Positions 1-64,000 of a stretch of 64,000 bases of DNA are shown piece by piece. Origin of the DNA: a virus; the IMG/VR virus record IMGVR_UViG_3300044695_005756, positions 30,519-94,518 of that record; one strand, written 5' to 3'. Positions within the stretch are counted from its first letter, which is position 1, and every line of letters starts with the position of its first letter. Made by a program: the position numbers and the translations under genes. The notes under the pieces were generated by a model. The model was not told the origin of the DNA, did not search any database, and worked only from the letters and a program-made list of their open reading frames with translations.

Positions 1-3000
1 GATACTTTTTGCCCTCTTACAGCGTTATAAGGAACAAAATGAATGTCGCCGTTTGGTGCAAGAACACCACCAGAATAAAGATTGGGATTCGCTGCTGATG
101 TTGTGTAAACTAATGCATATGTCGATGCAACACCATCAGCAGATATTTTTTGTCCTCTGTTTGCATTATACGGAACAAAATGAAGTTCACCATTTTGTGA
201 AAGAACTCCACCATAATATCCAAACGAAGTAGTATATGCCAATGCATACGTTGATATTATGCCATTCACGCCGTTATTATTAAACAATGAACCTCGATCA
301 ACATTTCTTTGCAGAGTTCTGTTTAAACTTATCTCAGCTTGCTCGGAAAGGTATTGTTCTATCGATGGATTAACAAGATCAGCATAATAAGTAGTCCCAT
401 TTGCAGCTGGATAAGATGCGGTAGTATCAGTAGAAACTAAAGTACCAGGTAAAGATTTTGGTAATATTGTAGCAGTTAAAGCTTTTTTCGCTTTTGTGAA
501 AACTGTTTGTCGTGATATGAGTTCGTATTTTCCAATTCCTAACGAATAACCAACGGGAACAAGTGATTGAGGATAAATTGAACTGGCATATGGAATAACA
601 TTTGAAGTGTCTGAAGAATCATGCGCTCGTCTTATAAGGACATTTGGTTTATTGACCAGCTTCATCCCATATCGCTGAGTAGTTTGTTGAATAAAATACA
701 CATCTCCAGATTCGGAAAGAACGCCTCCTTGATGAATACGCTGCAATATCGGATACGTTGATATTACACCAGCGGATGATATTTTTTGACCGACTTGTGC
801 GGAATCTGGAACAAAATGAACATCGCCTCGACTATCAAGAACACCACCACGGTATGCACCACTTCCAGAGGTAATTACTAATGAATACGTCGATACTACA
901 CCAGCGGATGATAATTTTTGTCCTCTGTTGGCAAAATAAGGAACAAAATGAGTGTCACCATTTGGTGCAAGAACACCACCCCAATAAGACGCACCAGCGG
1001 TATACACTAATGAATATGTCGATGTAACACCATCAGCAGATATTTTTTGTCCAACTCTTGCACTATAAGGAACAAAGTGTACGTCACCGTTTGGCGCAAG
1101 AACACCACCTTGATAAGCAGTAGCAGTTGTGTATACCAACGAATATGTTGAAACATAAATGGGCACACTTTCGTTAGTTAATAATTTCTGGCCTCTATTT
1201 GCATTGAAAGGCACAAACTGAACATCTCCACTAACATCAAGAACACCACCAGCATATGCAGCGGCTGTTGTGTACGCTAATGAATATGTTTGTACGATTC
1301 CATCGGAAAATATTTTTTGTCCTACTCTTGCAGAATCTGGAACAAAATGAATACTGCCATTACCGTCAAGAACACCGCCATCATATGCAGCGGTTGTTGT
1401 GTACGCTAATGAATATGTTGTAGGATATTGAGATAAAAATTTATTGAACTCTATAACTTGTCCAACTTCTGCTTCATATGGAGCAAGATAAAAGGTGTTG
1501 CCTGTACTATCCATGGCACCACCAAGGTATGGCTGATTGGAAGCTGTGTATGCTAATGCGTATGTTGATACAACACCATCAGAAGAAACTTTTTGTCCTA
1601 CTTTTGCATTATAAGGTGCAAAATGTATATCTCCATTATATGCTTTTCCGCCATAAGCATATGCACTAGAAGTTGTGTATACTAATGAATATGTAGACAC
1701 GACACCAGCAGAAGAAACTTTTTGCCCTCTGTTTGCAAGGAGTGGCACAAAATGTATATCTCCGTTGTTATCAAGAACACCACCCGAATATGCAGCAGTA
1801 GTAGTATACACCAATGAATATGTTGATACAACACCAGCAGAAGAAACTTTTTGCCCTCTGATCGCACTATAAGGAACAAAATGAACATCGCCGTTACTAT
1901 CAAGAACACCACCTCGATAAGCACCAGAAATCGTATATACCAACGAATATGTTGATATGATACCAGCGGATGATATTTTTTGTCCTCTTGTGGCAGAAAA
2001 AGGCACGAAATGAATGTCGCCATTGTTATCAAGAACACCACCATTGTATGCGGAACCAGCGGTTAATACTAATGAGTATGTCGATACGACACCAGCAGAA
2101 GAAACTTTTTGTCCAACTCTTGCACTAAAATTTACAAAATGAATATCACCATTGTTATCTAAAACGCCACCTTCATACGCATTAGTAACTGTATGAACCA
2201 ATGAAAATGTTGATACTACGCCAGCAGACGATATTTTTTGTCCTCTGTTAGCATCATTGGGTATAAAATACACATCACCATTATTATCAAGAACGCCTCC
2301 AGCATATGCACCACCAGACGTTGTATATACTAATGAGTAAGTTGTAGGATAGTGTTCAAGTGTGACATCAAATTGTAACTTTTGTCCTACTCTTGCACTA
2401 AAAGGTACAAAATGTGCTTCGTTATTGTTATTTAAAACACCGCCATCATATGCAGCAGAAGCGGTAGTATATGCTAATGCATATGTTGACACAACTCCTG
2501 ACGATGAAATTTTTTGCCCTCTAGCGGCACTAAGCGGAATAAAATGTACATCGCCATTCGGTGCAAGAATACCGCCAGCGTATGCAGTAATAGATGTGTA
2601 TACTAATGAATACGTCGATACTACACCAGCAGATGATAGTTTTTGTCCTATATCCGCATTATAAGGAACAAAATGTATATCATCGTTATTATCTAAAATA
2701 CCTCCTTTATACTTCGCAAGAGCGGTACTGTTTACTAAAGAGTATGTTGTTATAACACCAGCAGACGATATTTTTTGTCCTATGACAGCATTAAAGGGCA
2801 CAAAATGAATATCGTTATTACTATCTAAAACACCACCGTTATATGCATTAGTAGCTGTATACACCAATGAAAATGTTGACACGACACCAGCAGACGATAT
2901 TGTTAGTCCTCTATTTGCATTATAATTTACAAAATAAATGTCGTTATTATTTGCAAGAACACCACCAGAATATGCACCAGCAGTTGTATATACTAACGAA

Positions 3001-3632
3001 TACGTTGATGGAACTTGAGGTGCGAATCCATTTGGAGTTACTTTTTGTCCTCTGTTTGAATTATATGGCACAAAATATACATCGCCATTCGGTGCAAGAA
3101 CACCACCAGAATATCCAAAATTAGACGTTGTGAATATTAATGAGTAAGTTGTTATAACACCAGCAGATGATATCATTTGTCCTCTAGTGGCATTCCGAGG
3201 CACAAAATGTATATTACCAAGAGCGTCTAGAACTGCTGCACTCCAAAAATTAGCTCCAGATACTGAATAAGGATAAGTAAATACTGTACCATCTGTTGTT
3301 ATTCTTATTCCTCTATCACCATCTACATTTACAATATGAATTTCATTATTGCTGGTGCGAACTGCTCCCGCAAGCTCACTAACAGAGACAGAGGCTGTGC
3401 GGAGTGCATCATTATATGAATGAAGAACTTGAGGATAATCTACAAGAGTTGCTGTACCTACTTCCCATTTATCACCATCGACAATTGAATAGTCAAACTC
3501 ATCACCCATTGAATAGGTTGCAGCAGAAATTTTTTCGACATTGGCCGAACTCAATCTTATATTGGGTTCGAACGCATCTTCACGCTGTGAAAAAGTACCT
3601 GTTTGTGATCTATCTTTTACTTGGCGTGCCAT
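1..3632 (-). CDS. Giant beta-propeller repeat protein, paralog 3 (3' end runs off the window, >1210 aa); probable virion/tail-associated protein
   Basis: Not in the ORF track because there is no stop in the window. ATG at 3632 reads MARQVKDRSQTGTFSQ...WEVGTATLV, followed by ~44-aa repeats YxGGVLxxNGDVHFVPxxAxxGQKISSAGVVSTYSLVYT as in the two upstream genes. Confidence 0.85.
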   Translation of the reverse strand, partial: MARQVKDRSQTGTFSQREDAFEPNIRLSSANVEKISAATYSMGDEFDYSIVDGDKWEVGTATLVDYPQVLHSYNDALRTASVSVSELAGAVRTSNNEIHIVNVDGDRGIRITTDGTVFTYPYSVSGANFWSAAVLDALGNIHFVPRNATRGQMISSAGVITTYSLIFTTSNFGYSGGVLAPNGDVYFVPYNSNRGQKVTPNGFAPQVPSTYSLVYTTAGAYSGGVLANNNDIYFVNYNANRGLTISSAGVVSTFSLVYTATNAYNGGVLDSNNDIHFVPFNAVIGQKISSAGVITTYSLVNSTALAKYKGGILDNNDDIHFVPYNADIGQKLSSAGVVSTYSLVYTSITAYAGGILAPNGDVHFIPLSAARGQKISSSGVVSTYALAYTTASAAYDGGVLNNNNEAHFVPFSARVGQKLQFDVTLEHYPTTYSLVYTTSGGAYAGGVLDNNGDVYFIPNDANRGQKISSAGVVSTFSLVHTVTNAYEGGVLDNNGDIHFVNFSARVGQKVSSAGVVSTYSLVLTAGSAYNGGVLDNNGDIHFVPFSATRGQKISSAGIISTYSLVYTISGAYRGGVLDSNGDVHFVPYSAIRGQKVSSAGVVSTYSLVYTTTAAYSGGVLDNNGDIHFVPLLANRGQKVSSAGVVSTYSLVYTTSSAYAYGGKAYNGDIHFAPYNAKVGQKVSSDGVVSTYALAYTASNQPYLGGAMDSTGNTFYLAPYEAEVGQVIEFNKFLSQYPTTYSLAYTTTAAYDGGVLDGNGSIHFVPDSARVGQKIFSDGIVQTYSLAYTTAAAYAGGVLDVSGDVQFVPFNANRGQKLLTNESVPIYVSTYSLVYTTATAYQGGVLAPNGDVHFVPYSARVGQKISADGVTSTYSLVYTAGASYWGGVLAPNGDTHFVPYFANRGQKLSSAGVVSTYSLVITSGSGAYRGGVLDSRGDVHFVPDSAQVGQKISSAGVISTYPILQRIHQGGVLSESGDVYFIQQTTQRYGMKLVNKPNVLIRRAHDSSDTSNVIPYASSIYPQSLVPVGYSLGIGKYELISRQTVFTKAKKALTATILPKSLPGTLVSTDTTASYPAANGTTYYADLVNPSIEQYLSEQAEISLNRTLQRNVDRGSLFNNNGVNGIISTYALAYTTSFGYYGGVLSQNGELHFVPYNANRGQKISADGVASTYALVYTTSAANPNLYSGGVLAPNGDIHFVPYNAVRGQKV

Positions 3633-3635
3633 GTC

Positions 3636-6600
3636 TTATAACTTATTGAAAAATGGACTGAGAACAATTTCTGTATCCAATGGTCGACTAAATGTGTATA
3701 GTTTGTACTGAGTTGCATCATTACGAATCGCAATTATGTTTCCATCAAAATCTAAATTTGCTCCAATACAAAGTGGTGTTCCAGAAATCAAAGGTGATGT
3801 GATTAACGATTGTATGCCAGAAGGCGTAATTTTTAAAATACCTGATGTTCCATTATAAGGAACAAAGTATATGTTTCCTGCTGGATCTAAAACACCACTT
3901 TGAAAAGCACCAGCAGTTGTGTATACTAATGAATATGTAGACACAACACCAGCAGCAGAAACTTTTTGCCCTATAGTTGCAGAATGAGGCACAAAATGCA
4001 CATCGCCATTTGGTGCAAGAACACCACCAACGTAAGCATCGGCAGCAGTATATACTAAAGAGTATGTAGACACAATACCTGAAGCGGATATTTTTTGACC
4101 TACGATTGCGTTGCCTGGTACAAAATGCACATCGCCATTTGGTGCAAGAACACCACCAGCATATGTATCAGCAGCAGTATATACTAATGAATATGTTGAT
4201 ACAACACCAGCAGCAGAAACTTTTTGTCCGACTATCGCGTTGCGTGGAACAAAGTGAATATCACCATTTGATGCAAAGATGCCACCAATATATGCTAAAG
4301 ATGTTGTGTAAACTAATGCATATGTCGATACAACACCAGCAGCAGATATTTTTTGCCCTACTGTTGCGTTACACGGAACGAAATGAACATCACCATTCGA
4401 TGCAAGAACACCACCAGCATATGCATAATTAGCCGTTGTGTACACCAATGCATATGTTGATACTGCACCGTATTGAGATATTTTTTGACCTCTGTTAGCA
4501 CTATCTGGAACAAAATGAATATCACCATTAAGTGCAAGAACACCACCCCAGTATGCACTAGCAGTTGTGTATACTAATGAAAATGTAGACACTACAGGAT
4601 TTTTAAATGTTGTTCCTGCCGTAATACTCTTCATCCACGCTCTTTGAAGTCCTCTCCAAGAAGTCAACGTGGAATTAATTGATGAATCATCTCCTGTTGG
4701 AACAGCGCCTTGCACAACACTTGAAGGTAACGGTATGAATACGTCTTTTATTCCTGATGAAAAATTCACTTTGTCTGGAACATTGGCAGTTACATTAGAT
4801 GATGAAATGACTAAATCTCTACTCAATGTTGAAGCAAGTCTTTGTCCAACTGTTGATCCAAAAGGAACAAAATGTAATTCACCTTGTTTATCAATAACAC
4901 CACCGTTATATGCTAAACTGCCAGTCGAAGTAAGTGGATAAGTTGATACGACACCAGCAAGAGATATTTTTTGTCCAATTCCAGAATCGTAAGGAATAAA
5001 ATGAACTTCTCCATCGCGTGTTTGAATACCGCCACGATAGGCAGTACTGCCTGTATTTACCAATGAATACGTTGATACAACACCGTATTGAGATATTTTT
5101 TGTCCGACTGTCGCACTACTTGGCACAAAATGCACATCGCCGTTTCGTGCAAGGACACCACCGTCATATGCGCCAACAGTCGTATACACAAGTGAATAAG
5201 TTGATACGACACCAGCAAGAGATATTTTTTGTCCTCTGATAGCGTTATTTGGTATAAAATGTACATCACCGTTTGGCGCAAGAACACCACCAGCGTATGC
5301 ACCAGCTGCGGTAGTATATACTAATGAATATGTTGATACTACACCAGCTGATGATAATTTTTGCCCCCTATTACCGACAAAAGGAACAAAATGAACATCG
5401 CCGTTACTATCAAGAACACCACCTCGATAAGCAGTAGCAGTTGTGTATACCAACGAATATGTTGAAGAAAATATTGAGAAAAATTTGTTAAACTCCGCTA
5501 CTTGTCCTACTGTAGCAGAAGAAGGAACAAATTGTAATTTATTTTGGCCGTCTAGAACACCACCATTGTAATGTCCAGGTGAAGTTCGTACTAATGTATA
5601 TGTCGATACAACGCCAGCAGATGATATTTTCTGTCCTCTTGTAACACCATTTTGCACAAAATGTACATCGCCTCGACTATCAAGGACACCACCACGATAT
5701 GCACCACCTCCAGAAGTAATTACTAATGAATATGTTGATACTACACCAGCGGATGATAATTTTTGTCCTACTCTTGCTTCATAGTTTACAAAATGTATAT
5801 CACCTCGACTATCAAGAACACCGCCGGAAAAAGAGCGAACTGTGGTATACACCAATGAATATGTTGATACTACACCAGCAGAAGATACTTTTTGTCCTCT
5901 GTTTGCACTAAAAGGAATAAAATGAACGTCACCATTTCTGTCTAATACTCCACCAGAATATGCAAAAGATGCCGTATATACTAATGGGTATGTATAAGTG
6001 CCAAACTGATCCAACTTTAGTCCTACTCTTGCATTATAAGGAACAAAATAAATGTTTCCATTGCCATCATAAACACCTCCATCATAAGCACCGCCAACAG
6101 TATATGCTAAATCATAAGTTGATGCGACACCAAGGTAATTCACTTTTTGTCCTATGTCGGCATTATAAGGAACAAAATGAGTATCGCCTAAAAAAAGTCC
6201 ATCAAATACTCCTCCAGAATATGCATTCAAAGTGGTGTACACCAAATCATAAGTTGATACAACACCAGCAGATGATATCATCTGTCCTACAGACGCATTA
6301 AAAGGAGCGAAATGAATATCCTTTCTATCATTCAAAGCACCACCTTGATACGCTAAAGACACGGTGTAAACTAAAGGATATGTGCTAGAATAAACTTCGG
6401 GCGTGATATCGAACTGTAACTTTTGTCCTATACCAACACTATAAGGAATAAAATGCATTTCACCAAGACGATTTACTACACCCTCAAAATATGCACTATC
6501 AGCGGTATGCGCCAATGAGTATGTTGATACAACGCCGTATTGAGATATTTTTTGACCGACTTCCGCACTATAAGGAACAAAATGAACGTCAGCATTTCCT

Positions 6601-6863
6601 GAAATAGTTGGCGCAAGAACACCGCCTGCATAACCATTTCCAGTTGTGTACACTAATGAATATGTTACAGGAACTTGATACATTGATACTGTTCCTATTC
6701 CAACCTCAAAAGCATTTCGATCTTCGATTGTGTAATAAGTTTGATTATTATGACATACGTTCGCAAATGATTGATAACCTGAAACTGCGTAATCAAGTGT
6801 TACGTTTCCTGTTCCAGTTGTATTTGTTGTGACGAACGCTCTATCTAAAGCAACAAAAGCCAT
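3636..6863 (-). CDS. Beta-propeller repeat protein, paralog 2 (1075 aa; 14+7 blades)
   Basis: 21 copies of the ~44-aa YxGGVL..HFVP..GQK..STY repeat. N-terminus MAFVALDR..TTGTG..FEVGIGT resembles a common phage fibre N-terminal module. C-terminus LSPFFNKL. Confidence 0.85.
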   Translation of the reverse strand: MAFVALDRAFVTTNTTGTGNVTLDYAVSGYQSFANVCHNNQTYYTIEDRNAFEVGIGTVSMYQVPVTYSLVYTTGNGYAGGVLAPTISGNADVHFVPYSAEVGQKISQYGVVSTYSLAHTADSAYFEGVVNRLGEMHFIPYSVGIGQKLQFDITPEVYSSTYPLVYTVSLAYQGGALNDRKDIHFAPFNASVGQMISSAGVVSTYDLVYTTLNAYSGGVFDGLFLGDTHFVPYNADIGQKVNYLGVASTYDLAYTVGGAYDGGVYDGNGNIYFVPYNARVGLKLDQFGTYTYPLVYTASFAYSGGVLDRNGDVHFIPFSANRGQKVSSAGVVSTYSLVYTTVRSFSGGVLDSRGDIHFVNYEARVGQKLSSAGVVSTYSLVITSGGGAYRGGVLDSRGDVHFVQNGVTRGQKISSAGVVSTYTLVRTSPGHYNGGVLDGQNKLQFVPSSATVGQVAEFNKFFSIFSSTYSLVYTTATAYRGGVLDSNGDVHFVPFVGNRGQKLSSAGVVSTYSLVYTTAAGAYAGGVLAPNGDVHFIPNNAIRGQKISLAGVVSTYSLVYTTVGAYDGGVLARNGDVHFVPSSATVGQKISQYGVVSTYSLVNTGSTAYRGGIQTRDGEVHFIPYDSGIGQKISLAGVVSTYPLTSTGSLAYNGGVIDKQGELHFVPFGSTVGQRLASTLSRDLVISSSNVTANVPDKVNFSSGIKDVFIPLPSSVVQGAVPTGDDSSINSTLTSWRGLQRAWMKSITAGTTFKNPVVSTFSLVYTTASAYWGGVLALNGDIHFVPDSANRGQKISQYGAVSTYALVYTTANYAYAGGVLASNGDVHFVPCNATVGQKISAAGVVSTYALVYTTSLAYIGGIFASNGDIHFVPRNAIVGQKVSAAGVVSTYSLVYTAADTYAGGVLAPNGDVHFVPGNAIVGQKISASGIVSTYSLVYTAADAYVGGVLAPNGDVHFVPHSATIGQKVSAAGVVSTYSLVYTTAGAFQSGVLDPAGNIYFVPYNGTSGILKITPSGIQSLITSPLISGTPLCIGANLDFDGNIIAIRNDATQYKLYTFSRPLDTEIVLSPFFNKL

Positions 6864-6872
6864 AATTTTTCT

Positions 6873-9299
6873 TTAAAGTTTGTTTAAAAATGGACTAAGA
6901 CAAGCATTTACAGGCAAAGGATTAACCGAAAGCGTTGCAATTTTTTGTCCTACTACACCAGAAAAAGGTGCGAAGTATATATCACCGTTTGGCATAAGCG
7001 CACCACCGATATACGCACTTGCAACAACATACGGCAATGAGTATGTAGACACAACTCCAGAAGTGGATATTTTTTGACCTCTGTTGGCAGCAAATGGTAT
7101 AAAATGTACATCACCGTTTGGCGCAAGAACACCACCAGCATATGCAGTAGCGACAGTATAAACAAGTGGATATGTCGATACAGCGCCATCAGCAGATATT
7201 TTTTGTCCTCTGTTTGCTGAATGAGGCACAAAATTTATGTCGCCATTAACTGCAAGAACACCACCAAGATACGCAGCAGCAATACTGTACACTAATGAAT
7301 ATGTAGACACGACACCAGCGGCAGAAATTTTTTGTCCTCTGTTTGCATTAAATGGCACAAAGTGTACGTCACCGTTTGGCGCAAGAACACCACCAGCATA
7401 TGCGGTAGTGGCTGTGTATATCAACGAATAAGTCGATACGACACCAGATGACGATATCATTTGTCCTCTGTTAGCTGAGTAAGGTACAAAATGTATGTCG
7501 CCGTTCGGAGAAACAACGCCTCCAACGTAAGCATCGGCAGCAGTATATACTAAGGAGTATGTTGACACAACGCCTGAAGCATTTATTTTTTGACCTCTGT
7601 TAGCACTTCGCGGCACAAAATGTACATCACCGTTTGGTGCAAGAATACCGCCATAATACGCATTAGCGACTGTATGTAATAAAACATAAGTGGATGGAAT
7701 ACCCAACTTCGAAAGTTTTTGTCCTCTTACAGCGGAATGTGGCACAAAGTGTGTGTCACCATTTGGTGCAAGAATTGCTCCAGCATATCCAGAAGCAACA
7801 GTATATGGTAATGTAAATGTTGATGCGATACCAGCAGTATTCGCATTATCGTATGCATTTCCACCTAAAGCACTCTGTTCCAATAAACCTCTAAATGGTT
7901 TCCATCCTGATAAATTAGAATCGATTTCATTATTATCAAATGTTGGTACTCCACCGACAGCAATCGAATTTGGATATACGAGTGAAATGTTTGCCGATGT
8001 AGTTAGATTGCTAGGCGATAGATAAATTGCTTGTCCGTTGTTCGATGAATCGAAAATTTTATCTCTTGTAATCGCATTTACTAAAACTCTTTGTGCTGCC
8101 GTAGCACTATGATTTGCAAATATAATTCCAATGTCATTGTTTGATGACAACGCTCCACCAAATAAACCAGCGGTTGATGTTACTGCTAATGAATATGTGG
8201 TAAATATACCTAAACTTTGATCATATACAGTACCTACTCTTGCGCTATACGGAACAAAGTGAACATTACCATTTCTGTCCAATACTCCGCCGGCATATGC
8301 ATTTGTTGTTGTATAAGGTAATGGATATGTGGAACTTGAGACTAACGCAAGCATAACTGACGCATTATATGGAATACAATATACTTCACCAGGATAATTA
8401 GCAGAGAATGATCTCACTACGCCACCAATATATGCACCCGCTGTTGTGTACGGAAGACCATAAGTGGTTGCAATAAAATTGGCCATGTATTGCCCTACTT
8501 GTGCATTGAATGGAACAAAGTAGTTTCCGCCATTAACAGTATATCCACCTTGATATGCGCCTGCAGTAGTATATGCTAACGCCCAAGTTGATGCAATTGT
8601 ATTAGTAGTGTCAATTGTTTGTCCTACCGCTGCGTTATACGGAACAAAATGAATATAGTAAGGATATGTGACTGTATCGACAATTCCACCAGAATATGCA
8701 CCAGCAACTGTGTATGCTAAAGAGTATGTTGACACAATACCTGCCGATGATACTTTTTGTCCTCTGTTGGCATTATAAGGAATAAAATGTACTTCATTAT
8801 CCCCACCAAGAACACCGCCCTGATATGCACCAGCAACTGTGTATGTTAATGGATATGTTGATACAACACCTGCCGATGATACTTTTTGTCCTCTTGTGGC
8901 AGAAAAAGGCACGAAATGAATGTCGCCATTAGCGTCACGAACTGCTCCAGAATACGCTGTAGTTGCGGTTGCGGTAACGGCAAATGTTGAAACTATTGGA
9001 GATTTTCCGCGGTATGTTGCTTTTCCTATTTCCCATTCACCATTTTTAGGCTCAAGAGAATAATAAAACTCACTATTAAGACTTCCCGAATAATCATTAT
9101 CTACAAAAGCAAAATTTTTATATCCTGCAATCGTATAAGGTTTATACCCACTATAAGCTGGAATTCGTTCGTTATCGGTAAAGTTAGAAAAGTTTAAACC
9201 ATCAGGATTTACTGGAGATGGTGTGTTCGCAAGAACCAGTGTTGAATTGCCACCAGAAAAAGTATTTCCACGTGTTCTACTATTAAAAATTATCGTCAT
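6873..9299 (-). CDS. Beta-propeller repeat protein, paralog 1 (808 aa; 7+7 blades)
   Basis: 14 copies of the same repeat; C-terminus LSPFLNKL nearly identical to that of paralog 2. Confidence 0.85.
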   Translation of the reverse strand: MTIIFNSRTRGNTFSGGNSTLVLANTPSPVNPDGLNFSNFTDNERIPAYSGYKPYTIAGYKNFAFVDNDYSGSLNSEFYYSLEPKNGEWEIGKATYRGKSPIVSTFAVTATATTAYSGAVRDANGDIHFVPFSATRGQKVSSAGVVSTYPLTYTVAGAYQGGVLGGDNEVHFIPYNANRGQKVSSAGIVSTYSLAYTVAGAYSGGIVDTVTYPYYIHFVPYNAAVGQTIDTTNTIASTWALAYTTAGAYQGGYTVNGGNYFVPFNAQVGQYMANFIATTYGLPYTTAGAYIGGVVRSFSANYPGEVYCIPYNASVMLALVSSSTYPLPYTTTNAYAGGVLDRNGNVHFVPYSARVGTVYDQSLGIFTTYSLAVTSTAGLFGGALSSNNDIGIIFANHSATAAQRVLVNAITRDKIFDSSNNGQAIYLSPSNLTTSANISLVYPNSIAVGGVPTFDNNEIDSNLSGWKPFRGLLEQSALGGNAYDNANTAGIASTFTLPYTVASGYAGAILAPNGDTHFVPHSAVRGQKLSKLGIPSTYVLLHTVANAYYGGILAPNGDVHFVPRSANRGQKINASGVVSTYSLVYTAADAYVGGVVSPNGDIHFVPYSANRGQMISSSGVVSTYSLIYTATTAYAGGVLAPNGDVHFVPFNANRGQKISAAGVVSTYSLVYSIAAAYLGGVLAVNGDINFVPHSANRGQKISADGAVSTYPLVYTVATAYAGGVLAPNGDVHFIPFAANRGQKISTSGVVSTYSLPYVVASAYIGGALMPNGDIYFAPFSGVVGQKIATLSVNPLPVNACLSPFLNKL

Positions 9300-9308
9300 G
9301 TTATTTTA

Positions 9309-10661
9309 TCACGCTACTATTGGCTGAGTGGGTTCTACATTTCCAATTATAATACAACTTGTAGAACTAGTAAATATTACTGTTGCAATTCCTCTAGGAG
9401 AAAGAGGCGTATATGGAATATCATAATCATGTCCAGCCACAAATGCATTTGTAATGCTACATGTTATTATAACATCAGCACTTGTGTTATTGATGATTGT
9501 GATGACATCTCCATCCGCAAAAACTCCATTAGGAATAATAACTGATCCGCCTTCTTTTATACTTATATACTTTCCTATATCGGTTAAAGCTAATGTATAC
9601 TCTGAAGTTTTTTGTCCATTGAATGGTATATTTCTGAAGCCTACTGTAAAATCTTCGTCTGGAAAAGTTGCTGTTCTAGATGCAGTCAAAGTTTTTGGAG
9701 TTAGTGTCATGGTATATCCACCAGGTGCTGTTGAACCTCGAAGTGATATACTGTCATACCCAACTGCTCGTTGTACTTTTAGTCCGTTTGGATGTCTTAT
9801 GGTAACAGCACCCGTAACTATTCCACCATTGTTAGCGTCTAATGAGTTATTCGCACGAATAAATCCAGAATTCGCATGATTAAATGCTGCATTTGTATGA
9901 ATGTAAGCAGAATTCGCTTGAATGAATCCTGAATTCGCGTGAGCAAAAGCCGCATTGATTTGATCAAAACTTGAATTTGCGTGATCAAATGAAGAGTTAG
10001 TTTTTATGAATCCGCTGTTTGCATGATTAAATGCATAATTTGCGTGTAGATATGCGCTATTTGCTTGTATAAATCCAGAGTTGGCATGAATGAATGCTGC
10101 ATTTGCTTGTATGAATCCAGAATTGGCATGAATAAATGACGCATTCGTATCATGATAAGCAGAATTTGCTTGAATGAAACCTGAATTTGCGTGATCAAAC
10201 GCCGCATTTGTTTTTATGAATCCACTATTTGCGTGATTAAATCCAGAATTTATGTGGATGTAAGCGGAGTTTGCTTGAATGAATCCACTATTTGCATGAC
10301 TGAATGCCGGGTTAATTCTTTCAGCAAGTTGTAAAACATTTGCGCCTTTTTGATATAGTTCATTGGCGTAAACGTAAATGCTTGAGATATTTCTACCGAC
10401 TGTTAAGTCGAGCTGAATGGTTACATTGCTTTTATCAAAGTTCGTGTTTGCAATATTACCAGTATTTGCACGAAGTGTATTAATGTTCGCGTGATTACGA
10501 ACATTTAATGATGAGCCTGCTCCCTGAATAAAAATGGCAGAATTGGCAATGAAACCACCACTCGTATTACTTGTTAAGTTATTAGCGACTTCAATTAGAG
10601 AAGAGGTCGCTGATAACCATTCAGTAAAGTTATTAGAAGTTGAAAGTTGATTTATTGCCAT
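9309..10661 (-). CDS. Fibre-like virion protein with AN(S/A)(G/A)F(I/N/D)(H/Q) heptad repeats
   Basis: N-terminal NNFTEW motif typical of T4-like fibre anchors, long 7-aa repeat tract, globular C-terminal domain; paralog of 10677..12023. Confidence 0.7.
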   Translation of the reverse strand: MAINQLSTSNNFTEWLSATSSLIEVANNLTSNTSGGFIANSAIFIQGAGSSLNVRNHANINTLRANTGNIANTNFDKSNVTIQLDLTVGRNISSIYVYANELYQKGANVLQLAERINPAFSHANSGFIQANSAYIHINSGFNHANSGFIKTNAAFDHANSGFIQANSAYHDTNASFIHANSGFIQANAAFIHANSGFIQANSAYLHANYAFNHANSGFIKTNSSFDHANSSFDQINAAFAHANSGFIQANSAYIHTNAAFNHANSGFIRANNSLDANNGGIVTGAVTIRHPNGLKVQRAVGYDSISLRGSTAPGGYTMTLTPKTLTASRTATFPDEDFTVGFRNIPFNGQKTSEYTLALTDIGKYISIKEGGSVIIPNGVFADGDVITIINNTSADVIITCSITNAFVAGHDYDIPYTPLSPRGIATVIFTSSTSCIIIGNVEPTQPIVA

Positions 10662-10676
10662 TTTTTTATAAACTTG

Positions 10677-12023
10677 TTATGTGATACCTGATGTTATGCA
10701 ATAATTGGGCTCAAGGAACATTACTGTCGCAACTCCTTTTGGCAAAATATTTGCTGATGTGATGATCGTATCTTTGCCAGCTTTATATGCAGTAACTCCA
10801 TAAGTGAGACCCACATTCGCTGAAGAGTTGTTTACGATAATTACCACATCGCCGTTCGAAAACGGTTGAGTTGAGTAATTTGGAATATTTATATAAGTTT
10901 GTCCAAACCCTGGAGCATTGTCAGAAACTTCAATAAATTTACCAATTTCAGTCGGATTAATTGTAGCATTCTGATCGGCTAATGTTCGGGATATAGGCAC
11001 ATTTCTGAAGCCTACTTCAAAAGTTGAATCTGGAAATTCTACGGTTTTGTCAACCGTAAGAATGCCTCCACTCGTTAAAAGAAAATCATATGAAGCAGAT
11101 CCGCCTGATCTACCTTTAAGTTCTATGGAATCTTCTAATACACCGTTTTGAGATTTAACACCATCAACAGCCAGAATTGTTACAGCACCCGTAACTGTTC
11201 CGCCATTGTTAGCGTCTAATGAATTATTAGCACGAATGAATACAGAATTCGAACGATTAAAAGTTGCATTAGCGTGATCAAACGCTGAGTTTGTTTGAAT
11301 AAATCCACTGTTCGCGTTATTAAAAGCAGGCGCCATGTGAATCAAAGCATGTTCTACTGGTACATTCGCTACATTTATTTTAATAAACTGCGAATTCGCG
11401 TGAATAAATCCACTGTTTACATGATCGAACGCAGCATTAATTTGTATAAAATCGCTGTTCGCATGATAGAATGCAGAATTTGTTTGAATGAATCCACTAT
11501 TTGCGTGATTAAATGCATAATTTGTATGCAAATAAACAGAATTCGCTTGTATGAATCCAGAGTTGGCGTGAATAAACGATACGTTTGTTTGGTTAAATTC
11601 AGCATTTGCATGAATGAATGCTGAATTGGCGTGAATATATAATGAATTTGATTGTACGAATTGTGAATTTGCCTGATTAAATGCTGCGTTAGGCTCAACC
11701 AATATTCCAATAACATAAAAATTTTCACTATGTCCTTCGTCGGTAGATAAATTTCTTCCTACCGTTAAATCTAATGCTATTGATACGTTCGATCCATCAA
11801 TATTGGTATTTGCAATATTACCAGTATTTGCGCGAAGTGTATTAATATTCGCTAAAGTGCGAACATTAAGAGAAGAGTTTGCACCTTCAATAAAAATAGA
11901 ACTATTCGCTAAAAATCCACCGTTAGTGTTGTCGGTAAGATTGTTAGCGACCGCAATTAAAGAAGATGTTGTCAGCAACCACTCTTCAAAAGTGTTTGCT
12001 GACGAGACTTGATCTATTTTCAC
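10677..12023 (-). CDS. Fibre-like virion protein with heptad repeats (paralog of 9309..10661), GTG start
   Basis: ANTFEEW N-terminus, HANSGFIQ repeats, shared NNSLDANNGG junction. Confidence 0.7.
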   Translation of the reverse strand: MKIDQVSSANTFEEWLLTTSSLIAVANNLTDNTNGGFLANSSIFIEGANSSLNVRTLANINTLRANTGNIANTNIDGSNVSIALDLTVGRNLSTDEGHSENFYVIGILVEPNAAFNQANSQFVQSNSLYIHANSAFIHANAEFNQTNVSFIHANSGFIQANSVYLHTNYAFNHANSGFIQTNSAFYHANSDFIQINAAFDHVNSGFIHANSQFIKINVANVPVEHALIHMAPAFNNANSGFIQTNSAFDHANATFNRSNSVFIRANNSLDANNGGTVTGAVTILAVDGVKSQNGVLEDSIELKGRSGGSASYDFLLTSGGILTVDKTVEFPDSTFEVGFRNVPISRTLADQNATINPTEIGKFIEVSDNAPGFGQTYINIPNYSTQPFSNGDVVIIVNNSSANVGLTYGVTAYKAGKDTIITSANILPKGVATVMFLEPNYCITSGIT

Positions 12024-12024
12024 G

Positions 12025-12249
12025 TTATGATTTTGCTACGAGTTGTCTTAACAAGTCTTTTATTTCTGAAACATCATTCTCTAACTGATTCACTTTATTT
12101 TCTATTTTCAAATTTTTTTCATTTTCTTTTCGTTTCATTTCTACTTCGGCTTGATAAGTACGAAACTCTTCTTTATCGATGTTAATTATTGCACCACTTT
12201 CGATATCGCGGTACAAGCTTTTACGGTTTTCAATTTGAACGTATTTCAT
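12025..12249 (-). CDS. Small conserved coiled-coil protein typically following VrlC-like genes in T4-like phages
   Basis: LYRDIESGAIIN motif and C-terminal EIKDLLRQL coiled coil; synteny. Confidence 0.7.
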   Translation of the reverse strand: MKYVQIENRKSLYRDIESGAIINIDKEEFRTYQAEVEMKRKENEKNLKIENKVNQLENDVSEIKDLLRQLVAKS

Positions 12250-12254
12250 AATAT

Positions 12255-15200
12255 TTAATCTTGTTGTGTTGTAGTTTGAGCACCCTCAGACATAGGCAAT
12301 GCAATAACACGCAGTTGTGCAAACTTTGGAACATCAACAGATGTTGTTCCATACATAACCACTTTTATCGAAAATAAGATAAAATCATCTGCTATATTAC
12401 CATCTTTTTTGAGATATGAAACTCTATTATCCGCAGTACCAGAACCATAACGACCAGGAGCATATACCGCTTCAAAAAAGTCAACTGGATTTTTAGAGAA
12501 CAGATTTTGAGTTTCTGATAATTCAGTCATCAATTGATAGTCATTATCGTCAAAATTCGACGGATCAGTTTCAGACAATAATTTATAATAAACAAGAATT
12601 CCTGCACCAGGTGGACGATATGCATCCATGTAAACACGGAGATCACCTGCATCAAAACCTGGCGCCAACTTAACACGTTTGGTAATATAACGAATAGCTG
12701 AATTACCTCCAACAGAAGAATCTTCACCATTGTATTCGGCTGTTGCTGTAACTGCACCTCCAGTTTCAGGCGCATTCATCGTAATTGACGGCGATAGAAT
12801 ATACCCTGTTCCAGGATTCGTAATTTCAATACGAATAATTTTACCACTTGCAGCTTCATAAATGCCAACGGCAGCTGCGCCTTCCCCTTGAGCACCCGCA
12901 GGAGTTGTTGAAGGATAACTGAACGTAACTGTCGCATTTCCTGTATAACCTGAGCCTCCATTTGTAATAACAAATCCTGTATTCTGCAAAGGCATGTTGT
13001 TAATTTTGTTTTCAATTGTCAACAGATTTAAACGTGTGACATCGATCATTGGAGAAATATCAGGATTACTAGAAGATAATGATGCAATCAACTTAAATGT
13101 ATCATTACCTGATACAGTATTCAAGACTCTTCTACCGTATCCATCAACACATTCATAATCAAAATTAGGCACGATTCTCAATGGTGGATGAGGTTCTCCT
13201 AATTCAGGTTCAGAAATAAAATCATAAGTGACAGTTGTGTTCAGAATAGCTGCATCAGTTGACATTAATTGTAAAAGATCGAATGGAGTATTTGCTGAAT
13301 ATGGCGATAAATTCACATTAAAATTTGCGTATCCTTGAGCGGATGAAAACACTCTCTTTTGAATGCTGAACATAATGTCCGAAGTTTGATCCGCAGTCCA
13401 TGTTGATCCGTTTTGCGACAAGAATAGAGAACCCGTATATGGTTGTTCGGATATCTTATTCTGAGTTCGAATGTCCGTTGCACCTATTTCCGCAATATAC
13501 GTTTCATATCCATTACTGTTTGAAACAAGGACAAATGAATGTTCTCCTGGTAAAAGAAGCACAGGAGTTTCAAACTTAAATTCCGTATACTTACTTGAGT
13601 CAGTCAAATCAGGAATATCGGTTATAGTAACTTTGTCCGGAGTTAATGTTTTTTCCGCAAAAGGATAAACTACAGCCGATGATGGATAACCATTAACAAC
13701 AGGTCGAAGCTGACATGTTACAGGAATGGTTGAATCTTTTGTTTTAAAACAAACTCTAACCGAATCAATAACTACACCTTGAGGATATTGATTTGGATTA
13801 ATCAGGAATGTTTGTGCAAGAGGATCATAGTATCCAATAACAACATTGTTCTGTCTTGTCGAACTTGTTGCTGTTTTAACAGATGAAGTTGTTGCAGAGA
13901 ATTCTTCTGTAACTGTCGATCTTGTAACTGTAGGCACAAATACTGTAATTGTTTGTTCTTGTACAGTATTCACTCTACCTTCAGAGTAGAATTTTGTATC
14001 TCCGTTTGATCTTGAATTTTCCACGTTATTAAATTCGTCATCAATCAGACGGAAAATTTTCTCTCCTGTTCTAAAGATATCAGCAGGTATAAAGAATATT
14101 CCTGCAGTCAATCCTTCTTCAGTCGTTTCAAGTGTTCCGATTGTGTAAACTGAAGTTGTGTCTGGAGTTGTTCCCCACGAACCAGTGATTGTAACTACAC
14201 GCGTGGATGCATCATAGCCACTGATTGTGGCAACTTGTCCTTCACCTTTACCTCTTAAAATTCTAATCTGTTTTCCTACAATATAGCTAGATGCGGCTGA
14301 ATCTGTGTTTACTGCTCCGCCTGCACTATAGGCAAGAGTGATTGTGCTTGCACCGCCACCTAACGCAACACCAACTTGATGAGTCCATTTAAGAGTTCTT
14401 TCAAGTTCTTCTGATCTATCGCCCTTTACTGCGATTCCGTGTGTTGCATATTGTGACCAAGAACCTGCTGCTGCATCTGGATCCATATTCGCAATGAATA
14501 CGTTTTTACCACCTTGCAGTATGGCACCTCCTACTCCAATTTTTTTAGAAAATTTGTAGATAGTTCCATCAGCTTCAGTAAACGTATCTGTTCCAGCAAC
14601 GGTTGTTGGTTCCAGAGCATAGAAAGTTACTGTTTCGGCATCCGAAATTGTCGTTTTATATGACAGATCATTTTGTGTCATTTCAAAACGATTTACTTTT
14701 GCGATTCTATCATTGACATTTACATTGTCGAAGAACGCATTCAGAGTCGTAAATGGTTTAAACTTTTCAGCAAGTACCAACACTCTCTTTTCTCTCATGA
14801 ACTGAACCACGCTTATATCAACCAATCTATCACCCATTGATTGAGTTAATTCTTGTGGAACAATTTGCGATAAAATACCAGTTCTTGTTGCTTCTAAAGA
14901 AGATGTTTCTAAAGTTCTTTGTGTTGTGGTTGTAATTACATCACCTGTAGCTGCTATTCCACTACCGCCAACCACACTTCTGCCACCAGTCGCTTCAAAG
15001 TTAGCTTCTAACGCGCCTGATGCCCAACCTCCATTTACATTTACAACATCTCTGGTTGTTTTAGTATCTAATACTTTGGATGTAGTTGTCCATGTAGTAT
15101 CCCATGCACCCCAAGTGGTACTCTGAATTGAAGACCACGCATCCCTTGCAGCTTCACCTCCAGATAAATCGATATTCTGCGCTTCTAAACGAGTTTCTGA

Positions 15201-18200
15201 TTTCCAAACATCTGAAGTTGGATCAAGCCTTACTGTTCCAAGAAAGTTTACAATATTAAACGGATTAATATTCATTGTCTTTGATGCTCGATTTTGCATG
15301 ATGAAAGTAGTTTCAGTCGATGCAAGCATCAATAATGGTCCATTAATCTCAACTCCAGAATTTTCAGCTGGTGAAGACTGTATTAATGTGGATGCAATAT
15401 TATATGATCCGCGACATAAACGAGAAATTGTATCTATTGCGGCATCAAAGTCTGGTGAAATAATATCGGATACTTTTTTATTGGTAAACGAATCTACTAA
15501 AACACCATTTTTAGGTCTAGATATGCCATTTGAATCACGAACATTACGATCATTTTTACTTAAAATAGCAAGTTCCGCAAAAGACAAAGATGTATACAGT
15601 TCAAGATTTTGAATTCTCTTATCAAGTCTGCCAATATCTTGCATCGTATAACGTCTATGATTGTACGTTTGTATTAACGTAGATGATGTGAAAGTCAAAT
15701 ACGCGGGGTAAGTCAGCACATATAACGTCATTGAATCCGCTGGCTCTTCAGGAACAACTGGCTTAGATGCTGGGACACCTTGTAGTACCTGAAACTCTCT
15801 ACTCTTGTTTAATACAACACGATCTATTCTAGGCAAATAATATTCATAATCCATGAAGATATCTAATCCAGGTTCAGCAATTTGTGGACCAAGAACCGCT
15901 TCGTTTACACTTAAAACAAAATTATTTGCAAGATAGTCTGATGTTACGTTGGTAACAACAGCATTTGCTCCATCAACTCTAACTGGGCGAAAATCTAAGT
16001 AGTCTCTTAGATTTCTTGATTTGCCGTCTTGTGAACGATAATTAGGAATATTTCCATAATCAAATCCTGTTCCACCATCTTCATGTCTTCCGCCTCTTGT
16101 GTATGAGTCTACATCAAAATATCCAGAACCGTTTGACGTAAATCTATCGTAACGAATGAGAAGAGGACCACGTGGAGGATTTTGCCCCGGCTTCAACACG
16201 ATTCCTGACCAGTCGTAATATGAATCTCTTTGACCTGTGTCTAAAGAATAACGAGATGTTACATTCGAATAACTTCCCGAATTGTAGTTGGATGTTGTAA
16301 TTGCTGTGCCGTTAAAATCAAAAACAGCATTAATTGCATAAACATCTGTAACATAAAGATGTTGTGGAATACCAGGTTTTCTCTGAACAAAAGATTCATC
16401 GATGATTGTTTGACAGTCGAACGGCGAAACGAATGCTGAAGTATTACCAGAGAAGATTTTATACGGTTTTCTAGCTGATGTTGGATCGACAAGAATTGTA
16501 TTAGCTTTTACAAAAGTTTTTGTTTTTGACGTAGGAATAGAAGAACTTACAACCGCATAAATGTTTGCAGTCATATTTTCTCCAGCATCCACACTTATTG
16601 TTCGTGAAGATGTGTCTACAGAAAATTGCTGCGCTGGTATAGTTTTTCCTAACGCATGATGAGATCCTGAACCAGGATTAGTAACAACTATCTGATAATA
16701 TCTTTGTTTAGAATCAATCGTCGTTGCATCTTGTATTGTTTCTCCGATTCCAAGTGAAAGTGGCTGCGACACACCAGAAACAAATGATACGGATTGGAAA
16801 AGTTTTCTGTACGCAAAAGAAAAATCTCTAATCGTATTGTCTGCAACAAAAGCTTCGCCTATTCTAATTAAAAGAGGCTCTTTACCTGATTCTGCAATAT
16901 ACGCAGGTTGAAACATTCTATTATTTTTCAACGACTCATCTGTCGTTCCAATTTGCTCAATTTTACTTAATGGAGAAATATTTGCTGAAGCAACTATAGC
17001 GCCTGATGTATTTCTAACGATCACAGATTCCGCGTGTATTAAACCGCCAATAATCTGGAATCTTACGAGTCCATTGTTCATTGCGGTAACAGTATCATCA
17101 CGGAAAACTTTACCGCCAGCCGTTGTTGATTGTATGGTAACGTCTTGTGATGATGAACTCACTATAAGTTTCGTGAGGTTATCTTCGGCTGAACCAGAAC
17201 CTTGAGGAACACCATCAATTAGTTTAATGGACATTCCTTTGTATATGCTTGTATTTGATGGGAAAAGACTAGGAAGCCTAATCGTTGTGGTTGTACAACC
17301 AGCTCTTGTGTTACCAACTAAAGGATTAGAATTTAAACTAGTTACATATAGCTTATAAATGTAATTATTACTATCAAGTGTATTCGAAGAAACACTATAG
17401 AAACTTTGAAGTTTAATTCTACCAGTTGCTACGACCGAGTTTGAAATATTCGATCTGTTTATCGTAGCTAACGATGAAAGAACGAGTGGAAATGATTCTC
17501 CAGAATTATAGATAGAAAATTCTACGTTGCCGTACTGATTTGTCGCAAAATTTCCAAACATACTGTTTGCAAATAAGTAATATCCATAATCTACATCAAC
17601 TCTTTTATTTGTAATTGTTTCCGTTGTTCTAGGTTTAGGAACAGTTAGTATAATTGGAGCTGATGTTTGGAATTCATATCCTTTAACGTATGCTTTTCCA
17701 GAACCTAAACTGATATTAGCAAATGCATTGTTTGCCGTACTGTCAGTCAACTCTAGATTAAAACTTTTAACGATATAATCACCAGATTCATCTAATGTTC
17801 TTCTTGCGAATTCATCCCCAATAGCAGCATAAATTGGAGTCTGAACGATGTTTTTAGGATTACCTTCTTCCATAGTTCCCAACTCAATGAATTGAGTAAG
17901 GTCACTACTATCGATTGGACGTGTGTTTAGTACGAGAGAAACTTTATAACGATCTGCGCCTGGTGCTTGGAAATTTGATGAACCTTGTGCTGGATCTAAT
18001 AGTGAAGTGTCTTCTGTATAATCAATTAAACTTTCACTAACTTCGAATCCAACAATTGCATTTCCTGTGCGATCATACTTATTAACTGCAACACTTTGCG
18101 GTTGACTTTTAATGAAAAGTCCGTCATAATAAAAAACACCTTCATTTACAGAAAACGCTTGACAATTTCCTGTTACATTTGTTGATGCCAAATTTGCATA

Positions 18201-18656
18201 GAATGTCGCAACAGTAGGATCAGTATTTGATGTATAAATTGTTTCGCCATCTACGAAGCTATCTCCGTATAATTGATTGATAATGAACGTAATCGGTTCA
18301 TTTAATGTAGGTTCAGCACCGTAAGATTTTAAAACATACGCACGTTTAGTGTTCGCTGTATTGATAATTACTTGTTTATCAAAATTGGTGTATACAATAT
18401 CTTTACCGAAATATGTTGAAGATACATTCAAATACGCTGTATTTTGAATTGTTATTTGTCCACCAGTAACAATGGAGCCTGTTTTGAAAATATGATCGCC
18501 AAATTTTTTGATTTGATCCTGTAAGGTGCTTTGAAGCTGCGTCAACTCACGCGCTTGAACAGCATTTCCTGGCTTAAATAAAAGACGATAATAATTTTTA
18601 TTATCATTGAAATCGTCGTAATAAGGATCGGTATTAAAATTTGTAAGTAATGGCAT
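12255..18656 (-). CDS. VrlC-like / DUF4815-type large virion structural protein (2133 aa)
   Basis: N-terminal PYYDDF...LFKPG.AVQARELTQLQS, ARRTLDESGDY, YLPRID and DPLAQTF motifs; position after gp8. Confidence 0.85.
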   Translation of the reverse strand: MPLLTNFNTDPYYDDFNDNKNYYRLLFKPGNAVQARELTQLQSTLQDQIKKFGDHIFKTGSIVTGGQITIQNTAYLNVSSTYFGKDIVYTNFDKQVIINTANTKRAYVLKSYGAEPTLNEPITFIINQLYGDSFVDGETIYTSNTDPTVATFYANLASTNVTGNCQAFSVNEGVFYYDGLFIKSQPQSVAVNKYDRTGNAIVGFEVSESLIDYTEDTSLLDPAQGSSNFQAPGADRYKVSLVLNTRPIDSSDLTQFIELGTMEEGNPKNIVQTPIYAAIGDEFARRTLDESGDYIVKSFNLELTDSTANNAFANISLGSGKAYVKGYEFQTSAPIILTVPKPRTTETITNKRVDVDYGYYLFANSMFGNFATNQYGNVEFSIYNSGESFPLVLSSLATINRSNISNSVVATGRIKLQSFYSVSSNTLDSNNYIYKLYVTSLNSNPLVGNTRAGCTTTTIRLPSLFPSNTSIYKGMSIKLIDGVPQGSGSAEDNLTKLIVSSSSQDVTIQSTTAGGKVFRDDTVTAMNNGLVRFQIIGGLIHAESVIVRNTSGAIVASANISPLSKIEQIGTTDESLKNNRMFQPAYIAESGKEPLLIRIGEAFVADNTIRDFSFAYRKLFQSVSFVSGVSQPLSLGIGETIQDATTIDSKQRYYQIVVTNPGSGSHHALGKTIPAQQFSVDTSSRTISVDAGENMTANIYAVVSSSIPTSKTKTFVKANTILVDPTSARKPYKIFSGNTSAFVSPFDCQTIIDESFVQRKPGIPQHLYVTDVYAINAVFDFNGTAITTSNYNSGSYSNVTSRYSLDTGQRDSYYDWSGIVLKPGQNPPRGPLLIRYDRFTSNGSGYFDVDSYTRGGRHEDGGTGFDYGNIPNYRSQDGKSRNLRDYLDFRPVRVDGANAVVTNVTSDYLANNFVLSVNEAVLGPQIAEPGLDIFMDYEYYLPRIDRVVLNKSREFQVLQGVPASKPVVPEEPADSMTLYVLTYPAYLTFTSSTLIQTYNHRRYTMQDIGRLDKRIQNLELYTSLSFAELAILSKNDRNVRDSNGISRPKNGVLVDSFTNKKVSDIISPDFDAAIDTISRLCRGSYNIASTLIQSSPAENSGVEINGPLLMLASTETTFIMQNRASKTMNINPFNIVNFLGTVRLDPTSDVWKSETRLEAQNIDLSGGEAARDAWSSIQSTTWGAWDTTWTTTSKVLDTKTTRDVVNVNGGWASGALEANFEATGGRSVVGGSGIAATGDVITTTTQRTLETSSLEATRTGILSQIVPQELTQSMGDRLVDISVVQFMREKRVLVLAEKFKPFTTLNAFFDNVNVNDRIAKVNRFEMTQNDLSYKTTISDAETVTFYALEPTTVAGTDTFTEADGTIYKFSKKIGVGGAILQGGKNVFIANMDPDAAAGSWSQYATHGIAVKGDRSEELERTLKWTHQVGVALGGGASTITLAYSAGGAVNTDSAASSYIVGKQIRILRGKGEGQVATISGYDASTRVVTITGSWGTTPDTTSVYTIGTLETTEEGLTAGIFFIPADIFRTGEKIFRLIDDEFNNVENSRSNGDTKFYSEGRVNTVQEQTITVFVPTVTRSTVTEEFSATTSSVKTATSSTRQNNVVIGYYDPLAQTFLINPNQYPQGVVIDSVRVCFKTKDSTIPVTCQLRPVVNGYPSSAVVYPFAEKTLTPDKVTITDIPDLTDSSKYTEFKFETPVLLLPGEHSFVLVSNSNGYETYIAEIGATDIRTQNKISEQPYTGSLFLSQNGSTWTADQTSDIMFSIQKRVFSSAQGYANFNVNLSPYSANTPFDLLQLMSTDAAILNTTVTYDFISEPELGEPHPPLRIVPNFDYECVDGYGRRVLNTVSGNDTFKLIASLSSSNPDISPMIDVTRLNLLTIENKINNMPLQNTGFVITNGGSGYTGNATVTFSYPSTTPAGAQGEGAAAVGIYEAASGKIIRIEITNPGTGYILSPSITMNAPETGGAVTATAEYNGEDSSVGGNSAIRYITKRVKLAPGFDAGDLRVYMDAYRPPGAGILVYYKLLSETDPSNFDDNDYQLMTELSETQNLFSKNPVDFFEAVYAPGRYGSGTADNRVSYLKKDGNIADDFILFSIKVVMYGTTSVDVPKFAQLRVIALPMSEGAQTTTQQD

Positions 18657-18666
18657 TTATTAACCT

Positions 18667-20238
18667 TTAAAATCTAACAATAAGTTTGATGTCTTCAGCT
18701 TGACCGTCTGCTCTTTGTGTCTTTACAGCATTTTCGGTATAAAGAACATCTCCAGAATATGGTTCAAAATCAGGATTTTGTATGGAAACGACTAAACGAT
18801 CCACAATACCAGAATTTGCTCCATACAAAGGAAATCCTGTTTTAAATGTTCCTACTACGTTCGTTAATCTTATTGTTGTTGTGGTTTGATCTAAAACGAA
18901 TCCATAAGCGGATGTAGTTTCATAAGACACATCATTCTGAAAGCCTTGGTAAACAAATTCACCTAGTGAATATGCACCGCCAGCGGTTAGTGTTAATGAT
19001 GTCGCTTGTGATATTACAGGACTTGCATTCAAAGGTGCGACAACACTTTTCTCTCCATATTTATATGGGTTCACAAATATTCCAGATTGTCTAAATGTTG
19101 TATTTGCTGGTATTTTTCCATTTTCAGTAGTATCAATTTCACCAATTCTGGATGAAATCATCACGCTGTTAGCACCTAATTCTTTAGCTGGATTTTTTGC
19201 ATGTCCATTTTTCATCGCACGAATAACGCGCAAAGTTGCACCTGTACCTGTACCAAATACATAAGCATTTGCTCTAGAATAGTTTGTGCCAATCGTAGTA
19301 ACAGCAACTTTTGTCAAATAACCATTTGAATTGATTGTAGGAGATGCAACTGCTCCACTTCCATTACCATCTACAAAAATTCTAGTTGTAATTGAAATTT
19401 GATTTGCTGTTGTATTGCCACCACCAGAACCAGTTGTTGCTAAAGATAATGTTATATTATTGTTTGGAGTATCGACGGTAGAGATAAATGTTTTGGGAGC
19501 AATGCCTGTGCCGGAAACAAACATGTTTGCAGCAACATTGGTTGTATTTGCCAATCTTAATATCGTGCATCCAGAAGTAAATATTGGAATTACTGAAACA
19601 TTATTTTCATAATATCCAAGTCCCGAATTTTCGACAACGATGGTTGTCAATTCTCCTTCCACAATACCCGAACCACTTACTGAATAATCGAGTTGAGCAT
19701 TGCTTGTTGGCACAGGAATCCATAAGTCTGTTAAAAATTTACTTGAAGATTTAACATTAAACATGTATTTCCAGATGTATCCATCAGAAGTTGAAATACA
19801 TCCGTTAGAAACAGAATAATCACCTGTTGGTTCTACAGTAGAATTAGCAGATGAGTTATTTGACAAACACTTATAAACACTTCTGTCCGATGTATACACA
19901 TACATCGGCTTGACATTTATGGCATCATCATAAGATAATAATTTATCTAGATCAATTAAATCGTCATATTGTTTATATTTGGTGTTTGCTGTCCAATCTA
20001 CTAATGGTATAACAAGTTCTAAATCATTGCCGGTAATTTTTTTTGCGGCAATCATATTTTCCCATACCAATTTATCATCTTGGATGCAATCCACGGTAAC
20101 GGTAGGAACTTCTTCGTTTGCATACGCAAGAGGTCTTGCAATGTACACATAACCCACTTCGGGTTGTGGCTCATAGAAAGACTCTTTAAACTGAACTGCC
20201 GCTATATAGGGCAACTTTTTAGATGTTACTGAAGGCAT
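18667..20238 (-). CDS. gp8: Baseplate wedge subunit gp8
   Basis: VYKCLSNN, DGYIWKYMF and C-terminal YSGDVLYTEN...QAEDIKLIVRF motifs. Confidence 0.9.
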   Translation of the reverse strand: MPSVTSKKLPYIAAVQFKESFYEPQPEVGYVYIARPLAYANEEVPTVTVDCIQDDKLVWENMIAAKKITGNDLELVIPLVDWTANTKYKQYDDLIDLDKLLSYDDAINVKPMYVYTSDRSVYKCLSNNSSANSTVEPTGDYSVSNGCISTSDGYIWKYMFNVKSSSKFLTDLWIPVPTSNAQLDYSVSGSGIVEGELTTIVVENSGLGYYENNVSVIPIFTSGCTILRLANTTNVAANMFVSGTGIAPKTFISTVDTPNNNITLSLATTGSGGGNTTANQISITTRIFVDGNGSGAVASPTINSNGYLTKVAVTTIGTNYSRANAYVFGTGTGATLRVIRAMKNGHAKNPAKELGANSVMISSRIGEIDTTENGKIPANTTFRQSGIFVNPYKYGEKSVVAPLNASPVISQATSLTLTAGGAYSLGEFVYQGFQNDVSYETTSAYGFVLDQTTTTIRLTNVVGTFKTGFPLYGANSGIVDRLVVSIQNPDFEPYSGDVLYTENAVKTQRADGQAEDIKLIVRF

Positions 20239-20250
20239 AATTATTATCTA

Positions 20251-21324
20251 TTATGGTATTGGATTGTTACTGTTCAATATGTAAACCAAATTAGCAAGTC
20301 GATCAATAGCTATTTGTATTGTTGCTGGTGGTGATGTATCCCAAATAATTGTACTTGCTGCTGTGTAATTGTACGATCCATTTGCAACATCAAACGCAGA
20401 GTTTGCGTGAGCATATCCGCTGTTCGCAAATCCTGAAGCCATATTGGCAATTTCAAATCCAGCATTTGCATGTATGAATGCAGCATTCGTGTCATGGTAT
20501 CCAGAGTTTGCTTGAATGAACCCTGAATTCGCATGTAAGAATGCCGCATTAGCATCGTGATATGCAGAGTTCGCTTGAATAAACGCCGAATTTGAATGAT
20601 CGAATCCACTATTAGAATGAATAAATCCAGAGTTTGCGTGAATAAATGCGGCGTTAGCGTATTGACCCGTCGAATTCTGTGACTGATAACCTGAATTGGC
20701 GTGATTAAAAGCCGCATTAGTTTGTATGAATCCAGAATTGGCGTGAATAAATGCGCCATTGGCCAAAGTAAATGCTGCGTTAGCGTATTGACCTGTCGCA
20801 TTCTGACTTACATAAGCGGCGTTTGCATGGTTAAACGCTGAGTTCGTGTGAACGAATGCCGCATTCGCTTGAATGAATCCTGAGTTTGCGTGAATAAACG
20901 CAGCATTTGCATAACTTGACGCTGAGTTTGATACATGACTAGGTGTATTTGCCGATATTGCTGTCCCGTTTCCAGCAAGAAACGCAGAATTGGCATGAAT
21001 AAACGCTGAGTTGGCATGAACGAATCCAGAATTTGCGTGATTGAATCCAGCGTTCACACTATGATAGGACGAATTCGCTTGAATGAATCCTGAATTAGCA
21101 TGATTGAATGCCGAATTTGCCTGTGTAAATCCTGAATTGGCGTGATTAAACGCCAAATTAGCCTGTCCCTGAGTTACGTCAAGTAATGTGTCTAGGGTAA
21201 AAGCAGACATTTTTCTGGAAACTGGTGTTCCAGATTGAATGTCTGTTACCATAAAAAATGTATTTTTTGTATTGGAAGATGGAGAGGTTAACTCTGTTAA
21301 TTCCGATAACTTAACTTTTGCCAT
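20251..21324 (-). CDS. Heptad-repeat fibre-like protein (357 aa)
   Basis: Almost entirely HANSGFIQANSAF-type repeats after an MAKVKLSELTEL N-terminus; late promoter upstream. Confidence 0.7.
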   Translation of the reverse strand: MAKVKLSELTELTSPSSNTKNTFFMVTDIQSGTPVSRKMSAFTLDTLLDVTQGQANLAFNHANSGFTQANSAFNHANSGFIQANSSYHSVNAGFNHANSGFVHANSAFIHANSAFLAGNGTAISANTPSHVSNSASSYANAAFIHANSGFIQANAAFVHTNSAFNHANAAYVSQNATGQYANAAFTLANGAFIHANSGFIQTNAAFNHANSGYQSQNSTGQYANAAFIHANSGFIHSNSGFDHSNSAFIQANSAYHDANAAFLHANSGFIQANSGYHDTNAAFIHANAGFEIANMASGFANSGYAHANSAFDVANGSYNYTAASTIIWDTSPPATIQIAIDRLANLVYILNSNNPIP

Positions 21325-21347
21325 TTTAAATTCCTAAGTTCTTCTAT

Positions 21348-24300
21348 TTATTCTATTATCAAATCGAATTCTTGTTCTGTCTCAATAATTTCTCCATCTT
21401 CCGCAGTCAAATAAATTTTTGGAACAGCAGAGAAAATTACCGCAGTTTGTGCGTTTGCAGTTTGACTCCATGAAACAGGATCAATCGTAATTATCGCATT
21501 AGCTCCAGCAGAATTTGGAGTTATTTTTGGAGTATAATAATATTTTCCAACACCCTGGAGAACACTATCGCTATTTACTGTCAGCTTTCGAATGGCTCCA
21601 TTTCCAGAATAAACTTCAACCAATACGTTAGCTGCTGTATTCTGCTCAACAAATCCAACAGTAATTACCGCATTTGTCACCGCATTTGCTACCGCAGTTA
21701 AAGTAAATGCAGCATTTACGAAGGTATTGCTGTTTGCTGTAACAAGAAATCCTGCCGTTTGTCCTGAATTTGCTGAAGAAGAAACCGATAACTGTGCGAT
21801 GTTTCTTGTATTTGCGTTATATCCAATTGAAAGAATCGCAGGAGTTGTTGGAGTTTGAATTGCACCTGTAGTCGGATCTAAAATACCTACGATAATAATG
21901 TCTTGTCCGTTTGCATATAGACCTATATCAGTTACAACAGTTTTATTAATTCTACCTGAAGTATCAACTCCGATAAGACAGTTTGCAGGATTATTTGCAG
22001 ATTCCTGATTGGTCGAAAACACTACATAGCCTGCTTCTTTACCAGAGACTGGCTGCAGATATCCTTCTCCGCCAGAAGTTATCAGCACTTGCGTTACGGA
22101 AACTGGAGTAACATTTGGCGTAACAGTTGTTGGTGGAACAGAATATAATCCAACATCCGTTATCACAATAGAGTGCATATTAATTACACCATTTGCTGGA
22201 TATATTTCATACGTGGCGTTTGCTTTTCTTACTGGTGTTCCTCCACCAAAAACCAAATAACCATTAGCGATACATGTGCCAGCATATATGTTAGTTGCTG
22301 TATTCGATACGACTGATATGATTGATTGAGGAATTGTATTTGATACAGCAGTTGGCGCGGTAGAATATGCTCCATTATCAGTAATATCAATCTTACGAAT
22401 TTTTCCTCCCATAGGCATCATCTGCACGGTAAATACTGCGTTACCTGTTTGAGGTAATGCGAATGGAGTAGTTTTATATAATCCTCTATTTAAAACTGTG
22501 ACGTTGACAATTGCACCTGTTGAATTAACAAAGACTCTTGCATTCGCACTAATATTGTCTTTGTCTGGACTTACAAAATTAATGTAACCGTTAGCTCCAT
22601 GTGCAAACGAATTTGCAGTAATGGATATTACCTGTGCAGAATTTGGATGAAAAACTTCGATGCTTGCTACCGCAGAACGACTCGGACTTCCTCCAGAGAA
22701 ATTTATAATGCCATTAGAGTGTCCAAGTCCACCACTTGGCGCAGTAATTGTAAACATCACATTGGACTCTGCGTTTGTAGTTGCTGTAAACACTTCATTA
22801 TTTTCATAATATCTTAAACCAGCAATGTTTGCAAATATAGGATAATCTGTTGAATATGCTCCGTTCGCTTGTACTTCAACATTTAAAACATAACCTTCCG
22901 TATTCACATACACTCTTGCATTTGCCGCACTATATTGCGTACCAACATTGGCATTCGATACCGTGTTTGTGGTAAATGTGATGAAGCTATTTACCGTTCT
23001 TGAATGAGCATTCACATTAACCATTCGAACTAAAGTCACTACTTTAATGTCGGAAATAACGACATTTGGACTTGAGTTTGGAACAGCAAGCGTTGGATCA
23101 GTTTGATAAAGTCCAGAATCGATTACAACAACAGTATTAATTGAAGTATTGGGGTGAACTATAAGTTGTACATTTGCATCTCTTAATGGACTTCCACCAG
23201 AAATTTGTAACCATCCGTTTGAGTATCCTTGACCGCGATTCGTTATCGTAATTCCATTAGCATATAGAACTCTGTGTGGATTCGTATCAGGAAGCGCGAT
23301 TGGTTTGTCTGAGTAAAGACCTCCGGACACGAAAGTTATATTTCTTAATGCGCCATTTGATGCGTAAACTTCAACATTTGCCACAGATCGAATCGATTCA
23401 TCTGTACCAGAAAATGCAATTGAACCATTCTCATAACCTGAACCTGGATTTGAAATAGTTAGACTTGTTACTTGACCACCGCCATTTGAGAACACCAAAT
23501 AACCATTTGAATATCCTGAACCTGCGTTTGTGATTCTCAGATTTGATACGTTCGACTCGGTTACAATTTTAGTGTTGCTTACAATGTGAGATACTTTTCG
23601 CAATTCTCCATTTGCTGCGATTGATGATCCTATTGTAAGAATACCCGCATCATATAAAACATTGAATTTTGTATTTGAACCAACAACAATTGCACCGCCA
23701 TTTGAAACATTAACTTTACCTGAAAGTGTTGTCTCTCTATTTCTTTCAACTTCAACGTCAGTTAATTCAACGATGTTTTGTTTATTGTAAAATGCATAGT
23801 TAATTAATCCTACAGGATGCAGCAGTTGTTTAAGCAGACTCTTATATTTACTGAATTCTATCTGAGAAGAGATAACATATGAATAATCCACATAAAAATC
23901 TTCACCCTGTATTTTTCTTTCGAAGCTGGACAAAAGTGAATCTGTTGTTCTCCAGTTACCACCACTGGAAATATATGATCGTTCAATTTCAACATTTCCT
24001 GTAGCGGAACCATCTCCACCAGTTATTTCTACAGATGGAATGTATTGATATCCTGAACCTGGATCAATGACTTGTATTGAAGTGATTGCACCATTACTGG
24101 CTCCAAACCCAGCAATCGAAAGTCTTTCGTTGTCTCCTAGTATAGAATCAATCTCAATAATCGCTCCAGAACCTGTTGCAGAATCGACTGAAATTGATGG
24201 GAAATTATTCTGAGTGTATCCATAACCACCAATTGGCCATCTGTTTTGAACTCCTATTTTTCTACCAGAAGTTGAGTATGTGAAAGTTCCAGAAACTGTG

Positions 24301-26063
24301 GCTAATGTATCATTTACAATCGCAACAATTAATTTTGGTTCATTATTAATCTCTACTGTATCACCAACAAATAACTCTTTTGTAAAAAATGTTCCTGTTC
24401 CTATAATCTCATTACAAGCCGATAAGATGGATGCTGTTCCCTGTATTCTAGCATTTGCGGAAACAATTTTTTGAATATAACCATTCGCTGCAATTTTACC
24501 TACAGTTGCAGCGGCATGTTGACCATACGTGCCTAAAGGATTTGGTCCAAATACAATTTCATCTCCAATTTTGTAATTTAATCCACCATCATTAATTTTA
24601 TAACGATCAATTGATTTTAAACTCTTCGAAAAACGATAGGGAGCATTTGCACCATACAATGCACCCGATGCATCTAGAATAGTCGAGTCTTTTTGATTTA
24701 GTGGTAAAGTTGAAGAAAGGACTGTGACGTTTGAAATTGGTCCAACTTGAAGTGTAACGTAATTAAAAACTGTGTTGAGTGCATTAGCAGCACTCACGTT
24801 TGATTTCAAGAAAACCGCACCAAAATTGGAACTGTTAATATAAACATTTCCACCAACATTTAAACTTAAATTCGATATGACATCAGGAGATACTGTAAGA
24901 GTATTTCCAGCGTTTGCTCCTGATGCATCTATGGCATCAACAAAAAGTGTGAAGACGGTAAAAGCACTATTTCCAGTAACCGAAACAGGAGAAGTTGTGG
25001 TGAAGCCAGCTCCACCATGATGAATAAGAATACTATCTGCGAAACCAGAAGAAACACTTTCTACTGTTCCGATTGCGTTTGTTTTTGAATTCCCGCCATA
25101 AACATAAACGAGATCGCCAACACTATAATTATTTCCAGAATTGACTACATTGATCTTTTTTACGATTGAATATGTCGAAGCGCGAACATCAACTATTACA
25201 TTATTTACTTCATCTACAATAGGTATTGATACTTCTTCACCATTTAAAAATGATCCACGTAGAGTGCTTGGATTGATGAGTAAATCAATAGGAAGACTTA
25301 ATGTAAACGTGTCAGAAGATGTTCTTCTAATCGCATCTTCAATAATGGCATAAGCACCTGAAGATACTCCTACGACTTTTCTATTACCTAAAATAACTGG
25401 ATTTAGATTTTCATATCTTACTTTTACAATAGAATTGTTGGCAGGAATATTTAAAAATACTAATTGACGGTACTCTTTGTTAATGTAATAGTCAACGTCA
25501 ATTGTTTTTAAAACATCATCGACGTAAACATTTATTTCTTCAGGTTCTATTTTTCCTACTAGATAAAAAACTCTAGTCGTTCCGTCTGCAACATAACGAC
25601 TGAAAACATCGTTATTGATTCTAAGTTTACTATCTACTTCCCATTTACTTGCCGATGCACGAAGAATGCTATTTCTAGGGTAAAGAACTTCAATATCTTT
25701 ACCATAAATTAATTGAAACAGAAGTTTAAAAGAACTTTCGGCACCTTTGGAACGATATATGTTTGCCAAATGCTTAAACAATAAAGCTTTATTTGACTGA
25801 ACTTCAACTGGAATTAATGTTGCAAAAGTATTGTAGAAACTTCTCTCAAACTTCTCAATCGATTCATCAACATCACGAATATCTCTCAAAGATTTTGCGG
25901 TTGAAATTAGATTATTTGAAGTGGCTGAAGTGTTTGCTTGAGTTTCCAAAAACTCATAGTATGCTTTTACAAACGCAACAAATTTTGGATGATCATCCCT
26001 AACAAATTCTGGAATTTGCGTTTCAATAAGTACCGATGTTTTTAAATCAGAAATTGACATCAC
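21348..26063 (-). CDS. gp7: Baseplate wedge initiator gp7 with expanded C-terminal repeats
   Basis: QIPEFVRDDHPKFVAFVKAYYEFL, YRSKG, YVDYSYVI and LLHPVG motifs; position after gp6. Confidence 0.85.
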   Translation of the reverse strand: MMSISDLKTSVLIETQIPEFVRDDHPKFVAFVKAYYEFLETQANTSATSNNLISTAKSLRDIRDVDESIEKFERSFYNTFATLIPVEVQSNKALLFKHLANIYRSKGAESSFKLLFQLIYGKDIEVLYPRNSILRASASKWEVDSKLRINNDVFSRYVADGTTRVFYLVGKIEPEEINVYVDDVLKTIDVDYYINKEYRQLVFLNIPANNSIVKVRYENLNPVILGNRKVVGVSSGAYAIIEDAIRRTSSDTFTLSLPIDLLINPSTLRGSFLNGEEVSIPIVDEVNNVIVDVRASTYSIVKKINVVNSGNNYSVGDLVYVYGGNSKTNAIGTVESVSSGFADSILIHHGGAGFTTTSPVSVTGNSAFTVFTLFVDAIDASGANAGNTLTVSPDVISNLSLNVGGNVYINSSNFGAVFLKSNVSAANALNTVFNYVTLQVGPISNVTVLSSTLPLNQKDSTILDASGALYGANAPYRFSKSLKSIDRYKINDGGLNYKIGDEIVFGPNPLGTYGQHAAATVGKIAANGYIQKIVSANARIQGTASILSACNEIIGTGTFFTKELFVGDTVEINNEPKLIVAIVNDTLATVSGTFTYSTSGRKIGVQNRWPIGGYGYTQNNFPSISVDSATGSGAIIEIDSILGDNERLSIAGFGASNGAITSIQVIDPGSGYQYIPSVEITGGDGSATGNVEIERSYISSGGNWRTTDSLLSSFERKIQGEDFYVDYSYVISSQIEFSKYKSLLKQLLHPVGLINYAFYNKQNIVELTDVEVERNRETTLSGKVNVSNGGAIVVGSNTKFNVLYDAGILTIGSSIAANGELRKVSHIVSNTKIVTESNVSNLRITNAGSGYSNGYLVFSNGGGQVTSLTISNPGSGYENGSIAFSGTDESIRSVANVEVYASNGALRNITFVSGGLYSDKPIALPDTNPHRVLYANGITITNRGQGYSNGWLQISGGSPLRDANVQLIVHPNTSINTVVVIDSGLYQTDPTLAVPNSSPNVVISDIKVVTLVRMVNVNAHSRTVNSFITFTTNTVSNANVGTQYSAANARVYVNTEGYVLNVEVQANGAYSTDYPIFANIAGLRYYENNEVFTATTNAESNVMFTITAPSGGLGHSNGIINFSGGSPSRSAVASIEVFHPNSAQVISITANSFAHGANGYINFVSPDKDNISANARVFVNSTGAIVNVTVLNRGLYKTTPFALPQTGNAVFTVQMMPMGGKIRKIDITDNGAYSTAPTAVSNTIPQSIISVVSNTATNIYAGTCIANGYLVFGGGTPVRKANATYEIYPANGVINMHSIVITDVGLYSVPPTTVTPNVTPVSVTQVLITSGGEGYLQPVSGKEAGYVVFSTNQESANNPANCLIGVDTSGRINKTVVTDIGLYANGQDIIIVGILDPTTGAIQTPTTPAILSIGYNANTRNIAQLSVSSSANSGQTAGFLVTANSNTFVNAAFTLTAVANAVTNAVITVGFVEQNTAANVLVEVYSGNGAIRKLTVNSDSVLQGVGKYYYTPKITPNSAGANAIITIDPVSWSQTANAQTAVIFSAVPKIYLTAEDGEIIETEQEFDLIIE

Positions 26064-26071
26064 TTATACTC

Positions 26072-28129
26072 TTATATTGTCTCTAAAGTTGTGCTAATTG
26101 AAGTTGGATCGGCTGCATCTAACGTGAGAATAGTATTCTTTGAAGAACTTATAATATCTTTTTCCGATTCAATCGAAACACGAATCAATCCATCGGCAGA
26201 ATTAACATCTTTAATAACAATATTAGAAATCGAAACTATACCCGTTTCGTAATTAATTTCTCCAGCATTTGAATTAACCACTTGACGTTGAGCAAAAGAA
26301 TCGTAATAAACAGTTCGAATTGTTCCTATTTTTCCATCAACTATTACAACTCCTGTTGCTCCTGATCCACCTCCACCAACAATTGAAACTGTGGCACGTG
26401 TGTAGTCGATTCCTCGATTTATAATTTTTATACTCTCAATTTTTCCGTTTACAATTACCGCCGACGCATTTGCACCAACACCGTCACCAGATATTGTAAT
26501 CGTTGGCTGAGTTATATATCCTGTTCCAGGATTCGTAACTTGAATTGATGAGATTCCAGAAAAAGACTGAGGAATTTCATCAAACTGAACTGAGCGATCT
26601 ATACCATTAACATCTGCGACAGTAAAATACGTTGAAGTTAGTTTGTTGCCAATCGTGCCTCTACGTAAAGGCACATTAAAATTAATTGTATATGGAGTGG
26701 AAGTTGTTAAAGTTGGAGTAAATCTTTTTTCCAAACGAACATTAACACTTGAACCAACAATCGAACTTTGATCGACTTTATCTATAGAATCTTGAACTTT
26801 AGATAAAATAAATTGTGCAGCAAATTTGTTCAAGTTAGTTGTATTATATGTTAATATGGCATTACGAACCATCGTCTTAATCTCATCTTCCGTTTTATTT
26901 GTTTTTCTTGAATAGTATCTAACGGTTGATGCCAATTTTAAGTACAAGTATTCTGGCTCACGAATAACTGCTTGGATAGCAACAATCGCTTTAGGTCTAA
27001 TGATTTCATCTATAATTTTTTGTTTTTCAGTTTCAGACAAATAATAATTTTCTTTTAGTTTTAGTGCGATATAAACAATTCCAAATTTTGGTGGAGATTC
27101 ATCTTCACCACCCCATACGGAAATAGAATCTATGGGCGGATATTTCTTTGTAATATATGCTTCATAATCAGAAAAAGTTACCAAACGATTTTGAGATGTA
27201 TACAAAAGAGGTGCAGCAAATTTGATGTTATCAACAGATTCTCTTTCTGCTCCACCGGAAGCTTCACTTACTGGATCGATAATGAAGTCTGAATGAGTTT
27301 GTCCATTTGAATCAACTAATGTTTGTGTGGCAATAAAGTTATTTGCTTTGTTTGGAACTTCTCCATTTGTAACAAGATAATTCATATTTACAACAGCACC
27401 ATCTGGAAGTTTTTTACCTATAATATTGTCACCAAAATAAATTGAGTATCTTTGTGCTTTATCTTCTTGCAGATAAAAAACTTTTGATTGAGTCGATGTA
27501 TTACTTGAATCATCGGCTAAATTATAAATTTCAATTTCAGTATTAGATACTGAAGGTTGAACGGTTACTGAAATGGTTGTAGTGTCTACCTCTGCATCAG
27601 GCAAAACAAACACTTGTTTAGGATTAGAAGCTTGATCATGAACATACGAGTAGGTTACTAACTGTCCTTCGTGAATTGGTATGTTAAAGAAAGAAAAATC
27701 ATTATTTGCTTTAGTAACTTTTAATTCTTCCAATGTTACGAATCCATAACTCACACCGTCAATTTGTTCTGATAAAAATCTAAATCCTTTTGGAATTGTC
27801 ATAGTTGATGCAACATTTGACGCCGTATTTACTGTAAAGTTAATTAATGCTCTCGGCGCTTTTCTAGAATAAGGTATATAACCTAAAGTTTTAGCTTGTG
27901 AGATTACCGAATCGCGTAAAAGTGCTGTGTCAAGAAAAGCCTCGTTGGCAATCATGTTCAAATAATATGCTTGATAATGCGTGTTGTACGCAAGTACATC
28001 AAGCAAAATATTCAAACCAGATCCTTCAAAATTGTAGTCCGTAAATTCAGACTGCTGATTTAAAAATGTTTTTAAGTTTTCCTTGATTGAATCAAAATCA
28101 AGTTCGGTTACTCTTAGACGGTCTGCCAT
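26072..28129 (-). CDS. gp6: Baseplate wedge subunit gp6
   Basis: ELDFDSIKENLK..FTDYNFEGSGLNILLDVLAYNTHY, QNRLVT, VWGGEDE motifs. Confidence 0.95.
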   Translation of the reverse strand: MADRLRVTELDFDSIKENLKTFLNQQSEFTDYNFEGSGLNILLDVLAYNTHYQAYYLNMIANEAFLDTALLRDSVISQAKTLGYIPYSRKAPRALINFTVNTASNVASTMTIPKGFRFLSEQIDGVSYGFVTLEELKVTKANNDFSFFNIPIHEGQLVTYSYVHDQASNPKQVFVLPDAEVDTTTISVTVQPSVSNTEIEIYNLADDSSNTSTQSKVFYLQEDKAQRYSIYFGDNIIGKKLPDGAVVNMNYLVTNGEVPNKANNFIATQTLVDSNGQTHSDFIIDPVSEASGGAERESVDNIKFAAPLLYTSQNRLVTFSDYEAYITKKYPPIDSISVWGGEDESPPKFGIVYIALKLKENYYLSETEKQKIIDEIIRPKAIVAIQAVIREPEYLYLKLASTVRYYSRKTNKTEDEIKTMVRNAILTYNTTNLNKFAAQFILSKVQDSIDKVDQSSIVGSSVNVRLEKRFTPTLTTSTPYTINFNVPLRRGTIGNKLTSTYFTVADVNGIDRSVQFDEIPQSFSGISSIQVTNPGTGYITQPTITISGDGVGANASAVIVNGKIESIKIINRGIDYTRATVSIVGGGGSGATGVVIVDGKIGTIRTVYYDSFAQRQVVNSNAGEINYETGIVSISNIVIKDVNSADGLIRVSIESEKDIISSSKNTILTLDAADPTSISTTLETI

Positions 28130-28131
28130 TT

Positions 28132-28554
28132 TTATCTAATTCTCTCTAAAAAGAAATCAATCGTAACTGGATTTGGATTGTTGATAATGAAAAAGGTTAA
28201 AGAAATACTATATCCATTATCTTCGGGATACCCTGTTGCGCTGATACTTAAAATACTTACTCTAGGTTCATAGTTTGAAATTGTGTCATTTATAGCTGTT
28301 TTAATTTGTTCTGCCACAATTGGATCAACATTTTCAAATAATAAGCTTCGTAGACCACTTCCAATTTCTGGTCTAAAAGGTTTTTCGTAATAACTTAAAG
28401 ACATTAAATTTTTCACAGAATTGATTACAGCATATTCATTAATATTTTTTGTAACGTCTTTTTTAATAGGATGCATGTTAAAGTTCAAATCGAGGTCTTT
28501 GAAACCTCTCTCTGAAGAAATTCTTGGATTCGCTGTTGTGATAGTGGTAGCCAT
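28132..28554 (-). CDS. gp25: Baseplate wedge subunit gp25
   Basis: FKDLDL, EKPFRPEIGS..LLFE, YEPRV motifs. Confidence 0.93.
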   Translation of the reverse strand: MATTITTANPRISSERGFKDLDLNFNMHPIKKDVTKNINEYAVINSVKNLMSLSYYEKPFRPEIGSGLRSLLFENVDPIVAEQIKTAINDTISNYEPRVSILSISATGYPEDNGYSISLTFFIINNPNPVTIDFFLERIR

Positions 28555-28565
28555 TTATTATTTAT

Positions 28566-28862
28566 TTAACCTCCAACGAAAACATTTTCGGATCCTTGTG
28601 CTACCGCCGTACATGCAGTAACAGGATCACCGACTCTTCCTGCTTGAAGACCCTCAACGTAAACAGTTGATGAGCCTTTTGTTATTGGTGCCACGTGTAC
28701 TGGACATGGAATTCCTGGCACAGGAAGTAAATGTGGTGTGTTAATATGAGATTGACATGACCATGGTCGACCATTTACAAAAACGCTACCTGAACCTTGC
28801 GCTCTTGATGGCGGAGAGCAATGTGTTACGTCCAAATCTCCTACTCTTGTTGCTGCTGGCAT
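28566..28862 (-). CDS. gp5.4: PAAR spike-tip protein (gp5.4-like)
   Basis: MPAATRVGD, GSxxVFVNG/VYVEG repeats, His/Cys metal ligands. Confidence 0.92.
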   Translation of the reverse strand: MPAATRVGDLDVTHCSPPSRAQGSGSVFVNGRPWSCQSHINTPHLLPVPGIPCPVHVAPITKGSSTVYVEGLQAGRVGDPVTACTAVAQGSENVFVGG

Positions 28863-29804
28863 TTATGAAAATACTCCTACGTTACTGCGGGGCAACTTAG
28901 TTACTTTCATGTAACTTCCAGTATTTGGAGTTATACGACCCGCACTTGTTGAAACTGATAGATAACAATTACCTGATGTAACGGAGTTTGTTATAACAAA
29001 CGCTTTAATATTAAATGCGTAGAGTGTGTTATCTGTCAAAGAAGGTGTTACTGGAAGAGTAAATGGATCAGCGGTGCCAATTATTCTCCCTGCGGTACAT
29101 GCAGCAGCGACAACGCTTGCTGCACCACCAACATATGTTGCATTTACTAATTGAGGATTTACGCCAGAGCCAGCACCCGAACCACTTCTAAATCGTATAT
29201 TAAATGTTACAGTACCAGCTGTTATTTTTTGAAAATATAACTGCCATTCGATTTCATATGCACTATTTGCAGTTAGCATTACACCGTTGCTGTTACCCAT
29301 GAATGGCAATTCCGCTGTGCTTATGAAACCACCCGCACCAAATATAGTGTTTGATGTTAGATACCTAAATTGTGTTGCCGGAACATAGCCTACTCCTTGA
29401 GTTCTATCAACTGTGGCATACAAAGAATTTTTATTGAATTGAATTGTTCCATTTGTACTAACCGTAGAAGGACTGCCTGACCATGCGGTTGTAGTTAAAT
29501 CTAGACCTGTTGTACTTAAATCTCGTATAACAACATTTACGGTATTTGAATCGTTAGTATATAAATTACCCGAAATCACATTTGTGGTAACAAAAATATT
29601 GCCAGCGACAACATTACCTGTGCTAACATTTACACTAACAAAAACATTACCAGCAATAACATTACCTGTGCTGACGTTTGAATTCGATGTCACATTTGAT
29701 GTGACAACATTATCCAATCTTTGCTCAAGATAAGTAAAGTTGGTATCTAAGTCTCCTAGTCCTACAGAGATGCTTTTGTCTGCAAAGGTCTTTGGTACTG
29801 TCAT
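28863..29804 (-). CDS. Hypothetical virion protein (fibre/spike-like, VSTGNV repeats)
   Basis: LDTNFTYL N-terminal motif, short Val/Asn/Thr repeats, location in the baseplate module. Confidence 0.5.
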   Translation of the reverse strand: MTVPKTFADKSISVGLGDLDTNFTYLEQRLDNVVTSNVTSNSNVSTGNVIAGNVFVSVNVSTGNVVAGNIFVTTNVISGNLYTNDSNTVNVVIRDLSTTGLDLTTTAWSGSPSTVSTNGTIQFNKNSLYATVDRTQGVGYVPATQFRYLTSNTIFGAGGFISTAELPFMGNSNGVMLTANSAYEIEWQLYFQKITAGTVTFNIRFRSGSGAGSGVNPQLVNATYVGGAASVVAAACTAGRIIGTADPFTLPVTPSLTDNTLYAFNIKAFVITNSVTSGNCYLSVSTSAGRITPNTGSYMKVTKLPRSNVGVFS

Positions 29805-29808
29805 TTGT

Positions 29809-30444
29809 TTATTCCGCTGTCCATTTAACTTCTTTTCCTAATGCGTTTGTCCAAATCACAGGTTTTCCATCTGCACCGCCAGAAAACACGGGAGAAAAAA
29901 CGAAAGGATTTGTGTTACCATAATACGATTGTAAATAAGATGTGTGGTTTCGTATGTCATTAAGAACGATTTGATTAATAGTAAAAGTTTCGGTAAGTCC
30001 TGAAGTAATTCCAGTATATGTAACTACTATAGTAAAAGTTCGTGTTACGCTTGTTATATCTGACGGCTGATAAAGTATAATATTTTTGTTAGGCAAAATG
30101 TTACCTAAACTTGTAACCGTGGTTTCAGTCTCAGTTTTTGTGCTGCCCTCTTTTGTAATAAATTTTGCTAAGTCAGAAAACCCTTTTTGATAAAAACCAG
30201 AAATAATGAAACTATCTGCCGTTGCTCCAGGAGTTATCTTTAAATCTGGTTCAGTATCGCCTAACAAAGTGGCACTTATTCCTGTAACTTTTTCAATTAT
30301 GTAAGTTCCGCTTCCACCACCTCCAATTCCACCACCACCTGAGCCAATTACTCCTGACTGTACACCCTTTGCAGTAACAGTCAAAGTAAAATTTTTATTT
30401 CTTAGCGCATCAGGAAATCTAGGCGGAAAAATTTCAATTGCCAT
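29809..30444 (-). CDS. Hypothetical baseplate-region protein
   Basis: 211-aa ORF overlapping its upstream neighbour; Thr/Gly-rich. Confidence 0.55.
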   Translation of the reverse strand: MAIEIFPPRFPDALRNKNFTLTVTAKGVQSGVIGSGGGGIGGGGSGTYIIEKVTGISATLLGDTEPDLKITPGATADSFIISGFYQKGFSDLAKFITKEGSTKTETETTVTSLGNILPNKNIILYQPSDITSVTRTFTIVVTYTGITSGLTETFTINQIVLNDIRNHTSYLQSYYGNTNPFVFSPVFSGGADGKPVIWTNALGKEVKWTAE

Positions 30445-30637
30445 TCGTTTCTCGTTTCAGCAACTCTTGTAATCTATCCATCCACGAATCTATTTCTTCG
30501 TGTTGTTCATGTGTGTGCGGTGGCTCTGGAGTTCTTGGTAAGAACTTGATTAAATTATCAAACTTGTCTGGAATGTCTTCGTAACGTGTATAAGTCTTCA
30601 GTTCGCCATTCAACAGTATAACAAATTCATGATCCAT
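30434..30637 (-). CDS. Small conserved T4-like hypothetical protein downstream of gp5
   Basis: YEDIPDKFDNLIKFLP..PEPPHTHEQHEEI motif; probable start MDHEF just after the gp5 stop. Confidence 0.65.
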   Translation of the reverse strand: MDHEFVILLNGELKTYTRYEDIPDKFDNLIKFLPRTPEPPHTHEQHEEIDSWMDRLQELLKRETNGN

Positions 30638-30638
30638 T

Positions 30639-31625
30639 TTAGTTAATGTCAATTCTCGGTGCAGTAAACTTCATGCTACCTCCTGATTCAATTGTACAAG
30701 AGCCACCAATCTTCGCAGAAAAACTACCGCCTGTTTGTAATGAACAACTGCTTCCAATTTTTACTGTTCCTGATCCTCCAACATCAGCGGAAAGATTACC
30801 GTTAACTTTTCCCGTTAAATTTCCTTTTACTGTAGCGTTTAAATTTTTTCCAACTTCTACCGTAGCATTTCCATCAATGTAAACAGTAACATCGCCTTTA
30901 ACATATACTTGTTCGTTTCCAATCACAACTTCAAATTTATTTCTTTGTATTCGTTCAGCACGATCACCTTCTGGTCCCCATTCAGTATAAGAACCTGATC
31001 GATGATAAAGATGAACTCGCTCTGCACCCTTTGTATCATCAAACTCTAGTGCATGTCCTGATTCAGATTCGTACACATTGTTGTAAGGATATTGCGCTTT
31101 ATAGTATGGGTCTGGTTCTACTTTAGATTCTTTCTTTGATTTTTTATCTTGTACAATCTCTGATGGATACTTTGCATCGTTTCTGGCCAAACGTGATGTT
31201 GTCGGTTCATCTAATTTTCTTGGATAATTTTTAGCACTCTCTTTAGGCTTTACAGGCGCATTTGATAATTCGGATGATGTTCTTGGATCATTAAAGCCAT
31301 CTTTTGGATTCGCATCTTTTAAAGGTATGCCAGGAAACATACCTAACATCACGGGTTCTTGCGCGTTCTCACCATCAAGAAAAAAACCAAACACCATATC
31401 TCCTTCACGAGGAGTATAAACATTCGGCATGTTTATTGGAATGCTGGGTGTTGCCCAAGGTAAAGCATCTGTTGGTAATTGCATTTTATTTGGATTATGC
31501 CAACCTATGCAGCGCACTCTACAGCGACCAAGTTTTATAGGATCTTTACGATCTTCAACCACACCTGTCCACCAGATAAAACCATTTTTACCTGCAAAAT
31601 CTTTTTGTTCTGAAGGATTAATCAT
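30639..31625 (-). CDS. gp5: Baseplate central spike gp5 (OB fold + beta-helix, no lysozyme domain)
   Basis: WWTGVVEDRKDP.KLGRCRVRCIG.H, VFGFFLDG, YPYN.V.ESESGH..EFDDT.GAER and a C-terminal beta-helix repeat. Confidence 0.92.
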   Translation of the reverse strand: MINPSEQKDFAGKNGFIWWTGVVEDRKDPIKLGRCRVRCIGWHNPNKMQLPTDALPWATPSIPINMPNVYTPREGDMVFGFFLDGENAQEPVMLGMFPGIPLKDANPKDGFNDPRTSSELSNAPVKPKESAKNYPRKLDEPTTSRLARNDAKYPSEIVQDKKSKKESKVEPDPYYKAQYPYNNVYESESGHALEFDDTKGAERVHLYHRSGSYTEWGPEGDRAERIQRNKFEVVIGNEQVYVKGDVTVYIDGNATVEVGKNLNATVKGNLTGKVNGNLSADVGGSGTVKIGSSCSLQTGGSFSAKIGGSCTIESGGSMKFTAPRIDIN

Positions 31626-32977
31626 TATGTCTTATATGATTCGTTATAATCACTAGCAATTTTATTTTGATCTGGATTACTAACAAAAGCTCTTTTATCG
31701 TTTGTAGAATCTGTCGCAACTTCAATAACTGTAACATGTTTTGTTAAGCCAAGTATATGTCGTGTCCCAGTAATTACATATTTTCCACTTACTGAAGTAT
31801 CTTCTTCCGATTCTTGACCCTTAGAATGTGCGCCGAATCCAGATGTTTCGAAATTCACATTCTTACCAGAAGTCAATTGAAAATTGCCTGGCATAACTAT
31901 CTTCAATCTTCTTGTCATTAAATTACCTAATATTGACCGTCTTTGTGCTATTATCTGCTCATAAGGTTCATTTTTTGATATTGACGTTGGATCATTTTCT
32001 TTCACGTAACTGCTTTTACCTCTAATCTGATTGTGAATACTCATCGCTTGTTTCGTATCATATGAAGTTTTGGTAGTGGTCAATTTGTCTCTGTTGTGTA
32101 TTTCAGTATCTAAAGGACTTTTATTTGCATGATCTACCAACTTATATACTTCGTCAAAAGAAAATTGTTGACTGCCGAAACTTCTAGTAATAGGATCGAA
32201 ACCTAAGAATTTACCCGAATTAACTCCATCTTTCATTCTGTCTAAAAGATCGAACTGAGACAGAACCTCAAAACTTCTTGCTTGACTCATTTCATAAAAT
32301 TCATTTCCATCATCAACATTTTTGGGAGTAAAACTGATATTAATAATAGCATTTTTAGTTAATATTGTAGACAAAGATGTAAAATTGTAACCCTCAGCAT
32401 TACAGAAAAAAACGTATTCTGGTGAGTTTTTTGAACTCAATGCTCTTTTCGTACACCATTCAATAGCATCAAGAGGTGACAAATTTGGAATCACAACTTT
32501 TCTTATTCCATAAGTTTCTTGAAAAAGACTGGTGTTCTTTTTAGGCACTTTTAAATTATTTGTCAATATTTTCTGAATAACGGAAGAATATGTTAGACCA
32601 TTAAAACTTTGATTTATCTTCTGTTGCTCAGAAAAAACATACTCATCAGAGACAAAGTGAAGTATATAAGATTCGCTTGTTTGATTGATGTTTTTTCTAT
32701 CAGTCTGTTTGTATATTCTATATGATTTTTTGAAAGACGCAAATCCCACATCATCACTTTTTGATATTGTCATGGCAATTACATCCGAGCCATCTAAAGC
32801 CAATCTTTTTGATAATTTTATAGAATCGACAATTAGTATATTACCAGAAATGACTGGTAAAAAAAGAGAATCGAAAAGATTTAGCTCTTCAAATATTTCC
32901 TCAATACCTACTTTTCCACCTTTCGTTTGCACAAAAAGCTCTTGGATTCTATACTGTGTAGGTTCAATTATTTTCAT
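31625..32977 (-). CDS. Baseplate hub protein (gp27-like)
   Basis: Position between gp53 and gp5; LFLPVISGNI.I.DS and SGKYVITGTRH motifs. Confidence 0.65.
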   Translation of the reverse strand: MKIIEPTQYRIQELFVQTKGGKVGIEEIFEELNLFDSLFLPVISGNILIVDSIKLSKRLALDGSDVIAMTISKSDDVGFASFKKSYRIYKQTDRKNINQTSESYILHFVSDEYVFSEQQKINQSFNGLTYSSVIQKILTNNLKVPKKNTSLFQETYGIRKVVIPNLSPLDAIEWCTKRALSSKNSPEYVFFCNAEGYNFTSLSTILTKNAIINISFTPKNVDDGNEFYEMSQARSFEVLSQFDLLDRMKDGVNSGKFLGFDPITRSFGSQQFSFDEVYKLVDHANKSPLDTEIHNRDKLTTTKTSYDTKQAMSIHNQIRGKSSYVKENDPTSISKNEPYEQIIAQRRSILGNLMTRRLKIVMPGNFQLTSGKNVNFETSGFGAHSKGQESEEDTSVSGKYVITGTRHILGLTKHVTVIEVATDSTNDKRAFVSNPDQNKIASDYNESYKT

Positions 32978-33645
32978 GATGGATTAATTATATCTTTAAA
33001 TTCTTTCATAATCTGGGACACGAATTCGGGCTTCAATATTTTAATTTTTCTTTTACTTTCATTCAATTCTTCTTCATACTGATAATACGTTTGCGTTTCT
33101 TTTGTGATAGTTTCAGTAATTAGATTTCCACCTGGTAATGTATATGTGGTTGTTGAAGCAACAACATTCGCATATGTGTTCGCATCTAATTGAACTTTTT
33201 CTGTAATCGTTTTGCTATCTAAGTTTTTTTTATTTTCCGCTCTGGTTGTTACTTTATAATATGCTTGAATGTTAGCAGCATTTTTTGCCCAAGCTAATCC
33301 TGCTCCAGATGTTGTGTTGTTGGCGTATTTTGGACCTGAATATTTTTTGTCTATGTATTTAATGAACGCTTCTTGACGTAAAGGCCAATCATATTGAGGA
33401 TCGATTATATCATTAAACATCATAATAATCCAATGTCTTTCTGAATTATTATAAATTTTGGATGCAATAATTTCTGGCGTGTCAGATTCTTTAATATAAT
33501 AAGGATAAAAAGCCGAAGAGTTTTCTTTTAAAGATGATTCGAATCCGAACCGAGCAATGATATTTGTTACCGTATCTAGACTGGTAACATTATTTGCACC
33601 CGATGAATAATACGTGATTGGAAAATTTTCGAAATAGTCTGCCAT
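32974..33645 (-). CDS. gp53: Baseplate wedge subunit gp53
   Basis: YFENFP, DTPEIIASKIY, HWII...NDI.DPQYDWP, YEEELNESKRKIKIL motifs. Confidence 0.92.
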   Translation of the reverse strand: MADYFENFPITYYSSGANNVTSLDTVTNIIARFGFESSLKENSSAFYPYYIKESDTPEIIASKIYNNSERHWIIMMFNDIIDPQYDWPLRQEAFIKYIDKKYSGPKYANNTTSGAGLAWAKNAANIQAYYKVTTRAENKKNLDSKTITEKVQLDANTYANVVASTTTYTLPGGNLITETITKETQTYYQYEEELNESKRKIKILKPEFVSQIMKEFKDIINPS

Positions 33646-33652
33646 TTTTTGT

Positions 33653-34981
33653 TTAAGATTGTGCGTAACCGCCTATGTTTGTGTTTTTCGGCGAATAACT
33701 AGAAGTTTTATTATTGGGTGCAGATGTTTCTCTCACTAAACTCTGAGATGCAAAATCTTCTTTAGTGATATAAGTAGTCTCTCTAAATTGAAGTGACATT
33801 TGAATTGCAACAGGCATACCTGTTCTACCTAAAGCTGGAGAATTTTCTCCAGCAACTTCATACGCAGACCAACCGCGTGGTGCAAAATTTACTTGAATAT
33901 TTTCCAAAACGCAAGATGCGATAGGAGGAATATTTGGATTTTGTTTACCTGCATAAAAAAACTTAATATCAAATTCTGATGGAGGTATTAACATACCTGT
34001 TTGTCTACCGCTCTGAAACTTGTCGAGTTCGGGTGCTTGATGAAATCTAAAACGATCTATTATTCGTTGAACTTCAAACGCTTCTCGTTCATCTCTAGGA
34101 TAAAACATAAATTCAAACTGAAAGCTTCTTAAACTTGGCGATGAGTAAATTAACTCAAGCATTGGATTTGTTACTTTACCTGTAGCACCAAAAAGACCCA
34201 ATCTACCAGTCGCACCTCCTCCACCAGGTATTTTAGCAATAACATCTTGTGCAAATTGCTGTGCTAATCCAGATTTGATTGCAACTCCTGCTAACTGTGA
34301 ACCTCTCATTCCACTCTTATAAGCATCAGTAAGTTCTGATGCTGCAACTGCAAACTGTCCTAGTTTTTCTTCACCAGGACGCATCTCGGAATAACTTGCA
34401 GTTGAATCAAAATTAATTGTATCTGGCATGTATAAAGCAATTGCATCATTTGTCAATCTTGTTCTGTTTAAAAAACCGAATGGACTTTTATCGGTTATTT
34501 GAGCAATCGATTGGCCTATTGATGAATCAAAAGATTCTTCTCTAGCTGCTTTTTGTGGTCCAGAAACAAAACTATTAATTGCATTACCTACTTTTCCAGT
34601 AACTCCACCTTGTTTGTTAAGATACGTTCCACCTTTTGTAAGTGCGCTTCCTAACTTATCATTTAAAAACGATGCAAAATCATTTCTTGATGATTCGGAC
34701 ACAAGACCACTTCCTTTAACTTGCTTATCCAAACTTGCAAATAAAGCTTGTTCTTTTCCTTTTTCAAAAGATTGGCCACCTCTTTTTGCTACACCAAAGT
34801 TGGTGTTCATTTGCTCACGCACAAAGAAAATCATATAATGTCCTTTGTCGGCACTTCCTACATCGTTAGGATATTTCAGAGTCGTTTTCTGAAAAGGTGA
34901 GCCTTCTAGTGCAGAAAGAGGACCAAATGATCTTCGTTCTATGTCGTTGAATTTTATATCGGTTAAACCAAAGAGTGCCAT
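33653..34981 (-). CDS. gp48: Baseplate tail-tube cap gp48
   Basis: LKYP, IALYMP, NPMLELIY..P.LRSFQFEF.F.PR, MPVAIQMSLQFRE motifs. Confidence 0.88.
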   Translation of the reverse strand: MALFGLTDIKFNDIERRSFGPLSALEGSPFQKTTLKYPNDVGSADKGHYMIFFVREQMNTNFGVAKRGGQSFEKGKEQALFASLDKQVKGSGLVSESSRNDFASFLNDKLGSALTKGGTYLNKQGGVTGKVGNAINSFVSGPQKAAREESFDSSIGQSIAQITDKSPFGFLNRTRLTNDAIALYMPDTINFDSTASYSEMRPGEEKLGQFAVAASELTDAYKSGMRGSQLAGVAIKSGLAQQFAQDVIAKIPGGGGATGRLGLFGATGKVTNPMLELIYSSPSLRSFQFEFMFYPRDEREAFEVQRIIDRFRFHQAPELDKFQSGRQTGMLIPPSEFDIKFFYAGKQNPNIPPIASCVLENIQVNFAPRGWSAYEVAGENSPALGRTGMPVAIQMSLQFRETTYITKEDFASQSLVRETSAPNNKTSSYSPKNTNIGGYAQS

Positions 34982-35010
34982 ATGGATTTCCTGTTTAGTT
35001 GACTAGATAG

Positions 35011-35017
35011 TATTTAT
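35011..35017 (-). promoter_or_regulatory. T4-like late promoter (ATAAATA) for the gp48 operon
   Basis: ATAAATA ~30 nt upstream of gp48; further copies at 21345-21351(-), 28559-28565(-), 48365-48371(-), 50188-50194(-), 59476-59482(-). Confidence 0.6.
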
Positions 35018-35450
35018 GTCAAACAAAGGTAGATTTAGACCGAAAAACCCACAGAAATACAAAGGTGATGCAAATAACATTATCTACAGGTCCACGTGGG
35101 AAATAAAGGTAATGAATTATTTAGATGAGAATCCGAACGTCTTATGGTGGGGTTCGGAAGAGCTGCCTATACCGTATCTCAATCCTATCGATAAAAAGAA
35201 GCATCGATATTTTCCAGATTTCATCGCCAAAATGAAAAAGTCTGATGGTACTGTAATAACTTATGTGATTGAGGTCAAGCCAGAAAAACAAACTCAGCCG
35301 CCCAAGCAAAAACGCAAAACAAAATCTTTTCTACAAGAGTCGATTACCTACGAAATCAACAAAGCCAAATGGTATGCGGCTGAAGAGTTCTGTAAAGATC
35401 ATGGGTGGCAATTTCAGATTTTAACTGAAAAACATTTAGGAATAAGATAA
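35016..35450 (+). CDS. gp4: Head completion nuclease gp4
   Basis: KGRFRPKNPQKYKGD..IIYRS.WE, W.SEE..IPY, YFPDF, EVKP motifs. Confidence 0.93.
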   Translation: MSNKGRFRPKNPQKYKGDANNIIYRSTWEIKVMNYLDENPNVLWWGSEELPIPYLNPIDKKKHRYFPDFIAKMKKSDGTVITYVIEVKPEKQTQPPKQKRKTKSFLQESITYEINKAKWYAAEEFCKDHGWQFQILTEKHLGIR

Positions 35451-35453
35451 ATA
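35447..35453 (+). promoter_or_regulatory. T4-like late promoter (ATAAATA) for gp2
   Basis: ATAAATA immediately upstream of the gp2 ATG. Confidence 0.55.
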
Positions 35454-35457
35454 CAAC

Positions 35458-36039
35458 ATGGCAAAACGACTAATTGATAGAATTAAGGAATCCCTTGCTA
35501 AAGAAGGATATGAGCCACGTTCACGTTTTGCGCGAACATGGTTAAAATCCAAAGTTCCGACACTTAGACCCACAAAAGGTGATCTAATGCGTGATCGTGA
35601 ACGACTAAGAAACAAGTCTATCATAGGTCGCATGTATTTTTATTATTACGATCCAAAGACGAAAGATTCGTTGCCATATTACGACAGGTTCCCATTGGTT
35701 ATTCCAATAGAACGATACTCAGACGGCTTTTTAGGGTTGAATCTACATTACATTCACCCAAAGCGACGAATCATTCTTCTAGACAAATTGAGCACCATAT
35801 TAAACAATGACAGTTATGATGAGACAACAAGGTTCAAAATTAGCTACGCTTATCTTAAATCGGCATCTAAAATTTTTGAAGCAAAGCCTTGTATAAAAAG
35901 ATATTTAACAAGACATGTACAATCCAGATTTTTGGAAATAACAGCGGATGAGTGGGACATTGCAGTAATGTTACCCGTTGAATCATTTGCAAAAGAAAAA
36001 GCCAGAACTGTTTGGTCAGAATCAGAGGACAAATTCTAA
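35458..36039 (+). CDS. gp2: DNA end protector gp2
   Basis: GRMYFYYYDPKTK..LPYYDRFPLV, GFLGLNLHY, PCIKRYL motifs. Confidence 0.93.
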   Translation: MAKRLIDRIKESLAKEGYEPRSRFARTWLKSKVPTLRPTKGDLMRDRERLRNKSIIGRMYFYYYDPKTKDSLPYYDRFPLVIPIERYSDGFLGLNLHYIHPKRRIILLDKLSTILNNDSYDETTRFKISYAYLKSASKIFEAKPCIKRYLTRHVQSRFLEITADEWDIAVMLPVESFAKEKARTVWSESEDKF

Positions 36040-36776
36040 TGTCATTTTCACCTAACGCATTTTTATCTAATGTTAATGCAAAGGAAGGGCTTGCAAGAAC
36101 CAATCGTTTTCAAGTTATATTACCTATACCGCCATACATTGCAGAATATGTGAGTAATTCTTTAATTGAAAGAATTTTAAATTTTCCTAATTCGATTATG
36201 TCTGACGTTACAGGTGCTATTAATGATGCTTTGGGTAGAAATAAAGATAAAGGATTTGAATCTGCTAATCCTGGCATGACAAGATATTTGGCACTACAAT
36301 GTGAATCTGCCGAACTTCCTGGTAAATCTTTCGTTACCGAAGACGTTAAGATATATGGACCAGTATTTAAAGTTCCTTATCAAGTGCAGTATGGAGAAAC
36401 CACACTAAACTTTATTTGCACGAATGATTTTTATGAGAGAAAACTTTTCGAGCGTTGGATGGAAGCAATCATGCCGACTGATACTAACAATCTTCGTTTC
36501 CCTAAAGGACAGAATTCAAAATACATGACTGAAATTACAGTCAAACAATATAACGATGATGTGAAGCAAATTTTTGGTGTCACATTTAAAGACGCCTTTC
36601 CAATCAACATGGCAGCACAACCTTTAAATTGGAGTGACGATGGCTTTCATCGTTTGAGTATACAATTTGCTTATCAAAAATACGTTCCAATTGTTGATAG
36701 TAAATACGACATTGGAGAAATAGTTACTTCAGCAGTTCAAGGTGGCGCTGGAGCAATTGGAAGAGCAATTTTTTAA
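36039..36776 (+). CDS. gp54: Tail-tube-like baseplate protein (gp54/gp19 family)
   Basis: GLARTNRFQV, CESAELPG, FE.WM, DAFPI...LNW motifs; start reassigned to ATG 36039 overlapping the gp2 stop. Confidence 0.7.
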   Translation: MSFSPNAFLSNVNAKEGLARTNRFQVILPIPPYIAEYVSNSLIERILNFPNSIMSDVTGAINDALGRNKDKGFESANPGMTRYLALQCESAELPGKSFVTEDVKIYGPVFKVPYQVQYGETTLNFICTNDFYERKLFERWMEAIMPTDTNNLRFPKGQNSKYMTEITVKQYNDDVKQIFGVTFKDAFPINMAAQPLNWSDDGFHRLSIQFAYQKYVPIVDSKYDIGEIVTSAVQGGAGAIGRAIF

Positions 36777-36793
36777 ATTAAAGTGAGGACATT

Positions 36794-37525
36794 ATGTTAC
36801 CTAAACTAGACGTACCGATTTATGAAACCAAATTAATTTCAAATGACCAAGTCGTTAGATTTCGTCCATTTCTGGTTAAAGAACAAAAACTCTTTTTGAT
36901 GGCAGCAGAATCAGAAGAACCAAAAGATACAATTAATGCTATCAAACAAGTATTGAGAAACTGTATATTAGATGACATAGATGTTGATAGCATGGCTACA
37001 TTTGATATTGAATATCTTTTTCTCCAACTTCGTGCCAGATCGATTGGTGAAGTTGTGAATCTCAGATTTAATTGCAATAACAATGTTACCGAAAAAGGTG
37101 AAGAAAAAAAGTGTGGCAACTTAGTTAAAATTGATATCAACGTGTTAGAAATTAATCCTACTAAAGACCAAGAACACACGAATAAAATACAAATTACAGA
37201 CAAAGTAGGAGTTGTGTTAAAGTATCCTACATTTAATTCTATTGATTCAAATGAGATTGATTCTCAAGACATGCAACAAGTTTTAAATGTGATTGTATCT
37301 TGTATTGATTATGTTTATGATGATGAACAAGTTTATTACGCGAAAGATACCAAAAAAGAAGAATTGATTGAGTTTATCGAAAACATGAAGCAAGGAGATT
37401 TGGAAAAACTGTCTTCTTTCTTTACGACATTACCTAAGTTGAAAAAAGACGTACAATTCCATTGCGATAAATGTGGGTATGAGGAAGACATTATTCTGGA
37501 AGGCGTTCAAAGTTTTTTCGGATAA
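36794..37525 (+). CDS. gp26: Baseplate hub assembly protein gp26-like
   Basis: MLPKLDVPIYE, FRPFLVKEQK, FDIEYLFLQLRARSIGE, CxxC, LEGVQSFF motifs. Confidence 0.88.
   Translation: MLPKLDVPIYETKLISNDQVVRFRPFLVKEQKLFLMAAESEEPKDTINAIKQVLRNCILDDIDVDSMATFDIEYLFLQLRARSIGEVVNLRFNCNNNVTEKGEEKKCGNLVKIDINVLEINPTKDQEHTNKIQITDKVGVVLKYPTFNSIDSNEIDSQDMQQVLNVIVSCIDYVYDDEQVYYAKDTKKEELIEFIENMKQGDLEKLSSFFTTLPKLKKDVQFHCDKCGYEEDIILEGVQSFFG
37513..37519 (+). other. Candidate -1 programmed ribosomal frameshift site T TTT TTC
   Basis: X XXY YYZ heptamer in the gp26 frame, followed by one more codon (GGA) and then the stop; the -1 frame is open into gp51. Confidence 0.6.
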
Positions 37526-37575
37526 TTTTTAGTCATGAGACACTAGGTAATTACTTTCAAACTAACTTTGCATTA

Positions 37576-37716
37576 ATGCAGCATCACAAATATAGTTTGA
37601 CAGAATTGGATAATTTGATGCCTTGGGAAAGACAAGTTTATATTGATTTGTTGTTGAAACACTTAGATGAAGAAGCAGAGAGAGTAAAAGAAGAAAAAAG
37701 ACGAGCCGCAAAATAA
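37576..37716 (+). CDS. gp51: gp51-like baseplate hub assembly catalyst (short form; frame is open upstream to the slippery site)
   Basis: Not in the ORF track. MQHHKYSLTELDNLMPWERQVYIDLL, preceded in frame by NYFQTNFAL. Confidence 0.88.
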   Translation: MQHHKYSLTELDNLMPWERQVYIDLLLKHLDEEAERVKEEKRRAAK

Positions 37717-37719
37717 AAA

Positions 37720-39999
37720 ATGGTCTACACTAAAACAACAGGTAAAATAGGAGTAATGGACATTCCTCCTAATCCTAAGAAAAAGACTCCTTCACAGTCT
37801 AAAAATGATCCTAACGTAATCTTAGGCAAAGTTGCCAAAGATGTTGCTGCTTTAAAAGTAAGTGTTTTAAAATTAGCTAAACTCTTTGAAGATGAAAAAA
37901 AGTCTGCTGCAATTGCTAGACAAAAGCAACGTGCGGAAGACTATGCGGCAAAATATAAAAGAGCAACGCCTACCAAAGCTGATCGTTCTGCTGTTAAAGA
38001 AAACAAAAAGTCTCTTTTAGATATGTTAAAAGAGGCTCTATCAAATATTTTTACCTTCATCATAGCGGGTCTTGCTGCAATCGGATTGTCTAAACTCCTA
38101 AGCGTGTCGGGAGTAATGGATACGATTACAGAATTTACCAAAAGATTAATTATCGGCATTTCTGAGTTACTTCAGAAAGGCATGAATTTTATATCAAGCA
38201 TAATAAAAGATCCTCAAGTAATTCAAACAATCTTCGATCTTGCAAAAACTATTCTTCAATTTATTGGTGATGCGATTACTGCTGGTGCAAAATTTTTCAG
38301 TAAATTTGTAAGTGATGCTGGTAATCAAAAAATTATTGGCGATATTATTGTTGCGATAATAAGTGGAATCGCAAGCGCAATTAAAGCCGCATATTCCATA
38401 ACAAAAAATATTCTATCTGAAAATTCTGATGCAATAAAAGAAGGCGCAATGAGCGTTTTCTTAGTCATAAAAGATATCATTGTAGGCACTTTAAAAGCTG
38501 GCCAGAGTATTCTTGGGAGTGCAGAATTAAAAGAACAATTTGTTTACATAGGCAATGCGATTATGAACTTCATTGGTCAAGTCATGAATATGCCTATTTT
38601 CGAAGTCAATGGAACTAAAGTTACTCTGAAACAAGCACTCATAGGACTTGCTGTTGCGACAACGGTCATGCAAGCAGGTATGTATTATGTAATTGGTGCA
38701 TTGCAAGGTCTTGGAATGAAAGCTGCTGGAATTAAATCTGGTCGTGGCGGTGGTTCTAAAGATGGTAAGCCCGAAACTGGAAAAGATGTACCAGGTGGCA
38801 AAGGCAAAAAAAGTCGCATGCCGTCATTTAATACGATTGTTGGAGCTGGAGCAACGGCATTTGCTGCATACGAAATTTATGATTTAATGAAGCCTGAAAA
38901 AACTGATCGTTCAACTGAGCCTTCTGATTCAACTTTCTCTTCTTCATCTACTTCACCAAAACCAAGTGGTGCATCCACAAAATCTGGATCGCAACAAAAT
39001 CAATCGCCGAATCAGAATTATTCTTTTGATGCAATGAAAACTAAAGTACAAAAGATGCTTGGTCTTGATACTTTTGGTGAAGGATCGAAGCTTTCCGATA
39101 GTGAATTGAAACGTCGAGCTAATGAATTTGGATTTCAACACGGAAGAACTGTAAAATATACCGACACAAATGGTCATCAAGCATCTTTTGTACATTCGGT
39201 TCATGCAGCTTTAGTTGATCCAAATTTACCGATACCTGAAGCTGGTGTAAATGTAAGAGATCCTAAAGCCATACAAAAAAATATTGATTTTTTCAAGAAA
39301 CAAGATCAAAACAATCCTGAAACTCTTTTCAAGATAGCTTTATATAAAGAGATGAAAAAGGATGCTGAACAGTATCAAAGAGTTAAAAATTTGATACCAT
39401 CTAGTGCTTCTGGTGACACATCATCTAAATCTCCGTCTAATCTCCAACCTGGAATGAAAGGCACTAGATTTGATCCTAATGTGAAAGCCATGCAAGACAA
39501 AATGTTGTCCAGAGATTCTGAAACATCGCAAGGATATGGTGGAAATGCATTACAAAGTATGGCTGCGGCTTCAACGCCAAGCATGTCATCTATGTCATCA
39601 ATGTCATCGATGGACAAAATGCTTGAGTCTATTACTGGTATGACTGGACAAAAAGACAAAGAGGGTCACGAATACGCATCTGGCGGAAGTGCGGAGAGTG
39701 GAGCAAGCGCAACCTCAGCAATGGGTGGTGTAGAAAAACCAAAAAGTATTATGGAATCTTTTGCAGATTCTTTAGGTGAAGGTTTAGCAAGTTTTGATAA
39801 AGCTACAGGAGGTAAATTAGGATTCGCTTCTACTGAACTTCAGACGTTGCTTCGTGATAAGAGTTTCTTGGAAGCTTTTGAGACTCCTGTATTTGCCGAT
39901 TCATCGAAAAACGTACAAAGCACAGACAATACTGCATTAAATGAAAAAACTCCTTCTGTATACGATGAAGTTCTTCTATCAAAAATGATGAGAGCATAA
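37720..39999 (+). CDS. Tape-measure-like / baseplate hub protein (gp29-like position)
   Basis: Long amphipathic-helical Ile/Ala-rich region followed by Ser-rich low-complexity sequence; lies after gp26/gp51. Confidence 0.55.
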   Translation: MVYTKTTGKIGVMDIPPNPKKKTPSQSKNDPNVILGKVAKDVAALKVSVLKLAKLFEDEKKSAAIARQKQRAEDYAAKYKRATPTKADRSAVKENKKSLLDMLKEALSNIFTFIIAGLAAIGLSKLLSVSGVMDTITEFTKRLIIGISELLQKGMNFISSIIKDPQVIQTIFDLAKTILQFIGDAITAGAKFFSKFVSDAGNQKIIGDIIVAIISGIASAIKAAYSITKNILSENSDAIKEGAMSVFLVIKDIIVGTLKAGQSILGSAELKEQFVYIGNAIMNFIGQVMNMPIFEVNGTKVTLKQALIGLAVATTVMQAGMYYVIGALQGLGMKAAGIKSGRGGGSKDGKPETGKDVPGGKGKKSRMPSFNTIVGAGATAFAAYEIYDLMKPEKTDRSTEPSDSTFSSSSTSPKPSGASTKSGSQQNQSPNQNYSFDAMKTKVQKMLGLDTFGEGSKLSDSELKRRANEFGFQHGRTVKYTDTNGHQASFVHSVHAALVDPNLPIPEAGVNVRDPKAIQKNIDFFKKQDQNNPETLFKIALYKEMKKDAEQYQRVKNLIPSSASGDTSSKSPSNLQPGMKGTRFDPNVKAMQDKMLSRDSETSQGYGGNALQSMAAASTPSMSSMSSMSSMDKMLESITGMTGQKDKEGHEYASGGSAESGASATSAMGGVEKPKSIMESFADSLGEGLASFDKATGGKLGFASTELQTLLRDKSFLEAFETPVFADSSKNVQSTDNTALNEKTPSVYDEVLLSKMMRA

Positions 40000-42645
40000 A
40001 TGAATCCATTAGTATCGGTAGGTTTAAGCTTTAAATCAATACAAGCCAATATTGTAAAGATTGTAAAGTTAAAAGATCAAGAAAAACTTCAAAAAAAGTT
40101 TGATGAGGTACGCGCACGACAGCAATCTTATAAGGCTCGCTATCAACAAAAAACATCACCTAAAATTTCACGCGAAAGTTTAAAAGACTCTTCTCAAAGT
40201 TTTATGTCAATGCTGTCGGGCATGGGAAATTTATTGAAAGTTCTTTTTGCTCTTGTTGGTATTGCTGGAATATTTGCGATTCTAAAAAAATCAAAATTAG
40301 GTAACTATGTTCTTGAGTTTATTCAAAGTTCACTCACATCAATTATAGACTTAATTAAAAAATCATTCAGATTTATTCGTGACGTTTTTTCAGACTCCAG
40401 AGTTAAATTATCACTTTTTAATTTTATTGTTTCTTTCCTTAGATTTATTGGAACTTTAGTTGTCGCAGCAGCTTCATTAGCAATTAGTCTTTTGCGTGAT
40501 AGTGAAATTATCAATACAATCAAAACTACCATCGTTGCAGTATTTGTTGCAATATTGGACGGAATAAAAGCGACTTATAGTATCATATCAAAACTTGTAA
40601 TGGATAATTGGGACACGCTGAAGCAAGTCACATATGATATTTTCATTGAAATCAAAAATGCTCTTTTACTTGCATTGAAAACTGCTGGAACAATAGTTTC
40701 TGGTGGAATGGATCCTAGAATAACAGATGGTCTCAAAGAAATTTTTGTTGAAGCATGGCGATTCATAGTGGCATTATTCACAACAGAGTTTCAAGATCCT
40801 GATACAGGTAAAAAATTTACGTTACTGAAAGAAGGTGGTTTATGGGTAGCTGAAATGGCAGGTTTGGCTGCAGCGTGGATGATATTTGGCGCATGGATGA
40901 AAGAGAAAGGTAAAGCACTTTCAGGAATGAGTCTTTTAGATTTAAAAGAAGCTTGTTCTTCATGCATGGACATTCCTGATATAGACAAAGATAAAACAGG
41001 AAAGAAAAAACCAAAAGATATACCATCAAAAGGCAAAACTCCTGACAAAATTCCTCAAAAAGAAAAAGGTGTTATTGACAAAGTTACGGACTATACTAAA
41101 GAAACCTATCAAAAAGGAAAAGAATACGTAGGTAAAAAAATAACACAGGCTCGTAACGCGGTCGGTCAAGTTGTAGAATACGTTAGTGAAAAAGCCGCAC
41201 GAATAGGTGCAAAACTTGATGCTGGCTTTAAAGCACTCAAGACAAGAGTTAAAGTTGTTGCAGAAGCTTTGTATAAACCTTTAGTCGCAATGGTAAATAG
41301 TGATAAAATTAAAAGACTTCTGTTTACTGCTTTCGAAAAAAGATTTAAATCAGCAGCACTCGGCAGACTTAAAGTTTTTATTGTAGCACAGTTAGCAGGA
41401 CTTACAGCAGCAGCGGGATCAGGTGGTCTTGGCTTAGTCATCAATTTGTTATCCGCTGGTTTAGCAGCGTATGATTTATATTGTTTGTATGATCTATTGT
41501 TTGTATCTTCTGATGGTGAAAACGAAGATGGTGGTTTTTATCCTGTAATAAAAACTGAAGTTGAAAAGTGGTGGAAAGATCAAACAACACCATCTAAAGC
41601 AAGTGCTGGTCCAAAAATGCCTGAGTCTCAACCTGTAACTCAACAAGCACCATCAGCACCAACACCAGTTTCAGCTCCTAAAGTCAAAACACAACAATCC
41701 GCATCTGGAGTTATAGATTACTCAGCAGCACCAAAGCCTGAAACTTCATTTAAACAAGTATCAGCGCCTGTTGCTGCGACGGCTGCTACAACGGCAGCGG
41801 CATCAACTGCGCCATGTCAATGTCCTCCAACAATGGATACAGTAACTTCACCGCAAGACTTTCCTGCAAATTGGACTTCTGAAGTAGGAGTTGTTCCTGC
41901 TGGCATGTCAATGGAAAAACGTCAAGTTGGTGGACTTGGATATGGAGGTCAAAGAAAAAAAACAGACGGTGTAATTATACACCATACCGGTGGTAGCAGC
42001 ATTGACGTAGCAATTAGAACTCTACAAAACAGAAAACTCTCTTATCATTATTTGGTTGATAGAAACGGAAAAGTAGTTCAAATTTTACCAGATAATCTAG
42101 TCGGTTGGCATGCTGGAGACACAAACAAAAAACCAGCGTTTAATAACTATAATACCATAAGTATTTCAATGGTAGCAAAAGATGATAAAGATGTTACACC
42201 AGAACAAGTGGCAGCAGCAGCATCACTTGAAGCAATGCTTGCGAAAAAATATGGTTTTTCCAAAACAAATGCATTCGGACATGGTGAAGTGGCGTCATCT
42301 AAACAACCTACAGAAGGATTTACCATCGCAAATGCAATTCGTTCTGGTTCAGTAGGTCAAAAACTTCAAAATTTTGCAGATCAAACCATAGAAGAAGTGA
42401 AGCCTACAATTTCATCTGCGGCACAAACAGTCACACAAAAATCAGGAGAAGTATTAGATAGTGCATCTGGTATGGTAAGATCAGGACTTAGAACGCTTGA
42501 AGACATGTTCTTATCAAATCGTCCATCATTTACTGACTTATCAACAACAGTAATTCAAAATAACACGATTAGTAAACCTGGCGGTAATATGAAAGATAAA
42601 GAATCTCAGTCTTTTGAATTTTTAATAGCCCGCCAACTCAATTAA
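40000..42645 (+). CDS. Tape-measure-like protein with C-terminal N-acetylmuramoyl-L-alanine amidase (Amidase_2) domain
   Basis: Helical N-terminal half similar to the upstream gene; IIHHTGG, SYHYLVDRNG, WHAG and GHGE amidase motifs. Confidence 0.7.
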   Translation: MNPLVSVGLSFKSIQANIVKIVKLKDQEKLQKKFDEVRARQQSYKARYQQKTSPKISRESLKDSSQSFMSMLSGMGNLLKVLFALVGIAGIFAILKKSKLGNYVLEFIQSSLTSIIDLIKKSFRFIRDVFSDSRVKLSLFNFIVSFLRFIGTLVVAAASLAISLLRDSEIINTIKTTIVAVFVAILDGIKATYSIISKLVMDNWDTLKQVTYDIFIEIKNALLLALKTAGTIVSGGMDPRITDGLKEIFVEAWRFIVALFTTEFQDPDTGKKFTLLKEGGLWVAEMAGLAAAWMIFGAWMKEKGKALSGMSLLDLKEACSSCMDIPDIDKDKTGKKKPKDIPSKGKTPDKIPQKEKGVIDKVTDYTKETYQKGKEYVGKKITQARNAVGQVVEYVSEKAARIGAKLDAGFKALKTRVKVVAEALYKPLVAMVNSDKIKRLLFTAFEKRFKSAALGRLKVFIVAQLAGLTAAAGSGGLGLVINLLSAGLAAYDLYCLYDLLFVSSDGENEDGGFYPVIKTEVEKWWKDQTTPSKASAGPKMPESQPVTQQAPSAPTPVSAPKVKTQQSASGVIDYSAAPKPETSFKQVSAPVAATAATTAAASTAPCQCPPTMDTVTSPQDFPANWTSEVGVVPAGMSMEKRQVGGLGYGGQRKKTDGVIIHHTGGSSIDVAIRTLQNRKLSYHYLVDRNGKVVQILPDNLVGWHAGDTNKKPAFNNYNTISISMVAKDDKDVTPEQVAAAASLEAMLAKKYGFSKTNAFGHGEVASSKQPTEGFTIANAIRSGSVGQKLQNFADQTIEEVKPTISSAAQTVTQKSGEVLDSASGMVRSGLRTLEDMFLSNRPSFTDLSTTVIQNNTISKPGGNMKDKESQSFEFLIARQLN

Positions 42646-42672
42646 AAAAAAAAACGCCACCCGAAGGTGGCG
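42644..42672 (-). terminator. Rho-independent terminator downstream of gp32 (C-UUCG-G tetraloop)
   Basis: Stem CGCCACC/GGTGGCG with a TTCG loop on the minus strand, followed by an 11-nt U tract. Confidence 0.85.
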
Positions 42673-42699
42673 CCGCAGTTGATTAAGATAAAGGAAGGT

Positions 42700-43560
42700 T
42701 TAATCTTCTGCTAGAGACTTGAAATAATCCAATTCTTCATCTTCAATATCTGGTGAAGAACGTGGTGTGAAGTCTTCTGCTTTGCCTTTTGACACAGGCA
42801 CAGCACCATCAAGACCAAGCACTTTGTCAAGTTTTGCTTTCAACACTTCATATGGTTTGAAGTGTTTTGGATCAAGAAACTCTTTAAGAGAATATTCTTT
42901 TTTCCAGAGTGCTTCAAGTTTTGCGTCATCACCGCCAAACAATGCAGAAGGCGATTCAAACTCAGATTTATCATAATTACGATAACCTTCAACTTGACGA
43001 ATCTTGATTTTGAAGTTTGCACCTTCCCAAAAATCAAAAGGATTCATTGCCTTTTCATCTTCAAACTCTGGATCCATTGCTTCAGTCAACTTGTCAAAGA
43101 TTTTCTTACCAAACTTATACAGTTTGATTTGACCTTCGTTTTCTGGATTCTTTGGATCAGAAATGATCAACACATTTGAAATGTATGTGAGTCTACGTTT
43201 CTGCTTACGCGCAATTTCTTTGTTTGCTTCAATACCAGAATTCCACAACACAGAATTATATTCTGAAACTGGATCTTTTTGACCGAGTGTAGTCAAAGAG
43301 TTTTCAATGTACCAACCACCAGGACCTTGAAAGCCATGATTGAAGACACGTGCCCATGGAAGAGCATCATCACCATCTACTGCTGGTGCTGGTAGAAATC
43401 GAATGATTGCCATTCCGTTACCAGCTTTATCTACTTCGGGTTGCCAAAAACGATCATCGTCTTTAGAACCTTCGTTTGTGGGGGTATTGATTGATTCAAT
43501 CGCTTTAGTAAGTTTTTCAAACGAATTGCGATTGCTTTTAAGACTAGAAAAGTCCGTCAT
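42700..43560 (-). CDS. gp32: Single-stranded DNA-binding protein gp32
   Basis: DDRFWQP..DKAGNG.AIIRFLP, GGWYIENSLTT, NPFDFWEGANF, acidic YFKSLAED tail. Confidence 0.96.
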   Translation of the reverse strand: MTDFSSLKSNRNSFEKLTKAIESINTPTNEGSKDDDRFWQPEVDKAGNGMAIIRFLPAPAVDGDDALPWARVFNHGFQGPGGWYIENSLTTLGQKDPVSEYNSVLWNSGIEANKEIARKQKRRLTYISNVLIISDPKNPENEGQIKLYKFGKKIFDKLTEAMDPEFEDEKAMNPFDFWEGANFKIKIRQVEGYRNYDKSEFESPSALFGGDDAKLEALWKKEYSLKEFLDPKHFKPYEVLKAKLDKVLGLDGAVPVSKGKAEDFTPRSSPDIEDEELDYFKSLAED

Positions 43561-43584
43561 GTTTTACCTCGTATAGTTAGTGTG

Positions 43585-44127
43585 TTAAAAAATATGTACA
43601 TCTTGTCCACTTGATTCATTATATACTTGTATATATGTATCGTCAAGAACAGACTGCACGACTTTTATCGTTTTTGCCGTTTCTTTGTGAAGAATACCTA
43701 CACCACCTGCCATATTAAAATCGTCAATAACATCATTAGTGTCATCAATGAGTATAATATCAGACTTGGCATAGTTTGCTTTCAAATGACGACCAGGTAC
43801 GATATTAGCTTTAAAGTCGATGTAATGTCTTTTCAGCCAAACCTTTTTTTGCCGCTTCACTTCTTCATGATGTAGTCTACCGCCAGAAGATGAAAGAATT
43901 TCTACAGGTATATCAAGTGAAATGATATACTTTAACAACTCTTTACCACCTGGATACCAGTCAAGTGTTTCAAAATTTCTTCCCTCAACAAATGTATTCC
44001 AATTATCATCATGTTTTTCACCACGTTCTCGACTACTTGCTGCGTTTTGTTTAAAAACTTCTTTGTATCTTTTGTTGAAGTCTGACAAAACTCCATCCAT
44101 GTCTAGGTAGATTTTAGTTATTCGCAT
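43585..44127 (-). CDS. HAD-family 5'(3')-deoxyribonucleotidase-like protein
   Basis: IYLDMDGVLSDF, ILSS and ILIDD motifs. Confidence 0.8.
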   Translation of the reverse strand: MRITKIYLDMDGVLSDFNKRYKEVFKQNAASSRERGEKHDDNWNTFVEGRNFETLDWYPGGKELLKYIISLDIPVEILSSSGGRLHHEEVKRQKKVWLKRHYIDFKANIVPGRHLKANYAKSDIILIDDTNDVIDDFNMAGGVGILHKETAKTIKVVQSVLDDTYIQVYNESSGQDVHIF

Positions 44128-44713
44128 CGTATTCTTTCTTGAGTATTAGTTTATATTTCGTCGGTTCGAATTGTATGAACGGTGTATATTTTTTTATTTT
44201 TCTACTGACATTCGGATAGTGAATTGTGTCATTAATTTTCTTGTCCCATGAAGAAATAAAATTGAGTATTTTATTAAGTATGCATACAGTTTCAAGCGAA
44301 ATTTCATCATGTAGCAATTTCTGAAGTAAATCAGGATATTCGCCATCATGTATCATAAATGCTGCATTAGCGTCTTTATGACTTATTAATGATGCAATTT
44401 CGTTGGTAAAAGTATACGTCAATGATTGAATCACTTTTTGTCGTTTACGATACTCAATATCAGCATCGTTTGTGAGTAGGTGTCCTATCCAAACATCTGA
44501 ATCATGAACCAAATTAGCAACAATATAATCGCGCCCTTGATCATCATTTGTGAATCTCCTGCTTAGTTTGTAGAAGTGCCATTTATCTTTTCGATTCTCA
44601 AACGCATCAATACTGGTACTTACTTTACCATGATACTTAAAGTAATCGTAAGAATCTGAATTAAAGTGGAGCTTGAGAGAAGTATATAAACAAAATGCCT
44701 CATACCCGGTCAT
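44114..44713 (-). CDS. gp59: Helicase loader gp59
   Basis: LYTSLKLHF...YDYFKY.GK, RKDK..F.KL, ISLET motifs; between gp33 and gp32. Confidence 0.9.
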   Translation of the reverse strand: MTGYEAFCLYTSLKLHFNSDSYDYFKYHGKVSTSIDAFENRKDKWHFYKLSRRFTNDDQGRDYIVANLVHDSDVWIGHLLTNDADIEYRKRQKVIQSLTYTFTNEIASLISHKDANAAFMIHDGEYPDLLQKLLHDEISLETVCILNKILNFISSWDKKINDTIHYPNVSRKIKKYTPFIQFEPTKYKLILKKEYDANN

Positions 44714-44934
44714 ATCGGTAAACGATTGCCTTTCACTTTTAACATATTTAATCTTTCTGCTTGCTCATGAATCTTCGATTTAAGATTTGGTGTAATGAGT
44801 GAAGCAGCAACTTCTAATTCAAGTCCAGTTTCTTTGCAATGTTCAGTAATAGCTTCAAGATATGTGTAATCAGTATTAGCCACCAACTGCTCTATTTGCA
44901 GAGAAAACTGGAGCATTTCGTCTTTAGTAGGCAT
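44710..44934 (-). CDS. gp33: Late transcription coactivator gp33
   Basis: IEQLV...YLEAI..HC...LI..LKSKI..AERLNMLK...LPI; synteny. Confidence 0.88.
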   Translation of the reverse strand: MPTKDEMLQFSLQIEQLVANTDYTYLEAITEHCKETGLELEVAASLITPNLKSKIHEQAERLNMLKVKGNRLPI

Positions 44935-45245
44935 TATTTTTCAGACGGATGAACTACAGGTGAGTACACAGCATCTCCAGTTTTTCTTTCAGAAAATGGC
45001 CAGTTGTTATTTGGTATATTCGAAAAGTCAAACTTGGTATCGACTGTAGGTCTTTCAAACTCATCCCATGGTGGTGTAACTTCAAGTTGTCCATCAACAA
45101 TGTATCCACAACCTTGTAGAAATTCTTTAAATCGATCTAAAATATCTCCAAGAAACACTTCATTGCAACCCATCTCTAAAGTTCGTTCGCCATCATTTGA
45201 ATCAAATCGAAATGTAAAATTGTGTTTATCTTCTTCAAAGTGCAT
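44934..45245 (-). CDS. Hypothetical protein
   Basis: RBS GGAG upstream; FKEFLQGCGY motif common in small T4-like ORFs. Confidence 0.6.
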   Translation of the reverse strand: MHFEEDKHNFTFRFDSNDGERTLEMGCNEVFLGDILDRFKEFLQGCGYIVDGQLEVTPPWDEFERPTVDTKFDFSNIPNNNWPFSERKTGDAVYSPVVHPSEK

Positions 45246-45260
45246 AATATAGTTCTCCGT

Positions 45261-45512
45261 TTATTTACGATTTGCTGCGTGTGCAATACAAACGATATCA
45301 TCACTCTTGGCATAAGAACACCGTACTGCAAGTGGATCAATGCCTTTTGCGATTGCGTTTTCAATATTCGCTGCCATTAATTTACGGTCATTCAAACCAT
45401 ATAAACATGTCGCAGCAACGATTGAAAGTAGAACCAAAGTTACAGAAACTGTGGTCACACTACTCAATCCTTTTTCCATCATCTTCTCCTTTTTGCTTGA
45501 TAAAATACTCAT
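45261..45512 (-). CDS. Small membrane protein (GIDPLAVRC motif)
   Basis: One hydrophobic helix; coupled to the SleB gene. Confidence 0.6.
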   Translation of the reverse strand: MSILSSKKEKMMEKGLSSVTTVSVTLVLLSIVAATCLYGLNDRKLMAANIENAIAKGIDPLAVRCSYAKSDDIVCIAHAANRK

Positions 45513-46060
45513 GAATTTCTTCTTACCTTATTGTAAAATAAATGTCTGCCTATTTGTGCAGTATAACGCATATTATTCCAACCAGGCTTCACATAATTTG
45601 CATGAAAGAACAATGCTCCTTTTGTTGGATCTCTGAAAGATTCTGGATACAAATAAAATCTCAAAGCCATCTCAGTTATCTTATTATATACTGCATTGTT
45701 CTCAATTGTCAACAATCCTCTATCAATCATTGCCTTCGCTCTACTCTCACAATACCATGAGAATTGACAAACATAACCTTCTCTTTGTTTGACTACACCA
45801 CAATAGCTTCCTGGAAATGAACCAGACAATGCTCTATTGTGTGTGACAAATGCTACTGCTAGTTGACCCTTTTCAGGTTCACCTCCTGCTTCAAAATACA
45901 TGTTTTGTGCAAGACATTCAACTTCAGCCCTAGCCATTGGAGCTAAATCTTCCAGTTGAACATGTGGCACAATTGGTATGTTTACTTGTGCTGCCGCATG
46001 GCTTATATAAACTATAAATGCTGCAAAGATACTACAAAGTAATAGTGTGATGTAACGCAT
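45509..46060 (-). CDS. Cell wall hydrolase, SleB/Hydrolase_2 family, with N-terminal signal/TM segment
   Basis: CLAQNMYFEA.GE, CQFSWYC, GALFFHA.YV.PGW, IGRHLFY motifs. Confidence 0.9.
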   Translation of the reverse strand: MRYITLLLCSIFAAFIVYISHAAAQVNIPIVPHVQLEDLAPMARAEVECLAQNMYFEAGGEPEKGQLAVAFVTHNRALSGSFPGSYCGVVKQREGYVCQFSWYCESRAKAMIDRGLLTIENNAVYNKITEMALRFYLYPESFRDPTKGALFFHANYVKPGWNNMRYTAQIGRHLFYNKVRRNS

Positions 46061-46079
46061 ATTTCTCCTTGTTAGTTAG

Positions 46080-46099
46080 AGAGATGCCGAAGCATCTCT
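46080..46099 (-). promoter_or_regulatory. UUCG-tetraloop hairpin between genes (stabiliser or weak terminator)
   Basis: AGAGATGC-TTCG-GCATCTCT; no U tract. Confidence 0.55.
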
Positions 46100-46106
46100 G
46101 TTCCCG

Positions 46107-46379
46107 TCAGGCAGTTTTTTTGCTTTGTGTTTTTTCTGCTGTGATATTGGAAACGAATCCGTTTAAGGCAGCTGCCTTAGTGATGATATCGTTTTCTGTG
46201 GGATAAGTTGGAAAGGCTGGATGTTCAGGTATTACTTGTCCGTTTAGTTTAGCAGACTCTACCTTTACGTGCCATTCATTTGATAGGCGATCTTTGCTGG
46301 AAGAATACTCTTCCAATAAAAGTTCTTTCGCCATTTTTAGAAGTTCAAGACGAATCTCGAACGGTGTCAGATTACTCAT
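46107..46379 (-). CDS. Conserved T4-like hypothetical protein (PFEIRLELLKMAK family)
   Basis: Strong RBS; motif seen in many T4-like phages. Confidence 0.7.
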   Translation of the reverse strand: MSNLTPFEIRLELLKMAKELLLEEYSSSKDRLSNEWHVKVESAKLNGQVIPEHPAFPTYPTENDIITKAAALNGFVSNITAEKTQSKKTA

Positions 46380-46446
46380 GTGTTTCTCCTGTGTTGTGTG
46401 TGTTTACTGGCGAGTGTGTGTGGTGCCAGTAATCTTATTTAGTCAT

Positions 46447-46620
46447 TTATAACTTTGTAGCCCGCGTTTCACGACATAATTTCCTCATCTCTGGCGTAAA
46501 GTCTGGAGATATCTCAGACAATCCACAATTGATGTATGTACCTTTTGGTTGTGGTACAAATACAATCAAGAACATGAATAGAAGAACGGCTCCACCAATC
46601 AACAAAAATGATTTGTTCAT
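46447..46620 (-). CDS. Small membrane protein
   Basis: MNKSFLLIGGAVLLFMFLIVF hydrophobic helix plus CGLSEISPDF; start directly after the upstream stop. Confidence 0.55.
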   Translation of the reverse strand: MNKSFLLIGGAVLLFMFLIVFVPQPKGTYINCGLSEISPDFTPEMRKLCRETRATKL

Positions 46621-46621
46621 A

Positions 46622-47344
46622 TCAATCCCAAAGTCCTCTGTAGTATTTACCAAATAAACGAAAACCGTTATCCATACGATCATAAACTTTTTTCATGCCA
46701 TCGTAATCACATTCGTATGTGTGATTTGGTCCGTGTTCAAATGTGTAGAGTATTGGTTTACCATCTGCATCCCATTCACACGGCACAGAATGTGTATCAA
46801 TATTACCCGAACGATATGCTTCTTCCCACGAATCGTCAATGAGGTGTTCAAATGCAAAAATCATTTCATTCAACACCCATTCCCAACGACGATGTGTGAT
46901 GTCCCAAGATTTTTTTTGAAATTCTTCATCATCTTCAAACTTCAATTCAAGTTGGGAAGAACAATCGTCATAACCACTAATACGTAGTTCTTCTGGCACA
47001 TCTTCTGTATCAACTAGTGGTGAACCGTGTTTAGTATCACGCAACTGTTTCAACATCGGCAAAACGATCATACCTAATGTGTGATCCATTGACCATGTGT
47101 CATACTTGTCAATGCGTATTTTGATTTTGCGCTTCTTGTACTCTTCAATCTTTTGGCAAACTTTAGTCAACCAAGAGTCGTTACCGTTTCGATCTTCTGC
47201 AAGCCATGTACCAAAGTCGTGAACCCAATCAGGCTTTCGTGAAAAGCCACACTCATCGGGTACTTTCTTTGCCCAGAAGCAAAGTAAGTCTGCTAATTGA
47301 TAGGGACCGAACCAGTTTGTATAAGGACCAATGTTTACTTTCAT
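46622..47344 (-). CDS. Conserved hypothetical phage protein
   Basis: True start MKVNIGPY at 47344; DTWSMDHTL..I.LPMLKQL and GFRLFGKYYRGLWD motifs. Confidence 0.75.
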   Translation of the reverse strand: MKVNIGPYTNWFGPYQLADLLCFWAKKVPDECGFSRKPDWVHDFGTWLAEDRNGNDSWLTKVCQKIEEYKKRKIKIRIDKYDTWSMDHTLGMIVLPMLKQLRDTKHGSPLVDTEDVPEELRISGYDDCSSQLELKFEDDEEFQKKSWDITHRRWEWVLNEMIFAFEHLIDDSWEEAYRSGNIDTHSVPCEWDADGKPILYTFEHGPNHTYECDYDGMKKVYDRMDNGFRLFGKYYRGLWD

Positions 47345-47349
47345 AATGT

Positions 47350-47660
47350 ATCTCTGAATTTGGTGTAGGGTGTTTTGGTAATAAGGTACACCCCACTTAA
47401 ACCCCATGAGAGTTACGCTGCTAGGCGTTCTTCTCCGTAAAATGCATCGTTTGCATTTGTAGATTTGCTTGATTTACAGTCATCGCCTACTGTGTTGCCT
47501 TCTCCGCTATCTCACCCTGTCGAAGCCATGTCATCCCCATCAAAAGTATTCTCACGGTTTATCTTTCCGTTCCCAACTCCATGGACAAGAATACTTTTGG
47601 TGGAGATGCCGGGGATCGAACCCGGGTCCAGAATGCCTTCACTTTGAAGGAGTTACAACA
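47350..47660 (-). ncRNA. ssrA: Circularly permuted two-piece tmRNA
   Basis: Acceptor piece ends GGAC-CCGGG-TTCGATC-CCCGG-CATCTCC-A-CCA (CCA at 47600-47598). An intervening hairpin follows, then the coding piece starting GGGGATG...TTCGAC at 47538 (G3.U70 Ala identity pair) and the tag ORF GCA..TAA 47454-47413 = ANDAFYGEERLAA*. Outer ends are approximate. Confidence 0.9.
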
Positions 47661-47809
47661 ATTCCGTCTTCTTGCATTATTGCATCAAATTCATTTTTTC
47701 TTGCTGCATACCAACCCCATGCACCAAAGAATGTTGTGCCTGGATTAGAACCACATTCTTTCAAGTATGCTTCAAATCTTTCGTAATAATCTTGTTCACT
47801 AATTTGCAT
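47639..47809 (-). CDS. Small hypothetical protein (56 aa, MQISEQDYYERFEAYLK...)
   Basis: Starts 2 nt after the upstream stop; below the ORF-track cutoff; its 3' end abuts the tmRNA acceptor piece. Confidence 0.4.
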   Translation of the reverse strand: MQISEQDYYERFEAYLKECGSNPGTTFFGAWGWYAARKNEFDAIMQEDGIVVTPSK

Positions 47810-47811
47810 AA

Positions 47812-48342
47812 TTACTCTGTCGTAAATCTTGCAGAACCTTTGCTCGTTCTACCGGGCTTCAACGGCTTGTCAGACTTCGGTTTTGTTTCTGTTTGAAATG
47901 GTACATGTGACTTATTGAAAGCCATTTTACCTACATTCTCCGTCTTGCCATGTCCTGGGAATCCCGTTTTGTTTGTTCCGTGCAGGGTCGCCGTTTTTCC
48001 ATCATGATGTAAGATTGAGTCTTGATTATAATGTTCTCCATGTTTTTTAACATCATGGAGGAGTTGTTTTCCGTGTTCTTCACCTTTGCCTTTGGCATGT
48101 ACAAGTATTGATTTTTCTTTTCCACCTTCCCAATGTCCTTCTACTTCTTTATGTGTATAACCTTGTGAGGTCAGTTTCTTTTTTAGTTCTTCGTGATGCT
48201 TTTTATTTTGTTCTGGCGACACTTCATCATGTGGTCGCTGTGAAGAAAGAATTGCATAATGACGACCTTCTTCCGCATGTTTAGCCAATCTTGCTAATGG
48301 ATTGCCTTCATCTAGTTGTGTATGTTGTTTGAATGATAGCAT
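47812..48342 (-). CDS. His-rich protein with a T4 internal-protein-like N-terminal capsid-targeting sequence
   Basis: MLSFKQHTQLDE N-terminus, 18 His in 176 aa, GGAGG RBS, late promoter at 48365-48371. Confidence 0.55.
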   Translation of the reverse strand: MLSFKQHTQLDEGNPLARLAKHAEEGRHYAILSSQRPHDEVSPEQNKKHHEELKKKLTSQGYTHKEVEGHWEGGKEKSILVHAKGKGEEHGKQLLHDVKKHGEHYNQDSILHHDGKTATLHGTNKTGFPGHGKTENVGKMAFNKSHVPFQTETKPKSDKPLKPGRTSKGSARFTTE

Positions 48343-48357
48343 AGTGCCTCCGACGTG

Positions 48358-49023
48358 TCAAGCATATTTATCAATCATCTCAATTAGAGGCTGTCTATAA
48401 TCATGAATCTGACGCTCAAACACTTGCGCTGGACCTTCTTCAGTCGCAATCAGCACCACAATATCGTCAATCCACATACCAGTTCGTTCAGAAAACATCA
48501 GAGCATATGCTGTACATTGCATAAAGTAATTCTGAATATTCTCTTCCAATTTCTGCTTCGTCGATGTTTTAAAATCGATGACGGCTAACTTACCATTCCA
48601 TTCTGCAATCAAGTCCACTCGACCAGCAATTCGTAACTTGTCTGAATATAATGCCTGCTCTTGTGAATAAACTTTACCTACATTCTCATCTATGATTGGC
48701 TTAATCTTGAAAAACAGTTCTTTCAGATCAGGCATCATCATTTGCATCTTTAGTTCTGGTATTTCATTGTTAATGTAATCCTCACAAATTTTATGTACTT
48801 TGGTACCACGATTCGATGCTTTGCGTGAGATTTCATTCGCACGTTCCTCACCCACAGCTTGACGCCATTCGTAAATAGCTTGTTTGCCGTAGTTTGAAAG
48901 AACAGTAGTGATAGACTTGTATCTATTACCTTCTGGTGTAGTATACAGTCTACCACTATCAGTAGTTTCTGCTTTTAAGTCAAATTGTAATTGCGGTAAG
49001 CTTACATGTTCAAATATTCGCAT
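48358..49023 (-). CDS. PD-(D/E)XK exonuclease (Cas4/RecB-like) conserved in T4-like phages
   Basis: SITTVLS, RGTKVH, AGRVDLI, IDFKTS, YFMQ.TAY motifs. Confidence 0.88.
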   Translation of the reverse strand: MRIFEHVSLPQLQFDLKAETTDSGRLYTTPEGNRYKSITTVLSNYGKQAIYEWRQAVGEERANEISRKASNRGTKVHKICEDYINNEIPELKMQMMMPDLKELFFKIKPIIDENVGKVYSQEQALYSDKLRIAGRVDLIAEWNGKLAVIDFKTSTKQKLEENIQNYFMQCTAYALMFSERTGMWIDDIVVLIATEEGPAQVFERQIHDYRQPLIEMIDKYA

Positions 49024-49025
49024 TG

Positions 49026-49589
49026 TTAGATATAGTGTAAATAACCACCGATAATATATTTTGCGCTGCTAATCGGTGGATATGCAACGTGTGGATGTGT
49101 CCATAAAGGTGGAAACATCAACAACTTTCCTGCTTTTGGTTGAATCTTTAATTTTGGTTGAGTATTTCTATTCAATTGAAATCCAGTTTCACCGCCTTCT
49201 TCTACATCATTTAAATACCAAAAATAGACTAAGAATCTTCGTGCTGATGAATAATCATTTACGTCAACGTGAAATTTGAAGTAATCTTTCGAATTAGGCA
49301 AATATCTTTTCATTCTCAGTTCTTCGTAGCCATTTTGTTTTGGCCATGAACGATCATCAACACCAACATCTTGTTTGTATCGTTTCAGATATGCCTGCAT
49401 TGTGCCAATCAAAATCTGAAGTTCTTCGTTCCAATCATCTGGATTTCGATTTAAATTAATCTCAGTAAACGAACGATGATTCTCAAGATATGTTACTACA
49501 TGTTGTTCGGGATGCGCTTCAAATTTTTTGATTATTCTATCACACAAATCCTGTGATAGAACATTATCATATGTTTTAACATAACTCAT
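49026..49589 (-). CDS. 2OG-Fe(II) oxygenase (prolyl-hydroxylase-like)
   Basis: HVD, YLNDVEEGGET, FPPLWTHPH and KY motifs; start reassigned to MSYVK. Confidence 0.88.
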   Translation of the reverse strand: MSYVKTYDNVLSQDLCDRIIKKFEAHPEQHVVTYLENHRSFTEINLNRNPDDWNEELQILIGTMQAYLKRYKQDVGVDDRSWPKQNGYEELRMKRYLPNSKDYFKFHVDVNDYSSARRFLVYFWYLNDVEEGGETGFQLNRNTQPKLKIQPKAGKLLMFPPLWTHPHVAYPPISSAKYIIGGYLHYI

Positions 49590-49593
49590 AATT

Positions 49594-49773
49594 TTATGTA
49601 ACGTAATGACTTCGACTGTGATATGGATAATTTTGTCTAATATACTTCTTTTCAATCTTTGCAGTAGTATTTTTTTCTATTTCATCAATTTCTGTTATCA
49701 TCTCTTTTTCGATTTCTTTGGTAATGTAATCGTTTAACAATGCTACTTTTTTCTGCAAAGATTTTTTAGACAT
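49594..49773 (-). CDS. Small hypothetical protein (59 aa, MSKKSLQKKVALL...)
   Basis: AAGGAG RBS; fills the intergenic gap; below the ORF-track cutoff. Confidence 0.6.
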   Translation of the reverse strand: MSKKSLQKKVALLNDYITKEIEKEMITEIDEIEKNTTAKIEKKYIRQNYPYHSRSHYVT

Positions 49774-49806
49774 ATACGCTCCTTGTGCAAAGTTCGCATA
49801 ATGTAG

Positions 49807-50109
49807 TTACTGCCCAAATTTTCCTAAATGTTTATCAACAATTCTTTGTGTTTGTGATTCACTAATTGATTTTTTACCGTGACGATTAGCCACAGTAGAT
49901 TGTTTGTGATTCTCGGAAACTTTTGCTAGAACTTCTTTAAAACCGTCTGGTATTTTACCAGTAATTGATACACCACTTACAGTAGAAGTGGCGCCAAGAA
50001 CTTGTTGGATGTGTGGATTCGCTTTGAGAAATTCTTCACGCGCTGCAATGCTCATGAATTGCTCAAACTCTTCACCAGTTTGTGTATTATAAAAATCGTA
50101 TGTAGGCAT
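49807..50109 (-). CDS. FmdB-like regulatory protein
   Basis: MPTYDF...TGEEFE, NPHI.QV, DGFKEVL motifs. Confidence 0.75.
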   Translation of the reverse strand: MPTYDFYNTQTGEEFEQFMSIAAREEFLKANPHIQQVLGATSTVSGVSITGKIPDGFKEVLAKVSENHKQSTVANRHGKKSISESQTQRIVDKHLGKFGQ

Positions 50110-50114
50110 CAATC

Positions 50115-50657
50115 TTATATAGTCAAATACCACTCAGGCACAGGACGTTTTGTCCATCGTGCAAAGTGAGTTTTTCTCTCATTGTAATATTTATGATATG
50201 ATGCAAGCGAATCATTGGCTATCTTGCAGTCATCGGGCATTGCAGGCGTTGGTTCAGTTTCACGCAGACCAACAGAAATTTTTTCTGGTGGCTGTGCAAG
50301 AATATCTCTCAGTCGCGCACACGCATGAACTTTACCATATCGATGTGTGTACTCATCAAGTAAATGACACCACATTTCATACAACCATTTGTAGTTCAAA
50401 TGATTCGCTCGGGCCCACACATTTGATGGATGATTAATATGTGATGCTTTCATTAAACGCTGTTCACGTTCATCAGACAAACGCCAACGCTTGATCTTTC
50501 GATTATTTGCTGTTAGATCGGTATATTCTTGACCGTCACAAATTCTATGTGCCGTGGACAAAAGTTGTGCGTACTCAATAATCATTTTTACCACATGCTT
50601 ATCGCAATGGTATTCAGCACAAAGTTTTGGATCATGTGAGAGATAAAATATATTCAT
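50115..50657 (-). CDS. Pyrimidine-dimer DNA glycosylase-like protein (DenV/Pyr_excise family)
   Basis: MNIFYL...A..HCDKHVVKMIIEYAQLLSTAH, HINHPS, EYTHRYGKVH motifs. Confidence 0.75.
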   Translation of the reverse strand: MNIFYLSHDPKLCAEYHCDKHVVKMIIEYAQLLSTAHRICDGQEYTDLTANNRKIKRWRLSDEREQRLMKASHINHPSNVWARANHLNYKWLYEMWCHLLDEYTHRYGKVHACARLRDILAQPPEKISVGLRETEPTPAMPDDCKIANDSLASYHKYYNERKTHFARWTKRPVPEWYLTI

Positions 50658-50896
50658 TCTTGTTTATTGTCTGGATCATCTGGAGTCATTTTACTCATAA
50701 TGTAAACAAACGCTATAAACTGAACTGCGCCATAAGCACCACCGAGTGCTAGTAGGCCCATGAAAAAAACCGCGATATGAAATTTTTGTCGCGGTGTGAA
50801 TAAATTGCCATAAAAATTTGCAGTACCAATAGCTTCGATGGCTTGTTCTTCAAGTTTTAAATACTTGTCAACAAGCCATGCTTTAAGTTTCGACAT
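50654..50896 (-). CDS. Small membrane protein
   Basis: GAGG RBS before MSKLK; C-terminal hydrophobic segment. Confidence 0.55.
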   Translation of the reverse strand: MSKLKAWLVDKYLKLEEQAIEAIGTANFYGNLFTPRQKFHIAVFFMGLLALGGAYGAVQFIAFVYIMSKMTPDDPDNKQE

Positions 50897-50997
50897 TTTT
50901 ACCTCATAAAAGAAGGGGCACGTGGATGTCATCCCGACATTCATTGTTGTTTAATGATAAGCCTATGTCCCGCTGACGGCTACCACCCCGAAACTGA

Positions 50998-51387
50998 TTA
51001 TTCGGTGATTTCTTCTACTTCAAGAATTTCTTTCTCAACAGATTTAGAAGATTTAGAAGATTTTGCAGGTTTAGCTTTTAGATCAGCCAATGTATTTACA
51101 CCACCGTCGCGACCGACAATAGGTGTCACAGAAAGACCTTTAGGTGTCAACATCTTATCGATCATTTCTTGTACATTGACAAGTTCATAACCTTCAACTT
51201 TACGACCATTTTTGTGTGTCTTAACGACACCGCCGTGAATCTTGATGCAGTAAACTTCACAACTGATTCGATACATGTTGTGATAGTCCATCGTATCTTC
51301 GATTTCTTTAAGTGTAACTTTACCACCGTTACACAGAATCATTAAAAGGCGTTCTGAACGAACAGGTTTCACAGATTTATTTGCCAT
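50998..51387 (-). CDS. Hypothetical early protein (winged-HTH-like)
   Basis: Start MANKS with GGAG RBS, downstream of a sigma70-type promoter. Confidence 0.55.
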   Translation of the reverse strand: MANKSVKPVRSERLLMILCNGGKVTLKEIEDTMDYHNMYRISCEVYCIKIHGGVVKTHKNGRKVEGYELVNVQEMIDKMLTPKGLSVTPIVGRDGGVNTLADLKAKPAKSSKSSKSVEKEILEVEEITE

Positions 51388-51421
51388 AATAAAAAACTCC
51401 ATTTTCAACAGTAGAAATTAT

Positions 51422-51450
51422 AGTATAGCAAAGCTTGACCGAAATGTCAA
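51422..51450 (-). promoter_or_regulatory. Sigma70-type early promoter TTGACA-N17-TATACT
   Basis: Consensus hexamers with 17-bp spacer. Confidence 0.8.
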
Positions 51451-51453
51451 GCA

Positions 51454-51846
51454 TCACAATACCTCGTTTTTCCGACCAAGACTTGCAGGATTCATACCAG
51501 GAGTAACGTAAGTATAACTACTCTTGTGTATGGGAGCCGTACAAGATGCAACATCATTCACAATCTCACGGTCGGATGCGGTGAGTTTGTGATAGTCTTT
51601 CATGATACCCGTCTTTGTCAAAGCACCCTTATGAGTGTCTGGCAAGCTTGGTGCGCGTTTTATATCGCGTGGCACACGATATGCCACTATAGGCTTGCTT
51701 TTGACTTGTTTCGATGCTGTAGCCGGGAAACGACCGCCAGATGGCAACGGTATTTTGTTGATTGAAGCAATGAAATCTTGCTGCTCTTGCAATTGCTTTT
51801 TTGTCAACTTGCGTTTCTTCGACTTGCTGTAGATTTGTATCATCAT
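51454..51846 (-). CDS. Hypothetical basic early protein
   Basis: Lys-rich; APIHKSSY motif; own promoter. Confidence 0.6.
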   Translation of the reverse strand: MMIQIYSKSKKRKLTKKQLQEQQDFIASINKIPLPSGGRFPATASKQVKSKPIVAYRVPRDIKRAPSLPDTHKGALTKTGIMKDYHKLTASDREIVNDVASCTAPIHKSSYTYVTPGMNPASLGRKNEVL

Positions 51847-51855
51847 AATGTTACC

Positions 51856-51884
51856 ATTATATCAAAATTTATGGAAAGTGTCAA
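51856..51884 (-). promoter_or_regulatory. Sigma70-type early promoter TTGACA-N17-TATAAT
   Basis: Perfect consensus. Confidence 0.85.
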
Positions 51885-51888
51885 GACA

Positions 51889-52245
51889 TTAGTTGGTAAT
51901 GTTTTGTTTCACTTTTGTAATGTGCTTACATTTGTTGTGATATTTGAAACCTATGCATGAACAGGAAAAATGCTGTCCTGATAATGTTACGATGTATTCA
52001 CCTTTTGAACCAGCAACTTTAAACTTACGAATATTTGTTGTTGAACCTTTAAGTATTTTCAAATCAACAACATTTACAAGATTAATAACTGACACAGGAA
52101 ACTCAGAATTGCCTGTTTGTAAACAAAATTCGTCAGCACTTAGCCAACGATATGGATTGACAACCACTCCAGTAAGAGTGATAGATTTAGTAATATATTG
52201 ACAATTTACGGCAATTGTCGAGCCGACAGATGGCAGATTTTTCAT
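51889..52245 (-). CDS. SWIM zinc-finger protein
   Basis: V.GSKG..Y.V...CSC.GF....CKH motif. Confidence 0.8.
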   Translation of the reverse strand: MKNLPSVGSTIAVNCQYITKSITLTGVVVNPYRWLSADEFCLQTGNSEFPVSVINLVNVVDLKILKGSTTNIRKFKVAGSKGEYIVTLSGQHFSCSCIGFKYHNKCKHITKVKQNITN

Positions 52246-52254
52246 AGTACAACC

Positions 52255-52283
52255 AGTATACTACGACATCCACCAATTGTCAA
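52255..52283 (-). promoter_or_regulatory. Sigma70-type early promoter TTGACA-N17-TATACT
   Basis: Consensus hexamers with 17-bp spacer. Confidence 0.8.
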
Positions 52284-52289
52284 GCGGTA

Positions 52290-52466
52290 TTAACCTTTTA
52301 GCAACTGCTGTCCACTCTCTTCACGCATATCTTCCTCAAAATCTTGCATATTCAATTTAGCAAGTTCGACACGCAGACTGTCTAACTGGATTTTATCCAA
52401 ATTAGATTCGGCAATTTTTGCTTCCAGTTCCGCTATGCGTTTTTTAATTTGTTCTCTATAAGACAT
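52290..52466 (-). CDS. Small coiled-coil protein (58 aa, MSYREQIKKRIAELE...)
   Basis: Open frame below the cutoff, overlapping the upstream stop; ends QQLLKG. Confidence 0.6.
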   Translation of the reverse strand: MSYREQIKKRIAELEAKIAESNLDKIQLDSLRVELAKLNMQDFEEDMREESGQQLLKG

Positions 52467-52608
52467 AATCTTTTTCCTGTTTCAGTAAACGATACAAAGA
52501 TTTATCATGATGTTTTTGATTCTTCGCTTGTTGATTTTCATACTGCTCACGGTTTTTGTGAAATTTAGTTTTTTTGGGTTTTTGAAATTTCTTACCGCCA
52601 GACAACAT
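52456..52608 (-). CDS. Small basic hypothetical protein
   Basis: AGGAG RBS before MLSGGKKFQKPKK. Confidence 0.55.
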   Translation of the reverse strand: MLSGGKKFQKPKKTKFHKNREQYENQQAKNQKHHDKSLYRLLKQEKDYVL

Positions 52609-52619
52609 ACTTATTACTC

Positions 52620-53153
52620 CTAAAAGATAATATCTGCAATACCATACTCGACCAGTTCTTCTGCTGACAACCAAACATCAGTTGGTCGCAGAAACTTAGC
52701 CTTTACATCTTTAACTGAAAGTTTAGAACAATCAGAAAGAATCTTTGCCATTTTGTGATGATACCTATCACACTCTTTGGCATAAGCCCGCATATCATGA
52801 TATTTGCCACCCATTTCATCATTAAATTGGTGAATCATAATTGTCGTGTTTTTACCGACTGCACGATAACCTTTTTCACCAGCAGCAAATATTACGAATG
52901 CAGCACTCATTAAATTACCATATGCAAGTGTGCGAACAGGCACACCCACACCTAACATTAAATCTGCAAGTCCTATTGCATCACCTAAGTTTCCACCTTC
53001 TGAGTTAATGTGCAATGTTAAGGGCTTTTCAATCTTGTTAAATTTTGCGTATAATATCCAACGTGACGCAGCTTCAATAATTGTCGGATCAATATTACCT
53101 GACAAAAAATGTGCATACGATTCAAAAGATATTTCATTGTCTTTGTCGTTCAT
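52620..53153 (-). CDS. clpP: ClpP-family serine protease
   Basis: L.INSEGG, catalytic Ser in MSAA, IMIHQ (His), DVWLSAEELVEYGIAD (Asp). Confidence 0.88.
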   Translation of the reverse strand: MNDKDNEISFESYAHFLSGNIDPTIIEAASRWILYAKFNKIEKPLTLHINSEGGNLGDAIGLADLMLGVGVPVRTLAYGNLMSAAFVIFAAGEKGYRAVGKNTTIMIHQFNDEMGGKYHDMRAYAKECDRYHHKMAKILSDCSKLSVKDVKAKFLRPTDVWLSAEELVEYGIADIIF

Positions 53154-54087
53154 ACCAATTATATGCGGTTCTCAAAATAGATTGTAAATTGTGTTTGGGT
53201 TTGAAATTAAGATGGTGTCTAGCCGAATCTGAGTTTGCGACAAGTCTTCTTGGATCGCCTTCTCTTCTTGGACCAACAGTATATTGAATAGAAACATTAA
53301 GTTCTTTTTGTGCAGCATCAATTACTTCTAATATAGTATATCCTCTTGCTACTCCAAGATTGAATAGCGTAGGTTGATTGTTACCTCTAGTTTGCAAATA
53401 TTCGTCTGCTAATATGTGTGCATCAGCAACGTCGGATACATGCACATAATCACGAATACATGTACCGTCTATTGTTTGATAATCGTTTCCGTTTATCACG
53501 AACTTTTCATTATTTAGACTCCTGAACATTAGCGGAATCAAATGTGTCTCTGGTTCATGATCTTCACCCATTTCTCCATCTGGATCAGCACCAGCAAGAT
53601 TAAAGAAGCGAAAAATAATATGATTAACTTTCGCATCACGAATCGCACACTCAGCAGCATACTTGCTGTTTGCATACGGATTATTATTGTCTATCTCAGC
53701 TTTCTCAGAAAGAGAGGTAAACTGCGACCGATAAACACCAGCGGTAGATGAATAAACAATATTTGTAACACCAAATCTTCTCATTGTATTCAATAGATTG
53801 CAAGTGCCACCAACATTGACATCCCAAAACTCTTCAGGATGTTCAACTGACTCACCAACTTCAATACGACCAGCTAAATGAAAAACAACATCTGGCTTCC
53901 AGTTCGTAAAAACTCTTGATAAATCTTGATAAGAACGTATGTCACCTGGATGATATACGTCCCAGTACAAATCGTTTCGAGGAGTTTTTATATCAAAACA
54001 AACTGTATAGTAACCTACTTTTTTTAGTGCCTTGCCAAGATGTGAACCAAGATACCCTGATCCACCAGTCACTAATGCGGTTCTCAT
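53134..54087 (-). CDS. galE: UDP-glucose 4-epimerase (GalE-like NAD-dependent epimerase)
   Basis: TGGSGYLGSH, VGESV, YSSTA, YANSK, FNLAGA, ETHLIP, DGTCIRDYVHV motifs. Confidence 0.9.
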   Translation of the reverse strand: MRTALVTGGSGYLGSHLGKALKKVGYYTVCFDIKTPRNDLYWDVYHPGDIRSYQDLSRVFTNWKPDVVFHLAGRIEVGESVEHPEEFWDVNVGGTCNLLNTMRRFGVTNIVYSSTAGVYRSQFTSLSEKAEIDNNNPYANSKYAAECAIRDAKVNHIIFRFFNLAGADPDGEMGEDHEPETHLIPLMFRSLNNEKFVINGNDYQTIDGTCIRDYVHVSDVADAHILADEYLQTRGNNQPTLFNLGVARGYTILEVIDAAQKELNVSIQYTVGPRREGDPRRLVANSDSARHHLNFKPKHNLQSILRTAYNWYERQRQ

Positions 54088-54575
54088 CTATCTCGTTCCG
54101 ATAAAATAGGATTTTTAATTGGCCAGTAAATATTAAATCGATCATCGTTCCACTTTACCGTATACTGTGATTTGCGGTCATAGTATTGGTCAAGTTTATA
54201 ACTGAATACACAATGTTCAGACATTACCAAGTGTGCATTGCCATGTTTTGGTGGTAACAATACTTGATATCCGTTTCTATCAGATAAAGTGAATTCTTGC
54301 CATTGTCCATATTGATCCGAATCTTCATCAAGGTTAATTACAATTTGATAGATTGTGCCGTGTAAACATGAAACAAGTTTTGTTGTGCAGTCATCACCAT
54401 GAATACCACGCAATGTATGTCTACGTGAAGTTGAAACACTATCTAAAATAAAATTCACTCCTAACTGTGCATAATTCTCTTTGTGCCACGTTTCGATGTT
54501 CGTGCCACGATAGTCTTCGTGTACGGTAGGTTTGATTAGTTTAACGCCTTTGAGGCTTGTATCTTCGATTATCAT
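54084..54575 (-). CDS. rmlC: dTDP-4-dehydrorhamnose 3,5-epimerase (RmlC family)
   Basis: DYRG, S.SRRHTLRGIH, KLV.C..G, WND...I.WP...ILSERD motifs. Confidence 0.85.
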   Translation of the reverse strand: MIIEDTSLKGVKLIKPTVHEDYRGTNIETWHKENYAQLGVNFILDSVSTSRRHTLRGIHGDDCTTKLVSCLHGTIYQIVINLDEDSDQYGQWQEFTLSDRNGYQVLLPPKHGNAHLVMSEHCVFSYKLDQYYDRKSQYTVKWNDDRFNIYWPIKNPILSERDR

Positions 54576-55330
54576 TATCCACTCACTATAGTTATACCAG
54601 GTCCAACAACATACTCTTCTTTAATTTCTTTTTTCCATGGAAATCCATCGACATAGTTCTTTTCATTTTCTTTATTACCTTTTTCAAAGAACTCGGCGTT
54701 TACTGAATTAGGATTACCATCTAATCGATAACACAACGAATATTCTCTTGAGCAGGAAAAATTAGGATAGTATTGTTTTAGTGCATTGAAAAATTGTCTA
54801 TCTGCACCCCATTGCCCATACCAAGCTTGACCTAATCTTCGTGCAATGTCAGCTTTAACCATGAATGACGATGTATCAATGTGAAACGCATCTTTATTGA
54901 AGTAAATTGGCCATTGACCTAACGACTCACAGTTATCTTCACAAATAAAATTACCTTGTTTGTCAAAAATCTTTCTTAGTGAGTATGACCAGTCAACACC
55001 TTTTTTAAGTTTTTCCACAAGTTTCTCAACATGATTAGGCTCAAACCAATTATCCTCATCAAGATAACATATAGCATCAGCGTTAACCAAGAAGCCACAT
55101 GCAGCGTATATACGATGCCCGTACCAACCTTTACCAATGTTTTCTTGCAAACGGATTGTTTTGGTTCTTGTTGCGCCTTGAAGTTGATTCCAGATTTTGT
55201 CGCCATGCTCGTCCTCTCCATCAAGAACAATGTAATGTGTCAAATTTTCGTATGTTTGCTCATCAACAGATTGAAGACATTTACTTAAAGTTTTTGCTCC
55301 GATTGTCGGAGTTACGACTGCTACTTTCAT
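54575..55330 (-). CDS. Glycosyltransferase family 2
   Basis: VAVVTPT, SV..QTY, YLDEDNW (DxD), GADR motifs. Confidence 0.85.
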   Translation of the reverse strand: MKVAVVTPTIGAKTLSKCLQSVDEQTYENLTHYIVLDGEDEHGDKIWNQLQGATRTKTIRLQENIGKGWYGHRIYAACGFLVNADAICYLDEDNWFEPNHVEKLVEKLKKGVDWSYSLRKIFDKQGNFICEDNCESLGQWPIYFNKDAFHIDTSSFMVKADIARRLGQAWYGQWGADRQFFNALKQYYPNFSCSREYSLCYRLDGNPNSVNAEFFEKGNKENEKNYVDGFPWKKEIKEEYVVGPGITIVSG

Positions 55331-55421
55331 CTTTCACCTTTTTCTTAAAGATTTTGTCCCAGTTATCATTAAATTTTTCACGAGGTATTTCAATAGGTCT
55401 AGGTTTCGATCCCTTACTCAT
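55281..55421 (-). CDS. Small hypothetical protein (MSKGSKPRP...NWDKIF)
   Basis: Short motif family common in phages; fills the gap between the cytidylyltransferase and GT2 genes. Confidence 0.45.
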   Translation of the reverse strand: MSKGSKPRPIEIPREKFNDNWDKIFKKKVKDESSSRNSDNRSKNFK

Positions 55422-55854
55422 TCCAATTCCTTAATAACCAAGATGAAGAATTTTTCTTGTTGCTGCCACCCACACCATATACAAAGTTAATATTTGGTAC
55501 ACTTGCTTCTGCATTATTTGTTTCATTACGATCACCACCATTTGCAAACCAGATTGAATAATTTGAAAGTGTAGGTAAAACATTACAATAGTGATCTCTC
55601 ACACGTTCAAGTAAATCACACGCGGTGCCATCAGAATCGTCAAACTCCCATACTTCATCAACCCAACGAATTGATTCCAATACTGCTTTGCGTTCGTGAA
55701 TGTTCATGAATGGCTTACCTTTCTTGCGTGTGAGCCAAGCATCAGAGTTTACGCCAACGATAAGTTTATCACCCATGCCCGATGCTTCACGCAGCAATGC
55801 AAGGTGTCCAGAATGAATGGGATCAAATCCACCAGAGACAACGACTATTTTCAT
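55414..55854 (-). CDS. Nucleotidyltransferase, cytidylyltransferase-like (RfaE domain II/TagD family)
   Basis: SGGFDPIHSGH (HxGH), LIVGVNSD.WL.RKKG, FANGGDR, KKNSSS motifs. Confidence 0.88.
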   Translation of the reverse strand: MKIVVVSGGFDPIHSGHLALLREASGMGDKLIVGVNSDAWLTRKKGKPFMNIHERKAVLESIRWVDEVWEFDDSDGTACDLLERVRDHYCNVLPTLSNYSIWFANGGDRNETNNAEASVPNINFVYGVGGSNKKNSSSWLLRNWNE

Positions 55855-56282
55855 ATGACTAAATCAGGAAATGCTTCTTTGACTAGATTAGCGGTAAGAT
55901 TTTTTACCTTGAACTTTTTTTGAAAAACATCAAGAATGATAGCAGCTTCATCACGATGAAGTGATTCTACCATAACTAAAATTTGTTGCGTGGTTTTTTC
56001 TGTGGTAAATCCTGGTGGTCGCATTGGATGATTTTTAATAAATCTATACATCTTGGGCATTTGTGTGTCAAGATATGCATAGTTTAAGCCAGCAGGTTCT
56101 TTTGCTGGACGGTATCTATCTGGCAATGCAATATCAAACTCAATTGCTGGATTAAACGCTAGTTGAAGAAAGAAACGAAATCGTTCATCGCCTTCACGGC
56201 GTAAAAGATTAATTCGTTCTTGTTTAGTTGATGCGTTTTCAAACTCATCAAATATTTCAGAATACAGTTTTTCGGAACTCAT
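55851..56282 (-). CDS. Conserved T4-like hypothetical protein
   Basis: ESLHRDEA and LT..LVKEAFP motifs typical of the ORF next to rnh in T4-like phages. Confidence 0.7.
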   Translation of the reverse strand: MSSEKLYSEIFDEFENASTKQERINLLRREGDERFRFFLQLAFNPAIEFDIALPDRYRPAKEPAGLNYAYLDTQMPKMYRFIKNHPMRPPGFTTEKTTQQILVMVESLHRDEAAIILDVFQKKFKVKNLTANLVKEAFPDLVI

Positions 56283-57457
56283 TATGTTCTCTCTAAAAGT
56301 TTGGGTATTAACACATTAGGTGATATATGATCATTATATAAATTCATCATGTTGTCTTTCATTTTTTCAAATGATACAGACTCGATTTTTTGTCTTATAG
56401 TATCTGGACTATCATTTGCTTGAATGTAAACGCATGCCTCATAGTCATCGATAACTTTTGGCAATCTATCATTTTTTGAAAACTGAACGTAAACTGGTAC
56501 AGTCATATTGATAATACTTTCAGCGAATCTTGCGGGAAGCACACTCTTCCATTGTTTATAACTTTTTTCAGCATCATTCAAAAAACTTGCTGGCATAGTT
56601 GCAGTCAAAATTGAAAAACGCGATTCTGCAACTTTATCCAAATAATCTTTAGTTGCGCTAAGATAATTATCTGGCTTTGTAGTTTTGCCTTCGGTATAAA
56701 CGAAGAAACTTTTATCGGGTAGACTAGTTTGCATCAGTTCTAAAGCAACGCCTCTATGCTCACGACCTAGTCCAATAGGACCTATGAAACAAAAGTCGGT
56801 AGTTTTATCTTCCATCGTCGTTTTGTTTAGTGCCATTGATGAGCAAGGAAAATAGCTTAGTTCATCCGCTAAATCTTTTCTCTTATTTGCAAGCAGGTAC
56901 GGAATCATCTCTTCATATAAGACCACTGTTTTATCAGACACCACAATGTGTGAAGAAATTAGATTAAACAAATCTCCACCTCTTGGCCAAGCATCTGGTA
57001 TAATTGAAATGACTCTAACTTCTTTTCCTTTTTTTCTATATGATTTAATCTTGTTGAAGATATGAATCATGTTAGGAGAAAGATATGGTTCAATGTTCCA
57101 CAAAAATAGAAAATTAATAGTTTCGGATATCTTACTTGCTTGATCAAAGCATTCATCAATAGAATCGAAATCAACATCGAGTGGAGTTAATTCTCTGAGT
57201 TCAAATTTTTCTTGCTGCTTAGGATCATATGGTGCAATACATGATGCAACATCTTTGTGAAAATAAGCCGTCACAACAAAATCCGCAAGACTCCATTTGG
57301 GTTCAAAAAGAGGTATTTTGTGATATTGTTGAAAAGATGTTCGTAGGTGATATACCATATCAGATTCAATTGGATTCGGTGGAAAGATAACCCAATTGTT
57401 TACACCAGCAGTAATGAAAGGTGGTGCAATAAGTATTACGGAATCAGAACTCATCAA
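56282..57457 (-). CDS. Hypothetical protein, possibly glycosyltransferase-like
   Basis: DFCFIG...R, Y...AESRFS and RFAESI resemble GT-B/exostosin-like C-terminal motifs; adjacent to sugar genes. Confidence 0.4.
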   Translation of the reverse strand: MMSSDSVILIAPPFITAGVNNWVIFPPNPIESDMVYHLRTSFQQYHKIPLFEPKWSLADFVVTAYFHKDVASCIAPYDPKQQEKFELRELTPLDVDFDSIDECFDQASKISETINFLFLWNIEPYLSPNMIHIFNKIKSYRKKGKEVRVISIIPDAWPRGGDLFNLISSHIVVSDKTVVLYEEMIPYLLANKRKDLADELSYFPCSSMALNKTTMEDKTTDFCFIGPIGLGREHRGVALELMQTSLPDKSFFVYTEGKTTKPDNYLSATKDYLDKVAESRFSILTATMPASFLNDAEKSYKQWKSVLPARFAESIINMTVPVYVQFSKNDRLPKVIDDYEACVYIQANDSPDTIRQKIESVSFEKMKDNMMNLYNDHISPNVLIPKLLERT

Positions 57458-58292
57458 TAACTTCCAAAAGATTTTTTAGTTTGTTTGCAATCATATAATT
57501 CATAAAGTGCTGTTTGGTGTGACCAGTCGCACTCTCATATGTATCTATGATATTTTTCTGCAATTGTTCAGGTATTTTTGTCAAGTCAATCATCATTTCG
57601 TTGCGTTTGTAATTACGCAGCATTTCACCCTCACAAAATTCTTCTGGTGCTTGATTGAGCCAATTGATTATCTTAGCTTCAGTAATAGGTCGCTGGCGCA
57701 CACCATTCACAATGCTATCATCAGCAGACAGAATGTTGGGTATGCCATCACCCTTATCACCACGAATAATCATCTGCTTCAACTGCACCGCTGGCAAAGG
57801 TTCTTTGATGAACTTCTTGAGTATAGGTGAATACTGTTCAACATTGTCAAATTTCTGCAATTGTGCAAAGTCTTTATCGGAAGACAATATCATTACCTTC
57901 TGATGTGCAGAATATCGAATGGTCAATGTGGCAATGATATCATCAGCCTCAGCGGTATCAACATCAATGACCTTATATGGTGAATGTTCTTTCAATTCTT
58001 CTTTGATTTTGTGTAAACACTCAAAGATAGAATTCCAGTCATGCCCAGATGCATCGCGTGTCTTTTTACGACCAGCTTTGTATTGTGGAAACAACTCACG
58101 GCGCCAGTAATTACGATTGTCACATGCAATGACAACTTCTGGTCCATGTGATGCTTTGAACTTTTTAACATAGGTGCGAATGACATTCAATATCATATGT
58201 CGTACCAATGCTTCTTCAACAGATTTTTTAGATGAACCGATCTGTTCCATCAGCGTAGAGATGGCTACTTGATTGTAATCAAAGATTATCAT
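57444..58292 (-). CDS. rnh: RNase H / 5'-3' exonuclease (T4 rnh)
   Basis: IACD..NYWRR..FP.YKA.RK, EADDII, SSDKDF.QL, GDKGDGIPN motifs. Confidence 0.95.
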   Translation of the reverse strand: MIIFDYNQVAISTLMEQIGSSKKSVEEALVRHMILNVIRTYVKKFKASHGPEVVIACDNRNYWRRELFPQYKAGRKKTRDASGHDWNSIFECLHKIKEELKEHSPYKVIDVDTAEADDIIATLTIRYSAHQKVMILSSDKDFAQLQKFDNVEQYSPILKKFIKEPLPAVQLKQMIIRGDKGDGIPNILSADDSIVNGVRQRPITEAKIINWLNQAPEEFCEGEMLRNYKRNEMMIDLTKIPEQLQKNIIDTYESATGHTKQHFMNYMIANKLKNLLEVIDEF

Positions 58293-58386
58293 TTTACATG
58301 TTGTCCTAGAATTGCACCCTTGAATAGAAACAAGAATGCAACTCGTAAGTGAAATTTAAACTTGCGATAGTAGTAACCGCGTATCG

Positions 58387-59460
58387 TCATTTAGAAACTC
58401 TCAATAGTATTGTATCAGTATTGATTCGACCTGTCAACGGTTTTTCTGCGGCACGAATGTCGTTCAATACATTTCGTAATGCAACTTTACCTGCTTTCAA
58501 TACCTCATGCACCGTTACCTCAGGTTTTCGTAATGTTTTACTTACCGATTTACTTTCGGCATAGTTTTGTATCGTAGAACCTTTGATATTCAATCCCGAT
58601 GCATCAAGTGCATGATATACACCAAGTTTGCGTGTTTTGATATTGTACACCCACAATGATGTTGCGCCGATAATCGTTTTTGGATCAACTGAGGTAATTT
58701 TCAAATCAGCAAAGTCTTTTGCGTAGTTCAATTTGGCAATCAATTGATCTGCCGACTTCGTTTTGCGTTTGCGTGGCTTGCGCGTTTTAATTGCTTCACC
58801 AGCAAGTTTCATTCCGTCAACAATAACTTGATCACAGTATGATATCAATTTTTTAAGTTGTGATTTTGTAAAGTTGGAATATGCTTCTTTGATATCAGAA
58901 TCATCCGTTGTCAAAACATTATCGTACTCAACTCGGCGTGTTTTGAAATGTTCAATTATGAACTTAGTATGTGCATTTTTGACATCCATTCCAGTCATCG
59001 TTGCATAAGGTGAAACATTTGCTTTAAATTCCGATATTATCAAGTCATCAATCTGACCTTCCAGTTCCCCGATACACTCACTTGCTTTTCTTTTAATGTG
59101 ATCTTGAATTGATACGACACTAGAGGTCGTGGTTGTCTGTTTGACAACACTTGTTGATTGCTTGAGTTTGTCGATTGTTTCATTGAACCATTTAGCGTTA
59201 GAATCGTTCAGAATGCCGCCTAAGCTTACAATTCGGCAGATGAACCCAAATGTACTGACTTGGGATTTTAATGCGTCTGGAGCTTGGATTTTGAGTTTCT
59301 TTTTAAAGTATTCTACCGCATATTTTGTTGCATCTTTATTATCGCGGTTTTGAGCATACCAACTCAACGCTTGAGTTAGTTGCGTTTGTGACAACTCACC
59401 TGAAAACTTAGGTTCTTTGTTGTTTGATAAGATTGCTTTAATGTCAATTGATTTACTCAT
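58387..59460 (-). CDS. Conserved T4-like hypothetical protein (357 aa)
   Basis: LWVYN.KTRKLG.Y, KTLRKP and GRIN.DTILL motifs; upstream of rnh. Confidence 0.75.
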   Translation of the reverse strand: MSKSIDIKAILSNNKEPKFSGELSQTQLTQALSWYAQNRDNKDATKYAVEYFKKKLKIQAPDALKSQVSTFGFICRIVSLGGILNDSNAKWFNETIDKLKQSTSVVKQTTTTSSVVSIQDHIKRKASECIGELEGQIDDLIISEFKANVSPYATMTGMDVKNAHTKFIIEHFKTRRVEYDNVLTTDDSDIKEAYSNFTKSQLKKLISYCDQVIVDGMKLAGEAIKTRKPRKRKTKSADQLIAKLNYAKDFADLKITSVDPKTIIGATSLWVYNIKTRKLGVYHALDASGLNIKGSTIQNYAESKSVSKTLRKPEVTVHEVLKAGKVALRNVLNDIRAAEKPLTGRINTDTILLRVSK

Positions 59461-59494
59461 AATGTCTCCACCATGTATTTATTCACTAAATTGC

Positions 59495-59524
59495 AGTATA
59501 GCATAAATATACCGTGATTGTCAA
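59495..59524 (-). promoter_or_regulatory. Sigma70-type promoter TTGACA-N18-TATACT, overlapping a plus-strand late promoter ATAAATA (59503-59509)
   Basis: Consensus hexamers in a divergent intergenic region. Confidence 0.7.
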
Positions 59525-59581
59525 GATTGTCTTTTTTGAATCAAAGTATGTTTCTTCCATGAAAGGTTACGAAAAAGACAA

Positions 59582-60376
59582 ATGGATCCGTTTACACTTT
59601 TTGCCTTGGCAAATGGTGCAGTCCAAGCGGTAAAAAAAGGCTGTGAGTTATACAAAGAAATTGCAAGTGCCGCTGGTGATGTAAAAGGTGTTTTATCTGA
59701 TTTAGAAGAACAATTCAATTCTCGTCATAAAGACAAGCCTCCTACTGTTGCTGAGAAAAATCAGTACATAGCAGAAAAAAACCGCGTAATTGAACTAAGC
59801 AAAAAACAACCCAATGATATCTACACTCAGATAGGTGAGGAACTGGGCGTTTACTTTGAAAACTATGCAAAATGTTCTGCTATTTTTGAAGAGGAAGCAA
59901 AACATGATAACGAAGTCTACACAGGAGAAACTAGTTTAGGCAAAAGAGCATTGCAGCGTGTTCTTATGGAAAGCAGATTGGCTGCCATGGAAGCAGAACT
60001 TCGTGAACTTATGGTTTACAACTGCCCTCCAGAATTAGGTGATCTGTATACCCGCGTATACGCTATGATGGAAAAAATGAAAAAGCAACAAGCGTCTGCA
60101 TGGTCTAGAAAAAAAGAAGATGATAGAATTTCCGCAATTAAAAAAAGAAAAAGAATAAACCACATAAAATGCAACGCATGGAAATATGGGCTGACTTTTA
60201 TATTTACCGTTTACATGGTATGGCTAATATGGGCAGTTGTACAAATAAGAATTGAAAATCATCCTGAATTAGGAGACTGTCTCATACCAAAAGGCACATG
60301 GCCTTACGAACATTATAGCAATTTGAAATGGGTTGACTGTGAAATACGAAAACCTTACGATGATGCTGAAACTTGA
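59582..60376 (+). CDS. Hypothetical membrane-anchored helical protein (264 aa)
   Basis: MDPFTLFALA N-terminus, coiled coil, one C-terminal TM helix. Confidence 0.7.
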   Translation: MDPFTLFALANGAVQAVKKGCELYKEIASAAGDVKGVLSDLEEQFNSRHKDKPPTVAEKNQYIAEKNRVIELSKKQPNDIYTQIGEELGVYFENYAKCSAIFEEEAKHDNEVYTGETSLGKRALQRVLMESRLAAMEAELRELMVYNCPPELGDLYTRVYAMMEKMKKQQASAWSRKKEDDRISAIKKRKRINHIKCNAWKYGLTFIFTVYMVWLIWAVVQIRIENHPELGDCLIPKGTWPYEHYSNLKWVDCEIRKPYDDAET

Positions 60377-60551
60377 GTTTATTGATGGTGAACTATTTTA
60401 CTTTGTTTTTACGAACAAAGGTAATAATCTAATTCTCATGACAAGAGATAGTAGGCTAGCAACTCAAACCAATGCTGCATTAAAAAACAAAAAAGATGAT
60501 TCTTACTTTAGAATCAATGCGGTGCGTGATAGAAAAAAAGCGGCTTGGTAG
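60360..60551 (+). CDS. Small hypothetical protein
   Basis: Overlaps the upstream stop; ends inside the terminator. Confidence 0.45.
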   Translation: MMLKLEFIDGELFYFVFTNKGNNLILMTRDSRLATQTNAALKNKKDDSYFRINAVRDRKKAAW

Positions 60552-60565
60552 CCGCTTTTATTTTT
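60533..60565. terminator. Bidirectional Rho-independent terminator
   Basis: AAAAAAGCGGCT-TGGT-AGCCGCTTTTATTTTT between convergent genes. Confidence 0.85.
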
Positions 60566-60570
60566 ACTAA

Positions 60571-60645
60571 TTAACGATTTGCAATATACATTGTGATTTC
60601 AAAACCGAAACGCATATCTTGTGCTGATGGTGTAGTCCACTTCAT
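60571..60645 (-). CDS. pqqA: Pyrroloquinoline quinone precursor peptide PqqA (24 aa)
   Basis: MKWTTPSAQDMRFGFEITMYIANR*: W-x-x-P, D-x-R-x-G-F-E-x-x-x-Y signature; AAGGAG RBS; followed by a terminator; not in the ORF track. Confidence 0.93.
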   Translation of the reverse strand: MKWTTPSAQDMRFGFEITMYIANR

Positions 60646-60659
60646 TTTTTTCTCCTTAG

Positions 60660-61094
60660 TTAGTTATTTTCTGCTAAATGTTTGTCCAACGCTTTTTGAT
60701 AACGATTAGCATGTGACCGTTCTGCTTTCGCAAGTGTCTCAAACCAATCTGCTACTTCATCAAAACCTTCATCGCGGGCAATTTTTGCCATACCAGGATA
60801 CATGTCAGAATATTCGTGTGTTTCACCATGAATTGCTGCTTCTAACATTTCTCTAGCAGACTTTGCTGGCATATTTGTGCCTGGCTCACCCGCACCGCCT
60901 TCAATGAGATATTCCATGTGACCGTGTGCATGTCCTGTTTCGCCTTCAGCAGTAGAACGGAATAATGCAGCAAGATCGTTTTCACCTGCGATATCACATT
61001 GATTTGCGAAATACAGATAACGACGGTTTGCCATAGATTCTCCAGCAAAAGCTTCTTTCAAGCATTCTGCGGTTTTTGTACCCTTCAAACTCAT
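60660..61094 (-). CDS. rbr: Rubrerythrin (short, ferritin-like di-iron domain only)
   Basis: [58 protein letters not shown] motifs. Confidence 0.92.
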
Positions 61095-61137
61095 AACATC
61101 TCCTATAAAATGATAACTTCTTATTTACACAAAGCCA

Positions 61138-61329
61138 CTACTCTTTTTTCTCAGTATTTTCTTGATTTTTATCTAATTTTTTCAGCGTCCATGAACCATC
61201 ACCATTATCTGACCAATCAATAACATCACCTTCTTTCCAGCCAGCTTCTTGTAATACTTCATCAGGAAATTCAATAAAGTATTCGCCGTCTTCGTGTTGT
61301 TGTACTTCTAAGGTCCAAGTTTTTGACAT
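61138..61329 (-). CDS. AbrB/MazE-like small protein
   Basis: IEFPDEVL...GWKEGD.I.W; start MSKTW downstream of tRNA-Gly. Confidence 0.65.
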   Translation of the reverse strand: MSKTWTLEVQQHEDGEYFIEFPDEVLQEAGWKEGDVIDWSDNGDGSWTLKKLDKNQENTEKKE

Positions 61330-61342
61330 AATAAAAAAAATG

Positions 61343-61416
61343 TGGAGCGGGATATCAGAATCGAACTGATAACAGGAGCTTGGAAGGCTCACGTTTTACC
61401 ATTAAACTAATCCCGC
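61343..61416 (-). tRNA. tRNA-Gly(TCC)
   Basis: GCGGGAT acceptor, loop CTTCCAA, TTCGATT T-loop, encoded CCA. Confidence 0.92.
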
Positions 61417-61423
61417 GTTTGAT

Positions 61424-61720
61424 TTACTTGATAAGGATTTCTTTGCGTTCTACATCTTCACCTGATGGATGATGATATGCAATATATCCATCTTTGTCTT
61501 TGTATGTTACGCCAGCCCAAAAATAATCTTTGTCTTTGAAGTATGCAATTCGTTCATCGGTGTATTCATTGATATCAACTTTCATGCATCCGAGCCATTC
61601 TTGCCAATTGTCATCAGCATACTCAGAAATTTTTACTGCTTCTTCTTCAGAATCGGCTTCAATGACATAAACATTTCGAAAAACGGACAATTGTTCAACA
61701 ATATACTTAGGCATTTTCAC
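61424..61720 (-). CDS. Hypothetical protein
   Basis: YVIEADSEEEA motif; operon context. Confidence 0.6.
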   Translation of the reverse strand: MKMPKYIVEQLSVFRNVYVIEADSEEEAVKISEYADDNWQEWLGCMKVDINEYTDERIAYFKDKDYFWAGVTYKDKDGYIAYHHPSGEDVERKEILIK

Positions 61721-62000
61721 TCCCCAATGAAAAATGAACTTCTTTAATTGAATCCCAACGAAAAGAACGCCAACCTTCTTTTTCTAAATCATAAACTGCA
61801 AGAGTTTCATCATTTTTCGGTCTATCTGAGCCTACAGTTTCAGGAAGAAATTTTTCCATCAATGTACATTTCATTGTACGTTCAGTTCCGTCTTTTTTTG
61901 TGAAAATCACTTCAACTGGAGACTGTTCTAAAAGACCAATCAGCCATTCACGACCAATTCTTGCATCTTCTGTATTACCTGAAAAAACATTTGGATTCAT
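61707..62000 (-). CDS. WYL-like/SH3-fold small protein conserved in T4-like phages
   Basis: V.FTKKDGTERTMKCTL...VYDLEKEGWRSFR motif. Confidence 0.75.
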   Translation of the reverse strand: MNPNVFSGNTEDARIGREWLIGLLEQSPVEVIFTKKDGTERTMKCTLMEKFLPETVGSDRPKNDETLAVYDLEKEGWRSFRWDSIKEVHFSLGSENA

Positions 62001-62003
62001 AAT

Positions 62004-62438
62004 TTACTCCGCTAAAGATTTTAACGCTTCATTGACTTTTTTCTTGAATGTACCATTTGTAATGAAATCAAGATACTCAGTCCACCAATTATCTGACTGC
62101 TCAGTCTTTTTGACGATACAACCTGATATTCCTGAACCCACTAGATTTTTTATATACACTAAAGGATCAACTAAAATGGCTTCAAACGCATCTTCAAACT
62201 CAGGCATACCTTCTTCGTTCTCTTTAAAAAATGCCATATGATATTTGTAGCCCATTTCAGACTTTTCAATCGGTTCCGCTTGTGTCCATTCTTCTTTAAA
62301 GTTAAAAAACGCTAATTTATAGTTTTCCTCAAAGTCATCATAGTCAGGAACAAAGTAAAAACCATCAAATTTACTCATTTCATCGCCGTTTACACTTTCG
62401 GCTTCAGCTTTTTGCAACTTTTCATCAGAAGAAGGCAT
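62004..62438 (-). CDS. Hypothetical acidic protein
   Basis: ORF in operon; start may be internal (MSKFDG). Confidence 0.55.
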   Translation of the reverse strand: MPSSDEKLQKAEAESVNGDEMSKFDGFYFVPDYDDFEENYKLAFFNFKEEWTQAEPIEKSEMGYKYHMAFFKENEEGMPEFEDAFEAILVDPLVYIKNLVGSGISGCIVKKTEQSDNWWTEYLDFITNGTFKKKVNEALKSLAE

Positions 62439-62586
62439 AGTTTTTCCGTAAATTTTGTTTTTCGGCTGCTCGACTGTAAAAATTTATCGCAGAATGTTCA
62501 ATTTTCATCCGATATTTCGGTGTGAATAAGTCTTTTGCGACAAAATTTCGCGGCTTTTGCAATTTTTTCGTGTTTTTCGTACTCAT
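62425..62586 (-). CDS. Small basic hypothetical protein (KPRNFVAKDL motif)
   Basis: Start MSTKNTKK right after a promoter. Confidence 0.55.
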   Translation of the reverse strand: MSTKNTKKLQKPRNFVAKDLFTPKYRMKIEHSAINFYSRAAEKQNLRKNYAFF

Positions 62587-62596
62587 GATAGACTCT

Positions 62597-62625
62597 ATTA
62601 TGTCAGAAAACTCAAATTTTGTCAA
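62597..62625 (-). promoter_or_regulatory. Sigma70-type promoter TTGACA-N17-CATAAT
   Basis: Near-consensus hexamers. Confidence 0.65.
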
Positions 62626-62631
62626 TTATAA

Positions 62632-62723
62632 TGGCGGTAAGTGTGGGATTTGAACCCACGGAACGTATTTCTACGCTCGACGGTTTAGCAAACCGCTGAT
62701 TTAAGCCTCTCATCCAACTTACC
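62632..62723 (-). tRNA. tRNA-Ser(GCT)
   Basis: Loop TTGCTAA, long variable arm, G73, CCA. Confidence 0.92.
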
Positions 62724-63123
62724 GTGTCTGATCCGCAAGTTTTTTGTAACCTTTTCCAGTAGGATGTACACCATCCGCACTAATATCACTCTCTGGTCGA
62801 GAAATTACTACATCTCCAAACTCTGCTGCGACTTGTTTTACTGCTTCTACTTGTTTTGGCTTCAATTTTTGACTCGGTAAAAGCCAAAAAACTTTTTGTG
62901 CTTGTGCATTTGTTCGTAATGACCGAATATTTCCTTCTGTGTTGATACCTAAATCATTTGCACCAAGACTGATAATCAAAGTTTTTGTCGGTTGTAGTTT
63001 ATTCATATAGATTTTATTCCAATTATGTGAATTGATACCACTCTTCACATATGCAACACACTCCCTACGAACTTGACTCACACCAACACCGATGCTATCA
63101 CCAACAATTAAACATTCTAACAT
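62719..63123 (-). CDS. SGNH/GDSL hydrolase family protein
   Basis: GDS, GAND and DGVHP blocks. Confidence 0.85.
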   Translation of the reverse strand: MLECLIVGDSIGVGVSQVRRECVAYVKSGINSHNWNKIYMNKLQPTKTLIISLGANDLGINTEGNIRSLRTNAQAQKVFWLLPSQKLKPKQVEAVKQVAAEFGDVVISRPESDISADGVHPTGKGYKKLADQTR

Positions 63124-63138
63124 AATTTTTCCTTTAAA

Positions 63139-63226
63139 TGGCGGAAGCGGTGAGATTCGAACTCACGGATCATTTCTGATCGGCAGTTTTCAAGACTGCT
63201 GATTTAAACCACTCATCCACACTTCC
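63139..63226 (-). tRNA. tRNA-Ser(TGA)
   Basis: Loop CTTGAAA, long variable arm, CCA. Confidence 0.92.
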
Positions 63227-63231
63227 CTAAC

Positions 63232-63309
63232 TGGAGCAACGGGTCGGATTTGAACCGACGGTTTTAGAGTTTTGCAGACTCTTGCATTGGGCCACTCTGC
63301 CACCGTTGC
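63232..63309 (-). tRNA. tRNA-Cys(GCA)
   Basis: Loop CTGCAAA, U73, CCA. Confidence 0.9.
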
Positions 63310-63314
63310 ATAAT

Positions 63315-63389
63315 TGGTGCATCGTGATGGATTCGAACCACCGACAACCTGCTTGTAAGGCAGGGATTCTACCGCTGAACTAACGATGC
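63315..63389 (-). tRNA. tRNA-Val(TAC)
   Basis: Loop CTTACAA, A73, CCA. Confidence 0.9.
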
Positions 63390-63413
63390 ACAGCCTCACA
63401 CGCGATACTTATA

Positions 63414-63489
63414 TGGTGCGCTAGGAGAGATTCGAACTCTCAAAATTTGGTTTCTAAGACCAACACGTATACCGTTCCGTCACCAGCGC
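63414..63489 (-). tRNA. tRNA-Leu(TAG), short variable loop
   Basis: TTGGT-CTTAGAA-ACCAA anticodon arm, A73, CCA. Confidence 0.85.
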
Positions 63490-63490
63490 A

Positions 63491-63565
63491 TGGTAGTAGT
63501 GGTAAGATTCGAACTTACACCTGACACCGTATGAAGGTGGCGCACTACCGTTATGCTACACTACC
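63491..63565 (-). tRNA. tRNA-Met or Ile2 (CAT)
   Basis: Loop TTCATAC; lacks the initiator GGG/CCC stem; CCA. Confidence 0.8.
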
Positions 63566-63567
63566 AT

Positions 63568-63641
63568 TGGTTGTCCCGACAAGAATTGAACTTGTAATGG
63601 TCGATTATCAATCGACAGTTATACCATTTAACTACAGGACA
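63568..63641 (-). tRNA. tRNA-Ile(GAT)
   Basis: GTCGA-TTGATAA-TCGAC arm, CCA. Confidence 0.9.
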
Positions 63642-63645
63642 AAAT

Positions 63646-63720
63646 TGGGGTGTCTAACGGGTACCGACCCCGTACCTACTCTTTCACAGAGAGTAATGCT
63701 ACCACTACACCATAGACACC
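63646..63720 (-). tRNA. tRNA-His(GTG) with encoded G-1
   Basis: Loop CTGTGAA, G-1:C73 pair, atypical T-loop GTCGGTA. Confidence 0.85.
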
Positions 63721-63722
63721 AT

Positions 63723-63796
63723 TGGCCTCGGTGGAGAGAATCGAACTCCCACATACGGTTTTGGAGACCGTGGTTCTGCCATTAAACTACACCGAG
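63723..63796 (-). tRNA. tRNA-Trp(CCA)
   Basis: Loop CTCCAAA, G73, CCA. Confidence 0.9.
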
Positions 63797-63801
63797 AAAC
63801 T

Positions 63802-63877
63802 TGGAGCGGATAGCCAGGCTCGAACTGGCGACATTTTGCTTGGCAAGCAAACATTCTACCAACTGAATTATATCCGC
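63802..63877 (-). tRNA. tRNA-Gly(GCC)
   Basis: GCGGATA acceptor, loop TTGCCAA, U73, CCA. Confidence 0.92.
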
Positions 63878-63884
63878 ATTACCT

Positions 63885-64000
63885 CTAAGCAGCAATAGAC
63901 TTAAATCTATCGGCTGCGTAACTTGCTGCAAATGCTTTTGGTTTAATCAGTGGCACAACATTACATGTACCACGAATGTAACCAATCGCTTCGTTTACTA
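63885..64000 (-). CDS. C-terminal fragment of a hypothetical protein (...KAFAASYAADRFKSIAA*)
   Basis: Open frame from the window edge to TAG at 63885. Confidence 0.5.
   Translation of the reverse strand, partial: VNEAIGYIRGTCNVVPLIKPKAFAASYAADRFKSIAA

Follow-up and report, generated by a model that had tools for sequence, protein, structure and literature searches.

Propellers of the Vgb lyase family (PF24684; 2qc5, 2z2n, 2z2o and 2z2p) have seven blades of ~43 aa, as do the propellers encoded by the three tandem genes described in this study. However, Vgb lyase is a free enzyme, while the propellers of the trio share ~14% identity with it, are joined to a fibre module and occur in two to four copies per chain, some of them inside another domain. 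The fibre module (DR..T.TTGTG ... WEVG.GT ... LSR..V..SSN ... VNF..G.K.VF) is shared with the N-terminal module of podophage tail fibres, the genes for which adjoin tail-tube and tail-fibre genes; the podophage module is contiguous, while that of the trio is split at the tip of a hairpin (hereafter, the socket) by 307 to about 920 residues.

Among related uncultured myophages, loci L018, L019, L015/L022 and L012/L014 also carry three tandem paralogs composed of the N-module, a linker and a C-terminal seven-blade ring, in the same synteny as the trio and likewise followed by a gene with a methyltransferase domain; their sockets are empty or hold Laminin_G_3 or a single propeller, but never 14 or 21 blades. 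Arrays of 14 or 21 blades of the trio's 43-aa unit, again in multiples of seven, are found in P0006, P0008, P0009 and L098, but these are plain serial rings at a free N-terminus, outside any socket, with long junctions of 19-44 aa at blades 7 and 14.

Insertion of domains into structural proteins is also seen in tail proteins of siphophages, such as 'evolved' Dit, where carbohydrate-binding modules are spliced into loops; compared to the trio, these insertions involve a different host domain and different cargo, with neither recursion nor a graded series of paralogs. Same-fold repeats that are not in simple tandem have been solved in the Si3 of cyanobacterial RNA polymerase beta', where a single loop of a host domain accommodates the SBHM domains, several of which are assembled from chain segments lying far apart (PMC10895346). 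Si3 consists of small sandwich-barrel motifs in a cellular enzyme, whereas the trio has 300-residue propellers in a putative virion protein, and the nesting that is solved in Si3 is one that we only infer in the trio. No paper describing a hairpin socket or nested propellers was found in the literature. We give a slightly better than even chance to the explanation that the trio encodes paralogous receptor-binding fibre proteins with socket-held, recursively nested propellers.

Gene organization, blade counts and fold

The window examined here is a 64,000-nucleotide stretch of IMG/VR record IMGVR_UViG_3300044695_005756, which belongs to an uncultured T4-like aquatic myophage whose wedge protein is ~40% identical to those of the closest cultured phages, Melnitz, Mosig and HTVC008M. 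The three genes lie directly downstream of the phage's baseplate-wedge and fibre genes, with baseplate wedge, hub and tube-cap families represented upstream, and the gene after them encodes a protein of 447 aa, the ortholog of which contains a methyltransferase domain. The genes and their blade arrays are as follows.

6873..9299, (-) strand: gene 1, 808 aa; one 7-blade propeller interrupts a diverged anchor module, which is followed by a linker and, at the C-terminus, another 7-blade propeller
8076..8996, (-) strand: seven-blade propeller inserted in gene 1 (residues 102-408), from repeat HMM matches
6876..7829, (-) strand: residues 491-808 of gene 1, comprising the C-terminal propeller of seven blades and the LSPFLNKL tail
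3636..6863, (-) strand: gene 2, 1075 aa; 14 blades interrupt the anchor module, which is followed by a linker and a ring at the C-terminus
4836..6674, (-) strand: gene 2 inserted 14 blades, residues 64-676
3639..4595, (-) strand: gene 2 C-terminal ring and LSPFFNKL tail, 6 detected blades and a degenerate seventh
3..3632, (-) strand: gene 3; diverged anchor module split by 21 blades, 132-aa linker, start of C-terminal ring
657..3410, (-) strand: gene 3 inserted 21 blades, residues ~75-992

Gene 3 is open at the window edge, with 1210 aa inside; it runs 724 nt past the window start, and its full product, taken from the complete record of the virus (94.5 kb), has 1451 aa. As stated in the original prediction, its C-terminal block starts before the window ends. 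A search for further paralogs beyond the window, perhaps of 28 blades, was also proposed there; the full record contains no fourth paralog, the other ORFs each having at most two weak matches to the 43-aa repeat HMM.

This HMM was seeded with the seven C-terminal repeats of gene 1, and its E-values per blade were mostly 1e-14 to 1e-30. Gene 1 has 7 + 7 blades, gene 2 has 14 + 6 plus a degenerate seventh at residues 1017-1060, and gene 3 has 21 + (4 + 2), where a 59-residue degenerate stretch separates the four from the two. The counts of 7, 14 and 21 repeats predicted between the module halves were recovered by the HMM, with a unit of 43 aa rather than the ~44 aa proposed; exactly seven terminal repeats, predicted for both complete genes, are present in gene 1, while gene 2 has six and the degenerate seventh. 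Genes 1 and 2 do end in LSPF(L/F)NKL, as had been noticed, and gene 3 ends in YFNGNL. By count, the inserted and C-terminal rings together give two, three and four propellers per protein, which are likely host-binding arms.

All three proteins match Pfam Vgb_lyase (PF24684) at 82.3, 65.9 and 108.2 bits, against a gathering cut-off of 50. The model of the gene 1 insert is one complete closed seven-blade ring, which VIA-align matches over its full length to streptogramin B lyase (2qc5) with Z 32.4 and rmsd 2.4 A (289/298 residues, model range 100-408), in agreement with its reading as a whole propeller. The expectation that repeat counts in relatives would be multiples of seven also held, as complete rings of ~250 relatives have seven blades and the ~650 rings counted were seven-bladed.

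The split anchor module and its socket

A profile of the anchor module was built from three contiguous podophage modules. Gene 2 matches this profile in two abutting pieces, with residues 1-~60 covering positions 1-62 (E 4e-19) and residues 677-715 covering positions 63-97 (E 9e-8), and a two-piece match is also found in P0010, P0012 and P0007. The matches of genes 1 and 3 are weak (E 0.004-0.07). The split of the module is real and is supported by AF2 as well; the additional claim that the match is loosest in the third gene stands insofar as gene 3 matches weakly, but the match of gene 1 is weak as well.

6675..6863, (-) strand: gene 2 anchor module, first half, residues 1-63; profile positions 1-62; AF2 pLDDT 83-93 over residues 10-60
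4596..4835, (-) strand: gene 2 anchor module, second half, and linker helix, residues 677-756; AF2 pLDDT 83-92 over residues 680-710

A contiguous form in other phage fibre proteins, cited in the original prediction, does exist: the module is uninterrupted in Methylophilales phage Venkman gp58 (QLF88133), phage 023Pt_psg01 (URG13109) and the tail fibre of MW202481 (UOF77525), and 44 contiguous homologs align (MAFFT) on gene 2 residues 1-58 and 677-718. In the AF2 model of gene 2, each module half contributes one long strand (residues 52-62 and 677-688), and the linker helix is at 734-745; the two halves may form one domain, their contact being read from AF2 confidence. The contiguous modules had no Pfam match at E<=1, and no relevant relative of the module was found among PDB chains by phmmer or by profile at E<=10. 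These searches gave no sequence similarity to the T7 gp17-type tail-fibre N-terminal domain, a resemblance to which is unsupported by sequence.

Insertion takes place at a beta-hairpin tip in the N-module, preceded by G-x-G-T and followed by (T)LSR. By hairpin content, the triplets of related contigs are (0,0,0), (0,LamG,LamG) and (7,7,0), and the inserted domain of one relative is Laminin_G_3 (a ConA-like lectin domain, E 7e-20). Since the hairpin may be empty or may hold a ConA-like lectin domain or seven blades, the site is a plug-in socket. The tandem triplet is kept in these relatives, while the 1-2-3 ladder is confined to the phage's own lineage; the graded series is not a rule of the family. 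Among same-family relatives, the long array is common only to L096, an ortholog of gene 3 (87% identical, with a dN/dS of 0.30 indicating constraint) that keeps two of the junctions described below (c3 and c4).

Arrangement and role of the inserted rings

Across 408 single rings (2331 junctions), the C-to-D strand junction has the canonical length of 11 aa in 94% of cases and is at least 14 aa long in 0.73%. Junctions of 15 aa number exactly two in gene 2, following blades 2 and 9, and exactly four in gene 3, following blades 3, 8, 15 and 17.

6378..6425, (-) strand: gene 2 junction c1, residues 147-162, QKLQFDITPEVYSSTY, after insert blade 2; 15 aa versus the canonical 11
5457..5504, (-) strand: gene 2 junction c2, residues 454-469, QVAEFNKFFSIFSSTY, after insert blade 9
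3000..3047, (-) strand: gene 3 junction c1, residues 196-211, after blade 3
2337..2384, (-) strand: gene 3 junction c2, residues 417-432, QKLQFDVTLEHYPTTY, which follows blade 8 and is the homolog of c1 in gene 2
1413..1460, (-) strand: gene 3 junction c3, residues 725-740, QVIEFNKFLSQYPTTY, which follows blade 15 and is the homolog of c2 in gene 2; conserved in L096
1143..1190, (-) strand: gene 3 junction c4, residues 815-830, after blade 17; conserved in L096

The c1/c2 pair of gene 2 is homologous to the c2/c3 pair of gene 3, and each encloses exactly seven blades. Random junction placements parse into sevens in ~8% of cases for gene 2 and ~1% for gene 3. In the proposed arrangement, a host ring would accommodate a complete ring at the C-D junction of one of its blades, and such insertion would be recursive, giving rings {3-9} and {1-2, 10-14} in gene 2 and rings {9-15}, {4-8, 16-17} and {1-3, 18-21} in gene 3. 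An inserted array opens with the outer (D-type) strand and closes with a C-type strand, so that a ring could self-close and its chain ends meet, as a hairpin socket requires. A point against the nested arrangement is that host-ring splits would differ between the genes (2+5 in gene 2, 5+2 in the middle ring of gene 3), so gene 3 would not simply be gene 2 wrapped in one more ring.

Stacking of propellers by unit duplication had originally been proposed, but no sign of simple serial duplication was found in genes 2 and 3 in self-similarity, DNA repeats or junction positions. The 14- and 21-blade arrays have no offset-7 self-similarity, their DNA repeats are only 60-82% identical, and the rare junctions lie off blades 7 and 14 and parse into sevens only as nested rings. 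It is still conceivable, if rather unlikely, that blades 1-7, 8-14 and 15-21 form tandem seven-blade propellers on one hairpin, with the 15-residue junctions being mere surface loops. Tandem arrays of the trio's own repeat exist (7|7|7 in P0006, P0008 and P0009; 7|7 in L098), tandem rings would also fit the hairpin topologically if both closing blades meet, and long junctions can occur inside a single ring, as shown by the gene 1 ortholog, whose single seven-blade insert has three measurable ones of 14 to 21 aa. However, the long junctions of the tandem controls follow blade 7 (P0006, P0008 and P0009) and also blade 14 (P0006 and P0009; P0008 not measurable), whereas the 7/8 and 14/15 junctions of genes 2 and 3 are canonical 11-mers, and blades 7 and 14 score strongly against the closing-blade profile. 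The seven-blade ortholog L012_770 fits gene 2 best with blades 3-9 removed (score 935 versus 859-888 for tandem splits), and position-specific blade profiles favour the same split (-3.8 versus -15.1 bits). For gene 3, the nested parse beats the tandem parse by 22 bits but ranks 12 of 100 models, an indecisive result from a test that is weak, as tandem controls were likewise not recovered. Lastly, AF2 confidence collapses at both connectors of gene 2 (pLDDT <50 at residues 151-158 in c1 and 446-478 around c2), with no dip at the 7/8 boundary (residue 373/374).

A different alternative concerns what the rings do. They could be enzymes, namely depolymerases of the lyase or lactonase type acting on a surface polymer of the host, with each extra ring adding catalytic sites, given that the closest fold and Pfam family are those of an enzyme and that some relatives are named 'sugar lactone lactonase YvrE' or 'streptogramin lyase' in their sources. 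This is improbable: sequence identity with Vgb stands at 14%, the socket can instead carry a ConA-like lectin domain, which points to binding, and all blades appear to share one near-identical scaffold, as in lectin-type propellers.

The 14-blade AF2 model of gene 2 (input residues 1-760; pLDDT 68, pTM 0.41) places blades 1-9 in a roughly nine-blade ring, plus five blades, which is neither nested nor tandem 7+7; nesting, or a rings-in-rings topology of the 14- and 21-blade arrays, is therefore likely on the evidence of sequence, rather than shown. It is very doubtful that the arrays build rings of larger or uneven size, or an open superhelix (9+5, for instance), with the sevens recording duplication history and not fold. 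The ~nine-blade ring does match the designed 9/10-blade Cake proteins (Cake9/10; Z 25.9, rmsd 3.4 A, 338 aligned, range 67-449), but the pTM is low, only 2-3 rows of the alignment cover the blades, and the remaining four models have lower scores. Five leftover blades of the 43-aa Vgb type would be unparalleled among the rings counted, and the one insert of gene 1 forms a clean seven-blade ring.

Fibre design and phage ecology

As fibre proteins with nested propellers, the three products would attach to the tail through the N-module, which heads podophage tail-fibre proteins. A conserved, helix-containing linker leads from this module to a C-terminal seven-bladed propeller of virginiamycin-B-lyase fold, the putative receptor- or glycan-binding head. 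Extra domains would plug into the hairpin tip, amounting to 7, 14 and 21 blades in genes 1, 2 and 3. The putative virion location and host-surface binding are read from gene context and module homology. There is an even chance, in our estimation, that the trio represents a natural recursion series, from hairpin to propeller, to propeller in a blade loop, to a third, with four domain-in-domain levels in gene 3. The socket would force nesting, because only a self-closed ring brings the chain back to its start, and arms of graded size and valency would be made from one 43-residue unit.

For fibre design, these results describe a widespread anchor module with a defined socket that takes whole folded domains, either a lectin domain or one to three propellers, and that could act as a natural template for studies of modular fibre architecture. 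If nesting is true, the arrays would be a rare case of recursive same-fold insertion, and since intermediates with 0, 1, 2 and 3 rings survive in related genomes, the evolutionary path would be directly testable. For phage ecology, the findings point to multivalent surface recognition in abundant uncultured T4-like phages that are kin of the phages of OM43 and SAR11 bacteria.

Three adjacent propeller genes and their blade counts

The minus strand of window positions 3-9299 is filled by three adjacent ORFs separated by gaps of 9 and 3 bases, in a 94.5 kb IMG/VR source record, of which the window covers bases 30519-94518 and which is judged approximately 51% complete:

6873-9299, minus strand: gene 1, an ORF of 808 aa
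3636-6863, minus strand: gene 2, an ORF of 1075 aa
3-3632, minus strand, open at the window edge: gene 3, 1451 aa in the full record

Genes 1-3 score 82, 66 and 108 bits, above the cut-off of 50, against Pfam's seven-bladed propeller family of virginiamycin B lyase. A repeat HMM seeded on the C-terminal block of seven repeats in gene 1 confirmed the originally counted inserts of 7, 14 and 21 repeats, with a unit of 43 residues instead of about 44. The block of seven repeats expected to close each protein was detected in full in gene 1, while in gene 2 six units were detected and the seventh is a degenerate blade, and in gene 3 four plus two units were detected, with a 59-residue degenerate stretch in place of the seventh. 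The remaining ORFs of the full record do not carry the repeat; therefore, the 28-blade paralog suspected beyond the window is absent from it. Misassembly was rejected as the source of the arrays, since their repeats share just 60-82% DNA identity and the architectures occur in independent contigs.

A split N-terminal module and its inserts

When the 63 residues preceding and the 86 residues following the blades of gene 2 were used as tblastn queries, the matches were small podophage tail-fibre proteins (Methylophilales phage Venkman gp58, phage 023Pt_psg01 and a Manatee Spring record), whose genes adjoin tail-tube and tail-fibre genes. In these homologues both pieces form one unbroken module of approximately 100 residues, as originally stated for other phage fibre proteins. 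A profile built from the three contiguous modules matches gene 2 twice, in order and abutting (profile 1-62 at residues 1-~60 and 63-97 at 677-715), and matches the metagenomic relatives P0010, P0012 and P0007 in the same two pieces. Genes 1 and 3 match it weakly; the split module proposed for all three genes is supported by sequence in gene 2 and weakly indicated in the others. No Pfam family, PHROG or solved relative of the module was found by sequence, and no PHROG was found for the three proteins. Contiguous modules are very common in viral contigs (at least 599 pattern matches; loci L044-L095), heading proteins of 114-1280 aa with many differing C-terminal parts, including module-only proteins of 126 aa.

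In an alignment with 44 contiguous homologues, these cover gene 2 residues 1-58 and 677-718. AlphaFold2 was run on gene 2 residues 1-760 with alignment A6, which includes the 44 homologues and is thin over the blades; alignments containing the 716-aa class (module residues 37-60 misplaced), LamG rows (LamG residues falling on blades) or 40 ring fragments (module alignment spoiled) were set aside. The model has pLDDT 83-93 in both module halves and long strands at 52-62 and 677-688, which place the predicted insertion point at a beta-hairpin tip; contiguous modules read GT-Y-T-x-S-G-T-T-LSR there. In the ~716-aa class of metagenomic relatives (P0016-P0125) another insertion interrupts the module near profile position 38-40 (GNGN turn), and its ~255 residues give sub-threshold matches to SGL/lactonase propeller-like Pfam families; the module therefore has two sockets.

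The AlphaFold model of gene 1 (mean pLDDT 51, 4-row alignment, no module fold) is usable for the insert ring alone. This ring matches streptogramin B lyase 2qc5 along its whole length (Z 32.4, rmsd 2.4 Å, 289/298 residues) over model range 100-408, compared to 102-408 for the HMM block. The superposition bears out, for gene 1, the proposal that a whole seven-blade propeller is inserted, the modelled insert being one complete propeller.

A word-indexed search, together with HMMER run over all 1.84 billion representatives, yielded thousands of relatives, and neighbourhoods of P0006, P0007 and P0010 were traced among viral contigs. Complete rings have exactly seven blades in the ~250 proteins examined, in line with the expectation of repeat counts in sevens. 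The tandem triplet is kept at the same place in related viral contigs and its hairpin content varies, from which it follows that the hairpin is a socket for accessory domains.

Hairpin contents of the triplet genes
L018, L019: empty, empty, empty
L015/L022: empty, Laminin_G_3, Laminin_G_3 (ConA-like lectin domains)
L012/L014: 7, 7, 0 blades
This phage: 7, 14, 21 blades

Given these contents, the graded 1-2-3 ladder is no rule of the family. A long array was found in a single other contig (L096/L176), in a truncated gene 3 ortholog 87% identical with dN/dS 0.30. Free arrays of 14 or 21 blades, simple tandems that start at the N-terminal Met, form a separate architecture and occur in P0006, P0008 and P0009 (1345-1361 aa) and at L098:1581-4532, with junctions of 19-44 aa after blades 7 and 14 and followed by an unrelated C-terminal domain of ~430 aa (P0006, P0008 and P0009) or ~300 aa (L098).

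Arrangement of the longer arrays

Stacking by duplication of whole propellers, as originally suggested, is not supported: blade-by-blade identity and offset scans gave no peak at offset 7, and the DNA repeats are as divergent as noted for misassembly. Global pairwise alignments were noisy. Junction length gave a sharp signal; it was measured as the distance between the GQ motif of a C-strand and the STY motif of the D-strand that follows. Among 2331 junctions from 408 single rings, 94% have 11 residues and 0.73% have at least 14. In gene 2 exactly two junctions have 15 residues, those following blades 2 and 9 (QFD and EFNKF), and in gene 3 exactly four, after blades 3, 8, 15 and 17, with all others in both arrays at 9-11 residues. 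The bounded segments contain 2, 7 and 5 blades in gene 2 and 3, 5, 7, 2 and 4 in gene 3, and their sole division into sevens is rings within rings: {3-9} inside {1-2, 10-14} in gene 2, and {9-15} inside {4-8, 16-17} inside {1-3, 18-21} in gene 3. By a simple count, ~8% (gene 2) and ~1% (gene 3) of random junction placements would also parse into sevens.

The 14- and 21-blade arrays are likely rings nested in rings. Plain tandem rings should have long junctions at blades 7 and 14, the pattern seen in the free arrays P0006, P0008 and P0009, where a long junction follows blade 7 and, where measurable (P0006, P0009), blade 14. The gene 2 junction pair is homologous to the pair bracketing gene 3 blades 9-15, and a 7-blade gene 2 ortholog (770 aa, locus L012) aligns best with gene 2 when blades 3-9 are removed. 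Profiles specific to blade position, built from 207 rings, scored the nested split of gene 2 at -3.8 bits and the tandem one at -15.1; for gene 3, nesting came out 22 bits ahead of tandem but 12th among 100 models. In addition, the AlphaFold2 model of gene 2 has low confidence at both connectors (151-158 and 446-478) and no dip at the 7/8 boundary. The strand that opens each inserted array is D-type and the one that closes it is C-type, which would supply a structural reason for nesting. The first strand would pair with the last blade, closing the ring and bringing the chain back to its starting point, a return that the hairpin socket and a C-D loop would alike require. The EFNKF junction DNA pattern has no further occurrence in the viral collection, and among the matches listed from metagenome contigs only chance matches were found.

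Several observations run against nesting. The 14-blade array of gene 2 was modelled at pLDDT 68 and pTM 0.41, with 2-3 alignment rows over the blades, and the structures it matches best are the designed Cake proteins with 9/10 blades (residues 67-449, Z 25.9). The model ring would therefore have ~9 blades with 5 left over, neither nested nor tandem 7+7; this modelled arrangement is not trusted and does not confirm nesting. Gene 3 is not gene 2 plus one wrapper: the ring that hosts the conserved inner cassette divides 2+5 in gene 2 but 5+2 in gene 3. A gene 1 ortholog has long junctions inside its single insert ring.

Among some 8.4 million papers and preprints searched, none was found that describes the protein family, the socket or a propeller nested within another, and nothing relevant turned up on propeller-bearing phage fibres or on nested or inserted propellers. 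A solved precedent is Si3, an insertion in cyanobacterial RNA polymerase where distant stretches of chain build domains of one fold (PMC10895346), whereas nesting in the fibre arrays is likely, as judged from sequence.

Genomic context and possible function

Upstream of the three genes lie two heptad-rich fibre paralogs and the genes for baseplate wedge, hub and tube cap. Among cultured phages the closest are three myophages: Melnitz, a Methylophilales phage of OM43, and the Pelagibacter (SAR11) phages Mosig and HTVC008M. They are the best cultured matches of the baseplate wedge gene (window 26072-28129), at ~40% identity, and this phage belongs near these T4-like myophages. Directly upstream of gene 1, two tandem paralogs of 450 and 448 aa (9309-10661 and 10677-12023, minus strand) contain long (H/Q)ANS(G/A)FIQANSA-type repeat runs, a common C-terminal domain and weak PHROG tail-fibre matches, and are probably fibrous shafts. 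Between the fibre and baseplate wedge genes, 12255-18656 (minus strand) encodes a 2133-aa protein that matches phrog_358 (unknown function, E 0). The next gene downstream of the triplet, outside the window, encodes a 447-aa protein (record 28423-29766, minus strand); its synteny is kept in related phages, and its ortholog at L012:15145-16488 has a C-terminal methyltransferase domain (Methyltransf_23/11).

An enzymatic role of the propellers is less probable. Given where the module sits in podophage proteins, and that the socket can hold a lectin domain as its alternative cargo, the three proteins are best read as putative receptor- or glycan-binding fibres.

What the first reader, a model, noticed from the sequence alone, without database searches (positions are those of the whole stretch)
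47350..47660. Phage-encoded circularly permuted (two-piece) tmRNA
Seen on the minus strand, in order: T-arm plus CATCTCC-A-CCA, a ~59-nt intervening segment closed by a 12-bp stem (CAAAAGTATTCT/AGAATACTTTTG) that extends the acceptor helix, then GGGGATG..TTCGAC, AGGGTG pairing with CATTCT, and the tag ANDAFYGEERLAA*. The G3.U70 pair is present. Established: permuted tmRNAs occur in Alphaproteobacteria, some marine cyanobacteria and a betaproteobacterial lineage, and I recall one being reported in a marine T4-like methylophage, so this is rare but not unprecedented. Inference: the phage supplies its own ribosome-rescue RNA, perhaps countering host tRNA/mRNA-cleaving defences.
Basis: partly seen in the sequence, partly recalled or inferred. 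Interest (0 to 1): 0.8.

Follow-up and report, generated by a model that had tools for sequence, protein, structure and literature searches.

The report
Two-piece tmRNA gene in water phage
An uncultured T4-like water phage really does carry a complete, back-to-front ("two-piece") gene for tmRNA, the RNA that frees stalled ribosomes. Such genes are already published for related phages, so this is a well-supported new example of a known kind.

Summary
Observation confirmed. ARAGORN calls a permuted tmRNA at 47322-47690(-) with tag ANDAFYGEERLAA. Rfam gives 150 bits for tmRNA_permuted and 141 bits for the betaproteobacterial model.

The host record is a 94.5-kb IMG/VR T4-like myophage fragment. 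The gene lies between a PD-(D/E)XK exonuclease and gp33/gp59/gp32. At least 108 other viral contigs carry related genes. All 32 gp59-anchored relatives that cover this slot have one.

Across 89 distinct viral copies the acceptor stem and T-arm are 100% paired, with compensatory changes. G3:U70 and A73 never vary. In the window's tag group, 9 of 10 variable sites in the tag frame are third-codon positions, so the peptide is under selection.

The RNA is therefore very probably a working tmRNA that relies on the host's SmpB, since none is found in the record.

The kind is known. Melnitz and HTVC008M carry alpha-type two-piece tmRNAs in the same genomic slot (PMC9004378). What is new is the beta type, the size of this phage lineage and its fast-changing tags. 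The counter-defence idea remains untested.

This scan has noted permuted phage tmRNAs many times on other DNA.

The parts
47355..47702 (-). Whole permuted (two-piece) tmRNA gene, betaproteobacterial type
   Evidence: RF01850 141 bits, full model 1-331. ARAGORN tmRNA* at 47322-47690.
47598..47660 (-). Acceptor piece. It holds the 5' strands of helix P2 (UGUUG from 47660; CAUUCUG 47635-47629), the T-arm (47625-47609), the acceptor 3' strand CAUCUCC, discriminator A and an encoded CCA.
   Evidence: Covariation across 89 viral copies: T-arm 445/445 cells paired, P2d 622/623 paired, discriminator A in 89/89.
47539..47597 (-). 59-nt intervening segment, presumably removed on maturation. The 12-bp closing stem (47599-47588 / 47552-47541) extends the acceptor helix.
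   Evidence: Length and fold. The stem is 91% paired across the family, with several pair types at all 12 positions; shifted-partner controls give about 40%.
47355..47538 (-). Coding piece. It holds the acceptor 5' strand GGGGAUG (G1 = 47538), UUCGAC, the P2 3' strands, pseudoknot-1 stem CAGU/ACUG (47492-47489 / 47480-47477), the tag frame, and a 3' hairpin (47393-47368) with the conserved loop CCUUAUUACCAAA.
   Evidence: Rfam alignment. Acceptor stem 623/623 cells paired, G3:U70 in 89/89, and positions 4-6 covary.
47413..47454 (-). Tag reading frame: resume codon GCA, 13 codons encoding ANDAFYGEERLAA, stop TAA. It is preceded by ACAAAU, which aligns with the bacterial consensus UAAAU.
   Evidence: In 9 distinct relatives with this tag type, variable sites by codon position are 1/0/9 (P = 0.0004). 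Nine codons vary only synonymously and one changes the residue.
47639..47809 (-). Upstream 56-codon ORF. Its last 8 codons, stop included, overlap the 5' end of the acceptor piece.
   Evidence: Conserved at 58-77% identity in 15 related loci. No Pfam or PHROG match.
46622..47344 (-). Downstream gene (phrog_11543, function unknown). Its ATG lies 11 nt after the end of the tmRNA model, with no terminator between them.
48333..48361 (-). Sigma-70-like promoter (TTGACA, 17-nt spacer, TG-TATCAT; 11 of 12 matches) ahead of the S-AdoMet lyase gene. It is the likely start of the transcript that carries the tmRNA.
   Evidence: Consensus scan only. Three such sites were found in the region, as many as in shuffled sequence (mean 3.3), so the assignment is inferred.
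48358..49023 (-). PD-(D/E)XK exonuclease, the upstream marker of the conserved tmRNA slot.
   Evidence: phrog_298 and PF12705. It is 42-44% identical to the exonuclease next to the tmRNA in Melnitz and HTVC008M.
42700..44934 (-). gp33-like late-transcription coactivator (44710-44934), gp59 (44114-44713), a 5'-nucleotidase and gp32 (42700-43560). These are the downstream markers of the slot.
52620..53153 (-). Phage ClpP-family protease, about 5 kb upstream on the same strand. It may consume LAA-tagged proteins. This is context, not a proven part of the feature.
   Evidence: PF00574, 105 bits. No ClpX in the record.

Best explanation
This is a working two-piece tmRNA gene of the betaproteobacterial type, carried as a stable core gene in the replication/early region of an uncultured T4-like aquatic myophage.

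Inferred mechanism:
1. It is transcribed inside a multi-gene transcript, probably from the sigma-70-like promoter at 48361.
2. Host RNase P cuts 5' of G1 (47538). Host 3'-end enzymes trim to the encoded CCA (47598). The stem-closed 59-nt spacer is discarded.
3. The two pieces stay paired through the acceptor stem and helix P2.
4. Host AlaRS charges the RNA (G3:U70, A73). Host SmpB and EF-Tu deliver it to ribosomes stalled on broken mRNAs.
5. Translation resumes at GCA and appends ANDAFYGEERLAA. The LAA end sends the product to ClpXP-type proteolysis.

Likely benefit: the phage keeps ribosomes free and recycles amino acids once the host can no longer replenish its own tmRNA.

What is shown: sequence and structure membership, conservation, and peptide-level selection on the tag. 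What is inferred: processing, charging, tagging and the benefit.
For: - Detection: full-length matches to RF04321 (150 bits) and RF01850 (141 bits), and an ARAGORN permuted call.
- Structure: across 89 distinct viral homologues the acceptor stem and T-arm are 100% paired with compensatory changes. G3:U70 and A73 are invariant. P2d is 622/623 paired. The spacer stem is 91% paired, against about 40% for shifted controls.
- Tag frame: 9 of 10 variable sites fall on third codon positions (P = 0.0004). The resume codon is GCA in 83 of 89 copies, and 77 of 89 tags end in LAA.
- Conservation: 32 of 32 relatives found through gp59 (69-91% identity) that cover the slot carry the gene. Synteny persists down to about 51% gp32 identity.
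- Not an attachment-site remnant: the gene is complete and the record has no integrase.
- Precedent: two-piece tmRNAs sit at the same slot in Melnitz and HTVC008M (PMC9004378).
Against: - There are no expression, processing, charging or tagging data.
- No SmpB is found in the 94.5-kb record. The record is only about 51% complete, so dependence on host SmpB is assumed.
- There is no dedicated promoter or terminator. The upstream ORF overlaps the 5' arm, so maturation needs cuts that were not demonstrated.
- The host is unknown, so compatibility with its SmpB and AlaRS cannot be checked.
- The second stem of pseudoknot 1 was not examined.
Confidence: 0.8

Rival explanations
1. Same molecule and mechanism, but selected mainly as a counter-defence. 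It would rescue ribosomes stalled after abortive-infection nucleases cut tRNAs or mRNAs, acting together with the phage's 11 tRNA genes.
For: The phage carries a tRNA cluster at 61343-63877. An anti-restriction-type S-AdoMet lyase lies in the same apparent operon. Ribosome rescue would logically help after mRNA cleavage (inference).
Against: Nothing in the sequence points to a particular defence system. The gene is universal in the clade regardless of neighbouring genes, which fits a general housekeeping role at least as well.
Confidence: 0.2
2. A tag-reprogramming device. The phage tmRNA exists mainly to attach a phage-specific degron, different from the host's 10-residue ANDExxALAA tag. This would route tagged proteins differently, for example to the phage ClpP or with altered adaptor (SspB) handling.
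For: - The tag is 3 residues longer than every bacterial beta-type tag recovered here, all of which are 10-mers.
- Close relatives swap between 13-mers and various 10-mers, and sister clades have 24-31-residue tags.
- A ClpP gene lies 5 kb away.
- From memory only (Hersch et al. 2004, not held): extra spacing between the SspB and ClpX sites improves delivery.
Against: Many members of the same phage lineage keep host-like 10-mers such as ANDERYALAA and ANDEQFALAA, so a special tag is not required. The AND start and LAA end are retained. No ClpX or adaptor is encoded.
Confidence: 0.15
3. A decoy or inhibitor of host trans-translation, or a non-functional passenger or attachment-site remnant captured from a host.
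For: The tmRNA database paper notes that a tag-less tmRNA-like RNA of mycobacteriophage DS6A inhibits endogenous tmRNA (PMC11915505). Phages often carry 3' fragments of tmRNA genes from integration sites (PMC9004378).
Against: The gene is complete, not a fragment. There is no integrase and the phage is T4-like, hence presumably lytic. The tag frame is under purifying selection at the peptide level. Structure is maintained by compensatory changes across 89 variants. The viral sequences cluster apart from all sampled bacterial ones, so this is not a recent capture.
Confidence: 0.04

Closest known systems
Betaproteobacterial two-piece tmRNA (Rfam RF01850; Sharkady & Williams 2004, cited in PMC9004378)
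   Same: Same permuted gene order, T-arm, G3:U70 acceptor stem, helix P2, first pseudoknot stem, UAAAU-GCA resume context, AND...LAA tag, and the conserved 3' hairpin loop CCUUnUUACCAAA. Bacterial examples recovered here include Advenella, Pelistega, Brackiella, Oligella and Rhodocyclaceae.
   Different: - It scores 141 bits, against 160-300 for the bacterial genes.
- It lies in a phage and lacks its own promoter and terminator.
- The tag is 13 residues, against 10 in bacteria.
- The best bacterial match among 701 sampled genomes is only 82% identical over 108 nt.
- Viral copies cluster apart from bacterial ones in the tree.
ssrA of Methylophilales phage Melnitz (MZ577097) and Pelagibacter phage HTVC008M (KC465899), family Kyanoviridae (PMC9004378)
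   Same: A two-piece tmRNA in a T4-like aquatic myophage, at the same slot: PD-(D/E)XK exonuclease, small ORFs, tmRNA, gp33, gp59, gp32. The flanking proteins are 35-57% identical to those of the window.
   Different: Those are the alphaproteobacterial type (RF01849 106.7 bits; GGCAGUA T-loop; acceptor GGGGGCG). The Melnitz gene ends in a glutamine riboswitch. The window gene is beta type with no riboswitch. No blastn similarity to any of 50,697 phage records beyond a 44-nt stretch.
Caulobacter two-piece tmRNA (Keiler, Shapiro & Williams 2000, cited in PMC9004378)
   Same: It is the experimental precedent: a permuted gene is transcribed as one precursor, loses its intervening loop, and functions as two paired RNAs.
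   Different: It belongs to the alpha lineage and is chromosomal. No experiment exists for the phage gene.
Cyanomyophage two-piece tmRNAs (e.g. S-SSM7, GU071098)
   Same: A permuted tmRNA in a phage of the same family, Kyanoviridae (Table S1 of PMC9004378).
   Different: It lies about 20 kb from gp32 in a different neighbourhood, and is annotated there as a hypothetical protein.

Membership tests
tmRNA, permuted/two-piece form (RF04321; RF01850 subtype) | Score above the curated Rfam thresholds over the full model | tested here: met
   RF04321 150 bits (cut-off 47) and RF01850 141 bits (cut-off 84), both covering the full model.
tmRNA, permuted/two-piece form (RF04321; RF01850 subtype) | tRNA-Ala-like domain: 7-bp acceptor stem with G3:U70, discriminator A73, CCA, and a T-arm | tested here: met
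   All are present in the window. G3:U70 and A73 are invariant in 89/89 viral homologues. Acceptor stem and T-arm are 100% paired with compensatory changes.
tmRNA, permuted/two-piece form (RF04321; RF01850 subtype) | Circular permutation: the acceptor 3' strand with CCA lies upstream of the acceptor 5' strand, separated by an intervening segment | tested here: met
   CCA ends at 47598, G1 is at 47538, and the spacer is 59 nt. ARAGORN gives the tmRNA* call.
tmRNA, permuted/two-piece form (RF04321; RF01850 subtype) | Tag reading frame with an alanine resume codon, a hydrophobic ...LAA end and a stop codon, constrained as a coding sequence | tested here: met
   GCA through TAA encodes ANDAFYGEERLAA. 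Variable sites by codon position are 1/0/9, P = 0.0004.
tmRNA, permuted/two-piece form (RF04321; RF01850 subtype) | Pseudoknot 1 upstream of the resume codon | tested here: inconclusive
   The first stem (CAGU/ACUG) is present and 83% paired with covariation. The second stem was not modelled by Rfam and was not examined.
tmRNA, permuted/two-piece form (RF04321; RF01850 subtype) | Maturation into two RNAs, alanylation, SmpB binding and tagging activity | not testable with these tools
   These need Northern blots or RACE, an in-vitro AlaRS assay and a non-stop reporter.
tmRNA, permuted/two-piece form (RF04321; RF01850 subtype) | An SmpB partner is available | tested here: inconclusive
   No PF01668 match in the 94.5-kb record, which is about 51% complete. 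Host SmpB is assumed.
Kyanoviridae-type phage ssrA as described for Melnitz and HTVC008M | Located between the PD-(D/E)XK exonuclease and gp33/gp59/gp32 | tested here: met
Kyanoviridae-type phage ssrA as described for Melnitz and HTVC008M | Alphaproteobacterial-type tmRNA sequence and structure | tested here: not met
   The window's best subtype is RF01850, beta. Melnitz's best subtype is RF01849, alpha.
Kyanoviridae-type phage ssrA as described for Melnitz and HTVC008M | Glutamine riboswitch at the 3' end (Melnitz and Mosig only) | tested here: not met
   RF01739 is found in Melnitz. It is absent from window 46900-48000 at E <= 1 and from the whole window at gathering scores.

The most novel reading that the evidence does not exclude
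The gap between the exonuclease and gp33/gp59 in aquatic T4-like (Kyanoviridae-related) myophages may be a conserved tmRNA cassette site. At this site whole tmRNA types, alpha in Melnitz and HTVC008M and beta here, have been exchanged.

Within the large beta-type phage lineage, the tag, spacer and acceptor-stem modules are also shuffled. Tags have been remodelled into 13-mers with an inserted spacer and into 24-31-residue forms. This would give phage-specific degrons rather than copies of the host tag, possibly working with the phage's own ClpP.
Probability: 0.35. Interest if true: 0.6.

Novelty: new member of a known kind. Interest (0 to 1): 0.4.

Why it matters
Phage-encoded tmRNAs show that large lytic phages maintain more of the translation apparatus than tRNA supply alone. 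None has been tested functionally in a T4-like phage.

This example adds three things:
- The betaproteobacterial tmRNA type also lives in such phages, and it does so as a universal, positionally fixed gene of a large uncultured lineage.
- The same genomic slot holds a different tmRNA type in the published marine relatives. This bears on the published argument that tmRNA type records past host switches.
- The tag peptide is clearly under selection yet changes quickly between close relatives. That offers natural variants for testing what a phage gains from tagging.

It does not open a new category.

Tried and rejected
- **Naming the closest bacterial tmRNA donor or host.** The best BLAST match among 701 sampled genomes (order and family searches) was an unnamed 2.0-Mb genome, G070, at 82% over 108 nt. 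An exact-pattern search for its sequence found nothing. A motif shared by its relatives pointed to Advenella, Pelistega, Brackiella and Oligella. The viral sequences cluster apart from these, so no host could be inferred.
- **My own covariance model of the phage family.** Not attempted: the alignment exceeds the column and calibration limits. Covariation was counted by script on a MAFFT alignment instead.
- **Attachment-site remnant or temperate origin.** Rejected: the gene is complete and there is no integrase.
- **Glutamine riboswitch as in Melnitz.** Absent.
- **Phage-encoded SmpB or ClpX.** Not found in the partial record.
- **A dedicated promoter just upstream, as in bacterial genes.** Only a poor match (TTGATG, 17 nt, GGAATT) by eye. 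The scan found none closer than 47951, and no terminator.
- **Protein-coding reading of the region.** The plus-strand ORFs at 47465-47896 have no support and overlap the RNA.
- **Hersch et al. 2004 on tag spacing.** The paper could not be read, so that point is marked as recollection.

Full report
**1.

On the minus strand the elements lie in this order:
- a T-arm (CCGGG-UUCGAUC-CCCGG, 47625-47609);
- the acceptor 3' strand CAUCUCC, discriminator A and an encoded CCA ending at 47598;
- a spacer of exactly 59 nt (47597-47539);
- the acceptor 5' strand GGGGAUG starting at 47538, followed by UUCGAC;
- CAGGGUG (47519-47513), which pairs with CAUUCUG (47635-47629);
- a reading frame from GCA (47454) to TAA (47413) encoding ANDAFYGEERLAA.

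ARAGORN calls a permuted tmRNA with this tag. Rfam gives 150 bits for tmRNA_permuted (cut-off 47) and 141 bits for the betaproteobacterial model (cut-off 84), both over the full model. The minimum-free-energy fold of 47632-47525 gives the T-arm, the acceptor stem and the spacer stem as one stacked helix (z = -3.3).

**2. The context is a T4-like phage.**

The window is part of a 94.5-kb IMG/VR viral record judged about 51% complete. It encodes:
- T4-type baseplate proteins;
- gp32, gp59, a gp33-like coactivator, RNase H and a PD-(D/E)XK exonuclease;
- eleven tRNAs.

Its gp32 is 55-58% identical to those of cyanomyophages and Pelagibacter phage HTVC008M.

The tmRNA gene runs in the same direction as its neighbours. 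The order on the minus strand is: exonuclease (48358-49023), S-AdoMet lyase (47812-48342), a conserved 56-codon ORF, the tmRNA, a phrog_11543 gene, a cell-wall hydrolase, gp33-like, gp59, a nucleotidase and gp32.

The last 8 codons of the 56-codon ORF, stop included, overlap the RNA's 5' arm. The ATG of the phrog_11543 gene follows the RNA model by 11 nt. There is no terminator. The nearest good sigma-70-like promoter lies at 48361-48333. The RNA must therefore be cut out of a longer transcript. This is inferred, not shown.

**3. Relatives.**

In the genome collection of about 186,000 species it hit only 26 contigs. ARAGORN finds a permuted tmRNA in 108 of the viral loci.

Where flanks are available, the same neighbourhood recurs down to about 51% gp32 identity.

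A sample chosen independently of the RNA gave the same answer. It comprised the 80 best gp59 relatives (69-91% identity) out of 348 found. The slot was fully covered in 32 loci. ARAGORN found the gene in 31 of them, and Rfam found it in the remaining one. The gene is therefore a fixed feature of this phage clade.

No isolated phage in a 50,697-record collection resembles it by blastn, apart from one 44-nt stretch in an Acinetobacter phage record.

**4. Evidence for function.**

Across 89 distinct viral sequences:

| Element | Result |
|---|---|
| Acceptor stem | 623/623 cells paired; positions 4-6 switch among G:C, C:G, A:U and U:A |
| G1:C72 and G3:U70 | 89/89 each |
| G2:C71 | 88/89 |
| Discriminator A73 | 89/89 |
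| T-arm | 445/445 paired, with compensatory changes |
| P2d helix | 622/623 paired |
| Spacer stem | 91% paired, several pair types at all 12 positions; shifted controls about 40% |

The tag frame behaves as a coding sequence. In the nine other-than-L008 variants encoding ANDAFYGE(E/D)RLAA, ten sites vary. Nine of these are third-codon positions (P = 0.0004). Nine codons change only synonymously and one changes E to D.

Family-wide, the resume codon is GCA in 83 of 89 copies and the tag ends in LAA in 77 of 89.

This pattern is what a translated, selected tag and a chargeable tRNA-Ala mimic would produce. It argues against a decoy, a relic or an attachment-site fragment. No integrase is present in the record.

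**5. Mechanism.**

The best-supported reading is an ordinary trans-translation RNA run on host factors:
1. RNase P and 3'-end trimming release the two pieces.
2. The pieces stay joined by the acceptor stem and P2.
3. AlaRS, SmpB and EF-Tu come from the host. No SmpB or ClpX is found in the partial record.
4. The LAA-ended tag directs products to ClpXP.

Whether it works with the tag is unknown.

The likely benefit is keeping ribosomes available and recycling amino acids during infection. The counter-defence variant of this idea is possible but has no specific support.

**6. Comparison with what is known.**

Two-piece tmRNAs in phages are published. The Melnitz paper counted 53 distinct permuted tmRNAs among 18,146 phage genomes, mostly marine or aquatic. 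It found them in 17 of 47 Melnitz-like contigs (PMC9004378; Table S1).

I found that Melnitz and HTVC008M hold their tmRNA in the same slot as here: exonuclease, small ORFs, tmRNA, gp33, gp59, gp32. The flanking proteins are 35-57% identical to those of the window.

Their RNA, however, is the alphaproteobacterial type, and Melnitz adds a glutamine riboswitch. The window gene is the beta type without a riboswitch. The cyanophage S-SSM7 keeps its tmRNA elsewhere.

The slot is therefore conserved while the tmRNA type differs. This suggests cassette replacement or repeated insertion at one site. It also weakens any simple use of tmRNA type as a record of host history.

The nearest bacterial beta-type genes are 10-mer-tagged and form clades separate from the viral ones in a FastTree tree. 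They come from unnamed Burkholderiales, Advenella, Pelistega, Brackiella, Oligella and Rhodocyclaceae. The tree rests on a short RNA, so resolution is limited. The host remains unidentified.

**7. Tag evolution.**

The window's 13-residue tag keeps the bacterial AND start and LAA end, with three extra residues in the middle.

Very close relatives (gp32 84-93% identical) instead carry ANDERYALAA, ANDNYYAMAA, ANDELYALAA or ANDDYYALAA. The acceptor stems, spacers and tags recombine in mosaic fashion. For example, the window and L177 share an identical spacer but differ in acceptor stem, T-arm and tag.

Sister clades have predicted tags of 24-31 residues. Third-position bias supports translation of the 31-mers (P = 0.007) but is not significant for the 28- and 29-mers.

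**8. Verdict.**

This is a real, almost certainly functional, phage-encoded two-piece tmRNA. The kind is already known, and this scan has flagged permuted phage tmRNAs many times on other DNA.

What is new is the beta type, the size and fixity of this phage lineage, the slot shared with alpha-type relatives, and the fast-evolving tags. Interest is moderate.

Noticed in passing
window 52620-53153 (-): A ClpP-family protease gene (PF00574, 105 bits) lies in the early/replication region of a T4-like phage. Its nearest isolated-phage homologues are only about 35% identical (Synechococcus phage BUCT-ZZ01, Sinorhizobium phage Phosso, Ralstonia phage RsoM2USA). No ClpX is found in the record.
   Followed up: partly
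window 60571-60645 (-) and 60660-61094 (-): A 24-codon ORF, MKWTTPSAQDMRFGFEITMYIANR, looks like a PqqA precursor peptide (E-x3-Y motif). It sits next to a rubrerythrin-like 144-residue ORF. A PQQ link could hint at a methylotroph or other PQQ-using host.
   Followed up: partly
window 47812-48342 (-): An S-adenosylmethionine lyase family gene (PF23780), of anti-restriction type, lies immediately upstream in the same apparent operon as the tmRNA. It is present in 19 related loci.
   Followed up: no
L008:5627-5995 (-): The closest relative first recovered has GUA (Val) instead of GCA at the aligned resume codon. ARAGORN therefore reports a shortened tag, DAFYGEERLAA. The rest of the frame differs from the window only synonymously.
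   Followed up: partly
L119-L231, e.g. L119:10641-11077, L134:2484-2915, L180: Sister clades of viral beta-type tmRNAs have predicted tags of 24-31 residues, for example ANADTFDFSAMSFTGNTVRGAANESRFALAA. Some end in LAV or FAV instead of LAA. Several look like a canonical 10-mer preceded by an in-frame extension, so the true resume site is uncertain.
   Followed up: partly
window 47582-47559 (-), inside the spacer: The spacer core GUCCAUGGAGUUGGGAACGGAAAGAUAAACCGU is identical in the window, L008, L177 and L213, although the closing stem and acceptor stem differ by compensatory changes. It contains a 7-codon mini-ORF (AUG GAG UUG GGA ACG GAA AGA UAA). Other close relatives (L174, L147, L135) have unrelated spacers of 25-159 nt, so the spacer behaves as an exchangeable module.
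   Followed up: no
L003:7552-7628, L005, L006, L007, L009: In another viral group (tag ANDEQFALAA) a tRNA-Met gene directly abuts the 5' end of the permuted tmRNA, and a terminator follows it. This layout differs from the window's, where the gene is embedded between ORFs.
   Followed up: no
L099, L104-L107 (Cupriavidus spp.): Several Cupriavidus genomes carry a permuted tmRNA with tag ANDEKFALAA. In C. consociatus LEh25 the motif hits three contigs, one of which has an ARAGORN-called gene. These may be extra copies on mobile elements.
   Followed up: no
GU071098 (S-SSM7) 21009-21227: The permuted tmRNA of cyanophage S-SSM7 (RF04321, 78.5 bits) coincides with a CDS annotated as hypothetical protein SSSM7_025. 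This is probably a mis-annotation.
   Followed up: no
L337:4049-4447: ARAGORN missed a permuted tmRNA that Rfam detects at 135-142 bits. ARAGORN-only surveys therefore slightly undercount these genes.
   Followed up: yes
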